A stretch of DNA of 64,000 nt from Octopus bimaculoides (taxonomy: Eukaryota). The DNA lies in the NCBI RefSeq assembly GCF_001194135.2, contig NC_068988.1, positions 93,121,306-93,185,305 on the forward strand, in the 5' to 3' direction. Both the position numbers and the translations under genes were made by a program. Below, piece by piece: positions 1 to 64,000 of the stretch; the first letter of the stretch is position 1, and each line of letters opens with the position of its first letter. The notes under the pieces were generated by a model that did no database searches, had not been told where the DNA came from, and saw only the letters and a program-made list of their open reading frames with translations.

Positions 1-81
1 CGGACGGACATGAGGCATTTTCAAAAACAAACGAGGGAGCCTGTATATGGTTACTCGACATGCTAGAAATAGCAATCAGTT

Positions 82-492
82 ATTCTTTTCTACTCTAGGC
101 ACAAGGCCCGAAAGTTTTGGCGATAGGGCCAATCGATTAGATCGACCCCAATACGCAACTGGTACTTAATTTATCGACTCTCAAAGGATGAAAAGCAAAG
201 TCGACTTCGGCGGAATTTGAACTCAGAACATAAAGACAGACGAAATAACGCTAAGCATTTCGTCCGGCGTGCTAACGTTTCTTATTTCTATATTGCCCAC
301 AAGGGGCTAAACATAGAGAGGACAAACAAAGGGATTACATCGACCCCAGTGCGTAACTCGTACTTAATTTATCGATCACGAAGGGATGAAAGGTAAAGTC
401 GACCTCGGCAGAATTTGAACTCAGAACCTAGAGGCAGACGAAATACCGCTAAGCATTTCGCCCGGCGCGCTAACGTTCTGCTAGCTGTCGCC
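82..492 (-). mobile_element. Dimeric tRNA-derived SINE (family B)
   Basis: Two head-to-tail monomers, each with an A-box-like GGCAGAAACGTTAGC (truncated in monomer 2), a B-box GAGTTCAAATTC and the central CCTTTCATCCTTTCGGGGTCGAT domain. Confidence 0.8.
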
Positions 493-959
493 TTTGCAGA
501 CATACCCTGCTGACTGTCTTCAAAATAAGATGACACAATCTTGTGAGTGGATTTAGTAGACGGAAACTGAAAGAAGCCCGGCGTATATGTGTGTGCCCGT
601 GCGTGCGTGCGTGTATTTGTGTGTTTGTGTTTGTTCTCATACTATCGCTTGACAATTGTTGTTGGTGTGTTTACGTCCCCGTATCTTAGCGGTTCGGCAA
701 AAGAGACCGATAAAATAAGTACTAGGCTTACCAAGAATAAGTCTTGGAGTCGATTTGTTCGACTAAAAGTGGTGCTCCAGCATGGCCGCAGTCAAATGAC
801 TGAAACATGTTTTTCCAACTTCCTGTAAACCATTAACTGAAGCTCAATAACCAGATTTCGGTTCAAACACCGGTGCTTATGTTGAAAGTATGAACATCTG
901 TCCTCGTTTATCACGGGTGGTTGGTTCAAACTAAGAGAAATAAAACGCCGTATGAAATA

Positions 960-3460
<2,501 letters not shown>

Positions 3461-4199
3461 ATCTAAACCAGTGCTACTCAAAGCGGTGGCTCGCTGCCTG
3501 TACGCGGCTAGTTTCCAGAAAAGAAAGAAACGTTATAAAATGCTTATAAAATGCTTATGTAATATTGTATTATTTATTTATAAAATAAATAGAAGATTAA
3601 AAATTTGTCAACTTTTATTATATTCATTATATATATTGTTTCCAGTATAAATCAATATTACTAAGAAATATTACTGGTCCCTGGCACATTGGAAAAAAAA
3701 CTGCCGGTACGCCACATCAGATAGTTTGAGATGCACTGATCTAAACTATCTTGCTTCGTAAAATATTTAATTGAAGGTAATATATATGTAGCGGTTGTTG
3801 TTAAGGTTTTGGTTGCCAGTTTGCAAGATGGAAGAAGAACAGTGATCGAGGTTGTGAAGAAATATTTATTTACCGTTACTTTGTTTATGTTCAAAACCAC
3901 GACGGGTTGTTATGTATAATTAGTAAATGGAAAAGCATGCGAGATAAAAGGAGTTAATTTCGGCCAGGGTGTGTACACGATCTCATAGTAGAATATAGAG
4001 TGAGATATGGTAATGTTACAGAGAATAACGATCATTTCTACTGGAGGTACGAGGCCTCAAATTTGGGGGGGGGGAGGGGACTAGTCGATTACATCGGTAC
4101 TTAACTCATCGCGCCCGAAATGATGAAAAGCAAAGTCGACAGACGAAATACTGCTAAGCATTTCGCCCGGCGTGCTAACGTTTCTACCGGCTCACCACC

Positions 4200-4214
4200 T
4201 TGATGATGATGATG

Positions 4215-4270
<56 letters not shown>

Positions 4271-4490
4271 CCTTTCTACTAAAGTCACAAGGCCTGAAAT
4301 TTGGTGGGAGGGGACTGGTCGATTACATTGACCCCAGTGTTTCACTGGTACCTAATTTATCGACCCCCGAAAGGATGAAAGGCAAAGTCGGCCTATGCGG
4401 AATTTGAGCTCAGGACGTAGTGACGGACGAAATACCACTCAGCATTTTCTCCGGCATGCTAACGACTCTGCCAGCTCGCAGCTTGAAGAA

Positions 4491-4548
<58 letters not shown>
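4200..4548. repeat. (GAT)n/(AAT)n microsatellites flanking a family B SINE
   Basis: GAT/AAT run at about 4200-4270 and a pure GAT run at about 4490-4548. Confidence 0.9.
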
Positions 4549-5249
4549 CTCTAATGGCTTCACTTCATTCATACCCCCTCGGCATTTCCCACCCAAGATA
4601 TGCTTACTTGGTTAAGCTGACGAGGAACAGGAATAGTTTTTCTCTTTTTTTTTTATCGAATAAATAGAAAAATAAATAGATTGCGTTTCAGAAGCACCAA
4701 GGATGTCCATGGAATCCAGACAAACTGGAAACATTAAACTCCGTTTAAGCAATTCCTTTTAACTTGATTTGTTGCTCAGAAACTTTCCCGTTATTATATT
4801 ATTATGCAATGTTAAACTTCCATTGATTTGGCAATATTTTTAGAAATATTATAGTTTGATACTAATGAAAAAAATACAATATTTTTTATATTACGTAACT
4901 GAAGAAGCACTGTGTCTCCTTCAGATTCAATATTTATCAAATTGTCCGGAAGCACATTGGACCGGCTATTCGTAACTACCGGGACTGCTTTCGCTGAGAA
5001 TGACGAGTTGAAACGCGTTCGATTTCCTGGGAGAATCAACGATACCAATTCCATTGGAAATATCCATCGGTAACAAGTAATACAGCATTTTTTAAAATCT
5101 AGATCCCCCATGCTGTACTGGGAAGGCTTCGAGAGATGCAAGACTTCTAAATGAGTGATAAAGTAGACGAAATTCAGAATTTTTTTTTCCAGACGCGCGA
5201 GATCTGAGATGATTCATTAACACGCTGGAGGCCGTCTAACGGTCTACAG

Positions 5250-5818
5250 CAGTGGTTCCCAAACTTTTTAGAGACGCGACCCACTATTTATGACACCAGT
5301 TTATGACGACCCACTTAACTCTACTGGGTAAAAACATTAATGAAAGAAACAAATTTATTTCAGATTACATTTTCGTTGAGGTCTGTGAGAAGGATGATCC
5401 TGTTTCTTGCTACGCTCAATAATAGAATTAACATCAGGTTCAATGCGTGATAGTTTCAGCCGTAAAGAATTTGAGAGCTGCAGTTTATTTCGAAATTTGT
5501 TTTCAATCCCAACTATTGCTGAAAATCCAGCTTCACAATTATAAGATGACGCGAAAGGGAGAAGTACTTTTAATGGTTCGGTGGAAATGATTGGGTACGG
5601 GGTTTGAAGAGACGCCCAGAACTGTACCAATTTTCGGATGTTAAAGGTCATTTTCAAGGAAGGGTCTTTGGATAAATCGATAAGTTCCTCATCAGCTTTT
5701 GTTGATATTCCAGTCGTCACGTCAGGTCGAAATATGTAATTTTATAACTTTTTGCGACCCACTAGGATTCCGTTCGTGACCCATCAGTGGGTCGCGACTC
5801 ATAGTTTGGGAACCACTG
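5250..5818 (-). mobile_element. Internally deleted hAT/Buster DNA transposon, 569 bp
   Basis: TIRs CAGTGGTTCCCAAACT at both ends. Perfect 8-bp TSD GTCTACAG (5242-5249 and 5819-5826) with a central TA. The minus frame encodes a hAT C-terminal dimerisation remnant (FW...YP.I....LKVLLPF.SSY.CE.GFS ... HPSH). Confidence 0.93.
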
Positions 5819-6059
5819 GTCTACAGCTCTCGGGATCATCCACTCTTTTTTTTTTTTTTTTCCAGTTATGAAAACCAAACATTGCTCAAAGACAAGCAGC
5901 AGTTATTCGAGAGATAGAAACCTTGATAATGTACTCAACCGACCATCTTTAATCAATTAGGATAATGTAACTCGCTTTTCACGGGAAAAGTAAACCACAA
6001 GCCCACCCACACTCCCTGAAGTCATGAAGATTATCTCGTTGATATCCAGTGCCAAAATC

Positions 6060-6680
6060 CTTAATACTGACGTCATTCCTGCTGGTTTATACAAAACAGC
6101 TGTGACGTTCGCCCATGCACAGCTGGAGCAAAGAGAAAATTCTCCAGAACTTCAAACATTCCGACATTGCGCAAGAAAAGGAAAACACCAGCTATGCGAC
6201 AACTCTCCTGCTTATCGCAGACTAAAATCCTGGCCCGGTTCCTGCTCAACTGTCAGCTGGAACACTTACAACAAGATCTCTGTGTTTTCCGTGCCGATCG
6301 TGGGGCTGTAAACAGGACGTCTCGTGGAAGATCACAGAGAAGTTTCACTTCCCCAGTAAATTTATTACAAGAGGTTGACGTTTCCATAAGCATGATGGTC
6401 AGCGTATTTGAGGCCGAACAAGTATGTGACACCTTCCCAGTAAAAACAAAAAAGGTGCCTATCAAGATAGAATGCCATCGGGGTGCCATGTGACACTCCG
6501 TTCATCTGCTTCAAGCACCATATTGATGGCAAGTTTTGCAAGTTGCACAACGCCCACCGTCTTCAGTGAGACTGTTCTCGGGGGCTACCACTTCGCCGAC
6601 AACCATTTTCTCAAAGAGGATAACGATTAGAAAATACAGAGAAAGATGGACCTGTTGTGAACGACCTGCAACAACTTTGA
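6060..6680 (+). mobile_element. Decayed RTE (BovB-like) LINE reverse transcriptase fragment
   Basis: Frameshifted motifs IPAGLYK, KILARFLLN.....L...CVFRADRG, F.V...., HIDGKF..L, HFADN and QRKMD match RTE ORF2. It ends at an assembly gap. Confidence 0.75.
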
Positions 6681-7379
6681 CNNNNNNNNNNNNNNNNNNN
6701 NNNNNNNCCAAAGCAACTTCTCCATAACGAATTCAGTCTCGGGAACAAAGATTCGAGGACGGCCTAAAATCATCATCATCATCATCGTTTAACGTCCGCT
6801 TTCCATGCTAGCATGGGTTGGACGATTTAACTGAGGACTGGTGCAACCGGATGGCTACACCAGGCTCCAATCTAATTTGGCAGAGTTTCTAAAATATCTC
6901 TTAAAAACTGCAAAATTGTGATTGACGTCTGGGAGATGCATGCCTCGAACCGACCTCACGGGCGGGACCTGATTCACATTGGTACCAAAGACACTGACAT
7001 GAAAAGAACTACTACTACTGGTGCTGCTAAGAGAAACATACATTCCTACTACTAGGTGGTGGTGGTGGTGGTGTTTTCGGTCGACTGCATTAAATTCAGT
7101 CTGAATAACAAACAAAACAAGAAAATGTTTGTATTGGCACTGAAAATATTGTTGCTAAGAGACAATGACGTCATCGCTGATAACGAAATGTCGAAGTAAC
7201 TTTGACCTGCTCAGATTATGTTACTGAGGTTATTCATACAAGTAGACGTCAAAAATTATCTGCACTTTCACCAAAGATTCACTAGATTGGCCGCACTGCC
7301 TTCAGCACTCGCGGGCTTACTGATGGTACTCCTGTGGTTACGATTGCTCCAGTTTTCCTTTACATGTTACAAAGGAAAC

Positions 7380-8110
7380 ATGGTCGCTCCGTGGGTATAA
7401 CAGAACTGAGATCAGTGATACAATTTCTCTGCTCTGAAGGTATGTCAAGGGCTGAAATTCATCGCAGGCCTTCGGTACAATTTGGGGACAGCGCTCTACC
7501 GCCTAGAAGTGTGTATGAGTGAATCAAAGAGTTTCAAAATGGCCGGACAAGCATAAAGCACGAAGAAGGGGCAGGATGACTAACTTCCTCCATTGACGTG
7601 AAGATTCGAGACGGTTCTGGCAAACTGGTGAGTGACCGTCAATGAGATGGCACGTTCTCTGCAAATTAGTCATGGTTCTGCATTGGAAATCAGCCACAAC
7701 AAACTTCGCTTCCGTAAAGAGATGGGTGCCAAGAGCGCTTACCGAAGCACATAAGCGCAATCGTGTGGAAATCTGTCAACGCTTACTCAACCGCAACAAG
7801 GATGAAGGCAAAACTTTGTGTTCGAAGAGAATAGTCACAGGTGATGAGGCATGGGTCTATCACTTTGAGTCAGAATCCAAAATGTATAGAGTATGGAAAG
7901 GAAACACGGAGTCGCCAGCGAAAAAGAAATTCAAGACTTGACCTTACGCAGAAAAAGTGATGGTAAATGTGTTTCTTTGTGGGGGAGGGAGGTAAAAGGG
8001 CCTATACAGGAACATTACCTGGAAAAGGGGTTTACAGTCACCAGTGTAGGTCACAGTAAAATATTGGTCAACAAACTGAAACCAGCAATTTGCACCAAAT
8101 GCTGGGGGTC
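7380..8110 (+). mobile_element. Decayed mariner transposase fragment
   Basis: ELRSVIQFL..EG.S.AEIHRR, then WVPRAL (WVPREL motif) and IVTGDEAWVY (first Asp of the DDD triad). It has several frameshifts and stops, and no TIRs were recognised. Confidence 0.88.
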
Positions 8111-8667
8111 TATTGTCAAAGCTAGTGTTATTGTCCAGGTTGACCTGGATGAGATATGAACTCAGAATGTAGAGAGATGGAAACAATGCTGCTAAGCATT
8201 TTATCCAAAATGCCAACGATTCCGCCAGCTTCGATCCATTTTGCTTGCTTCTACTTGCGATGGCATTTGCCTGGGGTAGGCTGGGGTTGCTCTGCCCAAC
8301 AAGTTCATACCTCCCTCGTGAAGGATGACCACATCCAACAGTCAGCTGCAGTTGAGGTTGTAATGGATACCCACTTCTGGTTCCACTGCCAGAAATCAGA
8401 GACAAAGCCCATAAAATTTAGTGTTGAAGTTACCATCTAAGGTGTAAGAGATCAATGGAATAAATACCTATCGTAAAAATTAATACTGGGGTGAATGTGT
8501 TCAGCTAAACCCTTCAAGGCGGTGCCCCAGCATGGCCACAGTCCAATGACTGAAAGAAGTGTAACATAATAGATATCTTGATTTTAATTTCCTATTATCG
8601 TTTTACTGTAGAGGAAGGGGTTATGCCTTGTGACCTTTGCAAACCCTTTTACACAGGGGAACAAGAT

Positions 8668-9092
8668 ATTCTTTTCTACTATAGGCACGAGGCCCGAAAT
8701 TTTTGGGGAGGGGCCAGTAGATTAGATTGACCCCAGTACATAACAGGTAATTAATTCATCAACCCTGAAAAGATGAAAGGCAAAACCGATCTCGGCAGAA
8801 TCTGATCTCAGAATGTAAAGACAGACGAAATAACACTAAGCATTTCGCTAACGTTTCTTATTTCTTTACTACCCACAAGGGGCTACACACAGAGGGGACA
8901 AACAAGGACAGACAAAGGGATTAAGTGGATTACATTGAGCCCCAGTGCGTAACTGGTACTTAATTTATCGATCCTGAAAGGATGAAAGGCAAAGTCGAGC
9001 TCGGCGGAATTTGAACTCAGAACATAGTGGCAGACGAAATACCGCTAAGCATTTCGCCCAGCGTGCTAACGTTTCTGCCAGCTCACCGCCTT
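8668..9092 (-). mobile_element. Dimeric tRNA-derived SINE (family B), second copy
   Basis: Same two-monomer structure and junction as 82-492. Confidence 0.8.
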
Positions 9093-9290
9093 AGAGACGA
9101 ACAACATATTAACATTCCTACCAAACAGTTGAAATATGCAGAAGAACATACGTTTTCGTTAAACTTATTTATTTCTATTATATATTAATTTTTTGTTATA
9201 TAAAACCTTTTATTTTACAGCTACATTCACTCTGAAAGCAATAAAACATGGCTGTTTTACAGCATTGATCCAAATACTTTCATTATTTTT

Positions 9291-9303
9291 TCAACGCTTT
9301 TTC
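9291..9303 (-). CDS. MRPS9: MRPS9 exon 14, coding part (W-K-K-R-stop)
   Basis: Strong polypyrimidine tract TTTTTTCTTTGTTTTCTAG|G AAA AAG CGT TGA. AATAAA lies on the minus strand about 80 nt downstream (near 9208-9213). Confidence 0.92.
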
Positions 9304-12300
9304 CTAGAAAACAAAGAAAAAAGATACAGTAAATAATTCATATACACATTCATATAACAATGAAGTTAATATATTGTTTTCTACTCTAGGCACAAGGCCC
9401 GAAATTCTTGGGGAGGAGGCCAGTCGATTAGATTCACCCCAGTATGCAACCGGTACTTAATTTATCGACCCTGAAAGGATGAAAAGCAAAGTTGAACTCA
9501 GCGGAATTTGAACTCAAAGCGTAAAGACATGAAATACTGCTAAGCATTTTGCCCAGTGTGTTAACGATTCTGCCAGCTTGCTGTCTTAACGAAGTCAACA
9601 TATTGCCACTAGGAAGATGGTGAGTATTGCAGAACTGTTACGGCACCAGGATAAATGTTTGGCAGCATTTCTACCCACTTTATGTTGTGAATTCAAATGC
9701 TGCTGGGGCCAACTGTGTCTTCCATCTTTTCAGGGTCAATAAAATAAGGACCCGCTAAGCACTGGGGTCAATGTAATTGACTTAACAGCTCCCTTGAATT
9801 TACTGACCTTGTGCTAAAATTTGAACCCAGGATATCACATCATCACTGTTTAACGTCCGTTTTCCATGCTGGCATGGGTCGGAGGGTTTGACTGAAGACT
9901 GGCAAACCAGGAGGCTGCACCAGGCTCCAATCTGATCTGGCAGAGTTTCTACAGCTGGATGCCCTTCCTAACGCCAACCACTCCAAGAGTGTAGTGGATG
10001 CTTTTTACGTGCCACTGGCACAAGAGCCAATCAGGTGGCATCGACCATGCTCGAATGGTGCTCTATCAATATTAATTGAAGGTTTTGTTTTCTTTTTTTA
10101 ATTCTTTCTCTTGAGCCCCAGGACTCATAAGATCATTTATCCAGACCCCATGATGTATAAGTGACCAAGATCATAACATTGACCACTGAAAGGGACACCT
10201 GTCTGTTGCAGTGTTCAAGGCCAGCAATTCTGAAGGGAGGGGACAATTACATCATCCCTGTTCTTGACAGGTCCTTTCTCTTTATCACCCTACAAAGAGA
10301 TGAAAGACAAAGTTGACCTCAACAGGATTTGAACTCATAATGTAGAGAGCCAAAAGACATGCCATTAACCGCTTTGCCCAACATGCAAATGATTCTGCTA
10401 CCTTAACTGACCCTTTTACTCACGTCTTACAACAAGCAGGAAGGAACATGGGGGACCTATGTAAAACCAACAGATACACACTACTTACCAAGTACTCTTT
10501 TTCCTAGCTTTTGGTTGACCAGGCTTTTTACGTTCTTTGCGGCGCAAATCTCTCATCAAAAGTCCAGCTGCAATATAGAAACAGGAAATTACTTTTCTTC
10601 TGGTTCTTTCTTTCAGCATCAGGGCTAACTTAAGCATTCTTCAATAAGCTACACTTGTCTGTTTAAACCTTTCGTTACCATATTTCTGTTGAGATGCTCT
10701 GTGTTTCTTTCAATTACTTTAAATATAACAAAGAAATTAGTAAAATAACTTAGTTATCATTAAGCTAGTGTTAGGAACATAAATTGTGACTAAGGTTAGG
10801 TGGAAGATTTTAATTCAAAACTTATGAAAACAAGACATTTGTACTACAGAGCCAGAGACGGTTCAGCCGGGTTGGTATCAAAAGGGTTAAAAAATGGTTT
10901 AAATAATGCTACAGTAGACAGAATTATCCCTTATTCCAGTCAGGCAGACATTCAACTAATGTCTGCCTAAGTCATCCTGACATGGTTTAGAGCAGTGGTT
11001 CTCAACTGAGGCCTATGTGGCCCTTGATGGGGCTTCATACAAGATTTTGTTGCTAAAATTTATCTGCAATAAACTGGTTGTACTTTTATAATACACAGGA
11101 TATTTTAACAATTTTTTTACGCAATTCTTAATAATATTTAATTATAAAAATAAGATTTTTTAAAATATCAAATGACTATGAAGGTCCGGTGTGGAGGCGC
11201 ATGGCTTAGTGGTTAGGGTGTCAGCACCATGATTGTACGTAAGATTGTGGTTTTGATTCCTGGACCAGGTGATGCGTTATGTTCCTGAGCAAAACACTTC
11301 ATTTCACCTGTGCCTCGGAAGGTAACTTCCCAGGTGCAATCCCACGGTCAGTCATGACCGAAGGGGGTCATTTACAGTTTTAAAAGGAGGACATATTTGA
11401 TAATGTCATTTTAGGTATATTATGCCTGAAAACAAAGATGGATAATTATGGCTAGAATGCTTATCTACAGGATCAAAACTGACCTAGGGTTACACAATAA
11501 CAGCTAGATGAATATAGCAGTGCTCCAGCATGGCTAAGTCAAATGACTGAGACAAGTAAAAGAATAAAACCAAAATCCCTTACCCAATCTCATCTTCTCG
11601 ACTGTTGCACTGTCCATAAAAGAAGCTAAGGCCTTCGATAATGCATATCGAATGGAACCAGCCTGACTGGTGTGGCCACCACCTTCTACAGTAGCTTCCA
11701 CATCAACTTCTCCAATTTTCTTCACAAATTGAAGTGGATACAGCAATTGTGCTCTAAATAAATAAAATAGTTTTTATAGTCAGATATAAAAGGGTGGATG
11801 GAATCTAATGGCGTGTGAATATACATCGACTTTAGTGAAACATTATAACCAAAGTTATTAGAAATAAAAGTGGGATGGGACGATTGGGTGCAGCTGTTTG
11901 GACACTGGTGATGTGGCACGGCTGACTGGAGACTGAGCCTGTTCTGAAGATAGTCATTTCTGACACTAGAGGCAAACATGCACACACATACAGATAGAGT
12001 GAGAGAATACAATTTATTAATCAAACATCACTGACATAAACACTTTCTTCTCTTCATACACATAAAGAGAAATAAGCTAACACACACACAAACAGTGAGA
12101 GGTAGAGAAAGGGAAGTGGAGGGGGGGGGAGAAACATTAAAACATCTGATATCAGATTAGTCATTACGGGATCAGCAATGGCAAATAGGTGGTGCCAAAC
12201 CAGCTGCTTCGAAAACAAACTTGTTTGTCTTGATACGATATAACATATATATATATGGTATAAATTAGAATAAACGGTAAAAGGTTGTCATTACAGTACT

Positions 12301-15039
12301 TGTAGTTTCGAATGCCAGAACGAAGAGCTACAATAGAGACACAATGGAAAACCGTCAAATAAAAGGGAAGTAACTCTAATAGGTGGAAAAAGAAAAAAAG
12401 ATAAAAACATTATTAAATATATTAAAAAAACATACACACAACCATATTCTCACAATACATAGACATAAACCTCCATCATTCACGTCTACATACGTACACA
12501 CTCACACAAATATGTATACGTACATACACACACACACATATGTATATATACATCCTCCCATCACGCATCTACACCCACACATATACAAACATGCATATCC
12601 ATATAAGTGAAAATTGCACATGTGCACCAGACAGTCTTACACTCATATACATATAATATACATATGTATATATATATGCATGCACACACTCACACACATA
12701 TATGTATGTATGTGTGCAAGTGTGTACTTTTGTTGAGACATGACATTGTGTGATAGTCGTAAATGAGTGTCACTGTCACACAAGCAGTGTCGTTCATTTC
12801 CAATATGCTGCAAAGGAAGGGTTTGGCCATGGGGAAATATTATCTCTCTTAGAAACAGATGAGGGTTGGCTACAGGAAGGGCGACTGGCTGTAGAAAATC
12901 TGCATGGATGGATTAGAATGGAGAAAGGAACAATTTGAGATAATGAAAAAAATATATTTTTACCTTGATGATTTAGATCTAAAGTAAAGTAAGTCTTGAC
13001 CATTGATTATAAACTTTCCACTGCCTTGAATCCACAGCGTAAGAGAAGTCAGACATGATTTTCTTTTCCCTGGGAAGAAAATAAAATGACTTTACAAAAA
13101 TGTGAACTCTATATTTTAACAAAATAATACTCTTTATTGTCATCATCACCATTACAGTTACACATGTTTCACCATGTCGACATGGTTTGGCTAGGTCGGC
13201 AATACAACCATTCTATTCATAGGTGTGCTTTGTCACGGCCAATCTGCTGCCACCTAATCGGTACTGCTGAGTTGACACTGTAATTAAACAGTATAATTTT
13301 TTTTAAAAACACGAATAAAATACACATCTCCATGTGGGTGAAGAGTCACTCCCTGTTTTTGCTGAAGGTCCTCCACAACTCTGACTGCCTACCATTTCTA
13401 TATACTCCTCATCCAGGCACTGATGACTGTCAGTCTCAAAAGGGGCCCACGAGTGAGTGATCATCATGATCACCAACATTTTCCCCATGCCTGCATGGAT
13501 CGGATGGAGCTTACTGAGGCAGATTTTCTAAGGTAGGATGGCCTTCCTGTCACCAACTTTCACTTTCACAGAAGACTAGAAATGAAGGACACTGCTTGTA
13601 CGATAGTGACGATCATGTACAATTATCACATGAAGTCAAGACAAGAACACATACACACACAAGCTTCCATACAGTTTCCATCCACCCAAAAGGTTTTAGT
13701 CGACGTGGGGCTATAGTAGAAGGCATTTGTCCAAGCCAAGGTGTCATGCAGTGGAAGTTGAACCCATAACCATGAGGTTGGAAAGCAAGTTTCTTAACCA
13801 CACAGCCACGCCTCTATCTATTATGATAAATCATTGGAAATCATTTCAAATACAGACCAGAACTTAAGAAGAAAGAACAAAATGATTGTTGGACATTACC
13901 TACGGTTTTTGCATACTGGCGACCATCTTCATCAATAAGAGGCTGAAATAAGAACAAACAGATATATTTCTGAGGAGGACTAAAACAAATATTTTCCATC
14001 ACTTCAAAAGCTTAATTTATTTATGTTGAGTTAAGTCATAATGACAAGTTCTAAAAGGAATGAAATGGTGCTATACATGTTCACCTATGACTAGGAAGTC
14101 ATAGGGCATCAAGGGAAGGGGTGGGGGCACCACAGAAATGGTAAATGGTTTACAGCACAAAAGAAATCACTTTAAACTTGCTACTATAATATTCAGGATG
14201 CCTTTATCTCTACTCAGTATAGAAGCAGAAGTTTTGCGTAAAATTAATTTTAATATCATCGAACACTTTGTAATTAAAAAAAAAACGAAGGAGAAAACTT
14301 TTCAAATATAAAATAAAGTGGAAGCATACAAAAATAAACATTATTCTCCATCTTACTGTGAATTTTGTTTCATTTTGAAAAATAAAAATTTATTTCCTGG
14401 GTTTATTATAGTTTACATTTTGAACCATTTATGTATACTTGAGGGCTCCAAAACCTTTTAAGTGCTTAGGGCCTCTGTGGGTCTCAATCCCGCCCAATTT
14501 CTCTCTATCAAAGGAACCACAAGCACTACACATGATGGAACATCCATCTACCAAATCCGCTCACAAGGTTTTGGTCAGCCGAGGTAATAGTAGAAGACAC
14601 TTGCGCAAGGTGCCATGTGTGGGATTGAACTCAGAACCATGTGATTGGGAGGCAAGCTTCTTACATAGATCATAAGTGCAATGTTTAAATGGAACTTACG
14701 GTTTCAAGTTGAATTTGTGAAAGCTGGTTTTCATATTTCTTTCTGTATTTTAAAATGAATTCCTCTTCTGTGGCACTAAATTGCTGAGAGACCAGACGTT
14801 CCATTAGATTAATGAAGTTGTTATACTGCAATAAGAATAATAATACTCAAGACAATTTCTCTACAAAAAAAGAATAATATGAAGAACAATGAACCTTGTT
14901 TGTTTGTACATATAAAGAAAATGAGATGACGAAGGAATAAATGAAATAGTAATTTTATGAACTTCATTAGCTGACAGTTGTTTCTGCTCAAAGATGCAGT
15001 GGGGGCCTGAGTAACATCTTATAACTTCATCAGAGCTAC

Positions 15040-15071
<32 letters not shown>

Positions 15072-17259
15072 ATATATTTATATTTATATATACACATATA
15101 TTTAAGTATATGATGGATTTCTTTCAGTTTCCATTTAGCATATCTAAACAAATACAAGAATATGAAGACCATTAGAATTGAATACCTGAACTAAAAACAT
15201 TGCAGGGTTGGCATCAGGGTAGGGTACCATCCAGGCAATAGTGTTAGACGAAGCTTTGCCTAACCTATATCACCATGGCAAAAACAGGTACAAAAAATAA
15301 AATTAAATTAAAACATATACTTACATCTTCATCAGTGATTTTTTCTAAAACTATTTGCTTCAAACGATCCAAGTCGATCCATTCGCTACTTTTTAAATTT
15401 CTAGATGAAAATATGAATTTAAAAAAATAAAATTCAATGTTAGATTTTATTAAAACTTTCAGTGAAAGACTTAACCCTTTCGTTACCAACCTGGCTGAAA
15501 CCAGCTCTGGCTCTGTAGTACAAATGTCTTGTTTTCATAAGATTTGAATTAAAATCTTCCACCAAACCTTAGTCACAATTTATGTTCCTAACACTAGCTT
15601 AATGATAACTAAGTTATTTTACTAAATTCTTTGTTATATTTAAAGTAATTGAAAGAAACCTGACAGTATCTCAACAGAAATACAGTAACGAAGGGGTTAA
15701 GCCAATGCTAAACAAGAGAAAAACTCATTTCACATTACAAATTGCTTATTTTGTGTATAAAAACAAATCATTAATTACTAGGAGGAGAGATAAGGTTTTT
15801 GGATCATTAGATGAGGTGCTTGGAACAGATGCACAGAGTGGCAGTGACAAAAGAAGCTCACTTTGCAACTAAAATGAAAATAACAGCTTTCTCAAAACAT
15901 GGAACTTTTCAACACCCACTCACATATATATATATAATGGGTTCTTTCAATTTCTGCCCACCAAATTCTTTCACAAAGCTTTATTTGGCCCAGAGGCTAC
16001 AGTAGAAGACACCTGCCCAAGATGCCACACACTGGGACTGATTCTAAAACTAAATAGTTGGGAAGCAAGCTTCTGAACCACACAGCTATGTCCATTATTT
16101 TTTGGTTTTTTTATGAAAGTGGAAGTCAAACTCCATGAAATTCAAAGTGAGACAGCAAAGAGATATACTTCAATACAGCAGAACATTTAGTAAAAAAAGC
16201 AAGCATTTTACTGCATCTACCCATTTCTTCACCAATAACAATCTTTGCAATGGATTTCATAAATTAACTTACATTTCTTTTGGTTTTGTAAATAATGTTG
16301 TTTGTGCATATGATTCATCTTCTTTTTTCTTCAAAGCCTCAATTTTCCACACAATGTCCTGAAACGGAATTTTAAAGACTCTAAAGAATTCTCTATTTAA
16401 ATACATTTCATGCATACAATGTGTTGGTGTGATACTAAATTGGTCAGTACAACCTGATGGTTTTTTTGCGGCCATGCTAGAGCACCACCTTGAAGAAACT
16501 TCAGTACTAATTTTTCTTTCGTTAAGCCTGGTAATTATTCTATCAGTCTCTACTGACAAACCACTAAGTTAAAGGGACATAAACACAAGTGGTAGTGGAG
16601 GACAAACAGACACAAAGACACCACCCCATGGACAAAGTGGTAAGAAAGGATCTAAAGACGTTGGAACTTACAGAGGGGATAACAAGGGACCAAGACTCAT
16701 GGCAATTTGCTGTGCTTGAAAAGACACACCAAGCTATATAAAAGTGTGGTTGCCCTTACATACGGGGTCATCTCATGCAACCCTCTCCAGCTGAGCATCC
16801 TTAATACAGGCTCAGAGGTGCTGGTGCTACATAAAAGCACTCCCTTAGAGTCTGTAAAGTGGTTGGCATTAGGAAGGGCATCCAGCCAGAGAACCCATGC
16901 CAAAACAGATATGGAGCCTGAACAGCCCTTCAGCGGGTCAGCGCCTGTCAAAACGTCTAACCCATGCCAGCATGGAAAATAGATGTCAAATGATGACGAT
17001 GATGATGATGATATATATATATATATATATACACAACAGGTCTCTTTCAGTTTCTATCTATTGAATCCATTCTCCACTCACAAGGTTTTAGTCAGTCATA
17101 GTTTATGATACAAATCACTTGCCCACGGCACCACACAGTGGGACTGAACCCAGAACCATGTGGTTAAGAAGCAGGCTTCTTAGCACACAGCCATACATGT
17201 GCCTATGGTGTGTGTGGGCTTTATAGGATAGAAGAGTGAGCTGCAAATTAAAACGAGAT

Positions 17260-17293
<34 letters not shown>

Positions 17294-20200
17294 GCAATGG
17301 GCTTCTTTCAATTTCTGCCTATCAGATCCACTCACAAGACTTTGGTTGGCCCAAGGCTATAACAGAAGATACACACCCAAGATGTCACGCAATGGGACTG
17401 AACCTGGAACCAAGTGATTGGGAAGCAAACTTTTTAACCACACAACTACGTTTGTGCCTGATATGGAGGATGAAGCCAAAATAACCGAATCTGAATAAAG
17501 TACTTACATACATTATATTATAATAGTTGGGCTTTGCTGTATAAAATAACCAGTGGAAAGGGCGTCCATCCATTCCGAACTGAGCACCTGTTGTAAAATA
17601 ATAAAAACATTGTTTGTTATTCATTATAATAAGTTTTATGTCTGTTTCTTCTATGTTGGACAAGACTTCTCAAGGCTGAATGTTCTTCCAGATGTAAACT
17701 GTTGAATGTTGGGCCTCACAGAGTCAATGATGAAAGACCAAGACCTCTGGAGATATGCTGTGATTGAGAAGACCCAGCATGGGTTGGACGTTAAGGCTAC
17801 ACCAGGCTCCAATCTGATCTGGCAAAGTTTCTACAGCTGGATGCCCTTCATAACGCCAACCACTCCAAGCGTGTAGTGGGTGCTTTTTATGTGCCACCAG
17901 CATGGAGCCAGTCAGGTGGGCCTGGCAACGATCATGTTCAGACGGTGCTTTTTACGTGCCACCAGCACAGGAACCAGTCAGGCAGACCTGGCATCGACCA
18001 CATTCAGATGGTGCTTTTTATGTCCACAGGCACGGGAGCCAGTCAGGAATACCAGCCCCCAAACTGACTTCTGATGAAAGGTGTTCCAGCCATGAGCTTC
18101 ACATCTTTTCTTTGTTAGATGATGATGATGATGATGGCTGTATCTAGAACTGCATGACTGCCATGTCTTTGTGTTTTCTTCTTAAGATGGTAGGGTGATA
18201 TTTGAGGGATATTTGGCTGGTTCTGACAGATCGAGTAACCATAAAGAAGTATCTTTGTTGGTTCATACCAAAAGTTTCCCTTCAAACTATAAAAAGTTGG
18301 CTGGTTTGACAGGAACCGGTGAGCCAGAGGACTGTGCCAAGTTCCACTGCTGTGTTTTGGAAGGGTTTCNNNNNNNNNNNNNNNNNNNNNNNNNNNNNNN
18401 NNNNNNNNNNNNNNNNNNNNNNNNNNNNNNNNNNNAGCTGGATGCCCTCCTAATGCCAATCACTTTATGGATTGTAATGGATGTTTTTTTTTTTTTACAT
18501 AGCACCAGCACCAGTGAAGTCACCAAGAAACTCACTAGACAAGAACCCTCAAATAAGGGTTTGTGATATTAAGGGCGATGAGAGATTAGAGTATGAAATA
18601 TAAAGATGGCAAATAGAAATATTGTAATATCGGAAAACTTACTTTTTTGTGGTGGGAAAATTTCATAAGGATGCTGAAGAATAAAACAAATAACTAATGA
18701 GAAAAATTTTAATTTAAACAAGTTTAAAACATCAAAAGGATACACAAAATGTTTATTCTTTTCTGCTCTAGGCACAAGGCCCGAAATTTTTGGGGAAGGG
18801 GCTAGTCGAGTAGATCAACCCCAGTACGCAACAGGTGCTTAATTTATTGACCCCGAAAGGATGAAAGGCAAAGTCGACCTCTGTGGAATTAGAACTCAGA
18901 ACATAAAGACAGACAAAATACTGCTAAGCATTTCGCCTGGCGTGCTAACGTTTCTGCCAGCTCCCCAAGCCTTACACAAAACGTTCCTTGAAGAAGAAAC
19001 AACTGCCTATCATCACTGCTGTTACTACTTCTGTTTGTCTTTCATCTTTTTCATCAGCATCATCACCACAGCCACTGCTTAAATAGTCATTAAATTTTAT
19101 AAACAAGGTACAATAATCCCTCGACTATCGCAGGTGTTATGTTCCAAAAACCCCTGCGATAGGTGAAAAATCCACAAAGTAGAAACAGTATTGTACTGTA
19201 TATATATTATTTTAATTTTCATAATCTGTATATATTTATTTTATTATAAATGGAAAAAAACAACACCACAGAGGAATCAACGTAAGCTTAAATAATAAGC
19301 CGCAATATGGTGAGGAATTACTGTATTTCGTTAAAGAAATTTGCTTCATGATCATGTGGATCAAGATTCCATTCCACAACACTGCACCTTCAGTACAAAG
19401 TTAAAACCCAAGTGTTCAGAGTGAAATTTGATACAAAGAAACTACATGGAAGTCTATCAATTCACCTGTATCTGAATAATCTAATTCAACACCTGTTTTA
19501 ACACTCACTTCTATTCAGCAGGTACTTTCAACAAGGTCCACTCTGTTGCAGACACTGGTCCCAGATCTCTGATTTGCAGATAACCCATAACTGATAGTTT
19601 TTTTTTTTCACTCCCTTCCACCTACTTCAAAACCCTCGAAAGGGGTTATCATATTGCTATTTCTTCCTTCTCTAATAAAGCTATGAAACAAAAAGATGCA
19701 GATCAGTGATGTAAGTGAAGAGATTATAAGTAACAAGCTCCACTGCTTGCAGTACTAAACCGAAAATATTTTTAAGGGCTTAGAGGCAGACCATATAGCA
19801 TCCCCTGCAGTCTTCAGTAAGGACCTGACAACCCAATGAATCACAGGACATATGTATGTTAGTATAGAGACACTCAAAGCAAACTGACTCACCTTCATCA
19901 ATGGCCTGGCTCTTTTAGCATATAAACCAGATGGTAGCAGATATTCAATAGCTTTCTGGGAAAATGATACAAAGAAACAAAAGCATTTTAGTAAACTATT
20001 TCAAACCATAATTCATCACTCGTATTACTCATAACAATATTAAATAAGCCTTTCTAGTTTTAGCACAAGGCCAGCAATTTTGAGGGAGGGTGAAGTTGAT
20101 TACATCAACCCCCAGTGCTCCACTGGGGTACTTCTTTAAATGACTCCAAAAGAATGAAAGACAAAATTAACCTTGGTGGAGTATGAACTCAGAGCATAAA

Positions 20201-23200
20201 TGGTCAGAAGAAATGCTGTTAAGCATTATGTCTGGTTTGGTAACAGTTCTGCCAACTTGCCACCATAACAAAATTAATGCCAACCACTCTGAGAGTGTAG
20301 TGGGTGCTTTTACGCGCCACTGGCACAAGGGCCAGTCAGGCAGTTCTGGCAGCGATGATGCTCAAAAGGTGTTTTTTATGTGCTACCTGCATGGGAGCCA
20401 GTCCGGCAGCACTGGCAACAACCAAACTCGAATGTTGTTTTTCATGTGCCACCGGCATATGTGCTGGTAAGGCTACACTGGCAACAATCACACTCGAATG
20501 GTGCTTATTACATGCCACCAGCACGGGAGCCAATCTGTGGCCCTGGCAATTGATTATCTAAATCTGAATTCCAGAAGACTACTTTTTCAAACTGTCAATA
20601 ATAAAAGAGAAAACCTCTTACATCTATGTCTTCTTGCGTGAAAGTCTCGGCATCTTTTCCCATTATATTGGCCAAATGTCTTTTACCAATTTCATACTGT
20701 GCAATTTCTTCTTTCATTTGTGCATCTGTCAAGAAAGAAAATTTGATGGATATTATTCATCTTAAAATGTGAGGTTAGAATGTCATAGCAAAGAATCACA
20801 AGACAAATCAAGCCAGGCTAACCAGCAGGAGACCTAGGGGTAGACCAAGAAAGAGATGGGTGGAAAATGGTCATGCTTAGGAATCCAGCAGGAAAATGTA
20901 CTGGTGGTCGGTTCCAAGAGAAACTCTATAGAGGTGTTTGAGGACTCTAATCCCATAATCCTCCCAGGGACAGTGAGTGGAACAAGTGGATGGATGGAGG
21001 GGTAATTACTTTGTAGTTGCAGTTCCATTATTTGAGGAAAATGGTGTATAGAATTGGTAAAAAAGTTTCCTGTACACGGTATGTAAGTTCCAATAGTAGT
21101 TCATGGTTAGTCATTTCAAAGTATGGGGCCGTGGATTCTGTGTTGCTCATTCGAAAGGGTTTTTTAGCAAAAGATTGCAAATAGGTAATTCATGTAACTG
21201 TATGGTAAGTTTGCTTCCAAACCACATGATTCCAGGTTCAGTCCTACTATATGGCACCTTGGGCAAGTTTCTTCTACTACAGGCACAGGAGTGGTTGTGT
21301 GGTAAGAAGCTTGCTTCCCAACCACATGGTTCCAGGTTCAGTCCCACTGCATGACACACCTTGGACAAGGCCAATCAAAGCCTTGTGAGTGTATTTGGTA
21401 GCCTTGTGAGTGTATTTGCCCAAGGTGCTACACTAAGATTGAACCTGACACCATATAGTAAGGAAGCAAGCTTCTTTACCACACAGCCATGCTTTCATGA
21501 ACCCCAAGATTAATGGAAGTGTAGTTAACTCTGACAGGATTTGAACTCAAAATAAAATACTTGAGTGTATTTTATCCAACACTCTACCATCTGCGTCAGC
21601 CATCACCACTCCACACACGCACTTTATTCCCTGCTTGACGCAATCAAAAACTTGTAATGATTCAATTATTGGGTTGGTGCATAATTATTGCGGCTTTTTA
21701 TCAACAAATTTTATTCAACAAAAACAAAAACAATATTTAACAAAAACATCTTTAAATGATTATTCTGACCATCTGCCAAGCAAATGGGAAGCAGTAATTG
21801 AGGTAGATGGTGACTATGCTCCGGAACAATCATTTAAAGATGTTTTTATTGCATGTTGTTATTGTTTTTGTAGAATAAAATCTGTTGGAAAAAGCCACAA
21901 TAATTATGCACCGACCCAATAGTATTTCAGGTATAAAGAGAAAGTGAGAGATACCATGTGCTTTTGCTCGTTCGATATAGGCAAGCATGGCTCGACTAAT
22001 TTTCTCTGCTTTTTTTATGGGTCTCCTCTGTCTATGCTCTGAAAGCTTTACCAAAGATGAGGTCGTTTCAGGAGATATAAACCGCAACTGAAAATATAAA
22101 GAACAAAAGAAAGCATAAAAAGAAATAAGAATTAGAAGTGACACTACCTTACATCTCATTAACCATCACCATCATTAGTATGTGTTATGGTAATAATTTA
22201 CTAATTATAATCATTATGTAATCATCATTTCATACACCCATTACACTCTGAGTGGTTGGCATTAGGAAGGGCAACCAGCCATAGAAACCATGTCAAATCA
22301 GACTGGAGTCTGGTGCAGCCTTTCAGCTTACCAGCCCTGGTCAAGGTGTCCAACCCATGCCAGCATGGACAATGATGATGATGATGATGATGATGATGAC
22401 AATGGAACAAATTTGTAGAAGAGATGTAATCAATTGTATTCGAGATGATTGATACATTTTATCGACACCAGGAGGTTGACCTTGTGGGGATTTGAACCTA
22501 GAATTTGGAACGATAAAATTAACTACACTAAGAAATTTACTCTGATGCACAACTGCTTTTGGTAATCATCATCATCATTTAACATCCGTTTTCCATGCTG
22601 GCATGGGTTGGTCGATTTCACTGGGGACTGGCAAGCCAGGAGGCTGCACCAGGCTCCAATCTGATCTGGCAGTGTTCCTACAGTTGGATGCCCTTCGTAA
22701 CGCCAACCACTCCGAGAGTATAGTGGGTGCTTTTACATGCCACCAGCACAGGAGCCAGTCAGGCAGCACTGGCATCGGCCAGATTCGGATGGTACTTTTT
22801 ACATGCCACCAGCACAGGAGCCAGTCAGGCAGCACACTGCCAGTGCCATCTGACTGGCCCCTATGCCAGTGGCACATAAAAAGCACCTACTACACTCTTG
22901 GAGTGGTTGGCATTACGAAATTATTATTCCTAAGCTGGCAGAGTTGTTACCATGTTGGGCGAAATGCTTGTCAGTATTTCTTCCATCTTCAGGATCTGAG
23001 TTCAAATTCTGCCAAGGTCAATTGTGCCTTTCATTTTTGGGGGATCAATAAAATAAGTACCAGTTGAGCACAGCAGAGGTGGGGGGGGGGTCGATGTAAT
23101 CGACTTACCCCTCCCAAGAAATTGCTGGCCTTGTGCCAAAATTTGAAATTATTATTATTATTATTATTATTCTCATAAAAGCAGTGAATGGCAGTAAGAT

Positions 23201-24502
23201 GACAGAATCGTCAGCTTGCTGGACTAAATGCTTAGCAACATCTCCTCCATCTTCACAGTCTGAGTTCAAATTCTGCCGAGGTCGACTTTACCTTTCAACC
23301 TTTCAGGGATCGATGTAATCAGCTAGTCCCCTCCCCCTTGCACCTGTACTAGAAAGGATTATTATAAAAGCAATGAGTTGGCAGAACTGTTAGCATACTG
23401 GGAAAAATGCTTAGCAGCATTTTGTCTGTCTTTACGATCTGAGTTCAAATTCGACCAAGGTCAACTTTGCCTTTCATCCTTTCGGGATCGATAAAATAAG
23501 TACCAGTTACACACTAGGGTCGATTTAATCAACTTAGCCCCTCCCCAAAACCTGTTGGTTTAATACCAAAATTTGAAACCATTATATCTTAACCACACGG
23601 CTATACCTGGGCCTCAAAACGGAATATATAGAATTGCGAGGGTTCGAGAGAATGCTTATTAATTACCAAACGATCCGTCAGCAATGTATGTTCAATACTT
23701 TCATCATTTGACCTAATCGTCCCTCTTATCAGCGATTCTGTATTAGCCTAGACAGGGATAATCCAAGCAAAACTGATTGGCTTCGGTGATGTTTCAATGA
23801 TCCATTAGAGAAGACATGGGCAATCTTTTTAGAGAAGCGAGTCGCACAACTAAGAAAAATTCAAGGTAATATTTCGTTAACTGTGCCAGTCAGAAAATCA
23901 CGCGGACCGCAGGTAGCCCATTAGCGTTTAAAGGAAACTGAACTCTATATTAAAGACAATAGAACATTATACGATTTAACAACAACTTCTATTTAGAGAC
24001 ATATAAATAAATTCATTTTGTAATCATACTAATTATTCTTCGATATTTGTTCGATCTTTTTTTACACGATCATTCAAAGGAATTAACTTTCATTAAGATA
24101 AATAAAAGAATCTTGTTTAACCTTCTGGATTGGGACAGAGGGGAGAGATAATGAATCTTCGTATATTTACAGACATGCAGCTTGGATTTATAGATGTGAA
24201 TGTGTGACGTTCATACATTTTTCAGTGCCATCAACGGCCTAATTAATGCTAATGATATTACTACAAAGGGGCATCGAAACAAAGTCACCTAATTATGATC
24301 TCTGAGGCCTTAGTGGGGAACTTAACTTCCCCCACACACACGTCGCTAAAACTGTAAATAGCATCACTGTCATAAATTGATTCGGAATCATAAAGTAAAA
24401 AGCATTAATGAAATATACCTTTACAGAATGTAGGGTCCATCGTTGATTGCTGGGTGTGAAGACACGGCCACATAAAATATTTACACCACAAATCAACCTC
24501 AT
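9291..24502 (-). CDS. MRPS9: Mitochondrial small-subunit ribosomal protein uS9m, 14 coding exons, 397 aa
   Basis: Exons 24502-24419, 22087-21955, 20725-20622, 19955-19893, 18673-18643, 17587-17508, 16358-16273, 15400-15325, 14825-14700, 13942-13900, 13069-12964, 11753-11584, 10567-10489, 9303-9291. All are GT-AG, phases match, and the total is 1194 nt. The translation contains [56 protein letters not shown] and the uS9 C-terminus [22 protein letters not shown]. Confidence 0.96.
10489..10567 (-). CDS. MRPS9: MRPS9 exon 13 ([25 protein letters not shown])
   Basis: TTGCAG| acceptor and TG|GTAAGT donor, 79 nt. Confidence 0.96.
10667..10886. mobile_element. piggyBac-type MITE, copy 1
   Basis: TTAA flanks at 10663-10666 and 10887-10890, with termini (A)CCTTTCGTTACC and GGTATCAAAAGGG. 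It is the reverse complement of 15475-15696. Confidence 0.85.
11191..11350 (+). mobile_element. Family D tRNA-derived SINE head
   Basis: GGCGCATGGCTTAGTGGTTAG (A-box), GGTTTTGATTCC (B-box-like), then TGAGCAAAACAC. A related copy lies at about 36255-36560. It does not fold as a complete tRNA. Confidence 0.6.
11584..11753 (-). CDS. MRPS9: MRPS9 exon 12 (AQLLYPLQF...[19 protein letters not shown]...KMRL)
   Basis: TTTAG| acceptor and G|GTAAGG donor, 170 nt. Contains the uS9 core GGG.S.QA.AIR motif. Confidence 0.96.
12964..13069 (-). CDS. MRPS9: MRPS9 exon 11 (GKRKSC...[20 protein letters not shown])
   Basis: CCCAG| acceptor and AG|GTAAAA donor, 106 nt. Contains the uS9 RK...GSG.I.ING motif. Confidence 0.95.
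13900..13942 (-). CDS. MRPS9: MRPS9 exon 10 ([14 protein letters not shown])
   Basis: TTTCAG| acceptor and G|GTAATG donor, 43 nt. Confidence 0.92.
14103..14495. mobile_element. Truncated, inverted copy of the 56306-56741 hAT MITE
   Basis: About 390 bp of high similarity to the reverse complement of roughly 56315-56700. The termini are lost. Confidence 0.85.
14700..14825 (-). CDS. MRPS9: MRPS9 exon 9 ([29 protein letters not shown]...)
   Basis: TTGCAG| acceptor and ACC|GTAAGT donor, 126 nt. Confidence 0.93.
15325..15400 (-). CDS. MRPS9: MRPS9 exon 8 ([25 protein letters not shown])
   Basis: TCTAG| acceptor and GAT|GTAAGT donor, 76 nt. Confidence 0.92.
15475..15696. mobile_element. piggyBac-type MITE, copy 2 (inverted relative to copy 1)
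   Basis: TTAA|CCCTTTCGTTACC ... GTAACGAAGGGG|TTAA. A partial terminus also occurs near 45226. Confidence 0.88.
16273..16358 (-). CDS. MRPS9: MRPS9 exon 7 ([16 protein letters not shown]...)
   Basis: TTTCAG| acceptor and AT|GTAAGT donor, 86 nt. Confidence 0.9.
17508..17587 (-). CDS. MRPS9: MRPS9 exon 6 ([26 protein letters not shown])
   Basis: AACAG| acceptor and TAT|GTAAGT donor, 80 nt. Confidence 0.95.
18643..18673 (-). CDS. MRPS9: MRPS9 exon 5, 31-nt micro-exon ([10 protein letters not shown])
   Basis: TTCAG| acceptor and A|GTAAGT donor. The phase bridges exons 4 and 6. Confidence 0.92.
19111..19323. mobile_element. Tigger/pogo-type MITE
   Basis: TA flanks and imperfect TIRs CAATAATCCCTCGACTATCGCAG / CCGCAATATGGTGAGGAATTACTG. 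Confidence 0.7.
19893..19955 (-). CDS. MRPS9: MRPS9 exon 4 ([21 protein letters not shown])
   Basis: CCCAG| acceptor and AAG|GTGAGT donor, 63 nt. Confidence 0.95.
20622..20725 (-). CDS. MRPS9: MRPS9 exon 3 ([34 protein letters not shown])
   Basis: GACAG| acceptor and GAT|GTAAGA donor, 104 nt, conserved uS9m motif. Confidence 0.95.
21669..21919 (+). mobile_element. Mariner (MADE-like) MITE with a transposase C-terminal remnant
   Basis: TA flanks and TIRs TTGGGTTGGTGCATAATTATTGCGGC / GCCACAATAATTATGCACCGACCCAA. The internal frame [15 protein letters not shown] matches the mariner C-terminus. Confidence 0.88.
21955..22087 (-). CDS. MRPS9: MRPS9 exon 2 (LRFISP...[15 protein letters not shown])
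   Basis: TTTCAG| acceptor and G|GTATCT donor, 133 nt. Confidence 0.9.
24419..24502 (-). CDS. MRPS9: MRPS9 exon 1 (MRLICGVN...LHSVK), presequence-like
   Basis: ATG at 24502 and donor AAG|GTATAT, phase 0. The peptide has no acidic residues. The true start may lie further upstream (see findings). Confidence 0.75.
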
Positions 24503-26929
24503 GGTTGTTAGCAAGCATTTAACAAACGGTGTTTGCTAAAGAACAGTCCCTTGTAATAAAACTTCTGATTAAATATAAGCGTACGGAAGGCGGTGAGCTG
24601 GCAGAAACGTTAGCACGCCGGGCGAAATGCTTAGCGGTATTTCGTCTAGTGTTACGTTCTGAGTTCAAACTCCGCCGAGGTCGACTTTGCTTACATCCTT
24701 TCGGGGTCGATTAAATAAGTACCAGTTACGTACTGGGGTCGATGTAATCGACTGAAACCCTTTGTCTGTCCTTGTTTGTCCCCTCTGTGTGTAGCCCCTG
24801 GTGGGCAATAAAGAAAAAAAATATAAGCGTATGTCCTGAAAATTTGTGCGAGGAGGGGTTGGTCTCGTGCATCGAACACAGTGCTCAACTAGTATTTTAT
24901 GGATCTTGCTAATTTTTTTTCCAACGAATTTCAAATTCTCACCTAATTATTATATATTTTTTTTAATGTTGTTTTTGAATGCTAATGACGAAAATCAGAC
25001 ACATTTTTTCTAGAACTTAATAATAAAGAAATTGCATCAGCGTAGAAAGTTTGAAAAAAGTAAAAGCTGGTGAAAATTTGAAATACTTTAAAATTGTTGC
25101 AAGAATTTTAACAAGATTTGTACTCATTTTATCGATCCTGAAGCATTTTGTCCACTAACGAGTTTAATCGATGTTATTTTTGTTGAGTGAGTTCTGCTCA
25201 AGATCTATAGTAACTGATCGAATGTCTGTTTATGACCCTCAAATACACGAACCCTCATATTCCTTGCCATGCCGATCAACACGTCTTTATTCTTTTCTTC
25301 GTTTTTTCTGGAATAGTATATCTCAGACTACATAACCCAATGAGCCCTTTTTTTAAGACGGTAGGGGGAAATTTAACTGCTATTTCTAGCAAGTCAATCA
25401 ACCTCCTAAATGTTTCCTTCTAGATCTGCATGGTTGTATTTAATTCTCTACAGTTCCACCAAAGTCAGCCTATTTTTTTTATTTTCAAAACTTCATTTTA
25501 TGTAGTTTATTGGAATTATCTCCCTTACATGGTTTCCCCCCCCCCAACTTTGTGAAAATTTAACCCCTCCCCCACCTTCGAAGGATTCTGTCTACAATTT
25601 TATGGACAAGTTCATTTAATCTCGGTTTTTGTCAACTCACTATATTAAATACGTGAGATCCTAGTGTAAAACAGAATTGACTTTCACAATATATTCGTCT
25701 CTTTTAACAGAAGGGTAAGAGTTACTGTGAAGGGCATTTGACTACTATTACTAGCAGGTCAATGACACCGATTTCGATACTGTTGTTGTTGCTGCTCAGA
25801 TTTAACTCAGTCCTATAACGAAAGGAATTCTAGCCATGACTATCTCGTCCTTTTGTATATTTAAAACAATATTATCAAAAATACCCCTTTTTAGGACCAT
25901 GGGATATGAATTGAGTGAGCTTGTGGTTGCTATTTCTAGCATGTTGAATGACCGCGTAGTTTCCCTTGTTAGGCCATACACTAATTTGCTGCTGCTGCTT
26001 AACCGTGCTTGAGAAAATTTAAGATCAAAGACGTTCTAGCCCTGAGCATCCCCTTACATCTCTGAAGGACAACATTATCCAGTTTATCCTTCTCCCCACC
26101 TTTTTTTTTCAGATGTTGGCTGGAATAGATCCTTGGCTGGTTAGACAGGGTAGCTCCAAGGACTGCTTTGTGTTCCAGTGTCTACTTTGGCGTGGTTTCT
26201 ATGTCTGGATGCTCTTCCTAATACCAATCCTTTCACAGTATGTTCTGGGTGTGTTTTGTTTTTGTTTGTTTCTTTGTTTCATGCAGCCAGCACTAATGAG
26301 GTTGCCATGAATTTTGCAAGACTAAAAACTTTAAGGGGAGTGGGGACAACTTTAGGCGAAGAAATGAGGAATGAAGTAGGGTAAAGTATGAGAGAAAGTG
26401 GGGCTGAGAAGAACAGGTTTCTTGCTGTAGAGGGGCTACATATCTACTCACATGAAACAAGTTTGCTAAAAACGAAAGGAGAAAACACGATTTTCTTTTT
26501 ATGTGGAGTACGGGGGTTCGAGATACAGGTATTCCAAACTTAGAGGAAAACCAGCTGTGGTACTTCAGGTACACCAAAATAAAGCTAATAAGAACTGAAC
26601 AAGTCATATCAGTCAATCTGACAACCAGGTGCGTGCGCGTGCGTGTGTAGGAGGGTACGCGTGTGTAGGAGGGTACGCGTGTGTAGGAGGGTTAGGGTTA
26701 GGTATCTTCTCTGAAAAGATAATCCACTCAAGATGCTGATTTCAAAGTGTTCGCATCACTGTGGAAACTCCTGTTATATGTGATCTACCCTGGGCGGGCA
26801 ATTCTTCTAAGGGAGATAATTATTTCCCGATAATACTTGGAGAAATCAGAAGTTCGAATTTTGAATTGAAGACCATTGATGCATAGAATATACAGACATA
26901 TATAACATCTTTTCTCCCACTGTTCTATC

Positions 26930-28320
26930 CTATTACTCTGTCACTCTCTCTCTCTCCCTTACTCCTCCTCTCTTGCTCACGTGGAAACTGATATGCGATA
27001 CACTTTGAACAGTTGAGCAATGTGCCACTGAAAAGCTGCAAATGTCTACTTCGAAACGAGTAATATGCGTCTGTCTCGGTCCAGCAAAATCATATTGTCG
27101 CTTTGTTCCCACGTTGTACCTTTGACATCCAGGTCTATTGAATGGTTTTCGATACTTCACGACTTAGATCATGCGCTCTAGCTTTGACAATGCCTTGTGG
27201 AAGGATTTCCGACCACTCACCAAGTGACTAAATGTGGACTGAGTCATTGATATAAAACAAAGAACTGTGAGCGACTGGGGTTCGTGTTGGTAAGCAGTTC
27301 ACTGTGAGCCGTTGATACAGAGCATTGAGTCACGTGTCATAGTAATAGTAGTGCATCGTATAGATACTTCCCCACCCTGCTTCGTTAAATTATATATCCA
27401 ACTACAAAGATATAAAAGTGGCGACAGGTTATTCTGAGTAGGTTTGCGAGGCTTTTGCACCCACGATAGCATTCCAGTCACCCGTTCGCACTAAAGGTCG
27501 AGACGTTCTTAATAAAACCTTCAGACCACTGTTGGAACATAAAACAGCTACCAGACTGAAGACACTTTCCGTCATCGTTCACATCAAGGACCACAGCTTA
27601 CATTCTGGGTCCAAAAAGATAGCCTTTATCTTGAAATCCAGATCTCTCCAGAACAACACTGCAGTTCCACCATCCATTCCCATTTGATATGGAGATAAGC
27701 AAATCCACCGAAAATAGGCATGAAAGCTCGTCGATCGGAGAGTCTAGTTTCACTGATAATTACAACATCTACACTTAGTAACCTGAGGTCATTGAGTAGG
27801 TGGCCGTTTCCAAGGCCACCCCGTCCACTCTGAGCAAGGCCATATTTGCCAGAGAGAAGGAGAATGAAGAGAATCACTTAACCTATTTTAGAAGACAGAC
27901 GTTCTGCCCTTCAGGTTACTTTGTTGAGCCCTTTCTCTATTTGTCTCCCCACAAATGTGGAACCTCAGCTTTCCGCCCTCGACTGCTACAAATAGTTGTG
28001 CTGTTAGGAAGATTGATCAGATCAGGGATGACTTCGATTCTGGCCTAATCGCGTCTATTCATAATTCCATGCTCGTACCTGACCAATTCTCCTTTCCCAT
28101 CTTGTAGACTTGGAGAATTCTTGTTTTGTTCTCTATGCCGTATAATACGGCTGCCACCAGCACAAAGATGTCCACTTTTGGTGGCACCTCCGAGCGAGGT
28201 GTCGAAATTAACCAGAATTCCTCACTTTTGAGAGTTGTCGCCACGCTTTCTTTTGTTAATTCTTCAATTGGGAAACTTAACTCAAATGTGCCAAAGCGTC
28301 TCCGACGGTTAACATAAGTT
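26930..28320 (-). mobile_element. Decayed L1/Tx1-type LINE 5' part (ORF1 remnant and APE endonuclease)
   Basis: HLLNDLRLLSVDVVIISETRL is the APE N-terminal motif. It is followed by a frameshifted SLVAVYVP and an upstream ORF1-like frame, with many stops. Confidence 0.6.
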
Positions 28321-29003
28321 TTTCACCCCCAGATTGGTCTTAGGCACTTTTTGATCTGAGCTCACTCCAATCTCATGGTCTTTAACAAAATACATTTGTA
28401 TACAATGATTTTTTTTATTAGTGTCTTCCTGTATTTCCCCTGGCGTGTTCAGGAAGACTGTTCTGCCATTCTTTGTTAAATACGTTTTGGCGTCATGACA
28501 TTTTTTCTGTCAACTTTTTCCATTTCACAAACTTACGTGAAATGCTCTCATTTTGCTTAGAAATAAGAACGGTCGCTGTTTATATAGTATTAATGTGTGT
28601 TGGTGGTGGTGGTCATGTTGGGGATTGGTGGTGGAATCCGTGCTTCTGCTACTGTTGTTGTTGCTACTCTTCTTGTTTTTGTTGCTGCTGTTATCAGTGT
28701 TTCGTCTCTCGACCACATCAACTAGTGGTAGGAAAACAATGTCGTAACGGCTGTTCCAACAGCCATCACTCGATTTAAGAAACCATACTGATATTTCATT
28801 TTGGTTTTGTAATATTAAATCTTCAATTTTAAAACTTAAAATTCGCTCTTAAAGGGAGAATCCCCACCAAATCGGGCTCACTTTGCTTGTAGCGAGCTGG
28901 GTAATTTAGTTAGCAGTTCAACAAAATTTGGAATACTAATAAAACAACAAATGCTAAAGAAAACTCACAAGCCACAAACAAGTGTCCACTCCTTCAAAAC
29001 ACA

Positions 29004-29034
<31 letters not shown>

Positions 29035-30620
29035 TTTTAATTATTCATTTATGGAGTTCCATACACAATGCCTAAGTTTTAAAACTTTAACATAAAATAT
29101 AATATATTCTGTTTTACCTTCTCATTACACTTAAAACTGATTAGAGATTTTTTGTTGATCAGTTTTTTCTTCACTTTTTTTCTTTTTTCTTTTTTTTTTT
29201 ACAATTACAAACATTTATTAATACAACTGGGTATTAAACGAGACACTAGAGAGAGAAGATGAAATAATATACTCAGCTTCAGCTAATATTTCCCTCTGAT
29301 CAGCTGTTTCGTTTTTGGTAAAGTTTCTTTTTTTTTTTTTTGAGGNNNNNNNNNNNNNNNNNNNNNNNNNNNNNNNNNNNNNNNNNNNNNNNNNNNNNNN
29401 NNNNNNNNNNNNNNNNNNNNNNNNNNNNNNNNNNNNNNNNNNNNNNNNNNNNNNNNNNNNNNNNNNNNNNNNNNNNNNNNNNNNNNNNNNNNTTTTTTTT
29501 TTTTTTTTGAGGATTTGTATTGTTTTTCTTTTTATTTCAGTTTAATTTAGTTCAGTTCTTTTTTTTTTTTGGTGGGAAGGGTTGATTTAAAAAAAGGTTT
29601 TTTCAAATTGAGATGACACAAAACAGCTTAAACTATTTCACTGCCTAGTTTTAAATTTAGCCTTTAAGAAGTGATAGACATGTTCTGACTCATAAAACAC
29701 ATCATAAAACATACAAATTTTAAAAAAACAGGCAAAATATATGTATATTTTTTTTGCTTTTCAACTCTATGATAGTTCCCCACAATAATTATCATTATCA
29801 CTTGTATTAATTAGTCAGGTGATAATAATCCAAAATATTTTATGAATAGCAAATTTTGCAATTTTTTTTAACATTTTTTTTTTCGTCTATTTTTGGAATG
29901 GGAGAAGAGGTGTTTATTCAAAACAACCATTTTTGGCAGCAAGAATTAGTCCAAGACACAAACAAGATCAACAAAACTATATTCTCATTCACTAAACTCA
30001 AATAATAAAAGATAACAAAATAATAAATAAACATATTAAGAAAATAGAAAGTTAATTCTTCAGATTTTTTTTTTTGTATTTTGTTTTACTATACACAGGC
30101 TTTTGGTAAACAAACATTTAAGTAGACATTCTGGTTGTTGGTACCANNNNNNNNNNNNNNNNNNNNNNNNNNNNNNNNNNNNNNNNNNNNNNNNNNNNNN
30201 NNNNNNNNNNNNNNNNNNNNNNNNNNNNNNNNNNNNNNNNNNNNNNNNNNNNNNNNNNNNNNNNNNNNNNNNNNNNNNNNNNNNNNNNNNNNNNNNNNNN
30301 NNNNNNNNNNNNNNNNNNNNNNNNNNNNNNNNNNNNNNNNNNNNNNNNNNNNNNNNNNNNNNNNNNNNNNNNNNNNNNNNNNNNNNNNNNNNNNNNNNNN
30401 NNNNNNNNNNNNNNNNNNNNNNNNNNNNNNNNNNNNNNNNNNNNNNNNNNNNNNNNNNNNNNNNNNNNNNNNNNNNNNNNNNNNNNNNNNNNNNNNNNNN
30501 NNNNNNNNNNNNNNNNNNNNNNNNNNNNNNNNNNNNNNNNNNNNNNNNNNNNNNNNNNNNNNNNNNNNNNNNNNNNNNNNNNNNNNNNNNNNNNNNNNNN
30601 NNNNNNNNNNNNNNNNNNNN

Positions 30621-30660
<40 letters not shown>

Positions 30661-30732
30661 GAGAAAAAAAAAATTAACCTCTGACTATCAGTGACAATTC
30701 TTTAAAAACTCCCAATCCATTCCTGCAAGAAT

Positions 30733-31131
30733 TCAGTCAGGATCATCATCAATCACTGTATCACTCTCAGAAGTCAGGAGTGTGGTAGGAAGGATTTGGT
30801 GATTTTCGGATGCAGCTGGGACAACATCACCATTATCATCATCATCGTTGTTGTTGTTGTTGTTGCTAGAGGTGACATATTCAAGTGGCAGGTCGACAAC
30901 AGTGGAATCGCTTGTAGGCACTTCAGCAATAACAGTGGCATCGTCTGGAGAGATTTCAAGAACAGGACGACAACGATGGGCAGATATGATGACTTCTTCG
31001 AATAAATCTAAAGTAATTACTCCTTCTGAGTCCAACTGCTCAAGAGCCTGGTTACAGAACTTATGTACAGAACACATCAGATCACCAACAGTCCAGCACT
31101 TTGCTTGGACAATGCTGACCACATCGGGAAA
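30733..31131 (-). CDS. PARG-like exon 10 (FPDVV...WTVGDLMCSVHKF...LFEEVI, acidic tail, stop)
   Basis: GTTTCAG| acceptor and TGA at 30735-30733. TVG.L is the terminal PARG motif. Confidence 0.88.
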   Translation of the reverse strand, partial: FPDVVSIVQAKCWTVGDLMCSVHKFCNQALEQLDSEGVITLDLFEEVIISAHRCRPVLEISPDDATVIAEVPTSDSTVVDLPLEYVTSSNNNNNNDDDDNGDVVPAASENHQILPTTLLTSESDTVIDDDPD

Positions 31132-31381
31132 CTGAAACATGAAAGAGAAACAACATTGAGACAGGAAATATCGTTTTCTTACAAAAATTGGGAAATTATA
31201 AATAATATGCAAACATAGGCACATGAGTGGCTGTGTGGTAAGTAGCTTACTTACCAGCCACATGGTTCCGGGTTCAGTCCCACTGCATGGCACCTTGGGC
31301 AAGTGTCTTCTACTATAGCCTCAGGCCGACCAAAGCCTTGTGAGTGGATTTGGTATAAGGAAACTGAAAGAAGCTTGTCGT

Positions 31382-31417
<36 letters not shown>

Positions 31418-34400
31418 GTTTGTGTGTCTGTGTCTGTTCCCGCCCCATCGCCACCACAACAGATGTTGGTGTGTTTATATCTCTGTAACTTAGCAGTTCA
31501 GCAAAAGATACCGATAGAATAAATGCTAGGCTTACAAAGAATAAGTCCGATGGGGGGGGGCGGGGGGATCTATCTGTTCGACTAAAGGCGGTGCTCCGGC
31601 ATGGCCGCAGACAAATGACTAAAACAAATATAAGAATAAAAGAATAGGAGCCAGTCAGGCGGGCCAGGCATTGATCACGGTCAGACAGTGCTTTTTACGT
31701 GCCAGTGGCGCGGGAAACAGTCAGTGGGTACTGGCATAGGCCACGTTCGGATGGTACTTTTTACACGCCGGGTTCGATTCCTGGACTGGGCAATGTGTTG
31801 TGTTCTTGAGCGAAACGCTTCATTTAGCATTACTCCAGTCCACTCAGCCGTAAATGGGTCACACCGGCAATGGACTAGCCTCCTGATCAGGGGAGATGTT
31901 GGCCTGCCCACCTAGCCAGCATGGTAGGAATCATTCAAAAGCTAAAACAATGCAAAGTGCACAGTGATCAGCGATGTATAACAACATCCAATAGCTTGCT
32001 CATGATCATGTGACGTAAAAGATTATAAAAAAAAACAAAAACATTACAGAATAAACGAGTGTTCTTTACTCACCCTGACAAGTTTTTCACTTTGCTTTGT
32101 GTAACATATAAAAACTGGAGTTTGGATGTATGAAGCAACAATCCACTGGAGCAAAACTTCAAGCTGGGGATTTGATCCAGGGATTCCACACGAACTGACT
32201 AACGCTCGACAATTACTCTGTAAATGAAGAAGGAAGACGGGTTGACCCTTTCAGTGTTTAAACCGACCATGTCTGGCCCAAATATTCATGTTTTTTGTTC
32301 AAACTGATCAGATCCTGCCTCTCACACCTACCCTACAATGTCATTCTAAAGATAAACATACAGATCATCAAAATCTTGAAGCTAGGAGATACTGCAGGAT
32401 TACATTATTCACATTTGATGGATATTTGTCCTCATCTTGTTTGTTGTTAACACAATGTTTCAGCTGATATACCCTCCAGCCTTCATCAGGTGTCTTGGGG
32501 AAATTTCAAACCTGGATTCTCATTCCTAAGATATTTTTCCATGTTATTATTATTATTATTATTATTCATACCCAGTTGAAGGTTAGCATGCCTGCCGAAA
32601 TGCTTAGCGGTAATTCATCTGTCTCTACGTTCTGAGTTCAAATTCCACCAAGGTCAACTTTGCCTTTCATCCTTTCGGAGTCAATAAATTAAGTACCAGT
32701 TGCGTACTGGGAGTCAGCCTAATCAACTGGCCAACTCCCCCAAATTTAATATTTATTTCCAAGCTTGATCTCATTGTAGGGCACCTTGAGCAAGTCTCTC
32801 TTACCATAGCCTCAAATTGCCCTTCATTTTTTATGAGAGTAATAAATAATAACTAAAGCTGAAAGCAATAGTTATCTACACAGTCAACTAAAATACTTGA
32901 CGGCAGTGCCCCAGTATGGCCACAGACCAATGATTTACAGCAATAAGAGATAGAAGTAGGCAGACGTTAAGATTTTGGCAAAAAAACATACAAAGGCAGC
33001 AAACTGACAGAATCGGTAGCATCTGTTTTCATGTTCTGAGTTCCAATTCCACCAAAGTTGACTCTGCCTTTCACCCTTCTCGGAGGTCAATAAAATAAGT
33101 ACCAGTCATACAATAGGGTTGGTGTGATCCACTTTCCTACTCCCTTAAAATTGCTGGCCTTGAGACAAATTCTGAAACCAATATTTGCTACAACTAACAA
33201 AGAAAACACCACTTTGACAGAATTCACCCAATTATTCCTTCTTCGGTTTATTGCTGATGTTATTGCTTGTTTTCTCCAGCAAAACTAAAAACTAAATTCA
33301 TCAGAGTAGACCTTGCGGAGAGAGGAAGTCAGTGAGAAGGTCACATATGGCAACAAAAGGACTGTCACTAACAAACACCCGATCACCTGTTTAACCAGCA
33401 CATTAAACAAATGATCGATTACTTAGTTGGGTAAATATTTAACCAATCGACAAACAAAAAAGAAGTGATATCGCACCAGTGCATATACTGTTGTTATTGG
33501 TGTGATGACCCTCCCAAGACACAAGATTTGTTTCAACTCATGAATTCACATCAAGAACCTTGCAGAACAAATACAGAAGTGAAGTTAATTCATTTCACTC
33601 GTAGTGAAATGAGAAGTTTATGTTTTCGCTTCACCAGTGGAAAAAGAAAGGATTAAAGAATAAAGAGAAAAATATTTCAAAAGAAAAATATTTCAACTTA
33701 CTTTGTAAATGTCTCTGCATGAAGAAACGGTTAAAATAGCAGATCCTATGATTTCTTTGGAAGTATTTTCATAAAAGTCATTTAGAGTTTGAGGTGGTGG
33801 AATGTTTTGTGGTTCGGAATCGATGACAGACATTACAGGAAATTTTCTGTGCAAGCATGGATGAGCAAGTTGTGAAAGGTTCAGAGTTAAATCTTCGCTA
33901 TAGTCGCAAGAAGGGTTTTGCAATGTCAGTATGGCAACATGGATCACATTTTTGGCAATTTCATCAGCAATCATTTCAAGGCATTGCAAACATATATTAG
34001 ATTTAAACTGAACATTACATGGAATGACTCCAAAAATATCTACAAAAGACTCGTACATTATTTCCTCTGACACCTGATCAGCAAATGTTGATAGATTATC
34101 ATCACTGTCCAAAGACATAGAATGAATTTCACTGAAATCTTTAGATGTTGGGTCATCAGAAATATCAGTTCGAGAGATCACAGATTCTTGATGTTGAAAA
34201 TTGTCCCTAATATCAAAATATAATAAGGAATCTGGAGAATCAACACAACTCCTAAGTAACTCGTCCTCAAAACTTGCCAAAGTGTTGTCTTTAAATCCAC
34301 TTAAACTACCGCTATGGAAACTTTCCTGGTGCCAATTATTGCGCAAGCTCAACAAAGACTGGCTCGTTGCATCAGTGCGCATCAGTTCCTCAGCAAACTG

Positions 34401-37400
34401 TGAAAGTGTAATATCGCGGAATCCACTCATGCTTGGTTCAATTGTTTTGTTCTGTTCACTCAAAGAACTTTGCCTCTCAAGTTCCATATAGAAATTGGCA
34501 AGATCTTCCTGAGGAACAAGTTTGTGGTCGAAACCAACTCCACAACAGTCCATGTCTTCAACACTAGTCATATTTGGCAAGCTGGGTCCATACTGGTACC
34601 GTAGCAGCTGTCGGTAATAGGGGTTAATAAGGTAGTTCTCATGCAGTTCTAACAAAGCATTTGTAAATAGTTCCTTCGTAATAGTCAAGGCATATTTATC
34701 ATAATCAGGGAGATAAACTCCTTGGCAACTACTTGAGGTATAAGCAGCTTTTACACCATGGCATTCAATACTGTCAATGAACATACTAATTTTGTGAGCT
34801 GTTTTCAGGCTGCTGTCAAGAATATTTGAACTTAAATCATTAATCCAACACCCAAATGATAAGCTATTATTCATCCAACCAGACAATGAAGAAGAGTTGC
34901 TCCAAAGTGATTGTCGTCGACTGGAAGAAGCTGAAGAAGGGTTAGTGCAATTAACTATAGCTTTGGCTTCCCGAAATATTTGGTTAACTAATTTATCTGC
35001 AACAGCAGTTAAGTCTAGCTCTGTAGACGATGGAGAGTCTTTGTATTCTCTGTTGGATGATAAAATAGAACCAACAAGAGAGGAAATATTTAGACTACTT
35101 ATTTCGTTTAGAGAATCGCATAAAATTTCGTTTGAGAGGTAATCTGAATAACTGTAGATGGCCTCTGGTATGGCTGGCCGGAAAATATTGCAAGCTGGGT
35201 CAACAGACATGATGCTAGCATCAGAAAGATCTTTTAGAGTGCTTAAATTGCTGAAAAATGAACACTGTCTTTGTTGTTCTTTGTTTTCACACTGTAAACA
35301 AATTTCTTCTGAATCAACAATAGTCACCTTGATGTCTTCAAATAAATGATCTACATAACCTTGGACAGTGTCCTCTGATATAAAAGAGACATTGGCATTA
35401 CGATCGATGTTTGGTTCAGGGCCAAATTTAATTGGCACAGGTTTGTGCAAATTAGATGGAAGGTGAATATTTTGAAAGTTCTGCATACCGGTTGTATTAT
35501 AAACAATAGCAGCACTCTCTTGGAGTAGGTTTTCTATAAAGTTGGCAGCAAAATCTTGAACATTGTATGTGCCGATTTCTTCATGAATCGTGCCAGGACG
35601 AGTCGTAAGTTCTCGTTTCATGAAAGATTCATACAATTCTTCAAAGTCTGAACTGATGTCAGAGCTGTAACGTGTACTGCAGCTACTTCGACGGGATGTC
35701 AAATCGCTCAAGTTTGAACTTCGACGTCGAAAGTTTGAGATCCAGTCATGATAATCAACATCCAAGTAATCCATCGACGCTGTATGACCAAAGGTGGACG
35801 CCAACAGCCCACTGCCATACAGAGAACAATGTTCTGGTATAAACTTTGCTATAGACTTGAATTCTTTATCAAAACGAGGAGCCACATCATCAGAGTTATT
35901 ACAAGTACATTGAGGGTTCAATTCACATAGAGATTCAGTGAGAATTTCTTTCGTTAAACGCTTGGCAAAACTATCAATATCTTCGACAAATTTCACTTCT
36001 TTTCTTTCCCCTACAAATATAAACATTTTAAAGATTAACAGAAATCAATATGAATGGAAAACAATTCGAAATAAGGAACAAATTTGCATACCGTAAAGTA
36101 TTAGCATTTTATTTTTAAATATTGGGATTCTGTCAATGGGAATCTCAGTCCGTGCAGTCTCAAGATATGATACGTATATCACAAGACATACAAAATGACA
36201 TACAAATGACATATCAAAAACATGTTGAATATAATGTTCCCATACAGGTATTTAGTGGAGGCACATGGCCTAGTGGTTAGAGCAGTGGACTAGTGGTCGA
36301 AGGACAGCGAGTTCGAATCTCAGGCTGGGTGATGTGTGTGTTTTTATGAGCAAAACACCTAAGATCCACGTGGCTCCAGCAGAAGGTAATAGTGATCTTC
36401 TGCTGACTGTTTTGCCACAACTTTCTCTCACTCTTTCCTCCCGCATCTAGCAGCTCACCTGCGACAGACCAGCACCCTGCCTAGGTGGGGAACCTATACG
36501 CCAATGAAACTGGGAAACCGGCCCCTTATAAACCAGGCATGGCTTAAGAAGGAACAAATAACAACATACAGGTATTTGACAATAATTACTCGTCCAGATT
36601 AATTACTAAGTAAACTATATTTTAACGAATAAACACAAAAAAAAACCAAAACCAACCTTCAACATCTGTTGCTTCATTGGCAATGAGAATTTCGTCCGTG
36701 TTAGATGCCACATTGCTTTTATGGGGTGGCGTCAGATTGCTGGATTCAACATTAGTTACAAGAATGGTGTCTTCTACAATTTCAGTAGTAACAGTTTGTG
36801 TCTCGGAGTTGACACAAACCTGATTGAGAAGAGAATCCTCATCTGCAGATGTGTGATTTAGTGAGCTTATTGCTGGCTGAAAGCCAACCAGACATTTATT
36901 GAGATCTCGCAACAGGTATCGGTCCATGTATTGCCTTTGTTGATTGTTAAACTTGTACGGAAGTGTATTGATGGCGCTAAGCATCGTTTCTAGGTTGCCA
37001 CCAGATTTCCGCTGGAGGAAAAGAAAAGAAAAATGGAAACATTTAAATGCAAAGCAAATAAAGAACAGTTCACTTCTGAGAGAAAATGAATGTATCTACT
37101 CCCGCTTCATGTAAAAAGCAGAAAAAAAATAGTATAGTTAACTATTTTTTCAAAGAGATGAGACAAGATTCCAGCCAGGAAAAAGATGACATGGTGATGG
37201 AATAAAATGGGAAAGAGAGCCATGGAAGCAGTACTGGTGGCACACAAAAAAAGCACACAGCACATGCTGTAAAATGGCTGGTGTTAGGATGGGCATCCTG
37301 CAATAGAAACCATGCCAAAGTAGACAGTGGAGCACAGTGCAGTCCTTGGGCCCATCAAATACTGTCAAACCATCCAAGAGGACAGAGGACCGAAATATGT

Positions 37401-40400
37401 GGTGCAGTGCTGTACTCAAGAAGACCTGCCCACCACAACAGAATTGAGGTCCTAAAACCAAGAGGCTACATATAAAGCATTGGTGAGGGTGCTGGTGCCA
37501 CGTATAAAGCACTGGTACTGAAGACACATAAAAAGCACCCAATACACTCTGTGTAGTGGTTGGCATTAGGAAAGGCATCCAGCCATAGAAACCAAACCCA
37601 AACAGACTACGGAACCTGGTGTGACCCCTGACCATACTAGCTCCTTGCAAACTGTTCAACCCACACCAGCATGGTAAACGGACATTAAATGATGATGATG
37701 ATGATGACGACGACAACAATGAAAGTTAAGTATGTTCATTGTGGCCAAAGATGATAACAAAGCAGCATCCAAACATTCTGAGGGTAACTATTGAAGAAAA
37801 ATATGCAGCCTTTAGGGTTACTCACAGAAGCCTTATCACAGTAGTTTCCAGAGAACTTCAAATTCTCTCCATAACCAGAAAACTCAGAAAACTTCTCAAA
37901 GCCTTTAATGGTTATGGCTTCATTGTCATCCATAGCTTCCATGAAGAGAGTAGAGGCCAATAATTCAGGACATGTCATATAAATAATTTCCTCCTGAAGA
38001 TTTTAAAAAGAACAAAAAACAATTTTTTTAAAGACAAAAAAAAATCAATTGACGTAAAATTAAATGTCTCTTGTAAATACAAATCAAAAAATAAAAAATT
38101 TCATAAAATAGAAAGCAACTGTTTCCTACCTGGCATCTACCTTTACTCAAAATGTGACCTCCAAGAAATCTGTTAGCAAATCCAATCTGAAATTTAAGAT
38201 TAATAAAATAAATGCATTAATTAAGTGATAAAATTACTAGACATTACAATTAAAACTTCTATCAAATTAACTGAAATGTTTTCACCTCTCAACAGAAAAA
38301 GAGAACCTTTAGTCTTGTTCCAGTCATGACCATCCCTCTAAAGCTCGCAGCTAAGTAATGCCTTGAGCCCTGGGACTCATAGTGCTCGTTGCCCAGTTTC
38401 CATGGCATAGGAGTTTACCAAGAATACAATAATCCTCCTGAACAGGGCACCAATCCATCGTAGGGTCATTCGTTGAGAGCTGAGTAAACTGCAGTCACAT
38501 AAAATGAAGAGTTTTAACTCAAGAATACAACATAGCGTCTGGCTCAAGAGTTGAAACCATGATCTTGTGGTCATGAATGCAACACCCAAACTACTAGGTC
38601 ACGTGCCTCTATTGTAATGCTGGTGCTACAATAAAATGCACACAGGACTCTCTGTAAAAACAAAAAGGTTCCTATTGAGAAGGGCATCCAGTCATAGAAA
38701 CCAAACCCAAAATGAAATGCAAGAGTTTCAAGCATGATGCTAGTCATCAGCCATTTTGAATTCGAATGACAGAAGTTGATTGTTATTACTGTAAGGCGGG
38801 CTGTGATTCGTCAAAGAAGGTCACATGGTGTCATGGTTTGGTGTTGGTATATGGGTAACAGCATGGCTGACAACTAGCATTGCGCTTGAAACTCCAGAGT
38901 ACCAGGTGTTGAGATGTTTTTATCTTTTAGTTAGATTTCTTGGAGGTAAATATTTGATGCAAGAAAGGATGACGTTCCAGAAAAAAGACAAAATATAAAA
39001 ATTATTTACCAACCTTTAAAGTGGCACTACTGGCATCATATGTTTTACCATTTTCTCGAACATAAATAGGACAGAGACTGGTAGAGCAATTCTTCCATGT
39101 TTCCAGAGTTGGACGTTTTCGTGGTTCCATTACCTAAAAATGAACAAAGAGTTGACAGAAATCAGAATTTACATAATGAAGTGTTTTCTTTTGCAAACAA
39201 TTAAAAAACAGCAGAAGTAAAGAGGAATTAGTCTCAGAAGAAAGAAATCTGGCTGTTTCTTGCAATAAACACATCTAAAGCAAAACCTTTTTGTTCATGC
39301 ACCTTTCAAATACTAAGGTGGGTCCCCAATTTACTATTTTGCTTGCTTGGAGTTCCCAGGTCTTATATGGATCCCCGATTGAGATCATCATCATCGTCAC
39401 TTAATGTCTGCTTTCCATGCTGGCATGGGTTGGACAGTTTGACTGAGGGCTGGCAAGCCAGAAGGTTGCACCAAGCTCCAATCCAATCTGGCAATGTTTC
39501 TACAGCTGGATGTCCTTCCTAACGCCAACCACTCCGAGAGTGTAGTGGGTGGTTTTTACGTGCCACCAGCATGAGGGCCAGTCAGGCAGTACTGGCATCA
39601 GCCATGCTTGAATGGTGCTTTTTACATGCCACCGGCACGGGAGCCAGTCAGGTGGCACTGGTAACAACCACGCTCAAACAATGCTTTTAACATACCACCG
39701 GCACAGGAGCCAATCAGGTGATACTGGCAACGACCACACTCGAATGGTGCTTTTTACGTGCCACGGGCACGGGAACCAGTCAGGTGGCACTGACAATAAC
39801 CACGCTCAAATAGTGCTTTTTACATACCACCAGCACAGGAGCCAATCAGGCGGCACTGGCAACAATCAACTGAAAAAATTTTTTTTTAATTTCTGCTAAC
39901 CTGTCGTTGTATTTCAATTTCTCCAGTGAAATATTGGCCGGCAGAAGCAACTCTACGGAAATAATGAAGAATACAACGCAGTTTGGCACACTGGGATTGC
40001 CTAAGGAAATATAAAAACAGACAAATTATTAGTAAAAAATAAAAAGAAATATTTAACATGGCATTAATTTTCTTCATAGGTATCTGAGATCTTTATATGA
40101 TGGAGTAGGTTTTGGTAAAGATATCACCATAAGAAAATATCAAATGGTGCATCTACTTCAAAATAGTCATTTAAAGGGAGAAACATTAAAGAAACAGGAG
40201 GAATAAAAATATTTAGATGTTCCAATATCTTTTCTCACATTTGAGAGACAAAAGTTTTCAACCCATCCCCTTTCTACTCAAACAATAGGCATGGGCATGG
40301 CTGTGTGGTCAGAAGTTTGCCTCCCAACCATGGGGTTCCGGGTTCAGTCCCACAGCATGGCACTTTGGGTAAGTGTTTTCTAGTATAGCCTCAGGTTGAC

Positions 40401-40840
40401 CAATGCTTTGTGAATGGATTTCGTAGATGGAAACTGAACGAAACTTGCCATATGTGTGTGTGTGTCTGTATTTTCCCCCCAACATCGCTTGACATCCAAT
40501 GCTGGTGTGTGTACATCCCTGTAACTTAGCAGTTCAGCAAAAAGAGACCGATAGAATAAGTACTAGGCTTACAAAGAATAAGCCCTGGGGTCGATTTGCT
40601 CAACTAAAAGGTGGTGCTCCAGCATGGCCACAGTCAAATGACTGAAAGCAGTAAAAAAATAAAAGAATAAAAGGATATACACATATATGTGACAGGCTTC
40701 TTTCAGTTTCCGTCTACCAAATCCACTAACAAAGCTTTGACCGGCCCCAGGCTGTAGTAGAAGACATACACTGGGACTGAACCCGGAACCATGTGGTTGA
40801 GAAGCAAGCTACTTACCATACAGCCATACCTGCGCCTATA

Positions 40841-40873
<33 letters not shown>

Positions 40874-43476
40874 NNNNNNNNNNNNNNNNNNNNNNNNNNN
40901 NNNNNNNNNNNNNNNNNNNNNNNNNNNNNNNNNNNNNNNATATATACATATATATATATCTTATGTTCATATGTGGCTGCTGTGTTTTCTCCAATGAATG
41001 AATGAGTGCATATGAAGGAACACTAAAGAAGAAGAAAATATATGGTAATTCCTGCTACTTACAGAGGAAGGTAGCGAAAGAAGTTAGAGAAATTAATATT
41101 ATTTAGCCGCGATGTTTTCTCTTTCTTCCTCTCTGGAAACAGGCACAGAAATGCACATGAAATGATGGCTGACATTAAGTTACGGCTGACTGCAATGCTT
41201 TTGGCTGCGGAAATATAAAAGAAAATCAATAATTACTTCTCTGAGAGGTACAAATAGAAAGGATATAGTTCACTGACTTGTAACAAATGTGTGTGTGTGT
41301 GTGTGTGAATGTATATTTGCATGAACCTAATCGGTCTTATGTGTGTTTCTATGCATCAATAAACATGAGTTGTTGCTTTTAACTGCAGGTCAATCTTAAT
41401 TCAAGCAGACCTATGATTAAAGATGTTTCAGCTACAACCACGCCAACTTTTATTCAGACGCAGAGTATATAATACTACATTATCAATCATCTTCATTGTC
41501 ATTTAACGTCCACTTTTCCAGGTTTGCCTGGGTCAGACAGAATCTATGGAGGCAGATTTTTCTATGGCTGGATACCTTTCTTGTCACCAACACTCACCTG
41601 TTTCTAAGGTAAAATTTCCCCATGGCCAAACAGGTTTTCCATAGCAGATTGCAAATAAAAGACACTGCTTGTATAACAGTGATACTCATTTACAACTATC
41701 ATGCAATATCATGTCACTGCAAGAAGGCACGTACGCACACACACACACAAATTTAAACACAACAACCATCTTTCTACCATTAGGGAACCCAAGGAGACAT
41801 ACATCAACCCTTCCAGTGTTAATCTAGAGACTTAGAGATGTGAACATCAGCTACATCAAATGGAAGATCCTTTCTAAGACAAGACCTTATGGTAAAGATG
41901 TTCCATATGCTTTCTTGAAAAACAATATCTTTTGAAGAACCTAAGAACCTCCAGGGACTATACGAAAACCAAAAGCTGAGATGTTCTCATCATGTCCACA
42001 TAGTACAAAGTACTTGTTAGCAGGAATTAAAGATAAACCACAAGAATTAAAGGTAATCAATTCCAATGTTGGTTTATGAAACTTTCAACACTCATAAAAG
42101 ACTGTCTGCATTTCCTGCACACTCAGTTCTCTCCCTTTGATTGTTTTCTGTCTTTTTTTCAAAACGGGTGTTCATCCAGACTTTGATTACACAAAACAGT
42201 TGCTAAACTGCTTTGTTGACTTTGCTAGTTTGAACAGTAGTGGAAAAAAATTCAACATTCCATCCAGGAAAACCTGGTTAGCTGAATTTCACAAGGCTTT
42301 TTGTGTTTCTTAATTATTATTATTATTATTATTAATGAGGCAGTGAGCTGGCTGAATTGTTAGCAAGCCGGGCGAAATGCTTAGTAGTATTTCGTCTGTC
42401 TTTACGTTCTGAGTTCAAATTCCACCGAGGTCAACTTTGCCTTTCATCCTTTCGGGGTCGATAAATTAAGTACCAGTTGCGTACTGGGGTCGATCTAATC
42501 CCACCAACTTGGGAAAGAAGGACATCACTTGTATGACAGTGACACTCATTTACAACAATCACATGATGTCAAGGCGAGGAGACACCAACTCTCACGTGCT
42601 CACACACGCAAATATACATCATCATCATCATCAACATTTAACATCCATTTTCCATGCTGGCATGGGTGGGATGGTTTGACAGGGGCTGGCCAGGCAGAAG
42701 ACTGCACTGAGCTCCAACCGTCAATTTTGGCATGGTTTCTACAGCTCAATGCCCTTCTAAATGCCAACCACTTTATAGAGTGTACTGGGTGTTTTTTATG
42801 TAGCACCACCACTGACAGGGTCACCAAGTACCTTGCAACACACACATGCAGAATGGGTTTCTTTCAGTTTCCATCAATCAAATCTTACACATAAGGGTTT
42901 TGGTTGGCCCAGGGCTATAGTAGAAAGCACTTGTCCAAGGTGACACACAGTGGGACTTAACTCAGAATTGAATGGTTGGGAAGCAAACCCCTTAACCACA
43001 CGACCACGTCTGGGCCAATATTTCCTAAAACAAAAGAAAGCAACACCTGGTTAAAGATAAGTGAATAGCAACTTACTGCATTGCTTCCGACAGAGAGGTA
43101 TACCTTCCTGTGGAATTAACTCCTTGATATTACAGGCCATATCGATAACGGCAGGGAAGATGAAGTGCAGAAAGCAGTCCTTTTCATCGATGCTAGCAAC
43201 TTGTTCCAGGAAAATCACAAGGCCTTGATAAACACATGGTTGACTTTCAGCTGTAGACAGCTCCTTGGGTTGACTACTGCTGGGGCCTTCATGGTAGGTG
43301 AATGGGGTCGGTGGACCTTTGCTTCTGATCTGCAGGAAAATCTGCTGGTGGAGCTGGGCTAACCCTTGAGGCGTAGCACCAGAACTTTGACAGTAGAACT
43401 GAAGCTGCAGTAGCTGCTGACTTACAATGTTCCAGTGAGGAAGGTCACATGGGAAAATGACCTTCCTCACACCCAT
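30733..43476 (-). CDS. PARG-family (poly(ADP-ribose) glycohydrolase-like) protein with an insert of about 844 aa rich in AKAP-like helices; 10 coding exons, about 1397 aa
   Basis: Exons 43476(acceptor at 43482)-43077, 41204-41063, 40000-39901, 39133-39014, 38186-38130, 37993-37826, 37011-36657, 36010-33702, 32217-32074, 31131-30733. All are GT-AG, phases match, and the total is 4194 nt. PARG motifs in order: SCAFLCLFP, INFSNFF, AKLRCILHYF, FANRFLGGHILSKGRCQ|EEI, PELLAS.LF.EAMDDNEAI.I.G.EKFS.FSGYG, RDLNKCLVGF, NPQLEVLLQWIVAS, TVGDL. The start codon is inferred, and a small extra exon between 33702 and 32217 cannot be excluded. Confidence 0.9.
32074..32217 (-). CDS. PARG-like exon 9 (SNCRALVSSCGIPGSNPQLEVLLQWIVAS...EKLVR)
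   Basis: TTTACAG| acceptor and AGG|GTGAGT donor, 144 nt. This is where the PARG fold resumes. Confidence 0.88.
33702..36010 (-). CDS. PARG-like exon 8, 2309-nt exon encoding the Ser/acidic, AKAP-helix-rich insert
   Basis: A 777-codon stop-free frame with TTTGTAG| acceptor and AAA|GTAAGT donor. Phase 1 in and phase 0 out match the flanking PARG exons. Confidence 0.92.
36657..37011 (-). CDS. PARG-like exon 7 (...AINTLPY...RDLNKCLVGF, then the start of the insert)
   Basis: TTTTCCTCCAG| acceptor and G|GTTGGT donor, 355 nt. Confidence 0.9.
37826..37993 (-). CDS. PARG-like exon 6 (EEIIYMTCPELL...FSGYGENLKFSGNYCDKAS)
   Basis: CTTCAG| acceptor and TCT|GTGAGT donor, 168 nt. Carries the catalytic EE and the tyrosine-clasp equivalent. 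Confidence 0.94.
38130..38186 (-). CDS. PARG-like exon 5 (IGFANRFLGGHILSKGRCQ), signature loop
   Basis: TTTCAG| acceptor and CAG|GTAGGA donor, 57 nt. Confidence 0.93.
39014..39133 (-). CDS. PARG-like exon 4 (VMEPRKRPTLETWKNCSTSLCPIYVRENG...ATLK)
   Basis: TTTTTAG| acceptor and AAG|GTTGGT donor, 120 nt. Confidence 0.9.
39388..39870 (-). mobile_element. Family C retroposon with a (GAT)n RTE-like 3' tail and an internal 66-bp VNTR
   Basis: The minus strand ends ...GGAAAGCAGACATTAAGTGACGATGATGATG. Related copies lie near 6770, 9837, 17778, 22235, 22570, 37490, 46770, 58290, 59640 and 62810. Confidence 0.7.
39901..40000 (-). CDS. PARG-like exon 3 (QSQCAKLRCILHYFRRV...IQRQ)
   Basis: CCTTAG| acceptor and CAG|GTTAGC donor, 100 nt. 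Confidence 0.92.
41063..41204 (-). CDS. PARG-like exon 2 (KSIAVSRNLMSAIISCAFLCLFP...NINFSNFFRYLP)
   Basis: CCGCAG| acceptor and CT|GTAAGT donor, 142 nt. Confidence 0.9.
41850..42035 (+). mobile_element. Penelope-like element, GIY-YIG endonuclease C-terminal remnant
   Basis: IKWKILSKTRPY ... KAEMFSSCPHSTKYLL resembles the PLE C-terminus (I.WKI....PY...C.LC...E...CPH..K.LL). It contains stops. Confidence 0.55.
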
Positions 43477-43482
43477 CCTCTC
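43077..43482 (-). CDS. PARG-like exon 1 (MGVRKVIFPCDLPHW...FLHFIFPAVIDMACNIKEL...)
   Basis: TTTTTCAG| acceptor, ATG at 43476, A|GTAAGT donor. F...FP....A...L is typical of the start of the PARG catalytic region. Confidence 0.85.
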
Positions 43483-43828
43483 CTGAAAAACCAAAAACAA
43501 AAAATTTAATCTCACATTTACAAGGAAAATAACTAATATTGTATGATTGTATATCGTTGCTATCATGCAAAAGGTCTCGTAAGTTCAAAATATAGTTTCA
43601 TCATTCCATAGCGAAACTGTTGTACTACACTTTGACAATTTTTTATATCTTGGCATCTGAAGCAGCTGCAGATACAATAGTTTGACCAAAAGAACCGGCT
43701 GTTGCAAGCGAAAATAAATACGGAAAGAAAAAAGGCATTTGACCAAATTTGGACATACGACACTTTAACATAATAGCAACGATATGCATAAATAAATACT
43801 TTACACAAGTGTGTGTGTGTATGCATGC

Positions 43829-43859
<31 letters not shown>

Positions 43860-44456
43860 CAAGTGAGAAGACAATCAAAAGAAAGGTTCTCAACACATTT
43901 AGTAGGAATTACATGTATCATTTAAAACAGTTTGATTTGGCTCCAAAGCTTCATGGGCCACTTACAGAAACCTAGCTCGTTTAGACTCAGAATTACTAAA
44001 TAATAGATATATATATACATATGTGTGTGTAACCATGTATATGTATGTATGATACATATATATATAGATATATATATATACCGGAGTAAGCACATAAATG
44101 TGAAACAAGGTGGAAAAAGGAGTACTCAAATACCAGAGGTAGAGTAATATGCTTTATTTAAAAGCAGCGAACGGGAACATGAAACTGAGTAACAGCTTTT
44201 GTTATATTTCTGGTACTTTTAAATAAAGTGTGTGTGTATATATATATATATATATAACTGAAAAAATATTATCCACTCAGATGAGAGAAGCCCAAACACC
44301 AACCTGGATGTACATACAATACTACTACAGGGTAGCACTGGGTGAAATCTGGAAGTGGACGAGTTTTATACTGTTCTCTATTACATTCTTAACAGAATAT
44401 ACCATTACTATATATACATGCATGAATGTATCTCTCTCTCACTATATGTGTGTGTG

Positions 44457-44499
<43 letters not shown>

Positions 44500-44514
44500 N
44501 NNNNNNNNNTATAT

Positions 44515-44549
<35 letters not shown>

Positions 44550-46716
44550 TAATCATTTGTATAATTGAAGCATGTAGTATTAGATTTAACAAAGTTGCTG
44601 ACCTTTTCATCAAAGAGCGGTCAACGTTGAGTATAGCACACATATCTTATCTCATGAACTACTTTCTTACAAATGCACAACATATCTAAGAGGTACTCTT
44701 TTAAATGTAACAAGCTTGCAAACACATTTTCACTTGTTTACATGAATTTGGTTTCTGTGGCAATATATTTCTGAAATAAAAACATCCAAATTACCGCAAA
44801 AACCTAGGTTAACAGTACTTTTGTAAATTGTTATAAACATTTATCTGTTATCTAGCATTGACATTTGTCCTTCATGTTTCAGAAGATGACCAAATTAGCA
44901 GCTTAATTCTTTGTAGGTCTTGAGACGGCTTATTAGTTCAATATTCTCATAAAATCCATGCTTACATTGGAGGCACGTAACAGCAGAACCAGGAGCCAGT
45001 GTGGCAGCTCTCCACTCATTAGTTTTTCTGATTATTCCTGCTTTCAGAACATTTTTGTATCACCTCTTTGACCCACCATGTGACAGAGAGTCTCTATCAA
45101 GTGGCAAGATAAAATTCCTAATACTACTGCGCTACAGAGAGCTAATATGTCAAACACATGTTTTCCTAAGTAAACTGCAGTGAAGTGGACATGCATGATG
45201 CCAGACTCCCTAGATATCACACATTAACCCTTTTGTTACCAAATTTCTGTTAAACTATACTGCCTGTTGGAAATTACTATTTGTAAATCTCACAACGAGA
45301 GATATCCAGCAACAGTACTTTGGAGTAGAGATTATTTGCCAACATAACATGGCAGTCCTGGTTTGATGATGATGATGATGATGATGACGATATATTATCT
45401 AATTTAATCTGAGATATCATATCAAATACAGTCTTATATATCATCATTTTGAAGATTTTTCAAGTGTGATCTAACAGAAACATGGCTGCTATTTCTAGCA
45501 GTATTTTATGGTTAGATGACCTTCTGAATGAGAAAAAGCCACAATTCATCTGTTAATTGAAGCGAGAGTGTCTACAGCTGAGTGAAATGTCAATGGTTCA
45601 CTTCCTATCACCAATATTTCCCTCTGTTACAGACAAATATAATTAAATCTCTATTTCTCATCCCCACCCAGCTATGAAAGAGGTTACAATCCATTCATAT
45701 CTCCACACGAAGGTCTCGTCCATACTTATACACTGAGCAGTCCTTGTGTCTTTTTTTCTCACGTGGCTGTGTGGTACGAAGCTTGCTTCCCAACCACATG
45801 GTTCTGGGTTCAGTCCCACTGCATGACACTTTGGGCAAGTGTCTTCTACTATAGCCTCGGGTCGACCAAAGTTTTGCAAATGGATTTGGTAGATGGAAAC
45901 TGAAAGAAGCCTGTCGTATGTATGTATGTATACATCTTTGTGTGTCTGTGTTTGTCCTGTACCACTGACTTGCCAACCGGTGTTGGTGTGTTCACATCCC
46001 TGTAACTTAACAATTTGGCATAAGAGACTGATAGAATAAGTATCGGGCTTAAAAAGAAAAGTACTGGGGTCGATTCATTCAACTAAAATTCTTGAAAGCA
46101 GTGCCCCAGTGTGGCCACAGTCTAATGACTAAAACAAGTAAATGATAGAAGATATTGGCAGAAATACAGAGATTGTAAGTTCAAGACTCACTAAGGATAG
46201 TAATAAGGGGCAGTTGACAAAATTATTAGGGTAACAACTAGAATGCCTTCTAGTATTTATTCTGGCTCTCTCTGATCAGAGTTCAAACCCCGCTTGGTGA
46301 ACTTTTATTTTCATCCTTCATCATCAGCATCATCATCATTTAATGTCCACTTTTCCATACTTTCATGGCAGATTTTTCTACCACCAGATGCTCATCCTGT
46401 CACCAACCCTCACTTGTTTCCAAACAAAGTAATATTTCCGCATGGCTGGACATGCTTTTCACAGAAGACTGCCAACAAATATCCTCACTTGTATTCTTTT
46501 ACTTGTTGCAGTCATTTGACTGTGGCCATGCTGGAGCACCGCCTTTAGTCAAGCAAATCGCCCCAAGGACTTATTCTTTGTAAGCCTAGTACTTATTCTA
46601 TTAGTCCCTTTTGCCGAACCACTAAGTCACAGGGACATAAACACACCAGCATCGGTTGTCAAGCGATGTTGGGAGGACAAACACAGACACACAAACATAT
46701 ACACACACACACACAC

Positions 46717-46751
<35 letters not shown>

Positions 46752-48170
46752 CGAGGCGATGACTACGGACCGAGACCTTTGGAAATGGGCTGTGCGTGAG
46801 AAGACCCGGCAAGCCAAGTAAGATCGTTGCCAGTGCCCCTGGACTGGTTCTTGTGCGGGTGGCACATGAGATGCNNNNNNNNNNNNNNNNNNNNNNNNNN
46901 NNNNNNNNNNNNNNNNNNNNNNNNNNNNNNNNNNNNNNNNNNNNNNNNNNNNNNNNNNNNNNNNNNNNNNNNNNNNNNNNNNNNNNNNNNNNNNNNNNNN
47001 NNNNNNNNNNNNNNNNNNNNNNNNNNNNNNNNNNNNNNNNNNNNNNNNNNNNNNNNNNNNNNNNNNNNNNNNNTTTCGTGCGGGTGACACGTAAAAGCAC
47101 CCACTACACTCTCTGAGTGGTTGGCGTTAGGAAGGGCATCCAGCTGTAGAAACTCTGCCAAATCAGACTGGAGCCTGGTGTTGCCATCCGGTTTCACCAG
47201 TCCTCAGTCAAATCGTCCAACCCATGCTAGCATGGAAAGCGGACGTTAAACGATGATATATATATATACAACGGGCTTCTTTCAATGTCCGTCTATGAAA
47301 TCTACTCACAAGACTTTGGTCGTCCCGAGGCTATAGTAGAAGACACTTGCCCAAGGTGCCACAAGGTGGGACTGAACCCAGAACCATGTGGTTGGTAAGC
47401 AAGCTACTTGTCACACAGCCACTCCTACGCCTGTTGTTTACAATCATCACATTATGTCTAAAGGGTACACACACACACATGTACACGCAACAGATTTCCA
47501 TCGACCAGATCCACACACACAGCTTTTGTCAGCCCATAGCTATAGTAGGAGACACTTGCCCAAAGTGCTGTGCAGTGGGACTGAACCTAAGACCACATGG
47601 TTAGGAAGCAAGCTTCTTACCCACACAGCCATGCTTGTGCCTTCCAAAGATGATAAATAAAGTACCAGTGAAGTACAAGGCTCAAATCACTTCTCCCTCG
47701 CTTTTTTTTTTTTCCAAGAATCAGAAATTTTGCAATGTTAGAAAAGTCATAAGGTGTGGGGGGGGGGGGACACCTGCAGTTTTCCCTTTCTCCAGAAATG
47801 AAGAAGCATGAAGAGAGGGATTAAAATTCTCTCTTCATATGGAAAAACGGTCACTGGAAGCATCTAAAAATGGGCGAATGTGGAGATAAAAAAAAAAACG
47901 AAGATAAAAAGAAACCATTTGTTTAAAGTATAATGTATGATTGCAGAATTGTCAAGTGTTTAATTATAGCACATACAGAGTTGATAATTATATTAATTAG
48001 TGCTTTATCAACTTTGAACATCTACTTAGTCTGAATCCACCACCCAACACCCCCCCTCCTCTTGTCATTAGTGAAATCAGTATCTGTAGATAAAACAAAC
48101 ACCCTAACCCTAATCAGGACTGTGTCTGAGGCTTATTAAATATTCTAAACCGATAATGAGGCTTTTTAGG

Positions 48171-48490
48171 CTCACACGACCTGCTAGAAATAGCAGCTAC
48201 ATTTAATACAATAAACCAATGAAGGGGCCACTACATAATTACAGTCACACAGAGTGCTAGAAATAGCGACTGCGTTTAACACTATAAACCAATGAGGGAG
48301 TCTGTACATAGTCACATGGCTTGCTAGAAATAGCAGCTACATTTAATACAATAAACCAATAAGGGAGCCTCTATATAAATCACAGTCACACAACCTGCAA
48401 GAAATAAAAGCTACGTTAAACACTATAAATCAATGTAAAAATCTCAACAGAGTCACACAAACTGCTAGATATAGCAGCTACATTTCCCCC
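48171..48490. repeat. Tandem array of about 5 units, alternating 73-74 and 67 bp
   Basis: Units begin (G/C)TCACA at about 48171, 48244, 48311, 48385 and 48452, and each contains TGCTAGAAATAGC-like and ATAAACCAAT-like motifs. Confidence 0.85.
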
Positions 48491-48899
48491 AAACCATACC
48501 TACCATCTTTCAAAAGAAAAATAAATACAAATTAAAAGACAAATAAACACAAATTAAAAGAGGACACATTAGATAATGTACTCCTAAAAACACCACAACA
48601 AAGATCAGATGATCTTGAATTGAATGCTTCTGATCAAGTCTTTGATCAAAAGTCTTCTTAGTCAGCACTGACCCGGGGCTAAACATATGAGTAACATTTC
48701 ACACTATGAGAGTTGAATAAGCTCCTTCTCAACTACAGATCACTCCTGTCAGATGCTGATGACACAGGCAAAGATCTTTGGCAAAATGCTCAATAAAAAT
48801 TAGGTTAAATCGACCAAAGATTAATAATTCTCAAACAGCATACCGTGGCACACTGGTGCACCTTAACAGGTGTCTGGGTGCTGTGTGCAGTTTTTTAAA

Positions 48900-49060
48900 A
48901 AATATAATTCAAGGCATTGAGAGGGCACAGCTCCAGTACAAAGGACATGTGGTTGGAATGTCACAGGAAAGAACCACCAGACGGATTCTTCAAGCTGAGC
49001 CAATCAACAGGAGACCAAGAAGATGGTTGGATAGACTCCATTGTTTCAGCTGGTAATGCT
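48900..49060 (+). mobile_element. RTE LINE ORF2 C-terminal remnant
   Basis: IERAQLQYKGHVVGMSQERTTRRIL....RRPRRWLD matches the QLRW.GHV.RM...RP..RW.D pattern. Confidence 0.65.
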
Positions 49061-50631
49061 TGAATCCACCCAGAAAGTGTAATAATTGTTGCTTCAGAAA
49101 GACTCTACAAAGCAGTGGTTTTCAACTGGGGTCCATACAAGTTTTTGGGAGATTTTTCGTATACAAAGATTTGATAAACAAGACTATAAATTATAACTGA
49201 CCCCATAAAACAGTGACAAGCTAGATCTCTAACAAGACTTTCTTCCTGATACATTAGAATCTTCTAAGCTGAAGTGAAGACAGCATGTTCTTTGTCTATC
49301 TCCTTACCTCCTTGGAGGTTTTAGGTAAAATTATACTAATGTGTCCATCTGTTTTAATTCAATTCTATGTATTTATGCAGCTGAGGATTGCTCTGCATTT
49401 AAATTGATGTAATGATTGCATTGTTCAATTAAATGGAGTCACTTGAAATGATTGTACTGTATTACCTCTGGATATCCTGTTGCTTATTTTGATTTTATAT
49501 ATACACACACACACACATATATATATANNNNNNNNNNNNNNNNNNNNNNNNNNNNNNNNNNNNNNNNNNNNNNNNNNNNNNNNNATATATATACAGAGAG
49601 AGAGAGAGAGAAACAGATATGATGTATATATGCTTTTTGTCTCATCCACTGCTTGACAACTACTGTCAGTTTGTTTATGTCCCTGTGATTTAGCAGTTCA
49701 GCAAAAGAGACTGATAGAATAAGTACCAGACTTTATGAAAAAAAAAAAAAACCCAATAACTAAATACTGTGGTTCGTTTGTTCCACTAAATCCCCTCCAG
49801 ACAGTGTCACAGCATGGCCACAGTCCAGTGAGCGAAACAAGCAGAAGGCCACAGATAACCAGTGCTGTAAGCTACCCCCCTCATTGCCCTGTTTATGAGT
49901 CATTTCTAAATGTTTCATCATCGAGATGACCATCTTATCTATCTCATAAGCCCAGTGAAGCAGAGCTAAACTGGATCTTCTCACTAATGGCTAAAGATAA
50001 CCTTTAAATTCAGAGACCAGCAGTCGATGACATCCATAACTTGCAACAGTCACGATATAATATCACTCCGTTTCCTTCGATCAACAAATGAAATTTAAAA
50101 TGTCAACCACACATTATGTTTTCGAGATGTGTTTGATATCTTACTCAAGTATTAGCATCCAGCTGACTATTTAACTTTATTTTTCATTTTTTTTTTTTAC
50201 CAACACTGTTTTGTTCTGTAAAGTGTCTGGTGATCTTCATGTGTCGGATATATACAAACATCATCATCATCATCATCACCATGATTGGTTTAACTTCCAC
50301 TTTCCCATGCTCGCATGGGTCAGACGAATTTGTCAAGGCACAGTTTCTGTGGTGAGTTACCTTTCCTGTCATCAACCCTTACTTGTTTCTGACAGAGGCA
50401 GTGATTCCCCATGACCAGATATGTTTTCCATGGAAGACAGGTAACAAACAACCTTGCTTGTATGATGATGAATATGATGATGATGACGATCATTTACAAC
50501 CAGGGCTGTCGAGTCAGAGTCGGAATCAGAAACAATTAAGGTGGGTAACTCAAGTTGGAGTCAGTAAAACTATACTGACTCATGGCTGGAACATCTTTGA
50601 TCATAAAGTCTGCTCCATCAGGGTTGATCTT

Positions 50632-50840
50632 AAGTGTATGCTAGTAAGTGTATGCTAGAAAGTGTATGTGATTGTATGCTAGTAAGTGTTTACAAGGAGG
50701 TATATGCTAGTAAGTGTATGATAGTAAGTGTACACTAGAAAGTGTATATCAATAAGTGTCTGCGAGTAAGTGTATACTAAGAAGTCTATACTAATAAGTG
50801 CATGATAATAAGTGTAAGTGTATGCTAGTAAGTGTATATG
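50632..50840. repeat. 14-bp minisatellite (AAGTGTATGCTAGT), about 15 degenerate units
   Basis: The periodicity is directly visible. Confidence 0.85.
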
Positions 50841-51289
50841 TGAGTGTACTCCATCTGGAGATGGCTGAAGAACACAAATAAAGACGGTGAATTTAAGGGA
50901 GTATTAATTATGATTAAAGATGAAGGAAACCAAACATGGACTAAACATGTCCCAATGTGAGTGAAAATTAGTTGACAGGAAAATAGATCAAACATTCAAA
51001 TGCCCGAATGGACAAAGTAATGGCTATCCAACCAAGAAACCTGTGATTCTTGTCCCATCCATGGCACAGTTTTGCATCAGCATCACACTGAACTTGTAAA
51101 ATGGCTCAGTCTGCCTAGCTGTAAACTCCAAGTCCAATATTACTCTGGTGGGAGAAGAAAAATAATAAACCACTGAAGAACCACTGAGTTACTTCTGTGG
51201 GATTCCAGGAGAGCTTTGCGAATGCAAACGTCATACAGGGTCCTTAAAAGTCAGGTTTAACTGCAAGATTCTATTCCTCAGTTTATATA

Positions 51290-51451
51290 CCATATTCTAA
51301 CATGTATAAGGAACCCTTTTAGGTCAAAAATTAGGTTAAAAAAATATAGGAGTTTCTTATAAATCGATAGTATTATAATCCCTTACAAAACTGTTTTTCC
51401 AAATTTTAAGCCCCAAAACTTAGGGGGTTCCTTATACACGTTAAAATACGG
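51290..51451. mobile_element. Tc1/mariner-superfamily (Tc2-like) MITE, 162 bp
   Basis: TA flanks and TIRs of about 27 bp, CCATATTCTAACATGTATAAGGAACCC / GGGTTCCTTATACACGTTAAAATACGG. Confidence 0.8.
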
Positions 51452-52683
51452 TATATGAGAATCTTATTTCTTAAGAGCTGGTGTTTTGTTTTGGCTTCAA
51501 TAGAACTCCTTGCGCAGCTGAGAGGATCTTACCTTGGTGACCACACTGGTGCAGCTATCACGTAAAAAGCACCCAGTACACTCTGCAAAGTGGTTGACGT
51601 TAGGAAGAGGTATTAAGCTGTAGAAAGCATGTCAAAGCAGGCTCTGGTGTTTGGTGCAGTCTTCTGGTTCACCAGTTCCTATCGAACCGCCCAACACATG
51701 CCAGCATGGAACATGGACGTTAAATGGTAATGGCCATGATTCACAACACGAAGCGAATGAGAAATAAATCTGCCCGTGGCTAGGATGTGTGACAATTTCA
51801 GTTCACATTTTCGGATGGGTCAGGTACGTATTCCCGACAACTTGGGATAATCAACCTTTACTCTCCAAATAAACGAACGGATACCGTTTAGATTTAACCA
51901 AGGTTTAATCAACACCCATGAGCTGATAATCCAATACTTGGTGCAGTCTGGGCGGAGGTAAAGAATACGTACACCACCAGTTTTCAGGGTTACAAAGACC
52001 CTAACCCTAACCCTAACCACCGGGTATACATATTCTTTACTTTCACCGGTCTGATCAAGCAGACCTATAATTAAAACACTGCCAACCGTGACCAATCTGT
52101 CCATTTAGTATGCAGGGCTACATTATTTAATACGTCCTTTTTAAAGAAGTAGAATCGTTAGCTGCTATTTCTAGCAACTCGAGTGGCCATATAAAGGTTC
52201 CTTTGTTAGCCTGTCCGGGTCAATTCACTTGCACGCCATACAAGCTTGGGGTTACAATACTACAAGGATTAGCTGATGACTTCCACATTAATATCCATTT
52301 CTTCGGCTCACATAGCTTGATATTTAAACACTGTATGGGCATCGTTTAAGTATCAACACAAAATATAAGATACTTGTTGTTGTAAGTCCAGTCCCTGCAG
52401 CTATTTACTACCACCACCACCGCTACCGCCACCATCGTATCAAATACGTATACATACACAGCACTTTAGAAATGGATAAACATGAAGAATAGGATACGAA
52501 ATCTTAAATATGGAAAATGTTTCAATAAAAACCTGTGTATTTAATAAACACCATCATCTAAGGTCATCGGAAAGAAAAACGATAAACGGATCCAAAAGAG
52601 GGGGGAATGGTTGATAGATTTTATTGATAGCTAAACACACACACACACACACAAACATATATATATATATATATATATATATA

Positions 52684-53417
52684 NNNNNNNNNNNNNNNNN
52701 NNNNNNNNNNNNNNNNNNNNNNNNNNNNNNNNNNNNNNNNNNNNNNNNNNNNNNNNNNNNNNNNNNNNNNNNNNNNNNNNNNNNNNNNNNNNNNNNNNNN
52801 NNNNNNNNNNNNNNNNNNNNNNNNNNNNNNNNNNNNNNNNNNNNNNNNNNNNNNNNNNNNNNNNNNNNNNNNNNNNNNNNNNNNNNNNNNNNNNNNNNNN
52901 NNNNNNNNNNNNNNNNNNNNNNNNNNNNNNNNNNNNNNNNNNNNNNNNNNNNNNNNNNNNNNNNNNNNNNNNNNNNNNNNNNNNNNNNNNNNNNNNNNNN
53001 NNNNNNNNNNNNNNNNNNNNNNNNNNNNNNNNNNNNNNNNNNNNNNNNNNNNNNNNNNNNNNNNNNNNNNNNNNNNNNNNNNNNNNNNNNNNNNNNNNNN
53101 NNNNNNNNNNNNNNNNNNNNNNNNNNNNNNNNNNNNNNNNNNNNNNNNNNNNNNNNNNNNNNNNNNNNNNNNNNNNNNNNNNNNNNNNNNNNNNNNNNNN
53201 NNNNNNNNNNNNNNNNNNNNNNNNNNNNNNNNNNNNNNNNNNNNNNNNNNNNNNNNNNNNNNNNNNNNNNNNNNNNNNNNNNNNNNNNNNNNNNNNNNNN
53301 NNNNNNNNNNNNNNNNNNNNNNNNNNNNNNNNNNNNNNNNNNNNNNNNNNNNNNNNNNNNNNNNNNNNNNNNNNNNNNNNNNNNNNNNNNNNNNNNNNNN
53401 NNNNNNNNNNNNNNNNN
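52684..53417. other. Assembly gap between (AT)n microsatellites, the largest of several N runs (another is 30147-30620)
   Basis: Run of N. Confidence 0.99.
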
Positions 53418-53463
<46 letters not shown>

Positions 53464-54801
53464 AGTTAAGTTCGGACACATGTACGCATACATTTGCAAT
53501 ATGCCTGTATCTGAGCAATACATACTTACATAGACACATTTACATACAGTGATACGCACATATATATTTACATAGTAAATACGGGCATTGTACATTTACA
53601 TGGATAAGAACATATTTGCATATACGCTTGAATAAAGGACATCAACATACAAATATCGGTTAATATCTACCTTATTTACATTCACGGATGGAGAAGAAAT
53701 ACATACATCCGCAGAGGACGTGTGTGTGTGTGTGTATATATATATACATACATACAAACGCACCTCCGTTTCCATATATATGTATGTATATATATATATA
53801 TATAATTTACCATATCAATTTTACATTTATGTATAGGAATATATATTTACATCCGTGCATATGAAACATAAAAATGATGACATCAAAACCATCTTAATGA
53901 ATTTAAGAACAATGTCTTTTGGGGATTTTTGGGGGTGGTTTTTAATTGAAAGAAAGAAGAAAAGAACGGGTACCTGTCGAGTGGAGGGATTGTGTAGACT
54001 ATTTCCTTTTTCTTAGCCAGCGCTGAGAAAAGGAAATTTAACAAACATCCATCAGTTTAGAAATATTCCTTCCTCGTCGGTTCGATGTCCATTGATGTTA
54101 AAATGCTTTCAGATAAACATGAAGAAAGTATTGGAGATGCGTGAAGAATATATCAAAACTCTTGCTTATTTCAAGCCTCTTGGTTACGGCTGCCGTTGCT
54201 TATTTGTCTGTTTGTTATAAAGGATATCTTTTAAATAATACAGAAGCATCCGTTGTTTGAGAAGAGAGAGAAGATAGGTCGGTGGTGTTGCAAGTAAAAT
54301 GTCAGCGACGAGTGGCAACGACCAACATTGAGTCGTTTGTCAGTGACAAATATATTCCAGAAGGATCAAGGCCACGTTGTCACAGGAACCCCTTAAAGAT
54401 TATTCTTTCTCCTTTCTTCTATGTAAGATGTAAAATACGAAGAACGAGCAGCAAGCGTTGGAAAGTAATTGTTTGGTTGGAGGTGGGTAAATTTTTGTGA
54501 TGTAGTTTTTTTTATATAAAGATATTTTTTTCCGTTTGCTTTTCTTGTTGCCTGGTGTCTTTAACGACCGTTATAGGAACTTGGAAATAAGAAAGGGAAG
54601 CAAAAATTAAGTTAGAATTAATAAATAAAGATGAAGCTTTGATAAAAAGCGGTAATCGTGAAGGAATGAGTAGGATACATTGGAAAAGAAACGGTTTGGA
54701 ATAGTTGTTATTGTTTTAAAGTTGGTTCAATATTAGACGAAGAGTACGCAACCATATTTAAAGTAAGGGCGGTAATTCTGTCTTTACTGTGTCGAAATAG
54801 T

Positions 54802-55775
54802 CATGTGGTACAGCATCGGTGAAGCGCCGGACTACGTATGTTGCTGCCACATGTGGCACGGCATCGGGAGAGTGCCGTATTACACGACTTACTGTCACGT
54901 GTGGTTCAGAATCGGAGAAGCGCCGGACTAGATAAGTTGCTGTCACATGTAACACAGCATCGGGGAAGCGCCGGACTACATATGTTGCTGTCACATGTAG
55001 CACAGCATCGGGAAAGTGCCGTGTTACACGACTTACTGTCACGTGTGGTACAGAATCGGAGAAGCGCCGGACTAGATAAGTTGTNNNNNNNNNNNNNNNN
55101 NNNNNNNNNNNNNNNNNNNNNNNNNNNNNNNNNTCAGAATCGGAGAAGCGCCGGACTAGATAAGTTGCTGTCACATGTAACACAGCATCGGGGAAGCGCC
55201 GGACTACATATGTTGCTGTCACATGTAGCACAGCATCGGGAAAGTGCCGTGTTACACGACTTACTGTCACGTGTGGTACAGAATCGGAGAAGCGCCGGAC
55301 TAGATAAGTTGTTGTTACATGTGACACAACATCGGGGAAGCGCCGGACTATATATGATACTGTCACATGTGGTACAACATTGGGGAAAGTGCTGGACTAC
55401 ATGTATTGAAAGTGCCGGACTACATGGTGTAGCATCGGAAAAGCGCCGGATTAGATATGTTGTTGTGACGTGATACATCATCGGGAAAGTGCCAGTATAC
55501 ATGTGGTACAGCATGTACGCTGTTGCCACATGTAGAACAACATCGGCAAATAACCAGACTACATGTGTTATATGTGGCACATCATCAGGAAAGGGAGTAC
55601 ATGTGGAACAGCATCAATGAAATGCCAGACTAGATATGTTGCTGTCACATGTGGGACAGCATTGGGGAAGCACTGGACTACATATGTTGCTGTTGCATGT
55701 GGTATAACATTGAGAAAGCACCAGACTCACATGTGGTACAGCATCAGTGAAAAGAGCCAGACTGAATATGTTAAT
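54802..55775. repeat. 48-bp minisatellite, about 20 units, with a 144-bp trimeric higher-order repeat
   Basis: Unit CATGTGGTACAGCATCGGGGAAGCGCCGGACTACATATGTTGCTGTCA. The ORF track shows 16-aa periodicity. There is an internal assembly gap at 55085-55133. Confidence 0.93.
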
Positions 55776-55960
55776 GCTGTGTTTCTCCCCTTCATGTTCT
55801 CTGCTTTGCCATCCATCTCATTGGGTGGGGGTGGAGGGGGAGGTCAACAAAATAAGTACCAGTTATATACTGTAAACTGATTTAATTGGTCCAATCTTAC
55901 CCCTTTAGTAATAACTCTTGTGCTTTGTCAGAAGCCAACTGAAGAGACAAATAGTTAAGG

Positions 55961-56170
55961 CGGTGGGAGCTGGCAGAAACGTTAGCATGCCGGGCGAAAT
56001 GCTTAGCGGTATTTAGTCTGTCTTTATGTCCTGAGTTCAAATTCCGCCGAGGTCGACTTTGCCTTTCATCCTTTCGAGGTCGATAAATTAAGTACCAGTT
56101 GCATGCCGAGGTTGATCTAATCGACCGCTCCCCCAAAATTTCAGGTCTTGTGTCTAGAGTAGAAAAGAAG
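55961..56170 (+). mobile_element. Family B SINE monomer, representative full-length copy
   Basis: GGCGGTGGGAGCTGGCAGAAACGTTAGC...GAGTTCAAATTCCGCC...GTCTAGAGTAGAAAAG. Other copies lie near 4030, 4274, 9375, 18763 (minus) and 22930, 23380, 24589, 32575, 42337, 61500, 61905 (plus). Confidence 0.85.
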
Positions 56171-56305
56171 AGAGAAATAGCTCACCATCCACTTAACCAG
56201 CATTGTAATCTGCTCAGGGCTAAAACATTCTCTCTACACGTCCACCTCGATCTAACTGTAGCCTAAAGGACTGGGTTCAGCTTACTGCAATAGATAGGCA
56301 AAGGT

Positions 56306-56741
56306 CAGGGACGGATTGAGACCCATAGAGGCCCTAAGCACTTAAAAGGTTGTGGTGCCCTGAAGTATACATAAATGGTTCAAAATGTAAACAATAATAA
56401 CACATGAAATAAATTTTTATTTTTCAAAATGAAACAAAATTCACAGTAAGATGGAGAATAATGTTTATTTTTGTATGCTTCCCCTTTATTTATATTTGAA
56501 AAGTTTTCTCCTTTGTTTTGTTTTTTTTAATTACAAAGTGTTCGATGACATTAAAATTAATTTTACACAAAACTTCAGCTTCTATACTGAGTAGAGACAA
56601 GGCATTGCGAATATTATTTTAGCAAGTTTAAAGTGATTTCTTTTGTGTTGTAAACCATTTACCATTTCTGTGGTGCCCCCACCCCTTCCCTCGATGCCCT
56701 AAGCACAAGCTTATTTTACTTAATGGGTTAATCCAGCACTG
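56306..56741. mobile_element. hAT-type MITE, 436 bp
   Basis: Termini CAGGGACGGATT / AATCCAGCACTG and a perfect 8-bp TSD GCAAAGGT (56298-56305 and 56742-56749). Confidence 0.88.
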
Positions 56742-59597
56742 GCAAAGGTTGTACAATAATCCTTTCTAATAGAAGCACAAGGCCTGAAATTTTGTGGAAG
56801 GGAGTTAGTCAATTGTATCAACCCAGTGCTATGTGGGTATTTATTTTATCGACCCCTCAAAACGAAGTAAGGTAAAGTTGACCCCAGTGGTATTCGAACT
56901 CAAAAAGTAAAGACAGAGGAAATGTTGCTTAGCATTTTGTCCTGTGTGCCAATGCTTTCAATAACATGGTTTAACTTTGGTTCTGTCCAAGATAACAAAA
57001 ACCCATTCTGGTGTGGTCTTCCCTACAAGAGTTGCTGGTAATTCATTGCTATTAATTTCATTCTCAATGCCTGATGATCATCACAAGATACAGAAAGCTC
57101 TCTCTCTCTCTCCCTCTCATAAGGTGTTGGATACTTGGCATTGTTTCTTTGCCCTCATGAAAGCAGGAACACCCATCCCATCTCATTTTAGATCTTCCAT
57201 CTTTTTCTAAGAAATATGTAATAAACATATTTCATTTAGCAAACCTAGAGCCGAGAGGGCATTTCATTGAGTTTGCAAATAGCAATGAAAGAACTTTCAA
57301 AAACCTAACTGATTGGCAGATTGACTTAACAATCAATTAGTTAATTAGTTAAATAGTGAACCATGCTGTTACCACTTACAAAGCACCCAGTACACTCTGT
57401 AAAGTGGTTGGCATTAAAAAGGACATCCAGCCGTAGAAACCATGGCAAAACAGATGACTGGAGCCTGGTGTAGCTCCTGTTAAATGTCCAACCCATGGCA
57501 GCATGGGAAACAGATGTTAAATGAAGATGATGATGATGACAACAACAATGATGACAACTATGATGATGATGGTGACGAAGAAGGACCAGTGTGTGTGTGT
57601 GTGTTTTTGTGGCTCTGTGGTAAGGAGCTTGCTTACCAACCACATTGTTCTGGGTTCAGTCCCACTGCATGGTACCTTGGGCAAGTGTCTTCTACTACAG
57701 CCTCGGGCCAACCAAAGCCTTGTGAGTGGATTTGGAGACGGAAACTGAAAGAAGCCCGTCATATATATGTATATACATATATGTGTGTGTGTATGCATTT
57801 GTGTGTCTGTGTTTGTCCCCCCAACATCACTTGACAACCGATGCTGGTGTGTTTACATCCCCATCACTTAGCGGTCCAGCAAGAGAGACCGATAGAATAA
57901 GTACTAGTCTTACAAAGAATAAGTCGTGGGGTCGGTTTGCTCAACTAAAGGTGGTGCTCCAGCATGGCCGCAGTCAAATGATTTATATGGATTCATAGCT
58001 TGTAGGGATCACTTTGGTACTGTGTGGTTTTCTTTCCAGGTAAACTAATTAGGCTTAGACAAAGCTTAGATATTGGTGTCTAGTTTTGAGAGATTCTATG
58101 GTATGTATATATATANNNNNNNNNNNNNNNNNNNNNNNNNNNNNNNNNNNNNNNNNNNNNNNNNNNNNNNNNNNNNNNNNNNNNNNNNNNNNNNNNNNNN
58201 NNNNNNNNNNNNNNNNNNNNNNNNNNNNNNNNNNNNNNNNNNNNNNNNNNNNNNNNNNNNNNNNNNNNNNNNNNNNNNNNNNNNNNNNNNNACTGGTGAA
58301 ACCCGATGGCTACACCAGGCTCCAATCTGATTTGGCAGAGTTTCTACAGCTGGATGCCCTTCCTAACACCAACCACTCAGAGAGTGTAGTGGGTGCTTTT
58401 ACGTGTCACCGGCACGAAGGCCAGTCAGGCGGTACTGGCAATGGCCACACTCAAAATGGTGTATTTTATGTGCCACCTGCATAAGAGCCAGTTCAGGGGC
58501 ACTAGCAACGATCTCACTCGAAAGTCCTTACACATGCCGCAGGCACAAGTGCCAGAAAGGCGACGCTGGGCACTGGTGCCATCACGATTTCGCTTTCGCT
58601 TGCCCCAACAGGTCCTCACAAGCTGAGTTACGTGTCCAATGAAGGAGAGACCATAGAATCTCCTATATATATATGATTGAGTATTCCTTGGTATCTTGTA
58701 TCCTAAATGTAATATTCTAGCATAGCAATATGTGACAAAGCCAGACAATTGAATTACAGCCTGTCAAAAACTAAATTTGCTGCTTACTAGATTATCAACC
58801 ACCAGGTTATGGATGTGGAATGAAAAACAGATGCTATAACAAAATAAAACAAAGGTGACTATAATAGCATCTGTATTTTAAATAGCCACTGTTATTCTAC
58901 AATGATCCAATTACTTCATACTTAATTACAAACTAAAAGAGAAAATTGAAGAAGAGGAATAAAAACATTAAACAATATTACAACTTTTTTTTTATATAAA
59001 GAGAATCAAAAGCGATTTCAGTGAAGCCGACATTCATCACCATCATCATTATGTTTTGCCCATGGTCAATGATGGTATGGGCTTGGCAGGATTTGATGGA
59101 CCCAAGGATGTATCATATGCAGTCATCATCATCATCATTATAATTTAATGTCCATTTTCTATGCTAGCATGGGTTAGGTAGCTTCACAGGATCTGCGCTG
59201 ACTCCAGTTGTCTGTCTTGGTATGGTTTCTATGGCTGGATGCCCTTCCTAATGCCAACCACTTTACAGAGCGTACTTTGCTTTTTATGTGGCACCAGCAT
59301 GGATGAAGTTAATGTAGCACCAGTGCCCGCAGATAAAAAATTTGTTTTAGCATTAAAAGCAGTATTAGTTCAAAATAGCTTTTGTGCATCATTCCTATAT
59401 ATGTGTGTGTGTGTGTGTGTATGTATATGTATATATATGTATATAGTTGGAATTTACAGAAAAACAATAAATGAAGATAGGCGTATAAACAACAAACAAG
59501 TGTACTAGTTTAATGCATGGGAAGGTGAGAAAGTCTTTTACATTTCGAGCCTATGCTCTTCAACAGAAAAGAACATGAGGAAATAAACAGAGAGAGA

Positions 59598-59637
<40 letters not shown>

Positions 59638-59817
59638 CATCATCGTCGTTTAACGTCCGCTTTCCATGCTAGCATGGGTTGGACGATTTGACTGAGGACC
59701 GGCCACAGTCAAATGACTGAAACAAGTAAAAGAATAAGAAAATAAAAGAACACATCAAATGGCTGTGGAAGAGTCCAGTAGACTAAAACAGGAACCAAAG
59801 GGGTACTTTAGCAAAAA

Positions 59818-60215
59818 GGGGTGGCTCTGTGGTAAGTAGCTTGCTTACCAACCACATGGTTCAGGGTTCAGTCCCACCTCGTGGCACCTTGGGCAAGTGT
59901 CTTCTACTATAGCCTTGGTCCGACCAAAGCCTTGTGAGTGGATTTGGTAGGTGGAAACTGAAAGAAGACCATCGTATATATATGTATATGTATATATGTG
60001 TGTGTGTCTGTGTTTGTCCCCCCAACATCGCTTGACAGCCGATGGTGGTGTGTTTACGTCCCCCGTAACTTAGCGGTTCGGCAAAAGAGACCGATAGAAT
60101 AAGTACTAGGCTTACAAAGAATAAGTCCTGGGGTCGATTTGCTCGACTAAAGGCGGTGCTCCAGCATGGCCGCAGTCAAATGGCTGAAACAAACAAAAGA
60201 GTTGAAGAGTAAAAG
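59818..60215 (+). mobile_element. Family A tRNA-derived SINE with an internal TA/TG microsatellite, representative full-length copy
   Basis: tRNA-like head GTGGCTCTGTGGTAAG...GGGTTCAGTCCC, a body, and a 3' CCAGCATGGCCGCAGTCAAATG.CTGAAACA tail. Other copies lie near 515 (5' truncated), 31226, 40288, 45762 and 57609, with many partial reverse copies. Confidence 0.85.
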
Positions 60216-61860
60216 AGTAACCATTAGTCCAACCCATTCCAGCATGGAAAACAGACATTAAATATTAATGCTGTATTTTACTATATTGTATCATATTATA
60301 TCAGATGATAATAACATGACTTCTTATTTGATAACAATTCTTAATATGACAGTGTTAGAAATTATTAATAATGATGTTGTTATTTTATGCCATATTTTGT
60401 GGTTGACTGTTGGAAGGGCATCCAGCTTATGAAACGGAATCAACCACCGCTGCAATTACTTAATGCTTCTGTTGACATCATTTCATACATCTCTGTAGTT
60501 GCTATAGTAACAGAATGTATCTGTGTTTATCCGTTTAATCTCTGCGACAACAGTGAGAGGAGAAGGAAGAGGCAAGATTATTGAATCGACTGAAGGAAAG
60601 GATGAATATATCAAATTTTATTTTATTGAAATAAGCATTTCATCATCATCACAATCCTCATCATCATCGACAACATCGTTGTTGTCATCATCATCATCAT
60701 CATCATTTCTTTATCATAGCAGTGTTTGTGCAAGGAGAGCAACGACTACATTGGTATAAAGAGGTTGCGGGGATGCATGAGGTAATACTAAGGTGGTGGC
60801 GGTGGAGGGTGTCTTCAGTCGAAGTATATCAAGCAATAAATGATAATTAATTGGAATAACGAGAAATATATGTCAGATCAGACGAGGAAATGTTTTTTTT
60901 TTTCTCTTAAATGACACGACACAGAACTGAGGTGTAAAAATCTCGTTTGCAACAGAGGAAGATAAACATCAGATGATGATGATGATGCTGATGATGATGA
61001 TGATGCTGATGATGATGATGATGCTGATGATGATGATGGTGACTATGGTATGACATCACCATGGTTTCCTGTTTGGTTAACAAAAGATTTTTAAAGTATT
61101 GACGAATTTAGAACTTCGAAACAAATGCAAACGTAGTAGTACAATTGCAGAGAGACACAAGCCATACAAAGAGGTACATGTACTGCTATAGAAGCACGGC
61201 TGTATATATATACATATATATACATATATANNNNNNNNNNNNNNNNNNNNNNNNNNNNNNNNNNNNNNNNNNNNNNNNNNNNNNNNNNNNNNNNNNNNNN
61301 NNNNNNNNNNNNNNNNNNNNNNNNNNNNNNNNNNNNNNNNNNNNNNNNNNNNNNNNNNNNNNNNNNNNNNNNNNNNNNNNNNNNNNNNNNNNNNNNNNNN
61401 NNNNNNNNNNNNNNNNNNNNNNNNNNNNNNNNNNNNNNNNNNNNNNNNNNNNNNNATTATTATTATTATTATTATGATTATTATTATTATTATTATTATC
61501 AAGGTGCCAAGTTGGCAAAATCGTTAGCATGCTGGCCTAAATTTTTAGTGATATTTTGCCTGTCGCTACGTTCTGAGTTCAAATTCCACTGAGGTCGATT
61601 TTGCCTTTTATCCTTTCAGGGTCGATAAATTAAGTACCAGTTGAACACTGGGTCCCCTCCCACAAAATGGCTAGCCTTGCGGCAAAATTTGAAACCGTTG
61701 TTATTATTATTATTACTATTATTATTATTATTATTATTATTATCATTATTATTATTATTATTATTTTAATTTTTATTATCACCACACTAATGCATGTTTA
61801 GTTACCAGGTATTATTATTGTTGTTGTTGTTGTTGTTGTTATCATTATTATTATTATTTC

Positions 61861-61899
<39 letters not shown>

Positions 61900-62074
61900 A
61901 TTATTGGTGGTATTTCGTCTGTCTTTACATTCTGTTTTCAAATTCCGGCGAGGTCGACTTTGCCTTTCATCCTTTCGGTGTCAATGAAATAAGTACCAGT
62001 TATGCACTGGGGTCGATGTAATCAACTAGCTCCCCTCCCCCAAAGTTTCAGGTCTTGTACCTATAGCAGAAAGG

Positions 62075-62119
<45 letters not shown>

Positions 62120-63339
62120 GTTCAGTAGTTTTATTTTTTTATAACGTGCTTTCACTTCACTACCGAGCGCAGCTCTGTGTGCCTTGGGTATGTGTTGTGG
62201 TTGGCTGTGATGCTCTTATGGTTACTGTATTGAAAGTGTTTTGCGTAGAATGTCGATTCATACAACTAAAAATTCTTCAAGGCGGTGCCCCAGCATGGCC
62301 ACAGTCTAATGACTGAAACAAATTTTAAAAAAATATACAAAGCAATGTATTATGTTGATTTCAGCATACTAGTTGCAAGGTTAACATGCTGGACCATAGA
62401 TCATGTGATTACATGTTTACATGTTCAAACTCCTGCACAATCATTGTACTGTGCTCTTGCAAAAAGACAACATTGCTCTCATTAATGATATGACAAGCTC
62501 CACTCCCATCTCATGATTAAGTATTTATTAGAAGGGATGTCAGCCTACTGAAAAAGCAATTTCCAACAAAACCATCCTATCCTTGCTGACACAGAAAAAT
62601 TAATATAAGCAAAAAAAAAAAATGGTCGTTAGCCATTATTTGTTTCATCTCTTAAATAGGTTTTAGTTGAGCCATTCATTAAGATCTCCCGCTTGCAGTA
62701 TTTCAACTTTTACTAAAGTTGTAATCTGTCAGAATTCTTAACATTCTAGCCAAAATGCTTTGTGGAATTTCATCTGTCTTTACATCCTGGGTTCAAATTC
62801 CACTGAGTTGCCAGAACCGCCTGACTGGCCCCCATGCTGGTGGCACGTAAAAAGCACCTACTACACTCTCGGAGTGGTTGGCGTTAGGAAGGGCATCCAG
62901 CTGTAGAAACTTTGCCAGATCAGATTGGAGCCTGGTGCAGCTTCCCCGTTTGCCAGTCCTCAGTCAAACCGTCCAACCTGTGCCAGCATGGAAAGCGGAC
63001 GTTAAACGATGATGATTTTGGAAGTGATAGTGTCTTGGAGCATTGGTAACACAGAGCAAGACTTGTTAGGTATTGAAAAGAGATAAATTGCATTGCAACT
63101 GATTAAAAGAACATAAATAAAACACAAAATTACTGATAGCAAAGTTTTAGGGAAACATTTGAAGTATCAGTATCAAAGAGTTTCTTTCTTGACGTTTTGT
63201 ATGTGTTTTGTGCAATATTTATTGTATTTTTCTTCTTAGTTTTGCTGCATAGAGTCAATGGAATATAAATATATTGATTTCTCACCTGGCTACACAGACG
63301 CAAATTTGAAAAGACAGGAAGAAATTGCGTTAATTCGTC

Positions 63340-63372
63340 ACCACTGTCACCGCCGCCACCATTACCACCCCC

Positions 63373-63403
<31 letters not shown>

Positions 63404-63725
63404 CTTCTACATCCACTGTCACCACCACTGCTACCCTCACCACCACCATCTTCATCATTAACACCAGCACCGTTATCATCACCACCACCACCACCATCAC
63501 CACTACTATCTTCGTCATTGTTATCATCATCATCATCATCATTAACACCAGCACTGTTATTATCACTACCATCAACACCACCATCCTCACCATCACCACC
63601 CTCACCATAACCACCACCATTACCATTAACATCAACTGCATCATCACTCCAACCACCACCAACAACAACAACACCACCAGCACCATCAGCACCATCAACA
63701 TCCCCATCATTGCCATCATCATCAT
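63340..63725. repeat. Compound CAC/CAT/CAA trinucleotide microsatellite
   Basis: The sequence is directly visible and explains the Gly/Asp- and Val/Met-rich pseudo-ORFs. Confidence 0.9.
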
Positions 63726-64000
63726 TTTTTTTCACATCTGCTTCCCATGCTGGCATGGATTGGACAAGTGGTCATGATCTGAGTCATGTTTTTCATTTGC
63801 GGTGAATACCACCCCCTGGATGGGATGCAAGTGCGTCTCTTGCTCACATGTTCCATCTTCAGCATGGTGTCTACTGCTGGATGTCATTCTCGAACCCCAA
63901 CCACTTTACGGAGTGTGCAGGGTGCAGCATATGGCACCAGCACTAGAGAGGTCGTGATGTCCTTGGCAAGCCTAAAAAGTCCTTTCGACCTGGCAGTGTT

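What the first reader, a model, noticed from the sequence alone, without database searches (positions are those of the whole stretch)
33729..35978. Nine 14-residue amphipathic helices with an AKAP-like pattern in one exon
FAKRLTKEILTESL, FAANFIENLLQESA, YSDYLSNEILCDSL, VADKLVNQIFREAK, WINDLSSNILDSSL, YALTITKELFTNAL, FADQVSEEIMYESF, IADEIAKNVIHVAI and FYENTSKEIIGSAI. All are hydrophobic at positions 1, 9 and 10, hydrophobic at position 5 (Thr in one), and Ser/Ala at position 13. This is the register of PKA R-subunit docking helices. The leading aromatic plus small residue resembles RI-preferring AKAPs; the third helix closely recalls the smAKAP helix YAHRLSQDILCDAL (from memory). Nine sites would be unusually multivalent.
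Basis: partly seen in the sequence, partly recalled or inferred. Interest (0 to 1): 0.82.

Follow-up and report, generated by a model that had tools for sequence, protein, structure and literature searches.

The report
AKAP-like helices inside an octopus PARG
One large exon of an octopus poly(ADP-ribose) glycohydrolase-like gene encodes nine conserved amphipathic helices of the kind that dock protein kinase A, which makes the gene a likely invertebrate relative of the vertebrate AKAP3/AKAP4/AKAP11/SPHKAP anchoring proteins that still has its whole enzyme domain.

Summary
All nine 14-residue helices lie in one 2,309-nt exon (window 36010..33702, minus strand) of Octopus bimaculoides LOC106877645. 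A scoring matrix built only from non-octopus orthologues finds exactly these nine (12-26 bits; 0.007 expected in shuffles). All nine have positional counterparts in molluscs, a brachiopod, an annelid and a nemertean. The hydrophobic face is the better conserved side in 8 of 9. AlphaFold2 predicts each as a helix between disordered linkers.

The exon is most of an ~850-residue insertion that splits the macro domain of a PARG paralogue, replacing a 9-residue loop of solved PARG.

The AKAP reading is well supported but binding is untested. A profile of the family's helices searched against the whole PDB gives one significant hit, the RI-bound smAKAP helix (5HVZ). The same matrix picks out the mapped PKA-tethering helices of AKAP4 and the matching helix of AKAP3. 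Four helices carry the RI-type F/Y-Ala start. Octopus has conserved RI and RII docking domains.

The post-insert PARG piece is homologous to the AKAP3/4 C-terminus, in line with a 2024 paper. I read the gene as a multivalent AKAP-like scaffold and probable pre-vertebrate relative of the AKAP110 family. No Pfam AKAP model reaches threshold.

The parts
30736..43476 (-). Whole coding region of Octopus bimaculoides LOC106877645 (1397 aa), a PARG-like protein. There are ten coding exons, at about 43476-43072, 41205-41062, 40074-39898, 39133-39008, 38192-38130, 37996-37826, 37011-36655, 36010-33702, 32220-32074 and 31140-30736.
   Evidence: tblastn of P0003 against the window. Pfam PARG_cat_N covers residues 97-213 and PARG_cat_C covers 225-379.
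33702..36010 (-). Exon 8 (2,309 nt, residues 448-1217). It is the bulk of the ~850-residue insertion in the PARG macro domain and holds all nine helices.
   Evidence: Splice sites, ORF, colinearity. Insertion point: the Haliotis orthologue aligns to PDB 8adj_A at residues 98-375 = chain 176-458 and 1329-1414 = chain 468-553.
35916..35969 (-). Helix 1, FAKRLTKEILTESLCELN (FA start)
   Evidence: PSSM score 22.4 bits. AF2 helix 7-30, pLDDT about 80. Orthologous column.
35499..35552 (-). Helix 2, FAANFIENLLQESAAIVY (FA start). It is the best conserved of the nine.
   Evidence: PSSM 16.5 bits. [FY]A in nearly all 28 relatives. AF2 helix 149-171, pLDDT 86-88.
35097..35150 (-). Helix 3, YSDYLSNEILCDSLNEIS. 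It shares 8 of 14 residues with the smAKAP RI-binding helix.
   Evidence: PSSM 26.1 bits. Its only PDB hit is 5hvz_C. AF2 helix 282-305.
34950..35003 (-). Helix 4, VADKLVNQIFREAKAIVN (aliphatic-Ala start)
   Evidence: PSSM 12.0 bits. Counterparts such as VIADRLVNQIFDEV and SIANRIVSKLFDDL. AF2 helix 333-353.
34794..34847 (-). Helix 5, WINDLSSNILDSSLKTAH. It is the least well aligned of the nine.
   Evidence: PSSM 14.3 bits. AF2 helix 381-416. The alignment is weak here.
34641..34694 (-). Helix 6, YALTITKELFTNALLELH (YA start)
   Evidence: PSSM 16.7 bits. The counterpart F/YAxSLSRDLLTNAF is almost invariant in bivalves and gastropods. AF2 helix 436-460.
34032..34085 (-). Helix 7, FADQVSEEIMYESFVDIF (FA start)
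   Evidence: PSSM 22.3 bits. Orthologous column. AF2 helix 637-659.
33918..33971 (-). Helix 8, IADEIAKNVIHVAILTLQ (aliphatic-Ala start; [FY]A in most orthologues)
   Evidence: PSSM 19.3 bits.. AF2 helix 670-697.
33723..33776 (-). Helix 9, FYENTSKEIIGSAILTVS. It is degenerate, with Thr at position 5 and Gly at position 11. Orthologues have [FY]A here, and two other Octopus species have Glu in place of the Gly.
   Evidence: PSSM 12.5 bits.. AF2 helix 739-768.
35622..35771 (-). The most conserved block of the insertion: DYLDVDYHDWISNFRRRSSNLSDLTSRRSSCSTRYSSDISSDFEELYESF. It holds two R-R-x-S sites of the protein kinase A consensus type.
   Evidence: Highest conservation scores. Nearly invariant columns R94-S120.
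34377..34424 (-). Conserved motif GFRDITLSQFAEELMR, the first of two related motifs
   Evidence: Invariant F, D, L, S, F, A, E and L columns. Score. AF2 helix 533-544, pLDDT about 83.
34251..34298 (-). Second copy of the motif, GFKDNTLASFEDELLR
   Evidence: AF2 helix 575-586.
32074..32220 (-). Exon 9, the post-insert PARG piece. The diphosphate-binding loop is degenerate in octopus (SSCGIPGSNP where orthologues have GNWGCGAFGGD), followed by LLQWIVAS.
   Evidence: Alignment, mapping. This segment is homologous to the AKAP4/AKAP3 C-terminus.

Best explanation
The exon encodes most of a long, largely disordered insertion that interrupts the macro domain of a poly(ADP-ribose) glycohydrolase paralogue.

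Nine short amphipathic helices are strung along this insertion. They have the sequence register of A-kinase anchoring helices, mostly of the 'FA-motif' type that prefers type I regulatory subunits.

The most likely function (inferred, not shown): several of these helices dock the N-terminal dimerisation/docking domains of PKA regulatory subunits, chiefly RI and possibly RII or related R2D2 proteins. One molecule would then gather several PKA holoenzymes next to its own conserved R-R-x-S phosphorylation sites and next to a PARG-derived ADP-ribose-binding module.

The octopus copy has lost the diphosphate-binding loop, so it is probably a scaffold rather than an enzyme. Its mollusc, brachiopod and nemertean orthologues keep the full catalytic signature.

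In evolutionary terms the family is the best candidate for the pre-vertebrate form of the AKAP110 family (AKAP3, AKAP4, AKAP11, SPHKAP). Those proteins keep only the helix-bearing region plus the post-insert piece of PARG.
For: Shown by tools:
1. The shuffle expectation is 0.007 and the background on real protein is 6e-5 hits per residue.
2. Each helix has a positional counterpart across 28 relatives from molluscs, Lingula, Owenia and Tubulanus. The hydrophobic face (positions 1,2,5,9,10,13,14,17) is better conserved than the polar face in 8 of 9.
3. AlphaFold2 predicts all nine as helices (pLDDT about 70-90) separated by linkers with pLDDT below 50, with no confident global fold (pTM 0.24).
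4. A profile of 50 family helices searched against 177,635 PDB sequences has one significant hit: the smAKAP peptide crystallised on the RI-alpha D/D dimer (5hvz_C, E 0.0022). Helix 3 alone also hits only that chain.
5. The invertebrate-derived matrix picks residues 220-237 and 325/336-353 in AKAP4. These are the published PKA-tethering regions F219-A232 and I336-K345 (PMC6933317). In AKAP3 it picks 127-144.
6. The register and the F/Y-Ala start match the RI determinant described in PMC12083921.
7. The octopus genome encodes an RI-type D/D that aligns along its whole length to mammalian RI-alpha D/D (E 7e-20 to the 2ezw/5hvz chain), and also an RII-type D/D.
8. On architecture, Pfam PARG_cat_N plus a split PARG_cat_C are found, and the insert replaces a 9-residue loop of solved PARG. 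The same split is seen in two unrelated ENA genomes.
9. The post-insert piece is homologous to the AKAP4 and AKAP3 C-termini (hhalign 96.7% / E 3.5e-10 and 96.4% / E 1.2e-9). PMC11377751 reports the same homology for the human proteins. The AKAP homology starts exactly where the invertebrate insert ends.
10. The AKAP4 C-terminus scores 45.9 bits against the insert-family model and 27.9 against canonical animal PARG. AKAP3 scores 34.4 against 30.0. A tree excludes AKAP4 from the canonical animal PARG clade (100/97).
11. The Lingula orthologue has a sub-threshold Pfam AKAP_110 hit (E 6e-4), and the Mya and Pinctada orthologues have weak SmAKAP hits.
Against: - No binding was or could be tested here.
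- No Pfam AKAP model hits the octopus protein or its helices, even at E up to 10. AKAP_110 is not found anywhere in the octopus genome.
- The helix-bearing insert shows no significant profile-profile similarity to the helix region of AKAP3/4 (best E 0.033, probability 1.5%). Homology of the helices themselves is therefore inferred from position and motif only.
- The helix profile used was collected with a pattern that already encodes the AKAP register, so part of its specificity is built in.
- Only 4 of 9 octopus helices have the canonical F/Y-Ala start, and helix 9 is degenerate.
They were validated only by their Pfam AKAP_110 scores (1438.9 and 383 bits).
- In the tree AKAP4 has a very long branch (5.9) and pairs with the other loop-less sequence, so long-branch attraction is possible.
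- Plant PARGs score as well as the insert family against the AKAP C-termini.
Confidence: 0.55

Rival explanations
1. The helices are docking sites for other four-helix-bundle D/D proteins (R2D2 proteins such as ropporin/ROPN1, SPA17, CABYR, or DPY30-type domains) rather than for PKA R subunits. Alternatively they are shared between the two, as the sperm AKAP3/AKAP4 helices are reported to be.
For: The octopus genome has four RIIa-type domains, not just the two R subunits. The closest known family includes sperm fibrous-sheath proteins, and the literature retrieved here links these to ropporin and CABYR (PMC3398308, listed). The motif evidence cannot tell D/D partners apart.
Against: The best structural match is an RI-alpha complex. 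The FA start is described as an RI determinant. Conserved R-R-x-S sites sit in the same insertion.
Confidence: 0.15
2. The helices are structural. Their hydrophobic faces pack against each other or against the PARG domain to form a helical domain characteristic of this family, and at most one or two are exposed for partner binding.
For: Conservation of a hydrophobic face fits packing as well as docking. Helix pLDDT reaches 80-90, high for isolated helices. Helices 7 and 8 are only about 10 residues apart. In AKAP4 the matrix finds four such helices but only two regions are mapped as PKA tethers.
Against: pTM is 0.24, and long linkers with pLDDT below 50, variable in length and poorly conserved, lie between most helices. 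Small residues (Ala/Ser) at positions 2, 6 and 13 are typical of D/D-groove binders. The smAKAP match also argues against this reading.
Confidence: 0.25
3. The pattern is a chance or compositional artefact of a Ser/Leu/Glu-rich sequence.
For: The loose 14-residue pattern alone occurs about 3.8 times in shuffles of the exon.
Against: Nine hits of 12 bits or more against 0.007 expected. Positional conservation across phyla. Near-zero background on real proteins.
Confidence: 0.01

Closest known systems
AKAP110 family (AKAP3, AKAP4, AKAP11/AKAP220, SPHKAP/SKIP; Pfam PF05716)
   Same: - Several FA-type amphipathic helices sit upstream of a C-terminal domain derived from the last part of the PARG macro domain (PMC11377751).
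- The invertebrate helix matrix finds the mapped PKA tethers of AKAP4.
- Two family members (SKIP, AKAP220) are the known multi-helix AKAPs (PMC12083921).
- Like these proteins, the octopus copy has lost the GNWGCGAFGGD loop.
   Different: - The octopus protein and its relatives keep the whole N-terminal PARG helical domain and the first three quarters of the macro domain, including QEE. The vertebrate proteins are said to have lost this part.
- It has nine helices rather than one or two mapped sites.
- It has no Pfam AKAP_110 hit.
- The helix regions are not alignable at significance.
- PMC12083921 places SKIP and AKAP220 at the base of vertebrates, whereas this family is lophotrochozoan.
smAKAP (C2orf88), RI-specific AKAP; PDB 5HVZ
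   Same: Helix 3 shares 8 of 14 residues with the RI-bound helix, in the same register, with an aromatic plus small-residue start and the I-L-C-D core.
   Different: smAKAP is a protein of about 100 residues with one helix and a lipid anchor, and there is no homology outside the helix. Pfam SmAKAP does not hit the octopus protein.
Canonical poly(ADP-ribose) glycohydrolase (PARG)
   Same: PARG_cat_N and PARG_cat_C domains, QEE catalytic pair, and the same fold order. Orthologues keep GGG..QEE and GNWGCGAFGGD.
   Different: An 850-950-residue insertion replaces a 9-residue loop just before the diphosphate-binding loop. Octopus has GGH in place of GGG and lacks the diphosphate loop. A separate canonical PARG gene exists on another chromosome. 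The post-insert segment is of the 'QW-AAS' type seen in plant PARGs, not the animal 'QLMAAA' type.

Membership tests
AKAP (functional class) | A 14-18-residue amphipathic helix with hydrophobic residues at positions 2,5,6,9,10,13,14,17 (PMC12083921) | tested here: met
   All nine helices fit at 5, 9, 10, 13 (small), 14 (8 of 9) and 17 (9 of 9). Position 6 is small or hydrophobic (T/I/S/V/A). All are predicted helical and none contains proline.
AKAP (functional class) | Direct binding to the D/D domain of a PKA regulatory subunit | not testable with these tools
   No multimer modelling or experiment was available. Only indirect support exists.
RI-selective AKAP helices | Phe/Tyr at position 1 and Ala at position 2 (the FA motif), with hydrophobic residues at 17/18 | tested here: inconclusive
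   FA in helices 1, 2 and 7; YA in helix 6; YS, FY and WI in helices 3, 9 and 5; VA and IA in helices 4 and 8. Position 17 is aliphatic in all nine. In orthologues most of these positions are [FY]A.
AKAP110 family (Pfam PF05716) | Match to the AKAP_110 model above its 25-bit cut-off | tested here: not met
   No hit for the octopus protein at E up to 10 and none in the octopus genome. The Lingula orthologue scores 18.7 bits, E 6e-4, on the C-terminal 57 profile positions only.
AKAP110 family (Pfam PF05716) | C-terminal domain homologous to the last part of the PARG macro domain (PMC11377751) | tested here: met
   hhalign of the family against AKAP4 gives 96.7%, E 3.5e-10, and against AKAP3+AKAP4 gives 96.4%, E 1.2e-9.
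AKAP110 family (Pfam PF05716) | Homology of the helix-bearing central region | tested here: not met
   The best secondary hhalign alignment has E 0.033 and probability 1.5%.
PARG | PARG helical domain plus macro domain (PF20811, PF05028) | tested here: met
   80.6 and 152.7 bits. The orthologue aligns to solved PARG 8adj_A on both sides of the insert.
PARG | Catalytic signature GGG-X6-8-QEE and diphosphate-binding loop GNWGCGAFGGD | tested here: not met
   Octopus has GGHILSKGRCQEE, so QEE is kept and the third Gly is lost. It has SSCGIPGSNP in place of the loop. Orthologues keep both.
Pfam RII_binding_1 (PF10522) / SmAKAP (PF15127) | Match to the model | tested here: not met
   No hit for any of the nine 30-mers or for the exon at E up to 10. 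There are weak hits in orthologues only: Patella RII_binding_1 at 16 bits, and Mya and Pinctada SmAKAP at E 0.036 and 0.77.

The most novel reading that the evidence does not exclude
The lophotrochozoan orthologues are catalytically competent PARGs that carry up to nine PKA (RI-type) docking helices and conserved PKA phosphorylation sites in a loop that enters the fold directly before the diphosphate-binding loop. If so, cAMP/PKA signalling and poly(ADP-ribose) turnover would be physically coupled in one protein. This insert-bearing PARG would also be the bilaterian ancestor from which the vertebrate AKAP110 family arose by loss of the N-terminal enzyme half. That would move the origin of multi-helix, RI-type anchoring from the vertebrate stem to before the protostome-deuterostome split.
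Probability: 0.25. Interest if true: 0.8.

Novelty: new variant of a known kind. Interest (0 to 1): 0.66.

Why it matters
Recent work places the RI-selective and multi-helix AKAPs (smAKAP, SKIP, AKAP220) at the base of vertebrates (PMC12083921). Separately, the C-termini of AKAP3/4/11/SPHKAP were reported as an orphan fragment of PARG whose N-terminal part 'appears to have been lost' (PMC11377751).

This octopus gene and its relatives look like the missing intermediate: a complete PARG with the helix-bearing region inserted in a surface loop. If that is right, three things follow.
- It explains where the AKAP110 family came from.
- It shows that FA-type docking helices are older than vertebrates.
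- It gives a testable case of a highly multivalent PKA scaffold, possibly tied to ADP-ribose signalling.

The gene is currently annotated only as 'uncharacterized' or, automatically, as PARG.

Tried and rejected
- Pfam on the exon and on each helix, looking for AKAP models: no hits.
- Word-indexed homology search with the exon: one partial relative only, because of the length filter.
- The same search with the C-terminal family alignment: swamped by canonical PARGs through the GNWGCGAFGGD words.
- The same search with only the 86 post-loop residues of the Tubulanus orthologue, meant to pull in vertebrate AKAPs: 12 candidates, self-hit only.
- AKAP_110 in the octopus genome: nothing.
I treated it as unvalidated and possibly contaminated by what I had just read, and did not use it.
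- The 'QW(I/M)AAS' motif as a shared derived character of the insert family and the AKAPs: rejected, because plant PARGs have it too.
- Profile-profile search for homology of the helix regions themselves: not significant.
- Helix versus linker substitutions among three Octopus species: 1 of 162 against 21 of 608, p = 0.06, a trend only.
- The organisms behind several divergent relatives (ENA/Logan contigs) could not be identified. Presence in deuterostome invertebrates therefore remains open.
- Contacts within the AlphaFold2 model are not returned by the tool, so the 'intramolecular bundle' alternative could not be examined directly.

Full report
**What is there.** The window is from Octopus bimaculoides, chromosome-scale contig C8 of a 2.34-Gb assembly. 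The finding lies in a 783-codon open frame on the minus strand. A polypyrimidine/AG acceptor at 36011/36010 and an AAA|GTAAGT donor at 33702/33701 bound it. This makes one 2,309-nt exon, exon 8 of ten coding exons of LOC106877645 (XP_014782076.1, 1397 aa). The whole coding region is in the window (43476..30736).

Position 8 is always E, N or Q. Position 14 is hydrophobic in eight of nine. Position 17 is aliphatic in all nine. That completes the 18-residue register 2,5,6,9,10,13,14,17 that a recent survey gives for AKAP helices (PMC12083921).

- The loose pattern is only about 2.6-fold enriched over shuffles.
- I collected 45 such helices from relatives in other species and built an 18-column matrix from them. 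Shuffles give 0.007 hits at 12 bits.
- The rate on real proteins is 4 hits in 64,198 residues of canonical PARGs and none in 21,132 residues of other window ORFs.

**Conservation.** An exhaustive HMMER search found 36 relatives. The named ones are from gastropods, bivalves, Lingula, Owenia and Tubulanus. In a 29-sequence alignment every one of the nine helices has a positional counterpart, usually beginning [FY]A. The hydrophobic-face positions are better conserved than the polar ones in eight of nine helices. Linkers vary greatly in length and sequence. Two other Octopus species have all nine helices identical except Gly to Glu at position 11 of helix 9.

**Structure prediction.** AlphaFold2 on the exon with this alignment gives mean pLDDT 54.5 and pTM 0.24. 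All nine segments are helices with pLDDT of roughly 70-90, separated by stretches below 50. This fits beads on a string. The tool gives no contacts, so packing between helices is not excluded.

The full protein is a PARG paralogue.

- Pfam finds PARG_cat_N (residues 97-213) and PARG_cat_C (225-379, profile positions 2-156 of 207). In the orthologues a second PARG_cat_C stretch appears at the extreme C-terminus.
- Against solved structures, the Haliotis orthologue matches PARG 8adj_A at residues 98-375 = chain 176-458 and at 1329-1414 = chain 468-553. About 950 residues thus replace a 9-residue loop between '...ELNKAxxGF' and 'ATGNWGCGAFGGD'.
- Two divergent relatives in unidentified ENA genomes show the same layout: a PARG exon, one large insert exon, then a PARG exon with an intact loop.
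- Octopus has a separate canonical PARG on another contig.
- The octopus copy has GGH in place of GGG before QEE, and SSCGIPGSNP in place of the diphosphate-binding loop. The orthologues keep both motifs.

**Are the helices AKAP-like?**

- A profile of 50 family helices searched against all 177,635 distinct PDB sequences has one significant hit. It is the smAKAP peptide bound to the RI-alpha D/D dimer (5hvz_C, LEYAHRLSQDILCDALQ, E 0.0022).
- Helix 3 alone also hits only that chain (E 0.25), with 8 of 14 residues identical.
- The profile members were gathered with a pattern that encodes the register, so this result is partly built in. The absence of any other hit, including RII-type AKAP peptides, is still informative.
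- The invertebrate matrix applied to human AKAP4 gives four hits. These include 220-237 and 325/336-353, which correspond to the PKA-tethering regions F219-A232 and I336-K345 mapped by Miki and Eddy, as cited in PMC6933317.
- In AKAP3 the matrix picks 127-144, YANRLTNLVIAMARKEIN. From my own knowledge, not from a tool result here, this is the known R-binding helix of AKAP3.
They score 383 and 1438.9 bits against Pfam AKAP_110, which I take as adequate validation. A recalled AKAP11 failed that check and was discarded.
- The F/Y-Ala start, described as the RI determinant, is present in four octopus helices and in most orthologous positions.
- Octopus encodes an RI-type D/D that aligns end to end with mammalian RI-alpha D/D (E 7e-20 to the chain crystallised with smAKAP) and an RII-type D/D.
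- The most conserved block of the insert...WISNFRRRSSNLSDLTSRRSS..., carries two R-R-x-S sites.

**Evidence against a firm AKAP call.** No Pfam AKAP model hits the octopus protein, its exon or the helices at any threshold. Only weak hits occur in orthologues.

**Relation to known families.** PMC11377751 reported that the C-termini of AKAP3, AKAP4, AKAP11 and SPHKAP are remote homologues of the C-terminal part of the PARG macro domain, and that the N-terminal part seems lost.

- I reproduced the homology from the invertebrate side: hhalign gives 96.7% (E 3.5e-10) against AKAP4 and 96.4% (E 1.2e-9) against AKAP3+AKAP4. In both cases the alignment begins exactly at the residue where the invertebrate insertion ends.
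- The AKAP4 C-terminus scores 45.9 bits against the insert-family model and 27.9 against canonical animal PARG. For AKAP3 the scores are 34.4 and 30.0. Plant PARGs score like the insert family.
- A tree excludes AKAP4 from the canonical animal clade (100/97) and places it beside the octopus sequence. Its branch is very long, and both sequences lack the loop, so this placement is weak.
- The helix-bearing regions themselves are not alignable at significance.

I therefore do not file the gene as a member of the Pfam AKAP_110 family. I consider it the best candidate for that family's pre-vertebrate form, with probability about 0.5-0.6. The grounds are a PARG-derived end piece of the same subtype, a helix-rich region of the same motif type immediately upstream, and coincident boundaries.

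**Mechanism, with steps marked.**

- Shown: nine conserved amphipathic helices in AKAP register, lying in a disordered insertion of a PARG paralogue; conserved PKA-consensus sites; conserved RI and RII docking domains in the same genome.
- Inferred: several helices dock R-subunit dimers, preferentially RI, giving a multivalent PKA scaffold. The octopus copy is a pseudo-enzyme, while the orthologues may be active.
- Rivals: docking of other D/D (R2D2) proteins; structural packing of the helices; chance (excluded).

**Novelty.** In the searchable literature only PMC11377751 links PARG and AKAPs, and only for human proteins. PMC12083921 places SKIP, AKAP220 and the RI-selective AKAPs at the vertebrate base. 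An intact PARG carrying an AKAP-type multi-helix insertion in lophotrochozoans appears not to have been described. I rate it a new variant of a known kind.

Noticed in passing
window 32074-32220 (exon 9) and 38130-37826 (exons 5-6): The octopus protein has lost the PARG diphosphate-binding loop (SSCGIPGSNP where orthologues have GNWGCGAFGGD) and has GGH in place of GGG before QEE. Mollusc, brachiopod and nemertean orthologues keep both. The loss of the loop parallels the loop-less C-terminus of AKAP4 (NNQCSTNSLQ).
   Followed up: partly
window 35622-35771: The most conserved block of the whole insertion is not a helix of the nine. It is DYxDWxxxFRRRSSNLSDxxSRRSSxSTxxSSDxSSxFEExYExF, with two PKA-type R-R-x-S sites followed by an acidic helix. 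Octopus has lost three further RRxS sites that orthologues keep (ERRSSEP, RRRSSCGF, SRRSSLSGF).
   Followed up: partly
window 34377-34424 and 34251-34298: Two related, strongly conserved short motifs, GF(R/K)DxxLSxFAEELM and GF(R/K)DxxLAxFExELL. Each is predicted helical, and in orthologues each is preceded by an RRxS site. Their function is unknown, and they contain an F-A pair but do not continue in the AKAP register.
   Followed up: no
window about 35301-35375 (exon residues 212-236): A tenth conserved amphipathic helix, TVQGYVDHLFEDIKVTIVD (YVDxLF in relatives; AF2 pLDDT about 86). It partly fits the register (positions 1,2,5,6,9,13,14 are hydrophobic and position 10 is Lys) but scores below 8 bits with the helix matrix.
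   Followed up: no
window 33744-33746 (helix 9, position 11): The helix-unfavourable Gly in FYENTSKEIIGSAI is specific to O. bimaculoides. O. sinensis and O. vulgaris have Glu there.
   Followed up: yes
window 32074-32220: The O. vulgaris gene model (CAI9727037.1, 1350 aa) skips the equivalent of exon 9, joining ...DIYK directly to FPDVVSIV. This is either an annotation difference or an isoform that lacks the degenerate loop and the LQWIVAS segment.
   Followed up: no
L009 and L010 (ENA ERZ26052378), L011 (ENA ERZ25069859): Divergent relatives with a distinctive HLDW(F/Y)AQDLL helix occur in large contigs of unidentified eukaryotes in ENA metagenome assemblies. They have the same split-PARG exon layout. 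One assembly carries two copies on different contigs.
   Followed up: partly
window 5358-5741 (minus strand): An ORF with a sub-threshold hAT-family dimerisation domain (19.2 bits against a 21.4-bit cut-off), probably a decayed hAT transposon.
   Followed up: partly
window 54802-55402: A minisatellite with a 48-bp unit and a 144-bp higher-order period (about 6+6 copies, 72-93% matches), interrupted by a gap of Ns.
   Followed up: partly
window about 30736-31320, 45698-45991, 47299-47601, 57520-57852, 59864-60175: A short interspersed repeat recurs on both strands (its translation reads ...[31 protein letters not shown]...). TA/CA microsatellites and 2,229 Ns in assembly gaps are also present.
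   Followed up: no

What the first reader, a model, noticed from the sequence alone, without database searches (positions are those of the whole stretch)
32074..38186. Active site of the PARG-like protein is remodelled but keeps QEE: likely pseudo-enzyme or altered specificity
An ungapped comparison with human PARG (numbering from memory) shows N740, Q754-E755-E756 and the Y795 clasp retained. D737 becomes G (IGFAN), GGG becomes GGH and AID becomes AIN. The TGNWGCGAFGGD phosphate-binding loop becomes ALVSSCGIPGSN (F875 to P), and the F902 position appears to be K. This suggests lost or changed ADP-ribose binding and hydrolysis, consistent with repurposing as a scaffold.
Basis: partly seen in the sequence, partly recalled or inferred. 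Interest (0 to 1): 0.7.

Follow-up and report, generated by a model that had tools for sequence, protein, structure and literature searches.

The report
Octopus PARG-like scaffold with dead active site
This octopus gene encodes a protein that keeps the full fold of the enzyme that removes poly(ADP-ribose) but has lost most residues that hold the substrate. It belongs to a little-known animal family that links that enzyme to the vertebrate kinase-anchoring protein AKAP11.

Summary
The window holds Octopus bimaculoides LOC106877645, a 10-exon, 1397-aa gene on the minus strand, intact with GT-AG at every junction. It has a complete PARG catalytic fold (Pfam 1e-22 and 1e-44; model TM 0.76 to human PARG). 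An ~850-aa insert splits the fold just before the phosphate-binding loop.

So are E727Y, I726T, N869V and others. N740, QEE and Y795 are kept. The octopus deviates at 15 of 48 columns that are at least 90% conserved in 54 other PARG domains; the next worst deviates at 6 and the median is 1. No canonical loop exon exists in the window.

Long insert-bearing paralogues occur in other molluscs, a brachiopod, a nemertean, echinoderms, amphioxus and a coral. All those examined keep the canonical site. Only three Octopus species carry the remodelled one.

The degenerate fold is under strong purifying selection (dN/dS 0.04, against 0.10 for the rest). The family's C-terminus is homologous to vertebrate AKAP11 (hhalign 98.5%), and the insert is rich in AKAP-type amphipathic helices.

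Best reading: a lineage-specific pseudo-PARG retained as a structural module of an AKAP-like scaffold. Loss of activity is inferred, not assayed.

The parts
43077..43482 (-). Exon 1 of the isoform X2 model. It holds the start Met (MGVRKV..., ATG at about 43476) and the start of the PARG N-terminal helical domain, up to ...IPLCRKQC. It ends in phase 1.
   Evidence: Identical to P0001. The Pfam PARG_cat_N match, residues 97-213 of P0001 at 1.4e-22, spans exons 1-3.
44966..45019 (-). Alternative first coding exon of isoform X1 (MSGELPHWLLVLLLRASN). It joins the acceptor at 43482. The low coordinate is approximate.
   Evidence: P0152, XP_052826228.1.
41063..41204 (-). Exon 2: (T)KSIAVSRNLMSAIISCAFLCLFPERKKEKTSRLNNINFSNFFRYLP. 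Part of the PARG helical domain.
   Evidence: GT-AG sites and phases fit.
39901..40000 (-). Exon 3: (L)QSQCAKLRCILHYFRRVASAGQYFTGEIEIQRQ.
39014..39133 (-). Exon 4: VMEPRKRPTLETW...GKTYDASSATLK. It holds T245 and Y246 (Y246 codon 39040-39038), which replace the adenine-contacting I726 and E727.
   Evidence: Residue roles from PMC3519477.
38130..38186 (-). Exon 5: IGFANRFLGGHILSKGRCQ. G256 (38183-38181) replaces D737. N259 is the retained N740. H265 (38156-38154) replaces the third Gly of the GGG signature. Q273 (38132-38130) is Q754.
37826..37993 (-). Exon 6: EEIIYMTCPELL...SEFSGYGENLKF...DKAS. It holds the retained E274 and E275 (E755 and E756), F311 replacing Y792, and the retained Tyr-clasp residue Y314 (Y795, codon 37873-37871).
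   Evidence: (Pfam PARG_cat_C, 9e-19 for this exon alone).
36657..37011 (-). Exon 7: RKSGGNLETMLSAINTLPYKF...LNKCLVGFQPAISS..., followed by the start of the insert. N344 (36969-36967) replaces D825. The exon ends in phase 1. An internal alternative phase-0 donor, NQ|GTTTGT, lies at about 36822.
33702..36010 (-). Exon 8: a single 2309-nt exon encoding about 770 aa of the insert. It has the family-conserved blocks (W..FRRRSSNLSD, RRSSCSTR, SSDISSDFEE, GFRDITLSQFAEEL, SGFKDNTLASFEDEL). It also has AKAP-type amphipathic helices, for example LEMIADEIAKNVIHVAILTL.
   Evidence: No Pfam or PDB sequence match.
32074..32217 (-). Exon 9: SNCRALVSSCGIPGSNPQLEVLLQWIVASYIQTPVFICYTKQSEKLVR. This is the degenerate phosphate-binding loop (residues 1222-1233; P1230 codon 32181-32179 replaces F875; V1224 replaces N869). 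K1258 (32097-32095) replaces F902.
   Evidence: (PARG_cat_C, E 0.0019, profile positions 170-203).
30733..31131 (-). Exon 10: FPDVVSIVQAKCWTVGDLMCSVHKFCNQ... followed by an acidic tail and the stop codon. It forms the C-terminal helices of the PARG/AKAP11-type module.

Best explanation
The gene encodes a catalytically dead PARG paralogue, a pseudo-enzyme.

**Shown.** It belongs to an old animal family in which a complete PARG catalytic domain is split, just before the phosphate-binding loop, by a long insert of about 700 to 2700 residues. The insert is serine-rich and studded with helices. The last roughly 85 residues of the family are homologous to the C-terminus of vertebrate AKAP11. In the family members examined the PARG site looks fully canonical. 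In the lineage leading to Octopus the residues that hold ADP-ribose and support catalysis were replaced, while QEE, N740 and Y795 stayed. These include both adenine contacts, the ribose' contact, most of the diphosphate loop, the third Gly of the signature and the buried Asp. The fold is kept and is under strong purifying selection.

**Inferred.** The domain no longer hydrolyses poly(ADP-ribose), and probably no longer binds it in the canonical way. It now serves as a folded structural or docking module of a scaffold. The working parts of that scaffold are in the insert: RRxS phospho-sites and amphipathic helices of the type that dock the PKA regulatory subunit.
For: **Intact gene**
- The 10-exon reading frame is intact, with GT-AG at every junction.
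- Apart from two residues before the start Met, it is identical to RefSeq XP_014782076.1 of Octopus bimaculoides.

**PARG fold**
- Pfam PARG_cat_N 1.4e-22 and PARG_cat_C 1.3e-44.
- PDB PARG chains match at E 1e-25.
- An AlphaFold2 model of residues 1-393 has pLDDT 84.5 and pTM 0.86.
- All 42 significant Foldseek hits are PARG structures, with TMq 0.68-0.77 (about 0.75 for the mammalian and fly enzymes) and E down to 1e-23.

**Site loss**
- The octopus deviates at 15 of 48 highly conserved columns, against a median of 1 and a next-worst of 6.
- The published roles of D737, E727, N869, G871-F875 and F902 are given.

**Lineage-specific change**
- Every hit among the 150 representative hits in which my scan found the motifs carries VDFAN, GGG..QEE and GNWGCGAFGG or a close variant of them. 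That includes the long paralogues of Pinctada, Haliotis, Mizuhopecten, Patella, Lingula, Tubulanus, Branchiostoma, Diadema and Acanthaster.
- Only O. bimaculoides, O. sinensis and O. vulgaris carry the remodelled set.

**Selective constraint**
- dN/dS between O. bimaculoides and O. sinensis is 0.044 for the PARG fold and 0.102 for the rest.
- Amino-acid differences are 5 of 465 against 34 of 930 (Fisher p = 0.005).

**Scaffold and AKAP link**
- A profile of the insert plus C-terminus finds vertebrate AKAP11 at E 1e-9 to 7e-7 in 5.8 billion proteins.
- hhalign gives 98.5% probability and E 3e-15.
- AKAP11 C-termini score 24-27 bits higher against this subfamily than against canonical PARGs.
- The insert has 7 matches to the RII-binding consensus, against 0.93 +/- 0.98 in shuffles.
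- The family-conserved insert blocks are kept in octopus.
- PMC11377751 reports PARG macro-domain remnants in AKAP3, AKAP4, AKAP11 and SPHKAP.
Against: - No activity or binding assay exists.
- The catalytic Glu pair, N740 and the Tyr clasp are retained. dN/dS of the fold is very low, which would also fit a domain that still binds some ligand.
- Diphosphate contacts are made by backbone atoms, so a remodelled loop (S-C-G-I-P-G-S still has two Gly) could in principle still bind a phosphate.
- PKA anchoring rests on a short consensus recalled from memory and on homology of the C-terminus only.
- Octopus has no Pfam AKAP_110 hit.
- Homology of the insert itself to AKAP11 is weak.
- The timing of the loss within cephalopods is unknown. 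Only the genus Octopus was sampled.
Confidence: 0.75

Rival explanations
1. Altered specificity. The domain is still a ligand-binding or catalytic macro-type module, but for something other than the canonical PAR chain end. Candidates are a different nucleotide derivative, or a phospho-ligand held by the remodelled S-C-G-I-P-G-S loop and the retained QEE, N740 and Y795.
For: - QEE, N740 and Y795 are retained.
- dN/dS of the fold is extremely low, 0.02-0.03 for the two N-terminal parts. That is lower than for the insert and is what a functional pocket would show.
- The fold is confidently modelled.
Against: - D737G removes the buried Asp whose Asn mutant is inactive in bovine PARG.
- Both adenine contacts, E727 and F902, are gone, as are the ribose' contact N869 and 5 of the 7 loop residues G871-G877.
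- No relative shows the same substitution set, so there is no sign of a new conserved pocket outside one genus.
- The low dN/dS is equally explained by a structural or docking role.
Confidence: 0.17
2. Annotation artefact. The 777-codon open reading frame is a separate nested gene, or an optional exon. The real PARG-like product would then be a compact protein that joins the internal donor NQ|GTTTGT (about 36822) to the loop exon.
For: - The big ORF has its own ATG, five codons upstream of the acceptor. Its stop lies two codons after the donor.
- The internal phase-0 donor is compatible with the phase-0 acceptor of exon 9.
- The O. vulgaris model lacks exon 9, so models of this locus do vary.
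Against: - The phases of both junctions of the big exon fit (1/1 and 0/0).
- An insert at the same position, between the conserved LNKA.VGF motif and the loop, occurs in long proteins of at least six phyla: molluscs, a brachiopod, a nemertean, echinoderms, a cephalochordate and a cnidarian. Conserved blocks are shared among the lophotrochozoan members.
- One unannotated ORF (P0010) runs straight from the PARG core into the insert without an intron.
- Both RefSeq isoforms contain the insert.
- Even if true, the compact isoform would carry the same remodelled site.
Confidence: 0.05
3. A decaying pseudogene or relic domain on its way to loss, as happened to the N-terminal part in vertebrate AKAP11.
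For: - The number of hits to invariant positions is unusually high.
- Vertebrate relatives have lost the catalytic half altogether.
Against: - There is no stop or frameshift in 1399 codons.
- dN/dS of the PARG fold is 0.044, with dS about 0.10, between two Octopus species.
- All listed substitutions are identical in three species.
Confidence: 0.03

Closest known systems
Canonical poly(ADP-ribose) glycohydrolase (human PARG catalytic domain, e.g. PDB 4B1H; Drosophila 8ADJ)
   Same: - The same two-part architecture: an N-terminal helical domain plus a macro fold (Pfam PF20811 and PF05028).
- Foldseek TMq about 0.76.
- About 25% identity.
- QEE, N740 and the Tyr clasp are present.
   Different: - The third Gly of the GGG signature, D737, E727, N869, F902 and most of the phosphate-binding loop are replaced.
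- An ~850-aa insert is placed before the loop.
- It lacks the long N-terminal regulatory region.
- Molluscs carry a separate canonical PARG of about 720 aa, so this protein is a paralogue.
Long insert-bearing PARG paralogues of other invertebrates (all 'uncharacterized' or auto-named): Pinctada KAK3092578.1, Haliotis XP_067669039.1, Mizuhopecten XP_021351302.1, Patella XP_050413638.2, Lingula XP_013400831.1, Tubulanus XP_074657360.1, Branchiostoma XP_066266530.1, Acanthaster XP_022093463.1
   Same: - The same domain order and the same insertion point.
- The lophotrochozoan members share insert blocks: FRRRSSNLSD, RRSS.STR, SSDFSSEFEE, GFRD..LS.FAEEL.
- All share the C-terminal 'LQW.AAS...W.VGDL' module.
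- 31-42% identity over the matched parts.
   Different: These proteins keep VDFAN, GGG..QEE, AID and (S/A)TGNWGCGAF.GD, so they look catalytically competent. The octopus protein does not. Octopus also lacks the RRSSEP, LSRE.LTNAF and EEY.TA blocks.
Vertebrate AKAP11 (AKAP220) and its relatives AKAP3, AKAP4 and SPHKAP (Pfam AKAP_110), reported to end in a PARG-derived macro remnant (PMC11377751)
   Same: - The C-terminal ~85 residues are homologous (hhalign 98.5%; profile search E 1e-9).
- The phosphate loop is absent in AKAP11 as well.
- Both are long and serine-rich with repeated amphipathic helices.
- Both are non-catalytic.
   Different: - AKAP11 has no detectable helical domain or GGG/QEE region. 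Its N-terminal 172 aa compared with the PARG alignment are not significant.
- Octopus keeps the entire fold.
- Octopus does not reach any score on Pfam AKAP_110, and Lingula is sub-threshold at 5.9e-4.
- PKA binding is proven for the AKAPs (established knowledge). It is untested here.
Other degenerate members of the same PARG subfamily (Ischnura elegans XP_046393465.1; Macrostomum lignano PAA84612.1)
   Same: Independent erosion of the signature: GGR..QEC in the damselfly, and VCFGN..QEET in the flatworm.
   Different: They have different substitution sets. The flatworm proteins are short and have no insert. None shares the octopus combination.

Membership tests
PARG (poly(ADP-ribose) glycohydrolase) as a fold family | N-terminal helical domain plus macro-type catalytic fold (Pfam PF20811 and PF05028) | tested here: met
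   - PF20811 1.4e-22 and PF05028 1.3e-44 on P0001.
- The loop exon alone matches profile positions 170-203 at E 0.0019.
- AlphaFold model pLDDT 84.5.
- Foldseek TMq 0.76 to human and mouse PARG.
PARG as an active enzyme | Signature GGG-X6-8-QEE | tested here: not met
   The sequence is GGH-ILSKGRC-QEE. The third Gly is 100% conserved in the 54 other domains.
PARG as an active enzyme | Buried Asp737 (VDFAN) supporting Glu755. Bovine D738N is inactive. | tested here: not met
   IGFAN: Asp to Gly, in a column that is 100% conserved. Role from PMC3519477.
PARG as an active enzyme | Phosphate-binding loop (T/S)G(N/H/K)WGCG.F.G(D/N), with backbone NH contacts from G871, G873, A874 and F875 | tested here: not met
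   The loop is ALVSSCGIPGSN. Only C872, G873 and G876 are kept, and F875 is Pro. No alternative exon exists in the window.
PARG as an active enzyme | Adenine and ribose' pocket: E727, Y795, N869, F902 | tested here: not met
   Y795 is kept. E727 becomes Y, N869 becomes V and F902 becomes K. Roles.
PARG as an active enzyme | Hydrolysis of PAR in vitro | not testable with these tools
   This needs recombinant protein and a PAR hydrolysis assay.
Insert-bearing PARG paralogue family of invertebrates (unnamed) | A long insert between the conserved LNKA.VGF motif and the phosphate loop, with conserved blocks, plus the 'LQW.AAS' C-terminal module | tested here: met
   - The insertion point is the same in 13 long proteins from six phyla.
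- Conserved blocks are shown.
- The octopus C-terminus scores 75 bits against the subfamily HMM and 33 bits against the canonical one.
AKAP11 / AKAP_110 family (AKAP3, AKAP4, AKAP11, SPHKAP) | C-terminal PARG-derived module (DPQL..LQW.AAS...W.VGDL...LF.WLL) | tested here: met
   hhalign of the family alignment against the AKAP11 alignment gives 98.5%, E 3.4e-15. With the octopus-led alignment A3 it gives 98.1%, E 7.8e-14.
AKAP11 / AKAP_110 family | Match to Pfam PF05716 above its gathering score | tested here: not met
   No hit for the octopus protein. Lingula scores 18.7 bits against a cut-off of 25.
AKAP (functional class) | An amphipathic helix that binds the PKA RII dimerisation/docking domain | tested here: inconclusive
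   The insert has 7 matches to the RII-binding consensus, against 0.93 +/- 0.98 in 1000 shuffles with a maximum of 5. The consensus was recalled from memory, and binding was not tested.

The most novel reading that the evidence does not exclude
The invertebrate long paralogues are the missing link between PARG and the vertebrate AKAP11, SPHKAP, AKAP3 and AKAP4 scaffolds. The ancestral protein would have been a bifunctional AKAP carrying an active PAR hydrolase, physically coupling cAMP/PKA signalling to ADP-ribose removal. Most invertebrates would still have it. Octopus and vertebrates would then have silenced the enzyme independently, octopus by point substitutions in an intact fold and vertebrates by deleting the catalytic half. 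On this reading the octopus protein is a natural snapshot of how an enzyme becomes a pure scaffold.
Probability: 0.45. Interest if true: 0.75.

Novelty: new variant of a known kind. Interest (0 to 1): 0.6.

Why it matters
- **A clean natural pseudo-enzyme.** The fold is intact and strongly constrained, the substrate-holding residues are gone, and close relatives with a canonical site are available as controls.
- **Origin of the AKAP11 family.** A 2024 paper noted a PARG-like remnant at the C-terminus of AKAP3, AKAP4, AKAP11 and SPHKAP and inferred that the rest had been lost. The proteins found here still have the whole PARG domain together with an AKAP-like insert. That makes the origin of those scaffolds testable. 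It also raises the possibility that PKA anchoring and PAR removal are coupled in many invertebrates.
- **Database annotation.** UniProt automatically names the octopus protein 'poly(ADP-ribose) glycohydrolase', which is probably wrong for this protein.

Tried and rejected
- **First word-indexed protein search.** A 354-aa exon concatenate found nothing, not even the gene's own RefSeq product. I treated this as a tool limitation. The exhaustive HMMER search then found 2332 relatives.
- **False exon leads.** Two candidate exons at 42084-41944 and 41986-41822 had no Pfam hit and lacked a convincing acceptor site. The real exons 2 and 3 were located by alignment.
- **The insert.** It has no Pfam hit and no PDB sequence hit.
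- **Structure of the complete split macro fold.** The contiguous 1200-aa job failed. Only residues 1-393 were modelled, so the loop region was never modelled and no docking was possible.
- **N-terminal macro remnant in AKAP11.** I thought I saw one by eye, but hhalign gave 0.4% probability. I dropped the idea.
- **Search for an octopus canonical PARG or a short paralogue.** No Octopus entry appeared among the 120 rows shown out of 1718 hits, so this is undetermined.
- **Insert-only hits** (P0016, P0033, P0045, P0053, P0085, P0133). These are unannotated ORF calls from ENA and Logan contigs. They are most probably the same big exon in other animals.
- **Pseudogene reading.** Rejected on dN/dS.

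Full report
**What is in the window**

The window is eukaryotic. It has about 38% G+C, introns, SINE-like repeats, microsatellites and assembly gaps. The finding lies in a minus-strand gene. I rebuilt it exon by exon from open frames, GT-AG sites and intron phases.

Ten exons give one uninterrupted frame of 1399 codons with canonical splice sites throughout:
- 43482-43077
- 41204-41063
- 40000-39901
- 39133-39014
- 38186-38130
- 37993-37826
- 37011-36657
- 36010-33702
- 32217-32074
- 31131-30733

From its first Met, the frame is identical to XP_014782076.1, 'uncharacterized protein LOC106877645 isoform X2' of Octopus bimaculoides. Isoform X1 adds 20 residues (18 from an upstream exon at about 45019, plus the two that precede the X2 start Met in exon 1). 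The finding's coordinates, 38186 and 32074, are the first base of the IGFAN exon and the last base of the loop exon.

**Is it PARG-like?**

Yes.
- Pfam finds PARG_cat_N (1.4e-22) and PARG_cat_C (1.3e-44).
- Solved PARG chains from fly, human, mouse, rat and Tetrahymena match at 1e-25 to 1e-18.
- An AlphaFold2 model of residues 1-393 is confident, with pLDDT 84.5 and pTM 0.86.
- All 42 significant Foldseek matches are PARG catalytic domains, with TMq 0.68-0.77 (about 0.75 for the mammalian and fly enzymes).

The macro fold is interrupted between 'LNKCLVGF' and the phosphate-binding loop by about 850 residues. About 770 of these are encoded by a single 2.3-kb exon.

**The observation, residue by residue**

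I used the PDB alignment (human numbering checked as chain index + 445) and the family alignments.
- Retained: N740, Q754-E755-E756 (with the codons for Q and EE separated by an intron) and Y795.
- The F902 assignment needs a one-residue indel relative to human. It is clear within the family: 'YYTF' against 'CYTK'.

This is far beyond ordinary divergence. In 48 columns that are at least 90% conserved among 54 other PARG domains, the octopus deviates at 15. The next worst sequence deviates at 6 and the median is 1.

It fails within the window. No six-frame motif match exists. tblastn with the loop plus C-terminus of eight relatives hits only exons 9 and 10.

**What the substitutions mean**

Published structures and mutagenesis of human and bovine PARG (PMC3519477, PMC3741636, PMC6906431) assign these roles:
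- Glu727 hydrogen-bonds the adenine 6-amino group, and Phe902 stacks on the adenine.
- Tyr795 touches both the adenine and the diphosphate.
- Asn869 binds the ribose' 2'-OH.
- The diphosphate is anchored by backbone NH groups of Gln754, Gly871, Gly873, Ala874 and Phe875. Phe875 also walls the ribose'' site.
- Asn740, Glu755 and Glu756 contact the ribose'' hydroxyls.
- Asp737 is buried, props up Glu755, and its Asn mutant is inactive.

In octopus the ribose''-side trio (N740, E755, E756) and Y795 survive. Both other adenine contacts, the ribose' contact, five of the seven loop residues and the buried Asp do not. Position 875 is now a proline, which has no backbone NH. The inference is loss of PAR hydrolysis and probably of canonical ADP-ribose binding. 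No assay has been done.

**Relatives**

An exhaustive HMMER search of 1.84 billion representatives returned 2332 relatives.

The top hits are proteins of about 1250 to 3200 residues (the long members I examined) with the same architecture. They come from:
- bivalves (Pinctada, Mizuhopecten)
- gastropods (Haliotis, Patella, Biomphalaria, Plakobranchus)
- a brachiopod (Lingula) and a nemertean (Tubulanus)
- amphioxus
- sea urchin and starfish
- a coral (Stylophora, about 1080 residues)

Mya and Lottia models are also annotated, but they lack parts of the architecture. All of these are unnamed or auto-named.

Every member in which my scan could locate both regions keeps VDFAN, GGG..QEE and (S/A)TGNWGCGAF.GD or a close variant. 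AID was confirmed for eight of the long members. Only the three Octopus entries (bimaculoides, sinensis, vulgaris) carry IGFAN, GGH, AIN and no loop. So the remodelling is a lineage-specific event inside a family that otherwise looks catalytically competent.

Several molluscs also have a separate canonical PARG of about 720 aa, so the long protein is a paralogue. A few other subfamily members are independently degenerate: a damselfly with GGR..QEC, and Macrostomum.

**Is the dead domain decaying?**

No. I fetched the O. sinensis locus, mapped all ten exons and computed Nei-Gojobori rates.

| Region | dN/dS |
|---|---|
| PARG fold overall | 0.044 |
| Helical part | 0.022 |
| Macro N part | 0.034 |
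| Macro C part | 0.177 |
| Big exon | 0.085 |
| Linker | 0.15 |
| Acidic tail | 0.22 |

dS is about 0.10 for the PARG fold and about 0.17 for the other regions. Amino-acid differences are 5 of 465 in the fold and 34 of 930 elsewhere (Fisher p = 0.005). The fold is therefore the most constrained part of the protein. That argues for a retained structural or binding role and against a relic.

**What the family is**

The insert has no Pfam or PDB sequence match. Several features of it stand out:
- Blocks conserved across lophotrochozoans: W..FRRRSSNLSD, RRSS.STR, SSDFSSEFEE, GFRD..LS.FAEEL and SGF(K/R)D..L..FE.EL.
- A series of amphipathic helices. It has seven matches to the PKA-RII-binding consensus, against 0.93 +/- 0.98 in shuffles. 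The consensus was recalled from memory.
- Weak pointers from relatives: Lingula gives a sub-threshold Pfam AKAP_110 hit at its C-terminus, and one insert ORF gives a weak SmAKAP hit.

The link to AKAP11 is stronger:
- A profile of the insert plus C-terminus from eight family members retrieved vertebrate AKAP11 at E 1e-9 to 7e-7 in a 5.8-billion-protein database.
- Profile-profile comparison with an AKAP11 alignment gives 98.5% probability and E 3.4e-15 over the last 82 columns. It gives 98.1% with the octopus-led alignment.
- AKAP11 C-termini score 52-62 bits against a model of this subfamily's C-terminus and 26-38 bits against a model of canonical PARGs. AKAP11 is therefore specifically related to this subfamily.

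The literature search found one paper that links these families. PMC11377751 (Nat Commun 2024) reports that the C-termini of SPHKAP, AKAP3, AKAP4 and AKAP11 are remote homologues of the PARG macro domain and that the N-terminal part was lost. I found no description of full-length PARG-plus-insert proteins in invertebrates. Absence from the searched library is not proof of novelty.

**Mechanism proposed**

*Shown:*
- an intact gene
- a retained and constrained PARG fold
- loss of the substrate-holding residues, restricted to Octopus
- membership of an insert-bearing paralogue family
- homology of the family's C-terminal module to AKAP11

*Inferred:*
- The octopus domain is a pseudo-enzyme that now works as a folded module of a scaffold. 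Its active parts would be the insert's phospho-sites and RII-type helices.
- This parallels, by a different route, the loss of catalysis in vertebrate AKAP11-type proteins.

I put 0.75 on the pseudo-enzyme core. PKA anchoring is less certain.

**Rival readings**
- A changed-specificity binder or enzyme (0.17). Retention of QEE, N740 and Y795 and the very low dN/dS keep this alive.
- A nested-gene or optional-exon artefact (0.05). This is contradicted by intron phases, by the same insertion point in six phyla and by both RefSeq isoforms.
- A decaying relic (0.03). This is contradicted by dN/dS.

**Limits**
- Only the genus Octopus was sampled among cephalopods.
- I could not model the loop-bearing part of the fold, and I could not dock a ligand.
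- I could not establish whether Octopus has a canonical PARG.
- An N-terminal macro remnant in AKAP11 that I thought I saw was not supported.

**Verdict**

This is a new, lineage-specific catalytically degenerate variant of a PARG-derived scaffold family. The family itself, a full PARG domain carrying an AKAP-like insert, is the more interesting by-product.

Noticed in passing
window 36657-37011 (exon 7), internal donor near 36822; acceptor at 32217: An in-frame, phase-0 alternative donor (…SLLNQ|GTTTGT) could splice directly to the phase-0 acceptor of the loop exon. That would give a compact, insert-less PARG-like isoform of about 570 aa. Neither RefSeq isoform uses it.
   Followed up: partly
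window 32074-32217 (exon 9); protein P0151: The O. vulgaris gene model CAI9727037.1 lacks exactly the 48 residues of exon 9, which encodes the degenerate phosphate loop. The exon is 144 nt, so skipping it stays in frame. Whether this is an annotation artefact or real exon skipping is unknown.
   Followed up: partly
window about 44966-45019, minus strand: This is the alternative first coding exon of isoform X1 (MSGELPHWLLVLLLRASN), which joins the acceptor at 43482.
   Followed up: yes
related proteins P0002-P0008, P0014, P0018, P0195: A family that is not described in the literature I searched. It has full-length, apparently active PARG domains split by long AKAP-like inserts of about 700 to 2700 aa. 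It occurs in molluscs, brachiopod, nemertean, echinoderms, amphioxus and a coral. Its C-terminus is specifically related to vertebrate AKAP11.
   Followed up: yes
related proteins P0095 (Ischnura elegans), P0041 (Macrostomum lignano), P0022, P0030, P0034: Other members of the same PARG subfamily show independent erosion of the signature, for example GGR..QEC, VCFGN..QEET and REE. Loss of catalysis therefore seems recurrent in this clade.
   Followed up: partly
protein record A0A0L8GD58 / XP_014782076.1: UniProt's automatic name for the octopus protein is 'poly(ADP-ribose) glycohydrolase', while NCBI calls it uncharacterized. Given the lost residues, the enzyme name is probably an over-annotation.
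   Followed up: no
window 31250-31700, 37150-37720, 39400-39810, 40280-40810, 42530-42900, 45660-46080 and elsewhere: Repeated SINE-like elements give similar pseudo-ORFs, for example ...[12 protein letters not shown]... and ...[15 protein letters not shown].... They occur in both orientations within the introns. There are also many TA/CA microsatellites and runs of N.
   Followed up: no
window 54750-55580: A tandem repeat of roughly 39 nt, interrupted by an N gap, is readable in several frames (…VRRFPDAVLHVTATY…). It lies outside the gene and was not analysed.
   Followed up: no
L001 (O. sinensis CM016866.1:565391-590462): The orthologous O. sinensis gene spans about 21 kb, against about 12.7 kb here, with the same ten exons. 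The introns have expanded, and the exons are 94-99% identical.
   Followed up: partly
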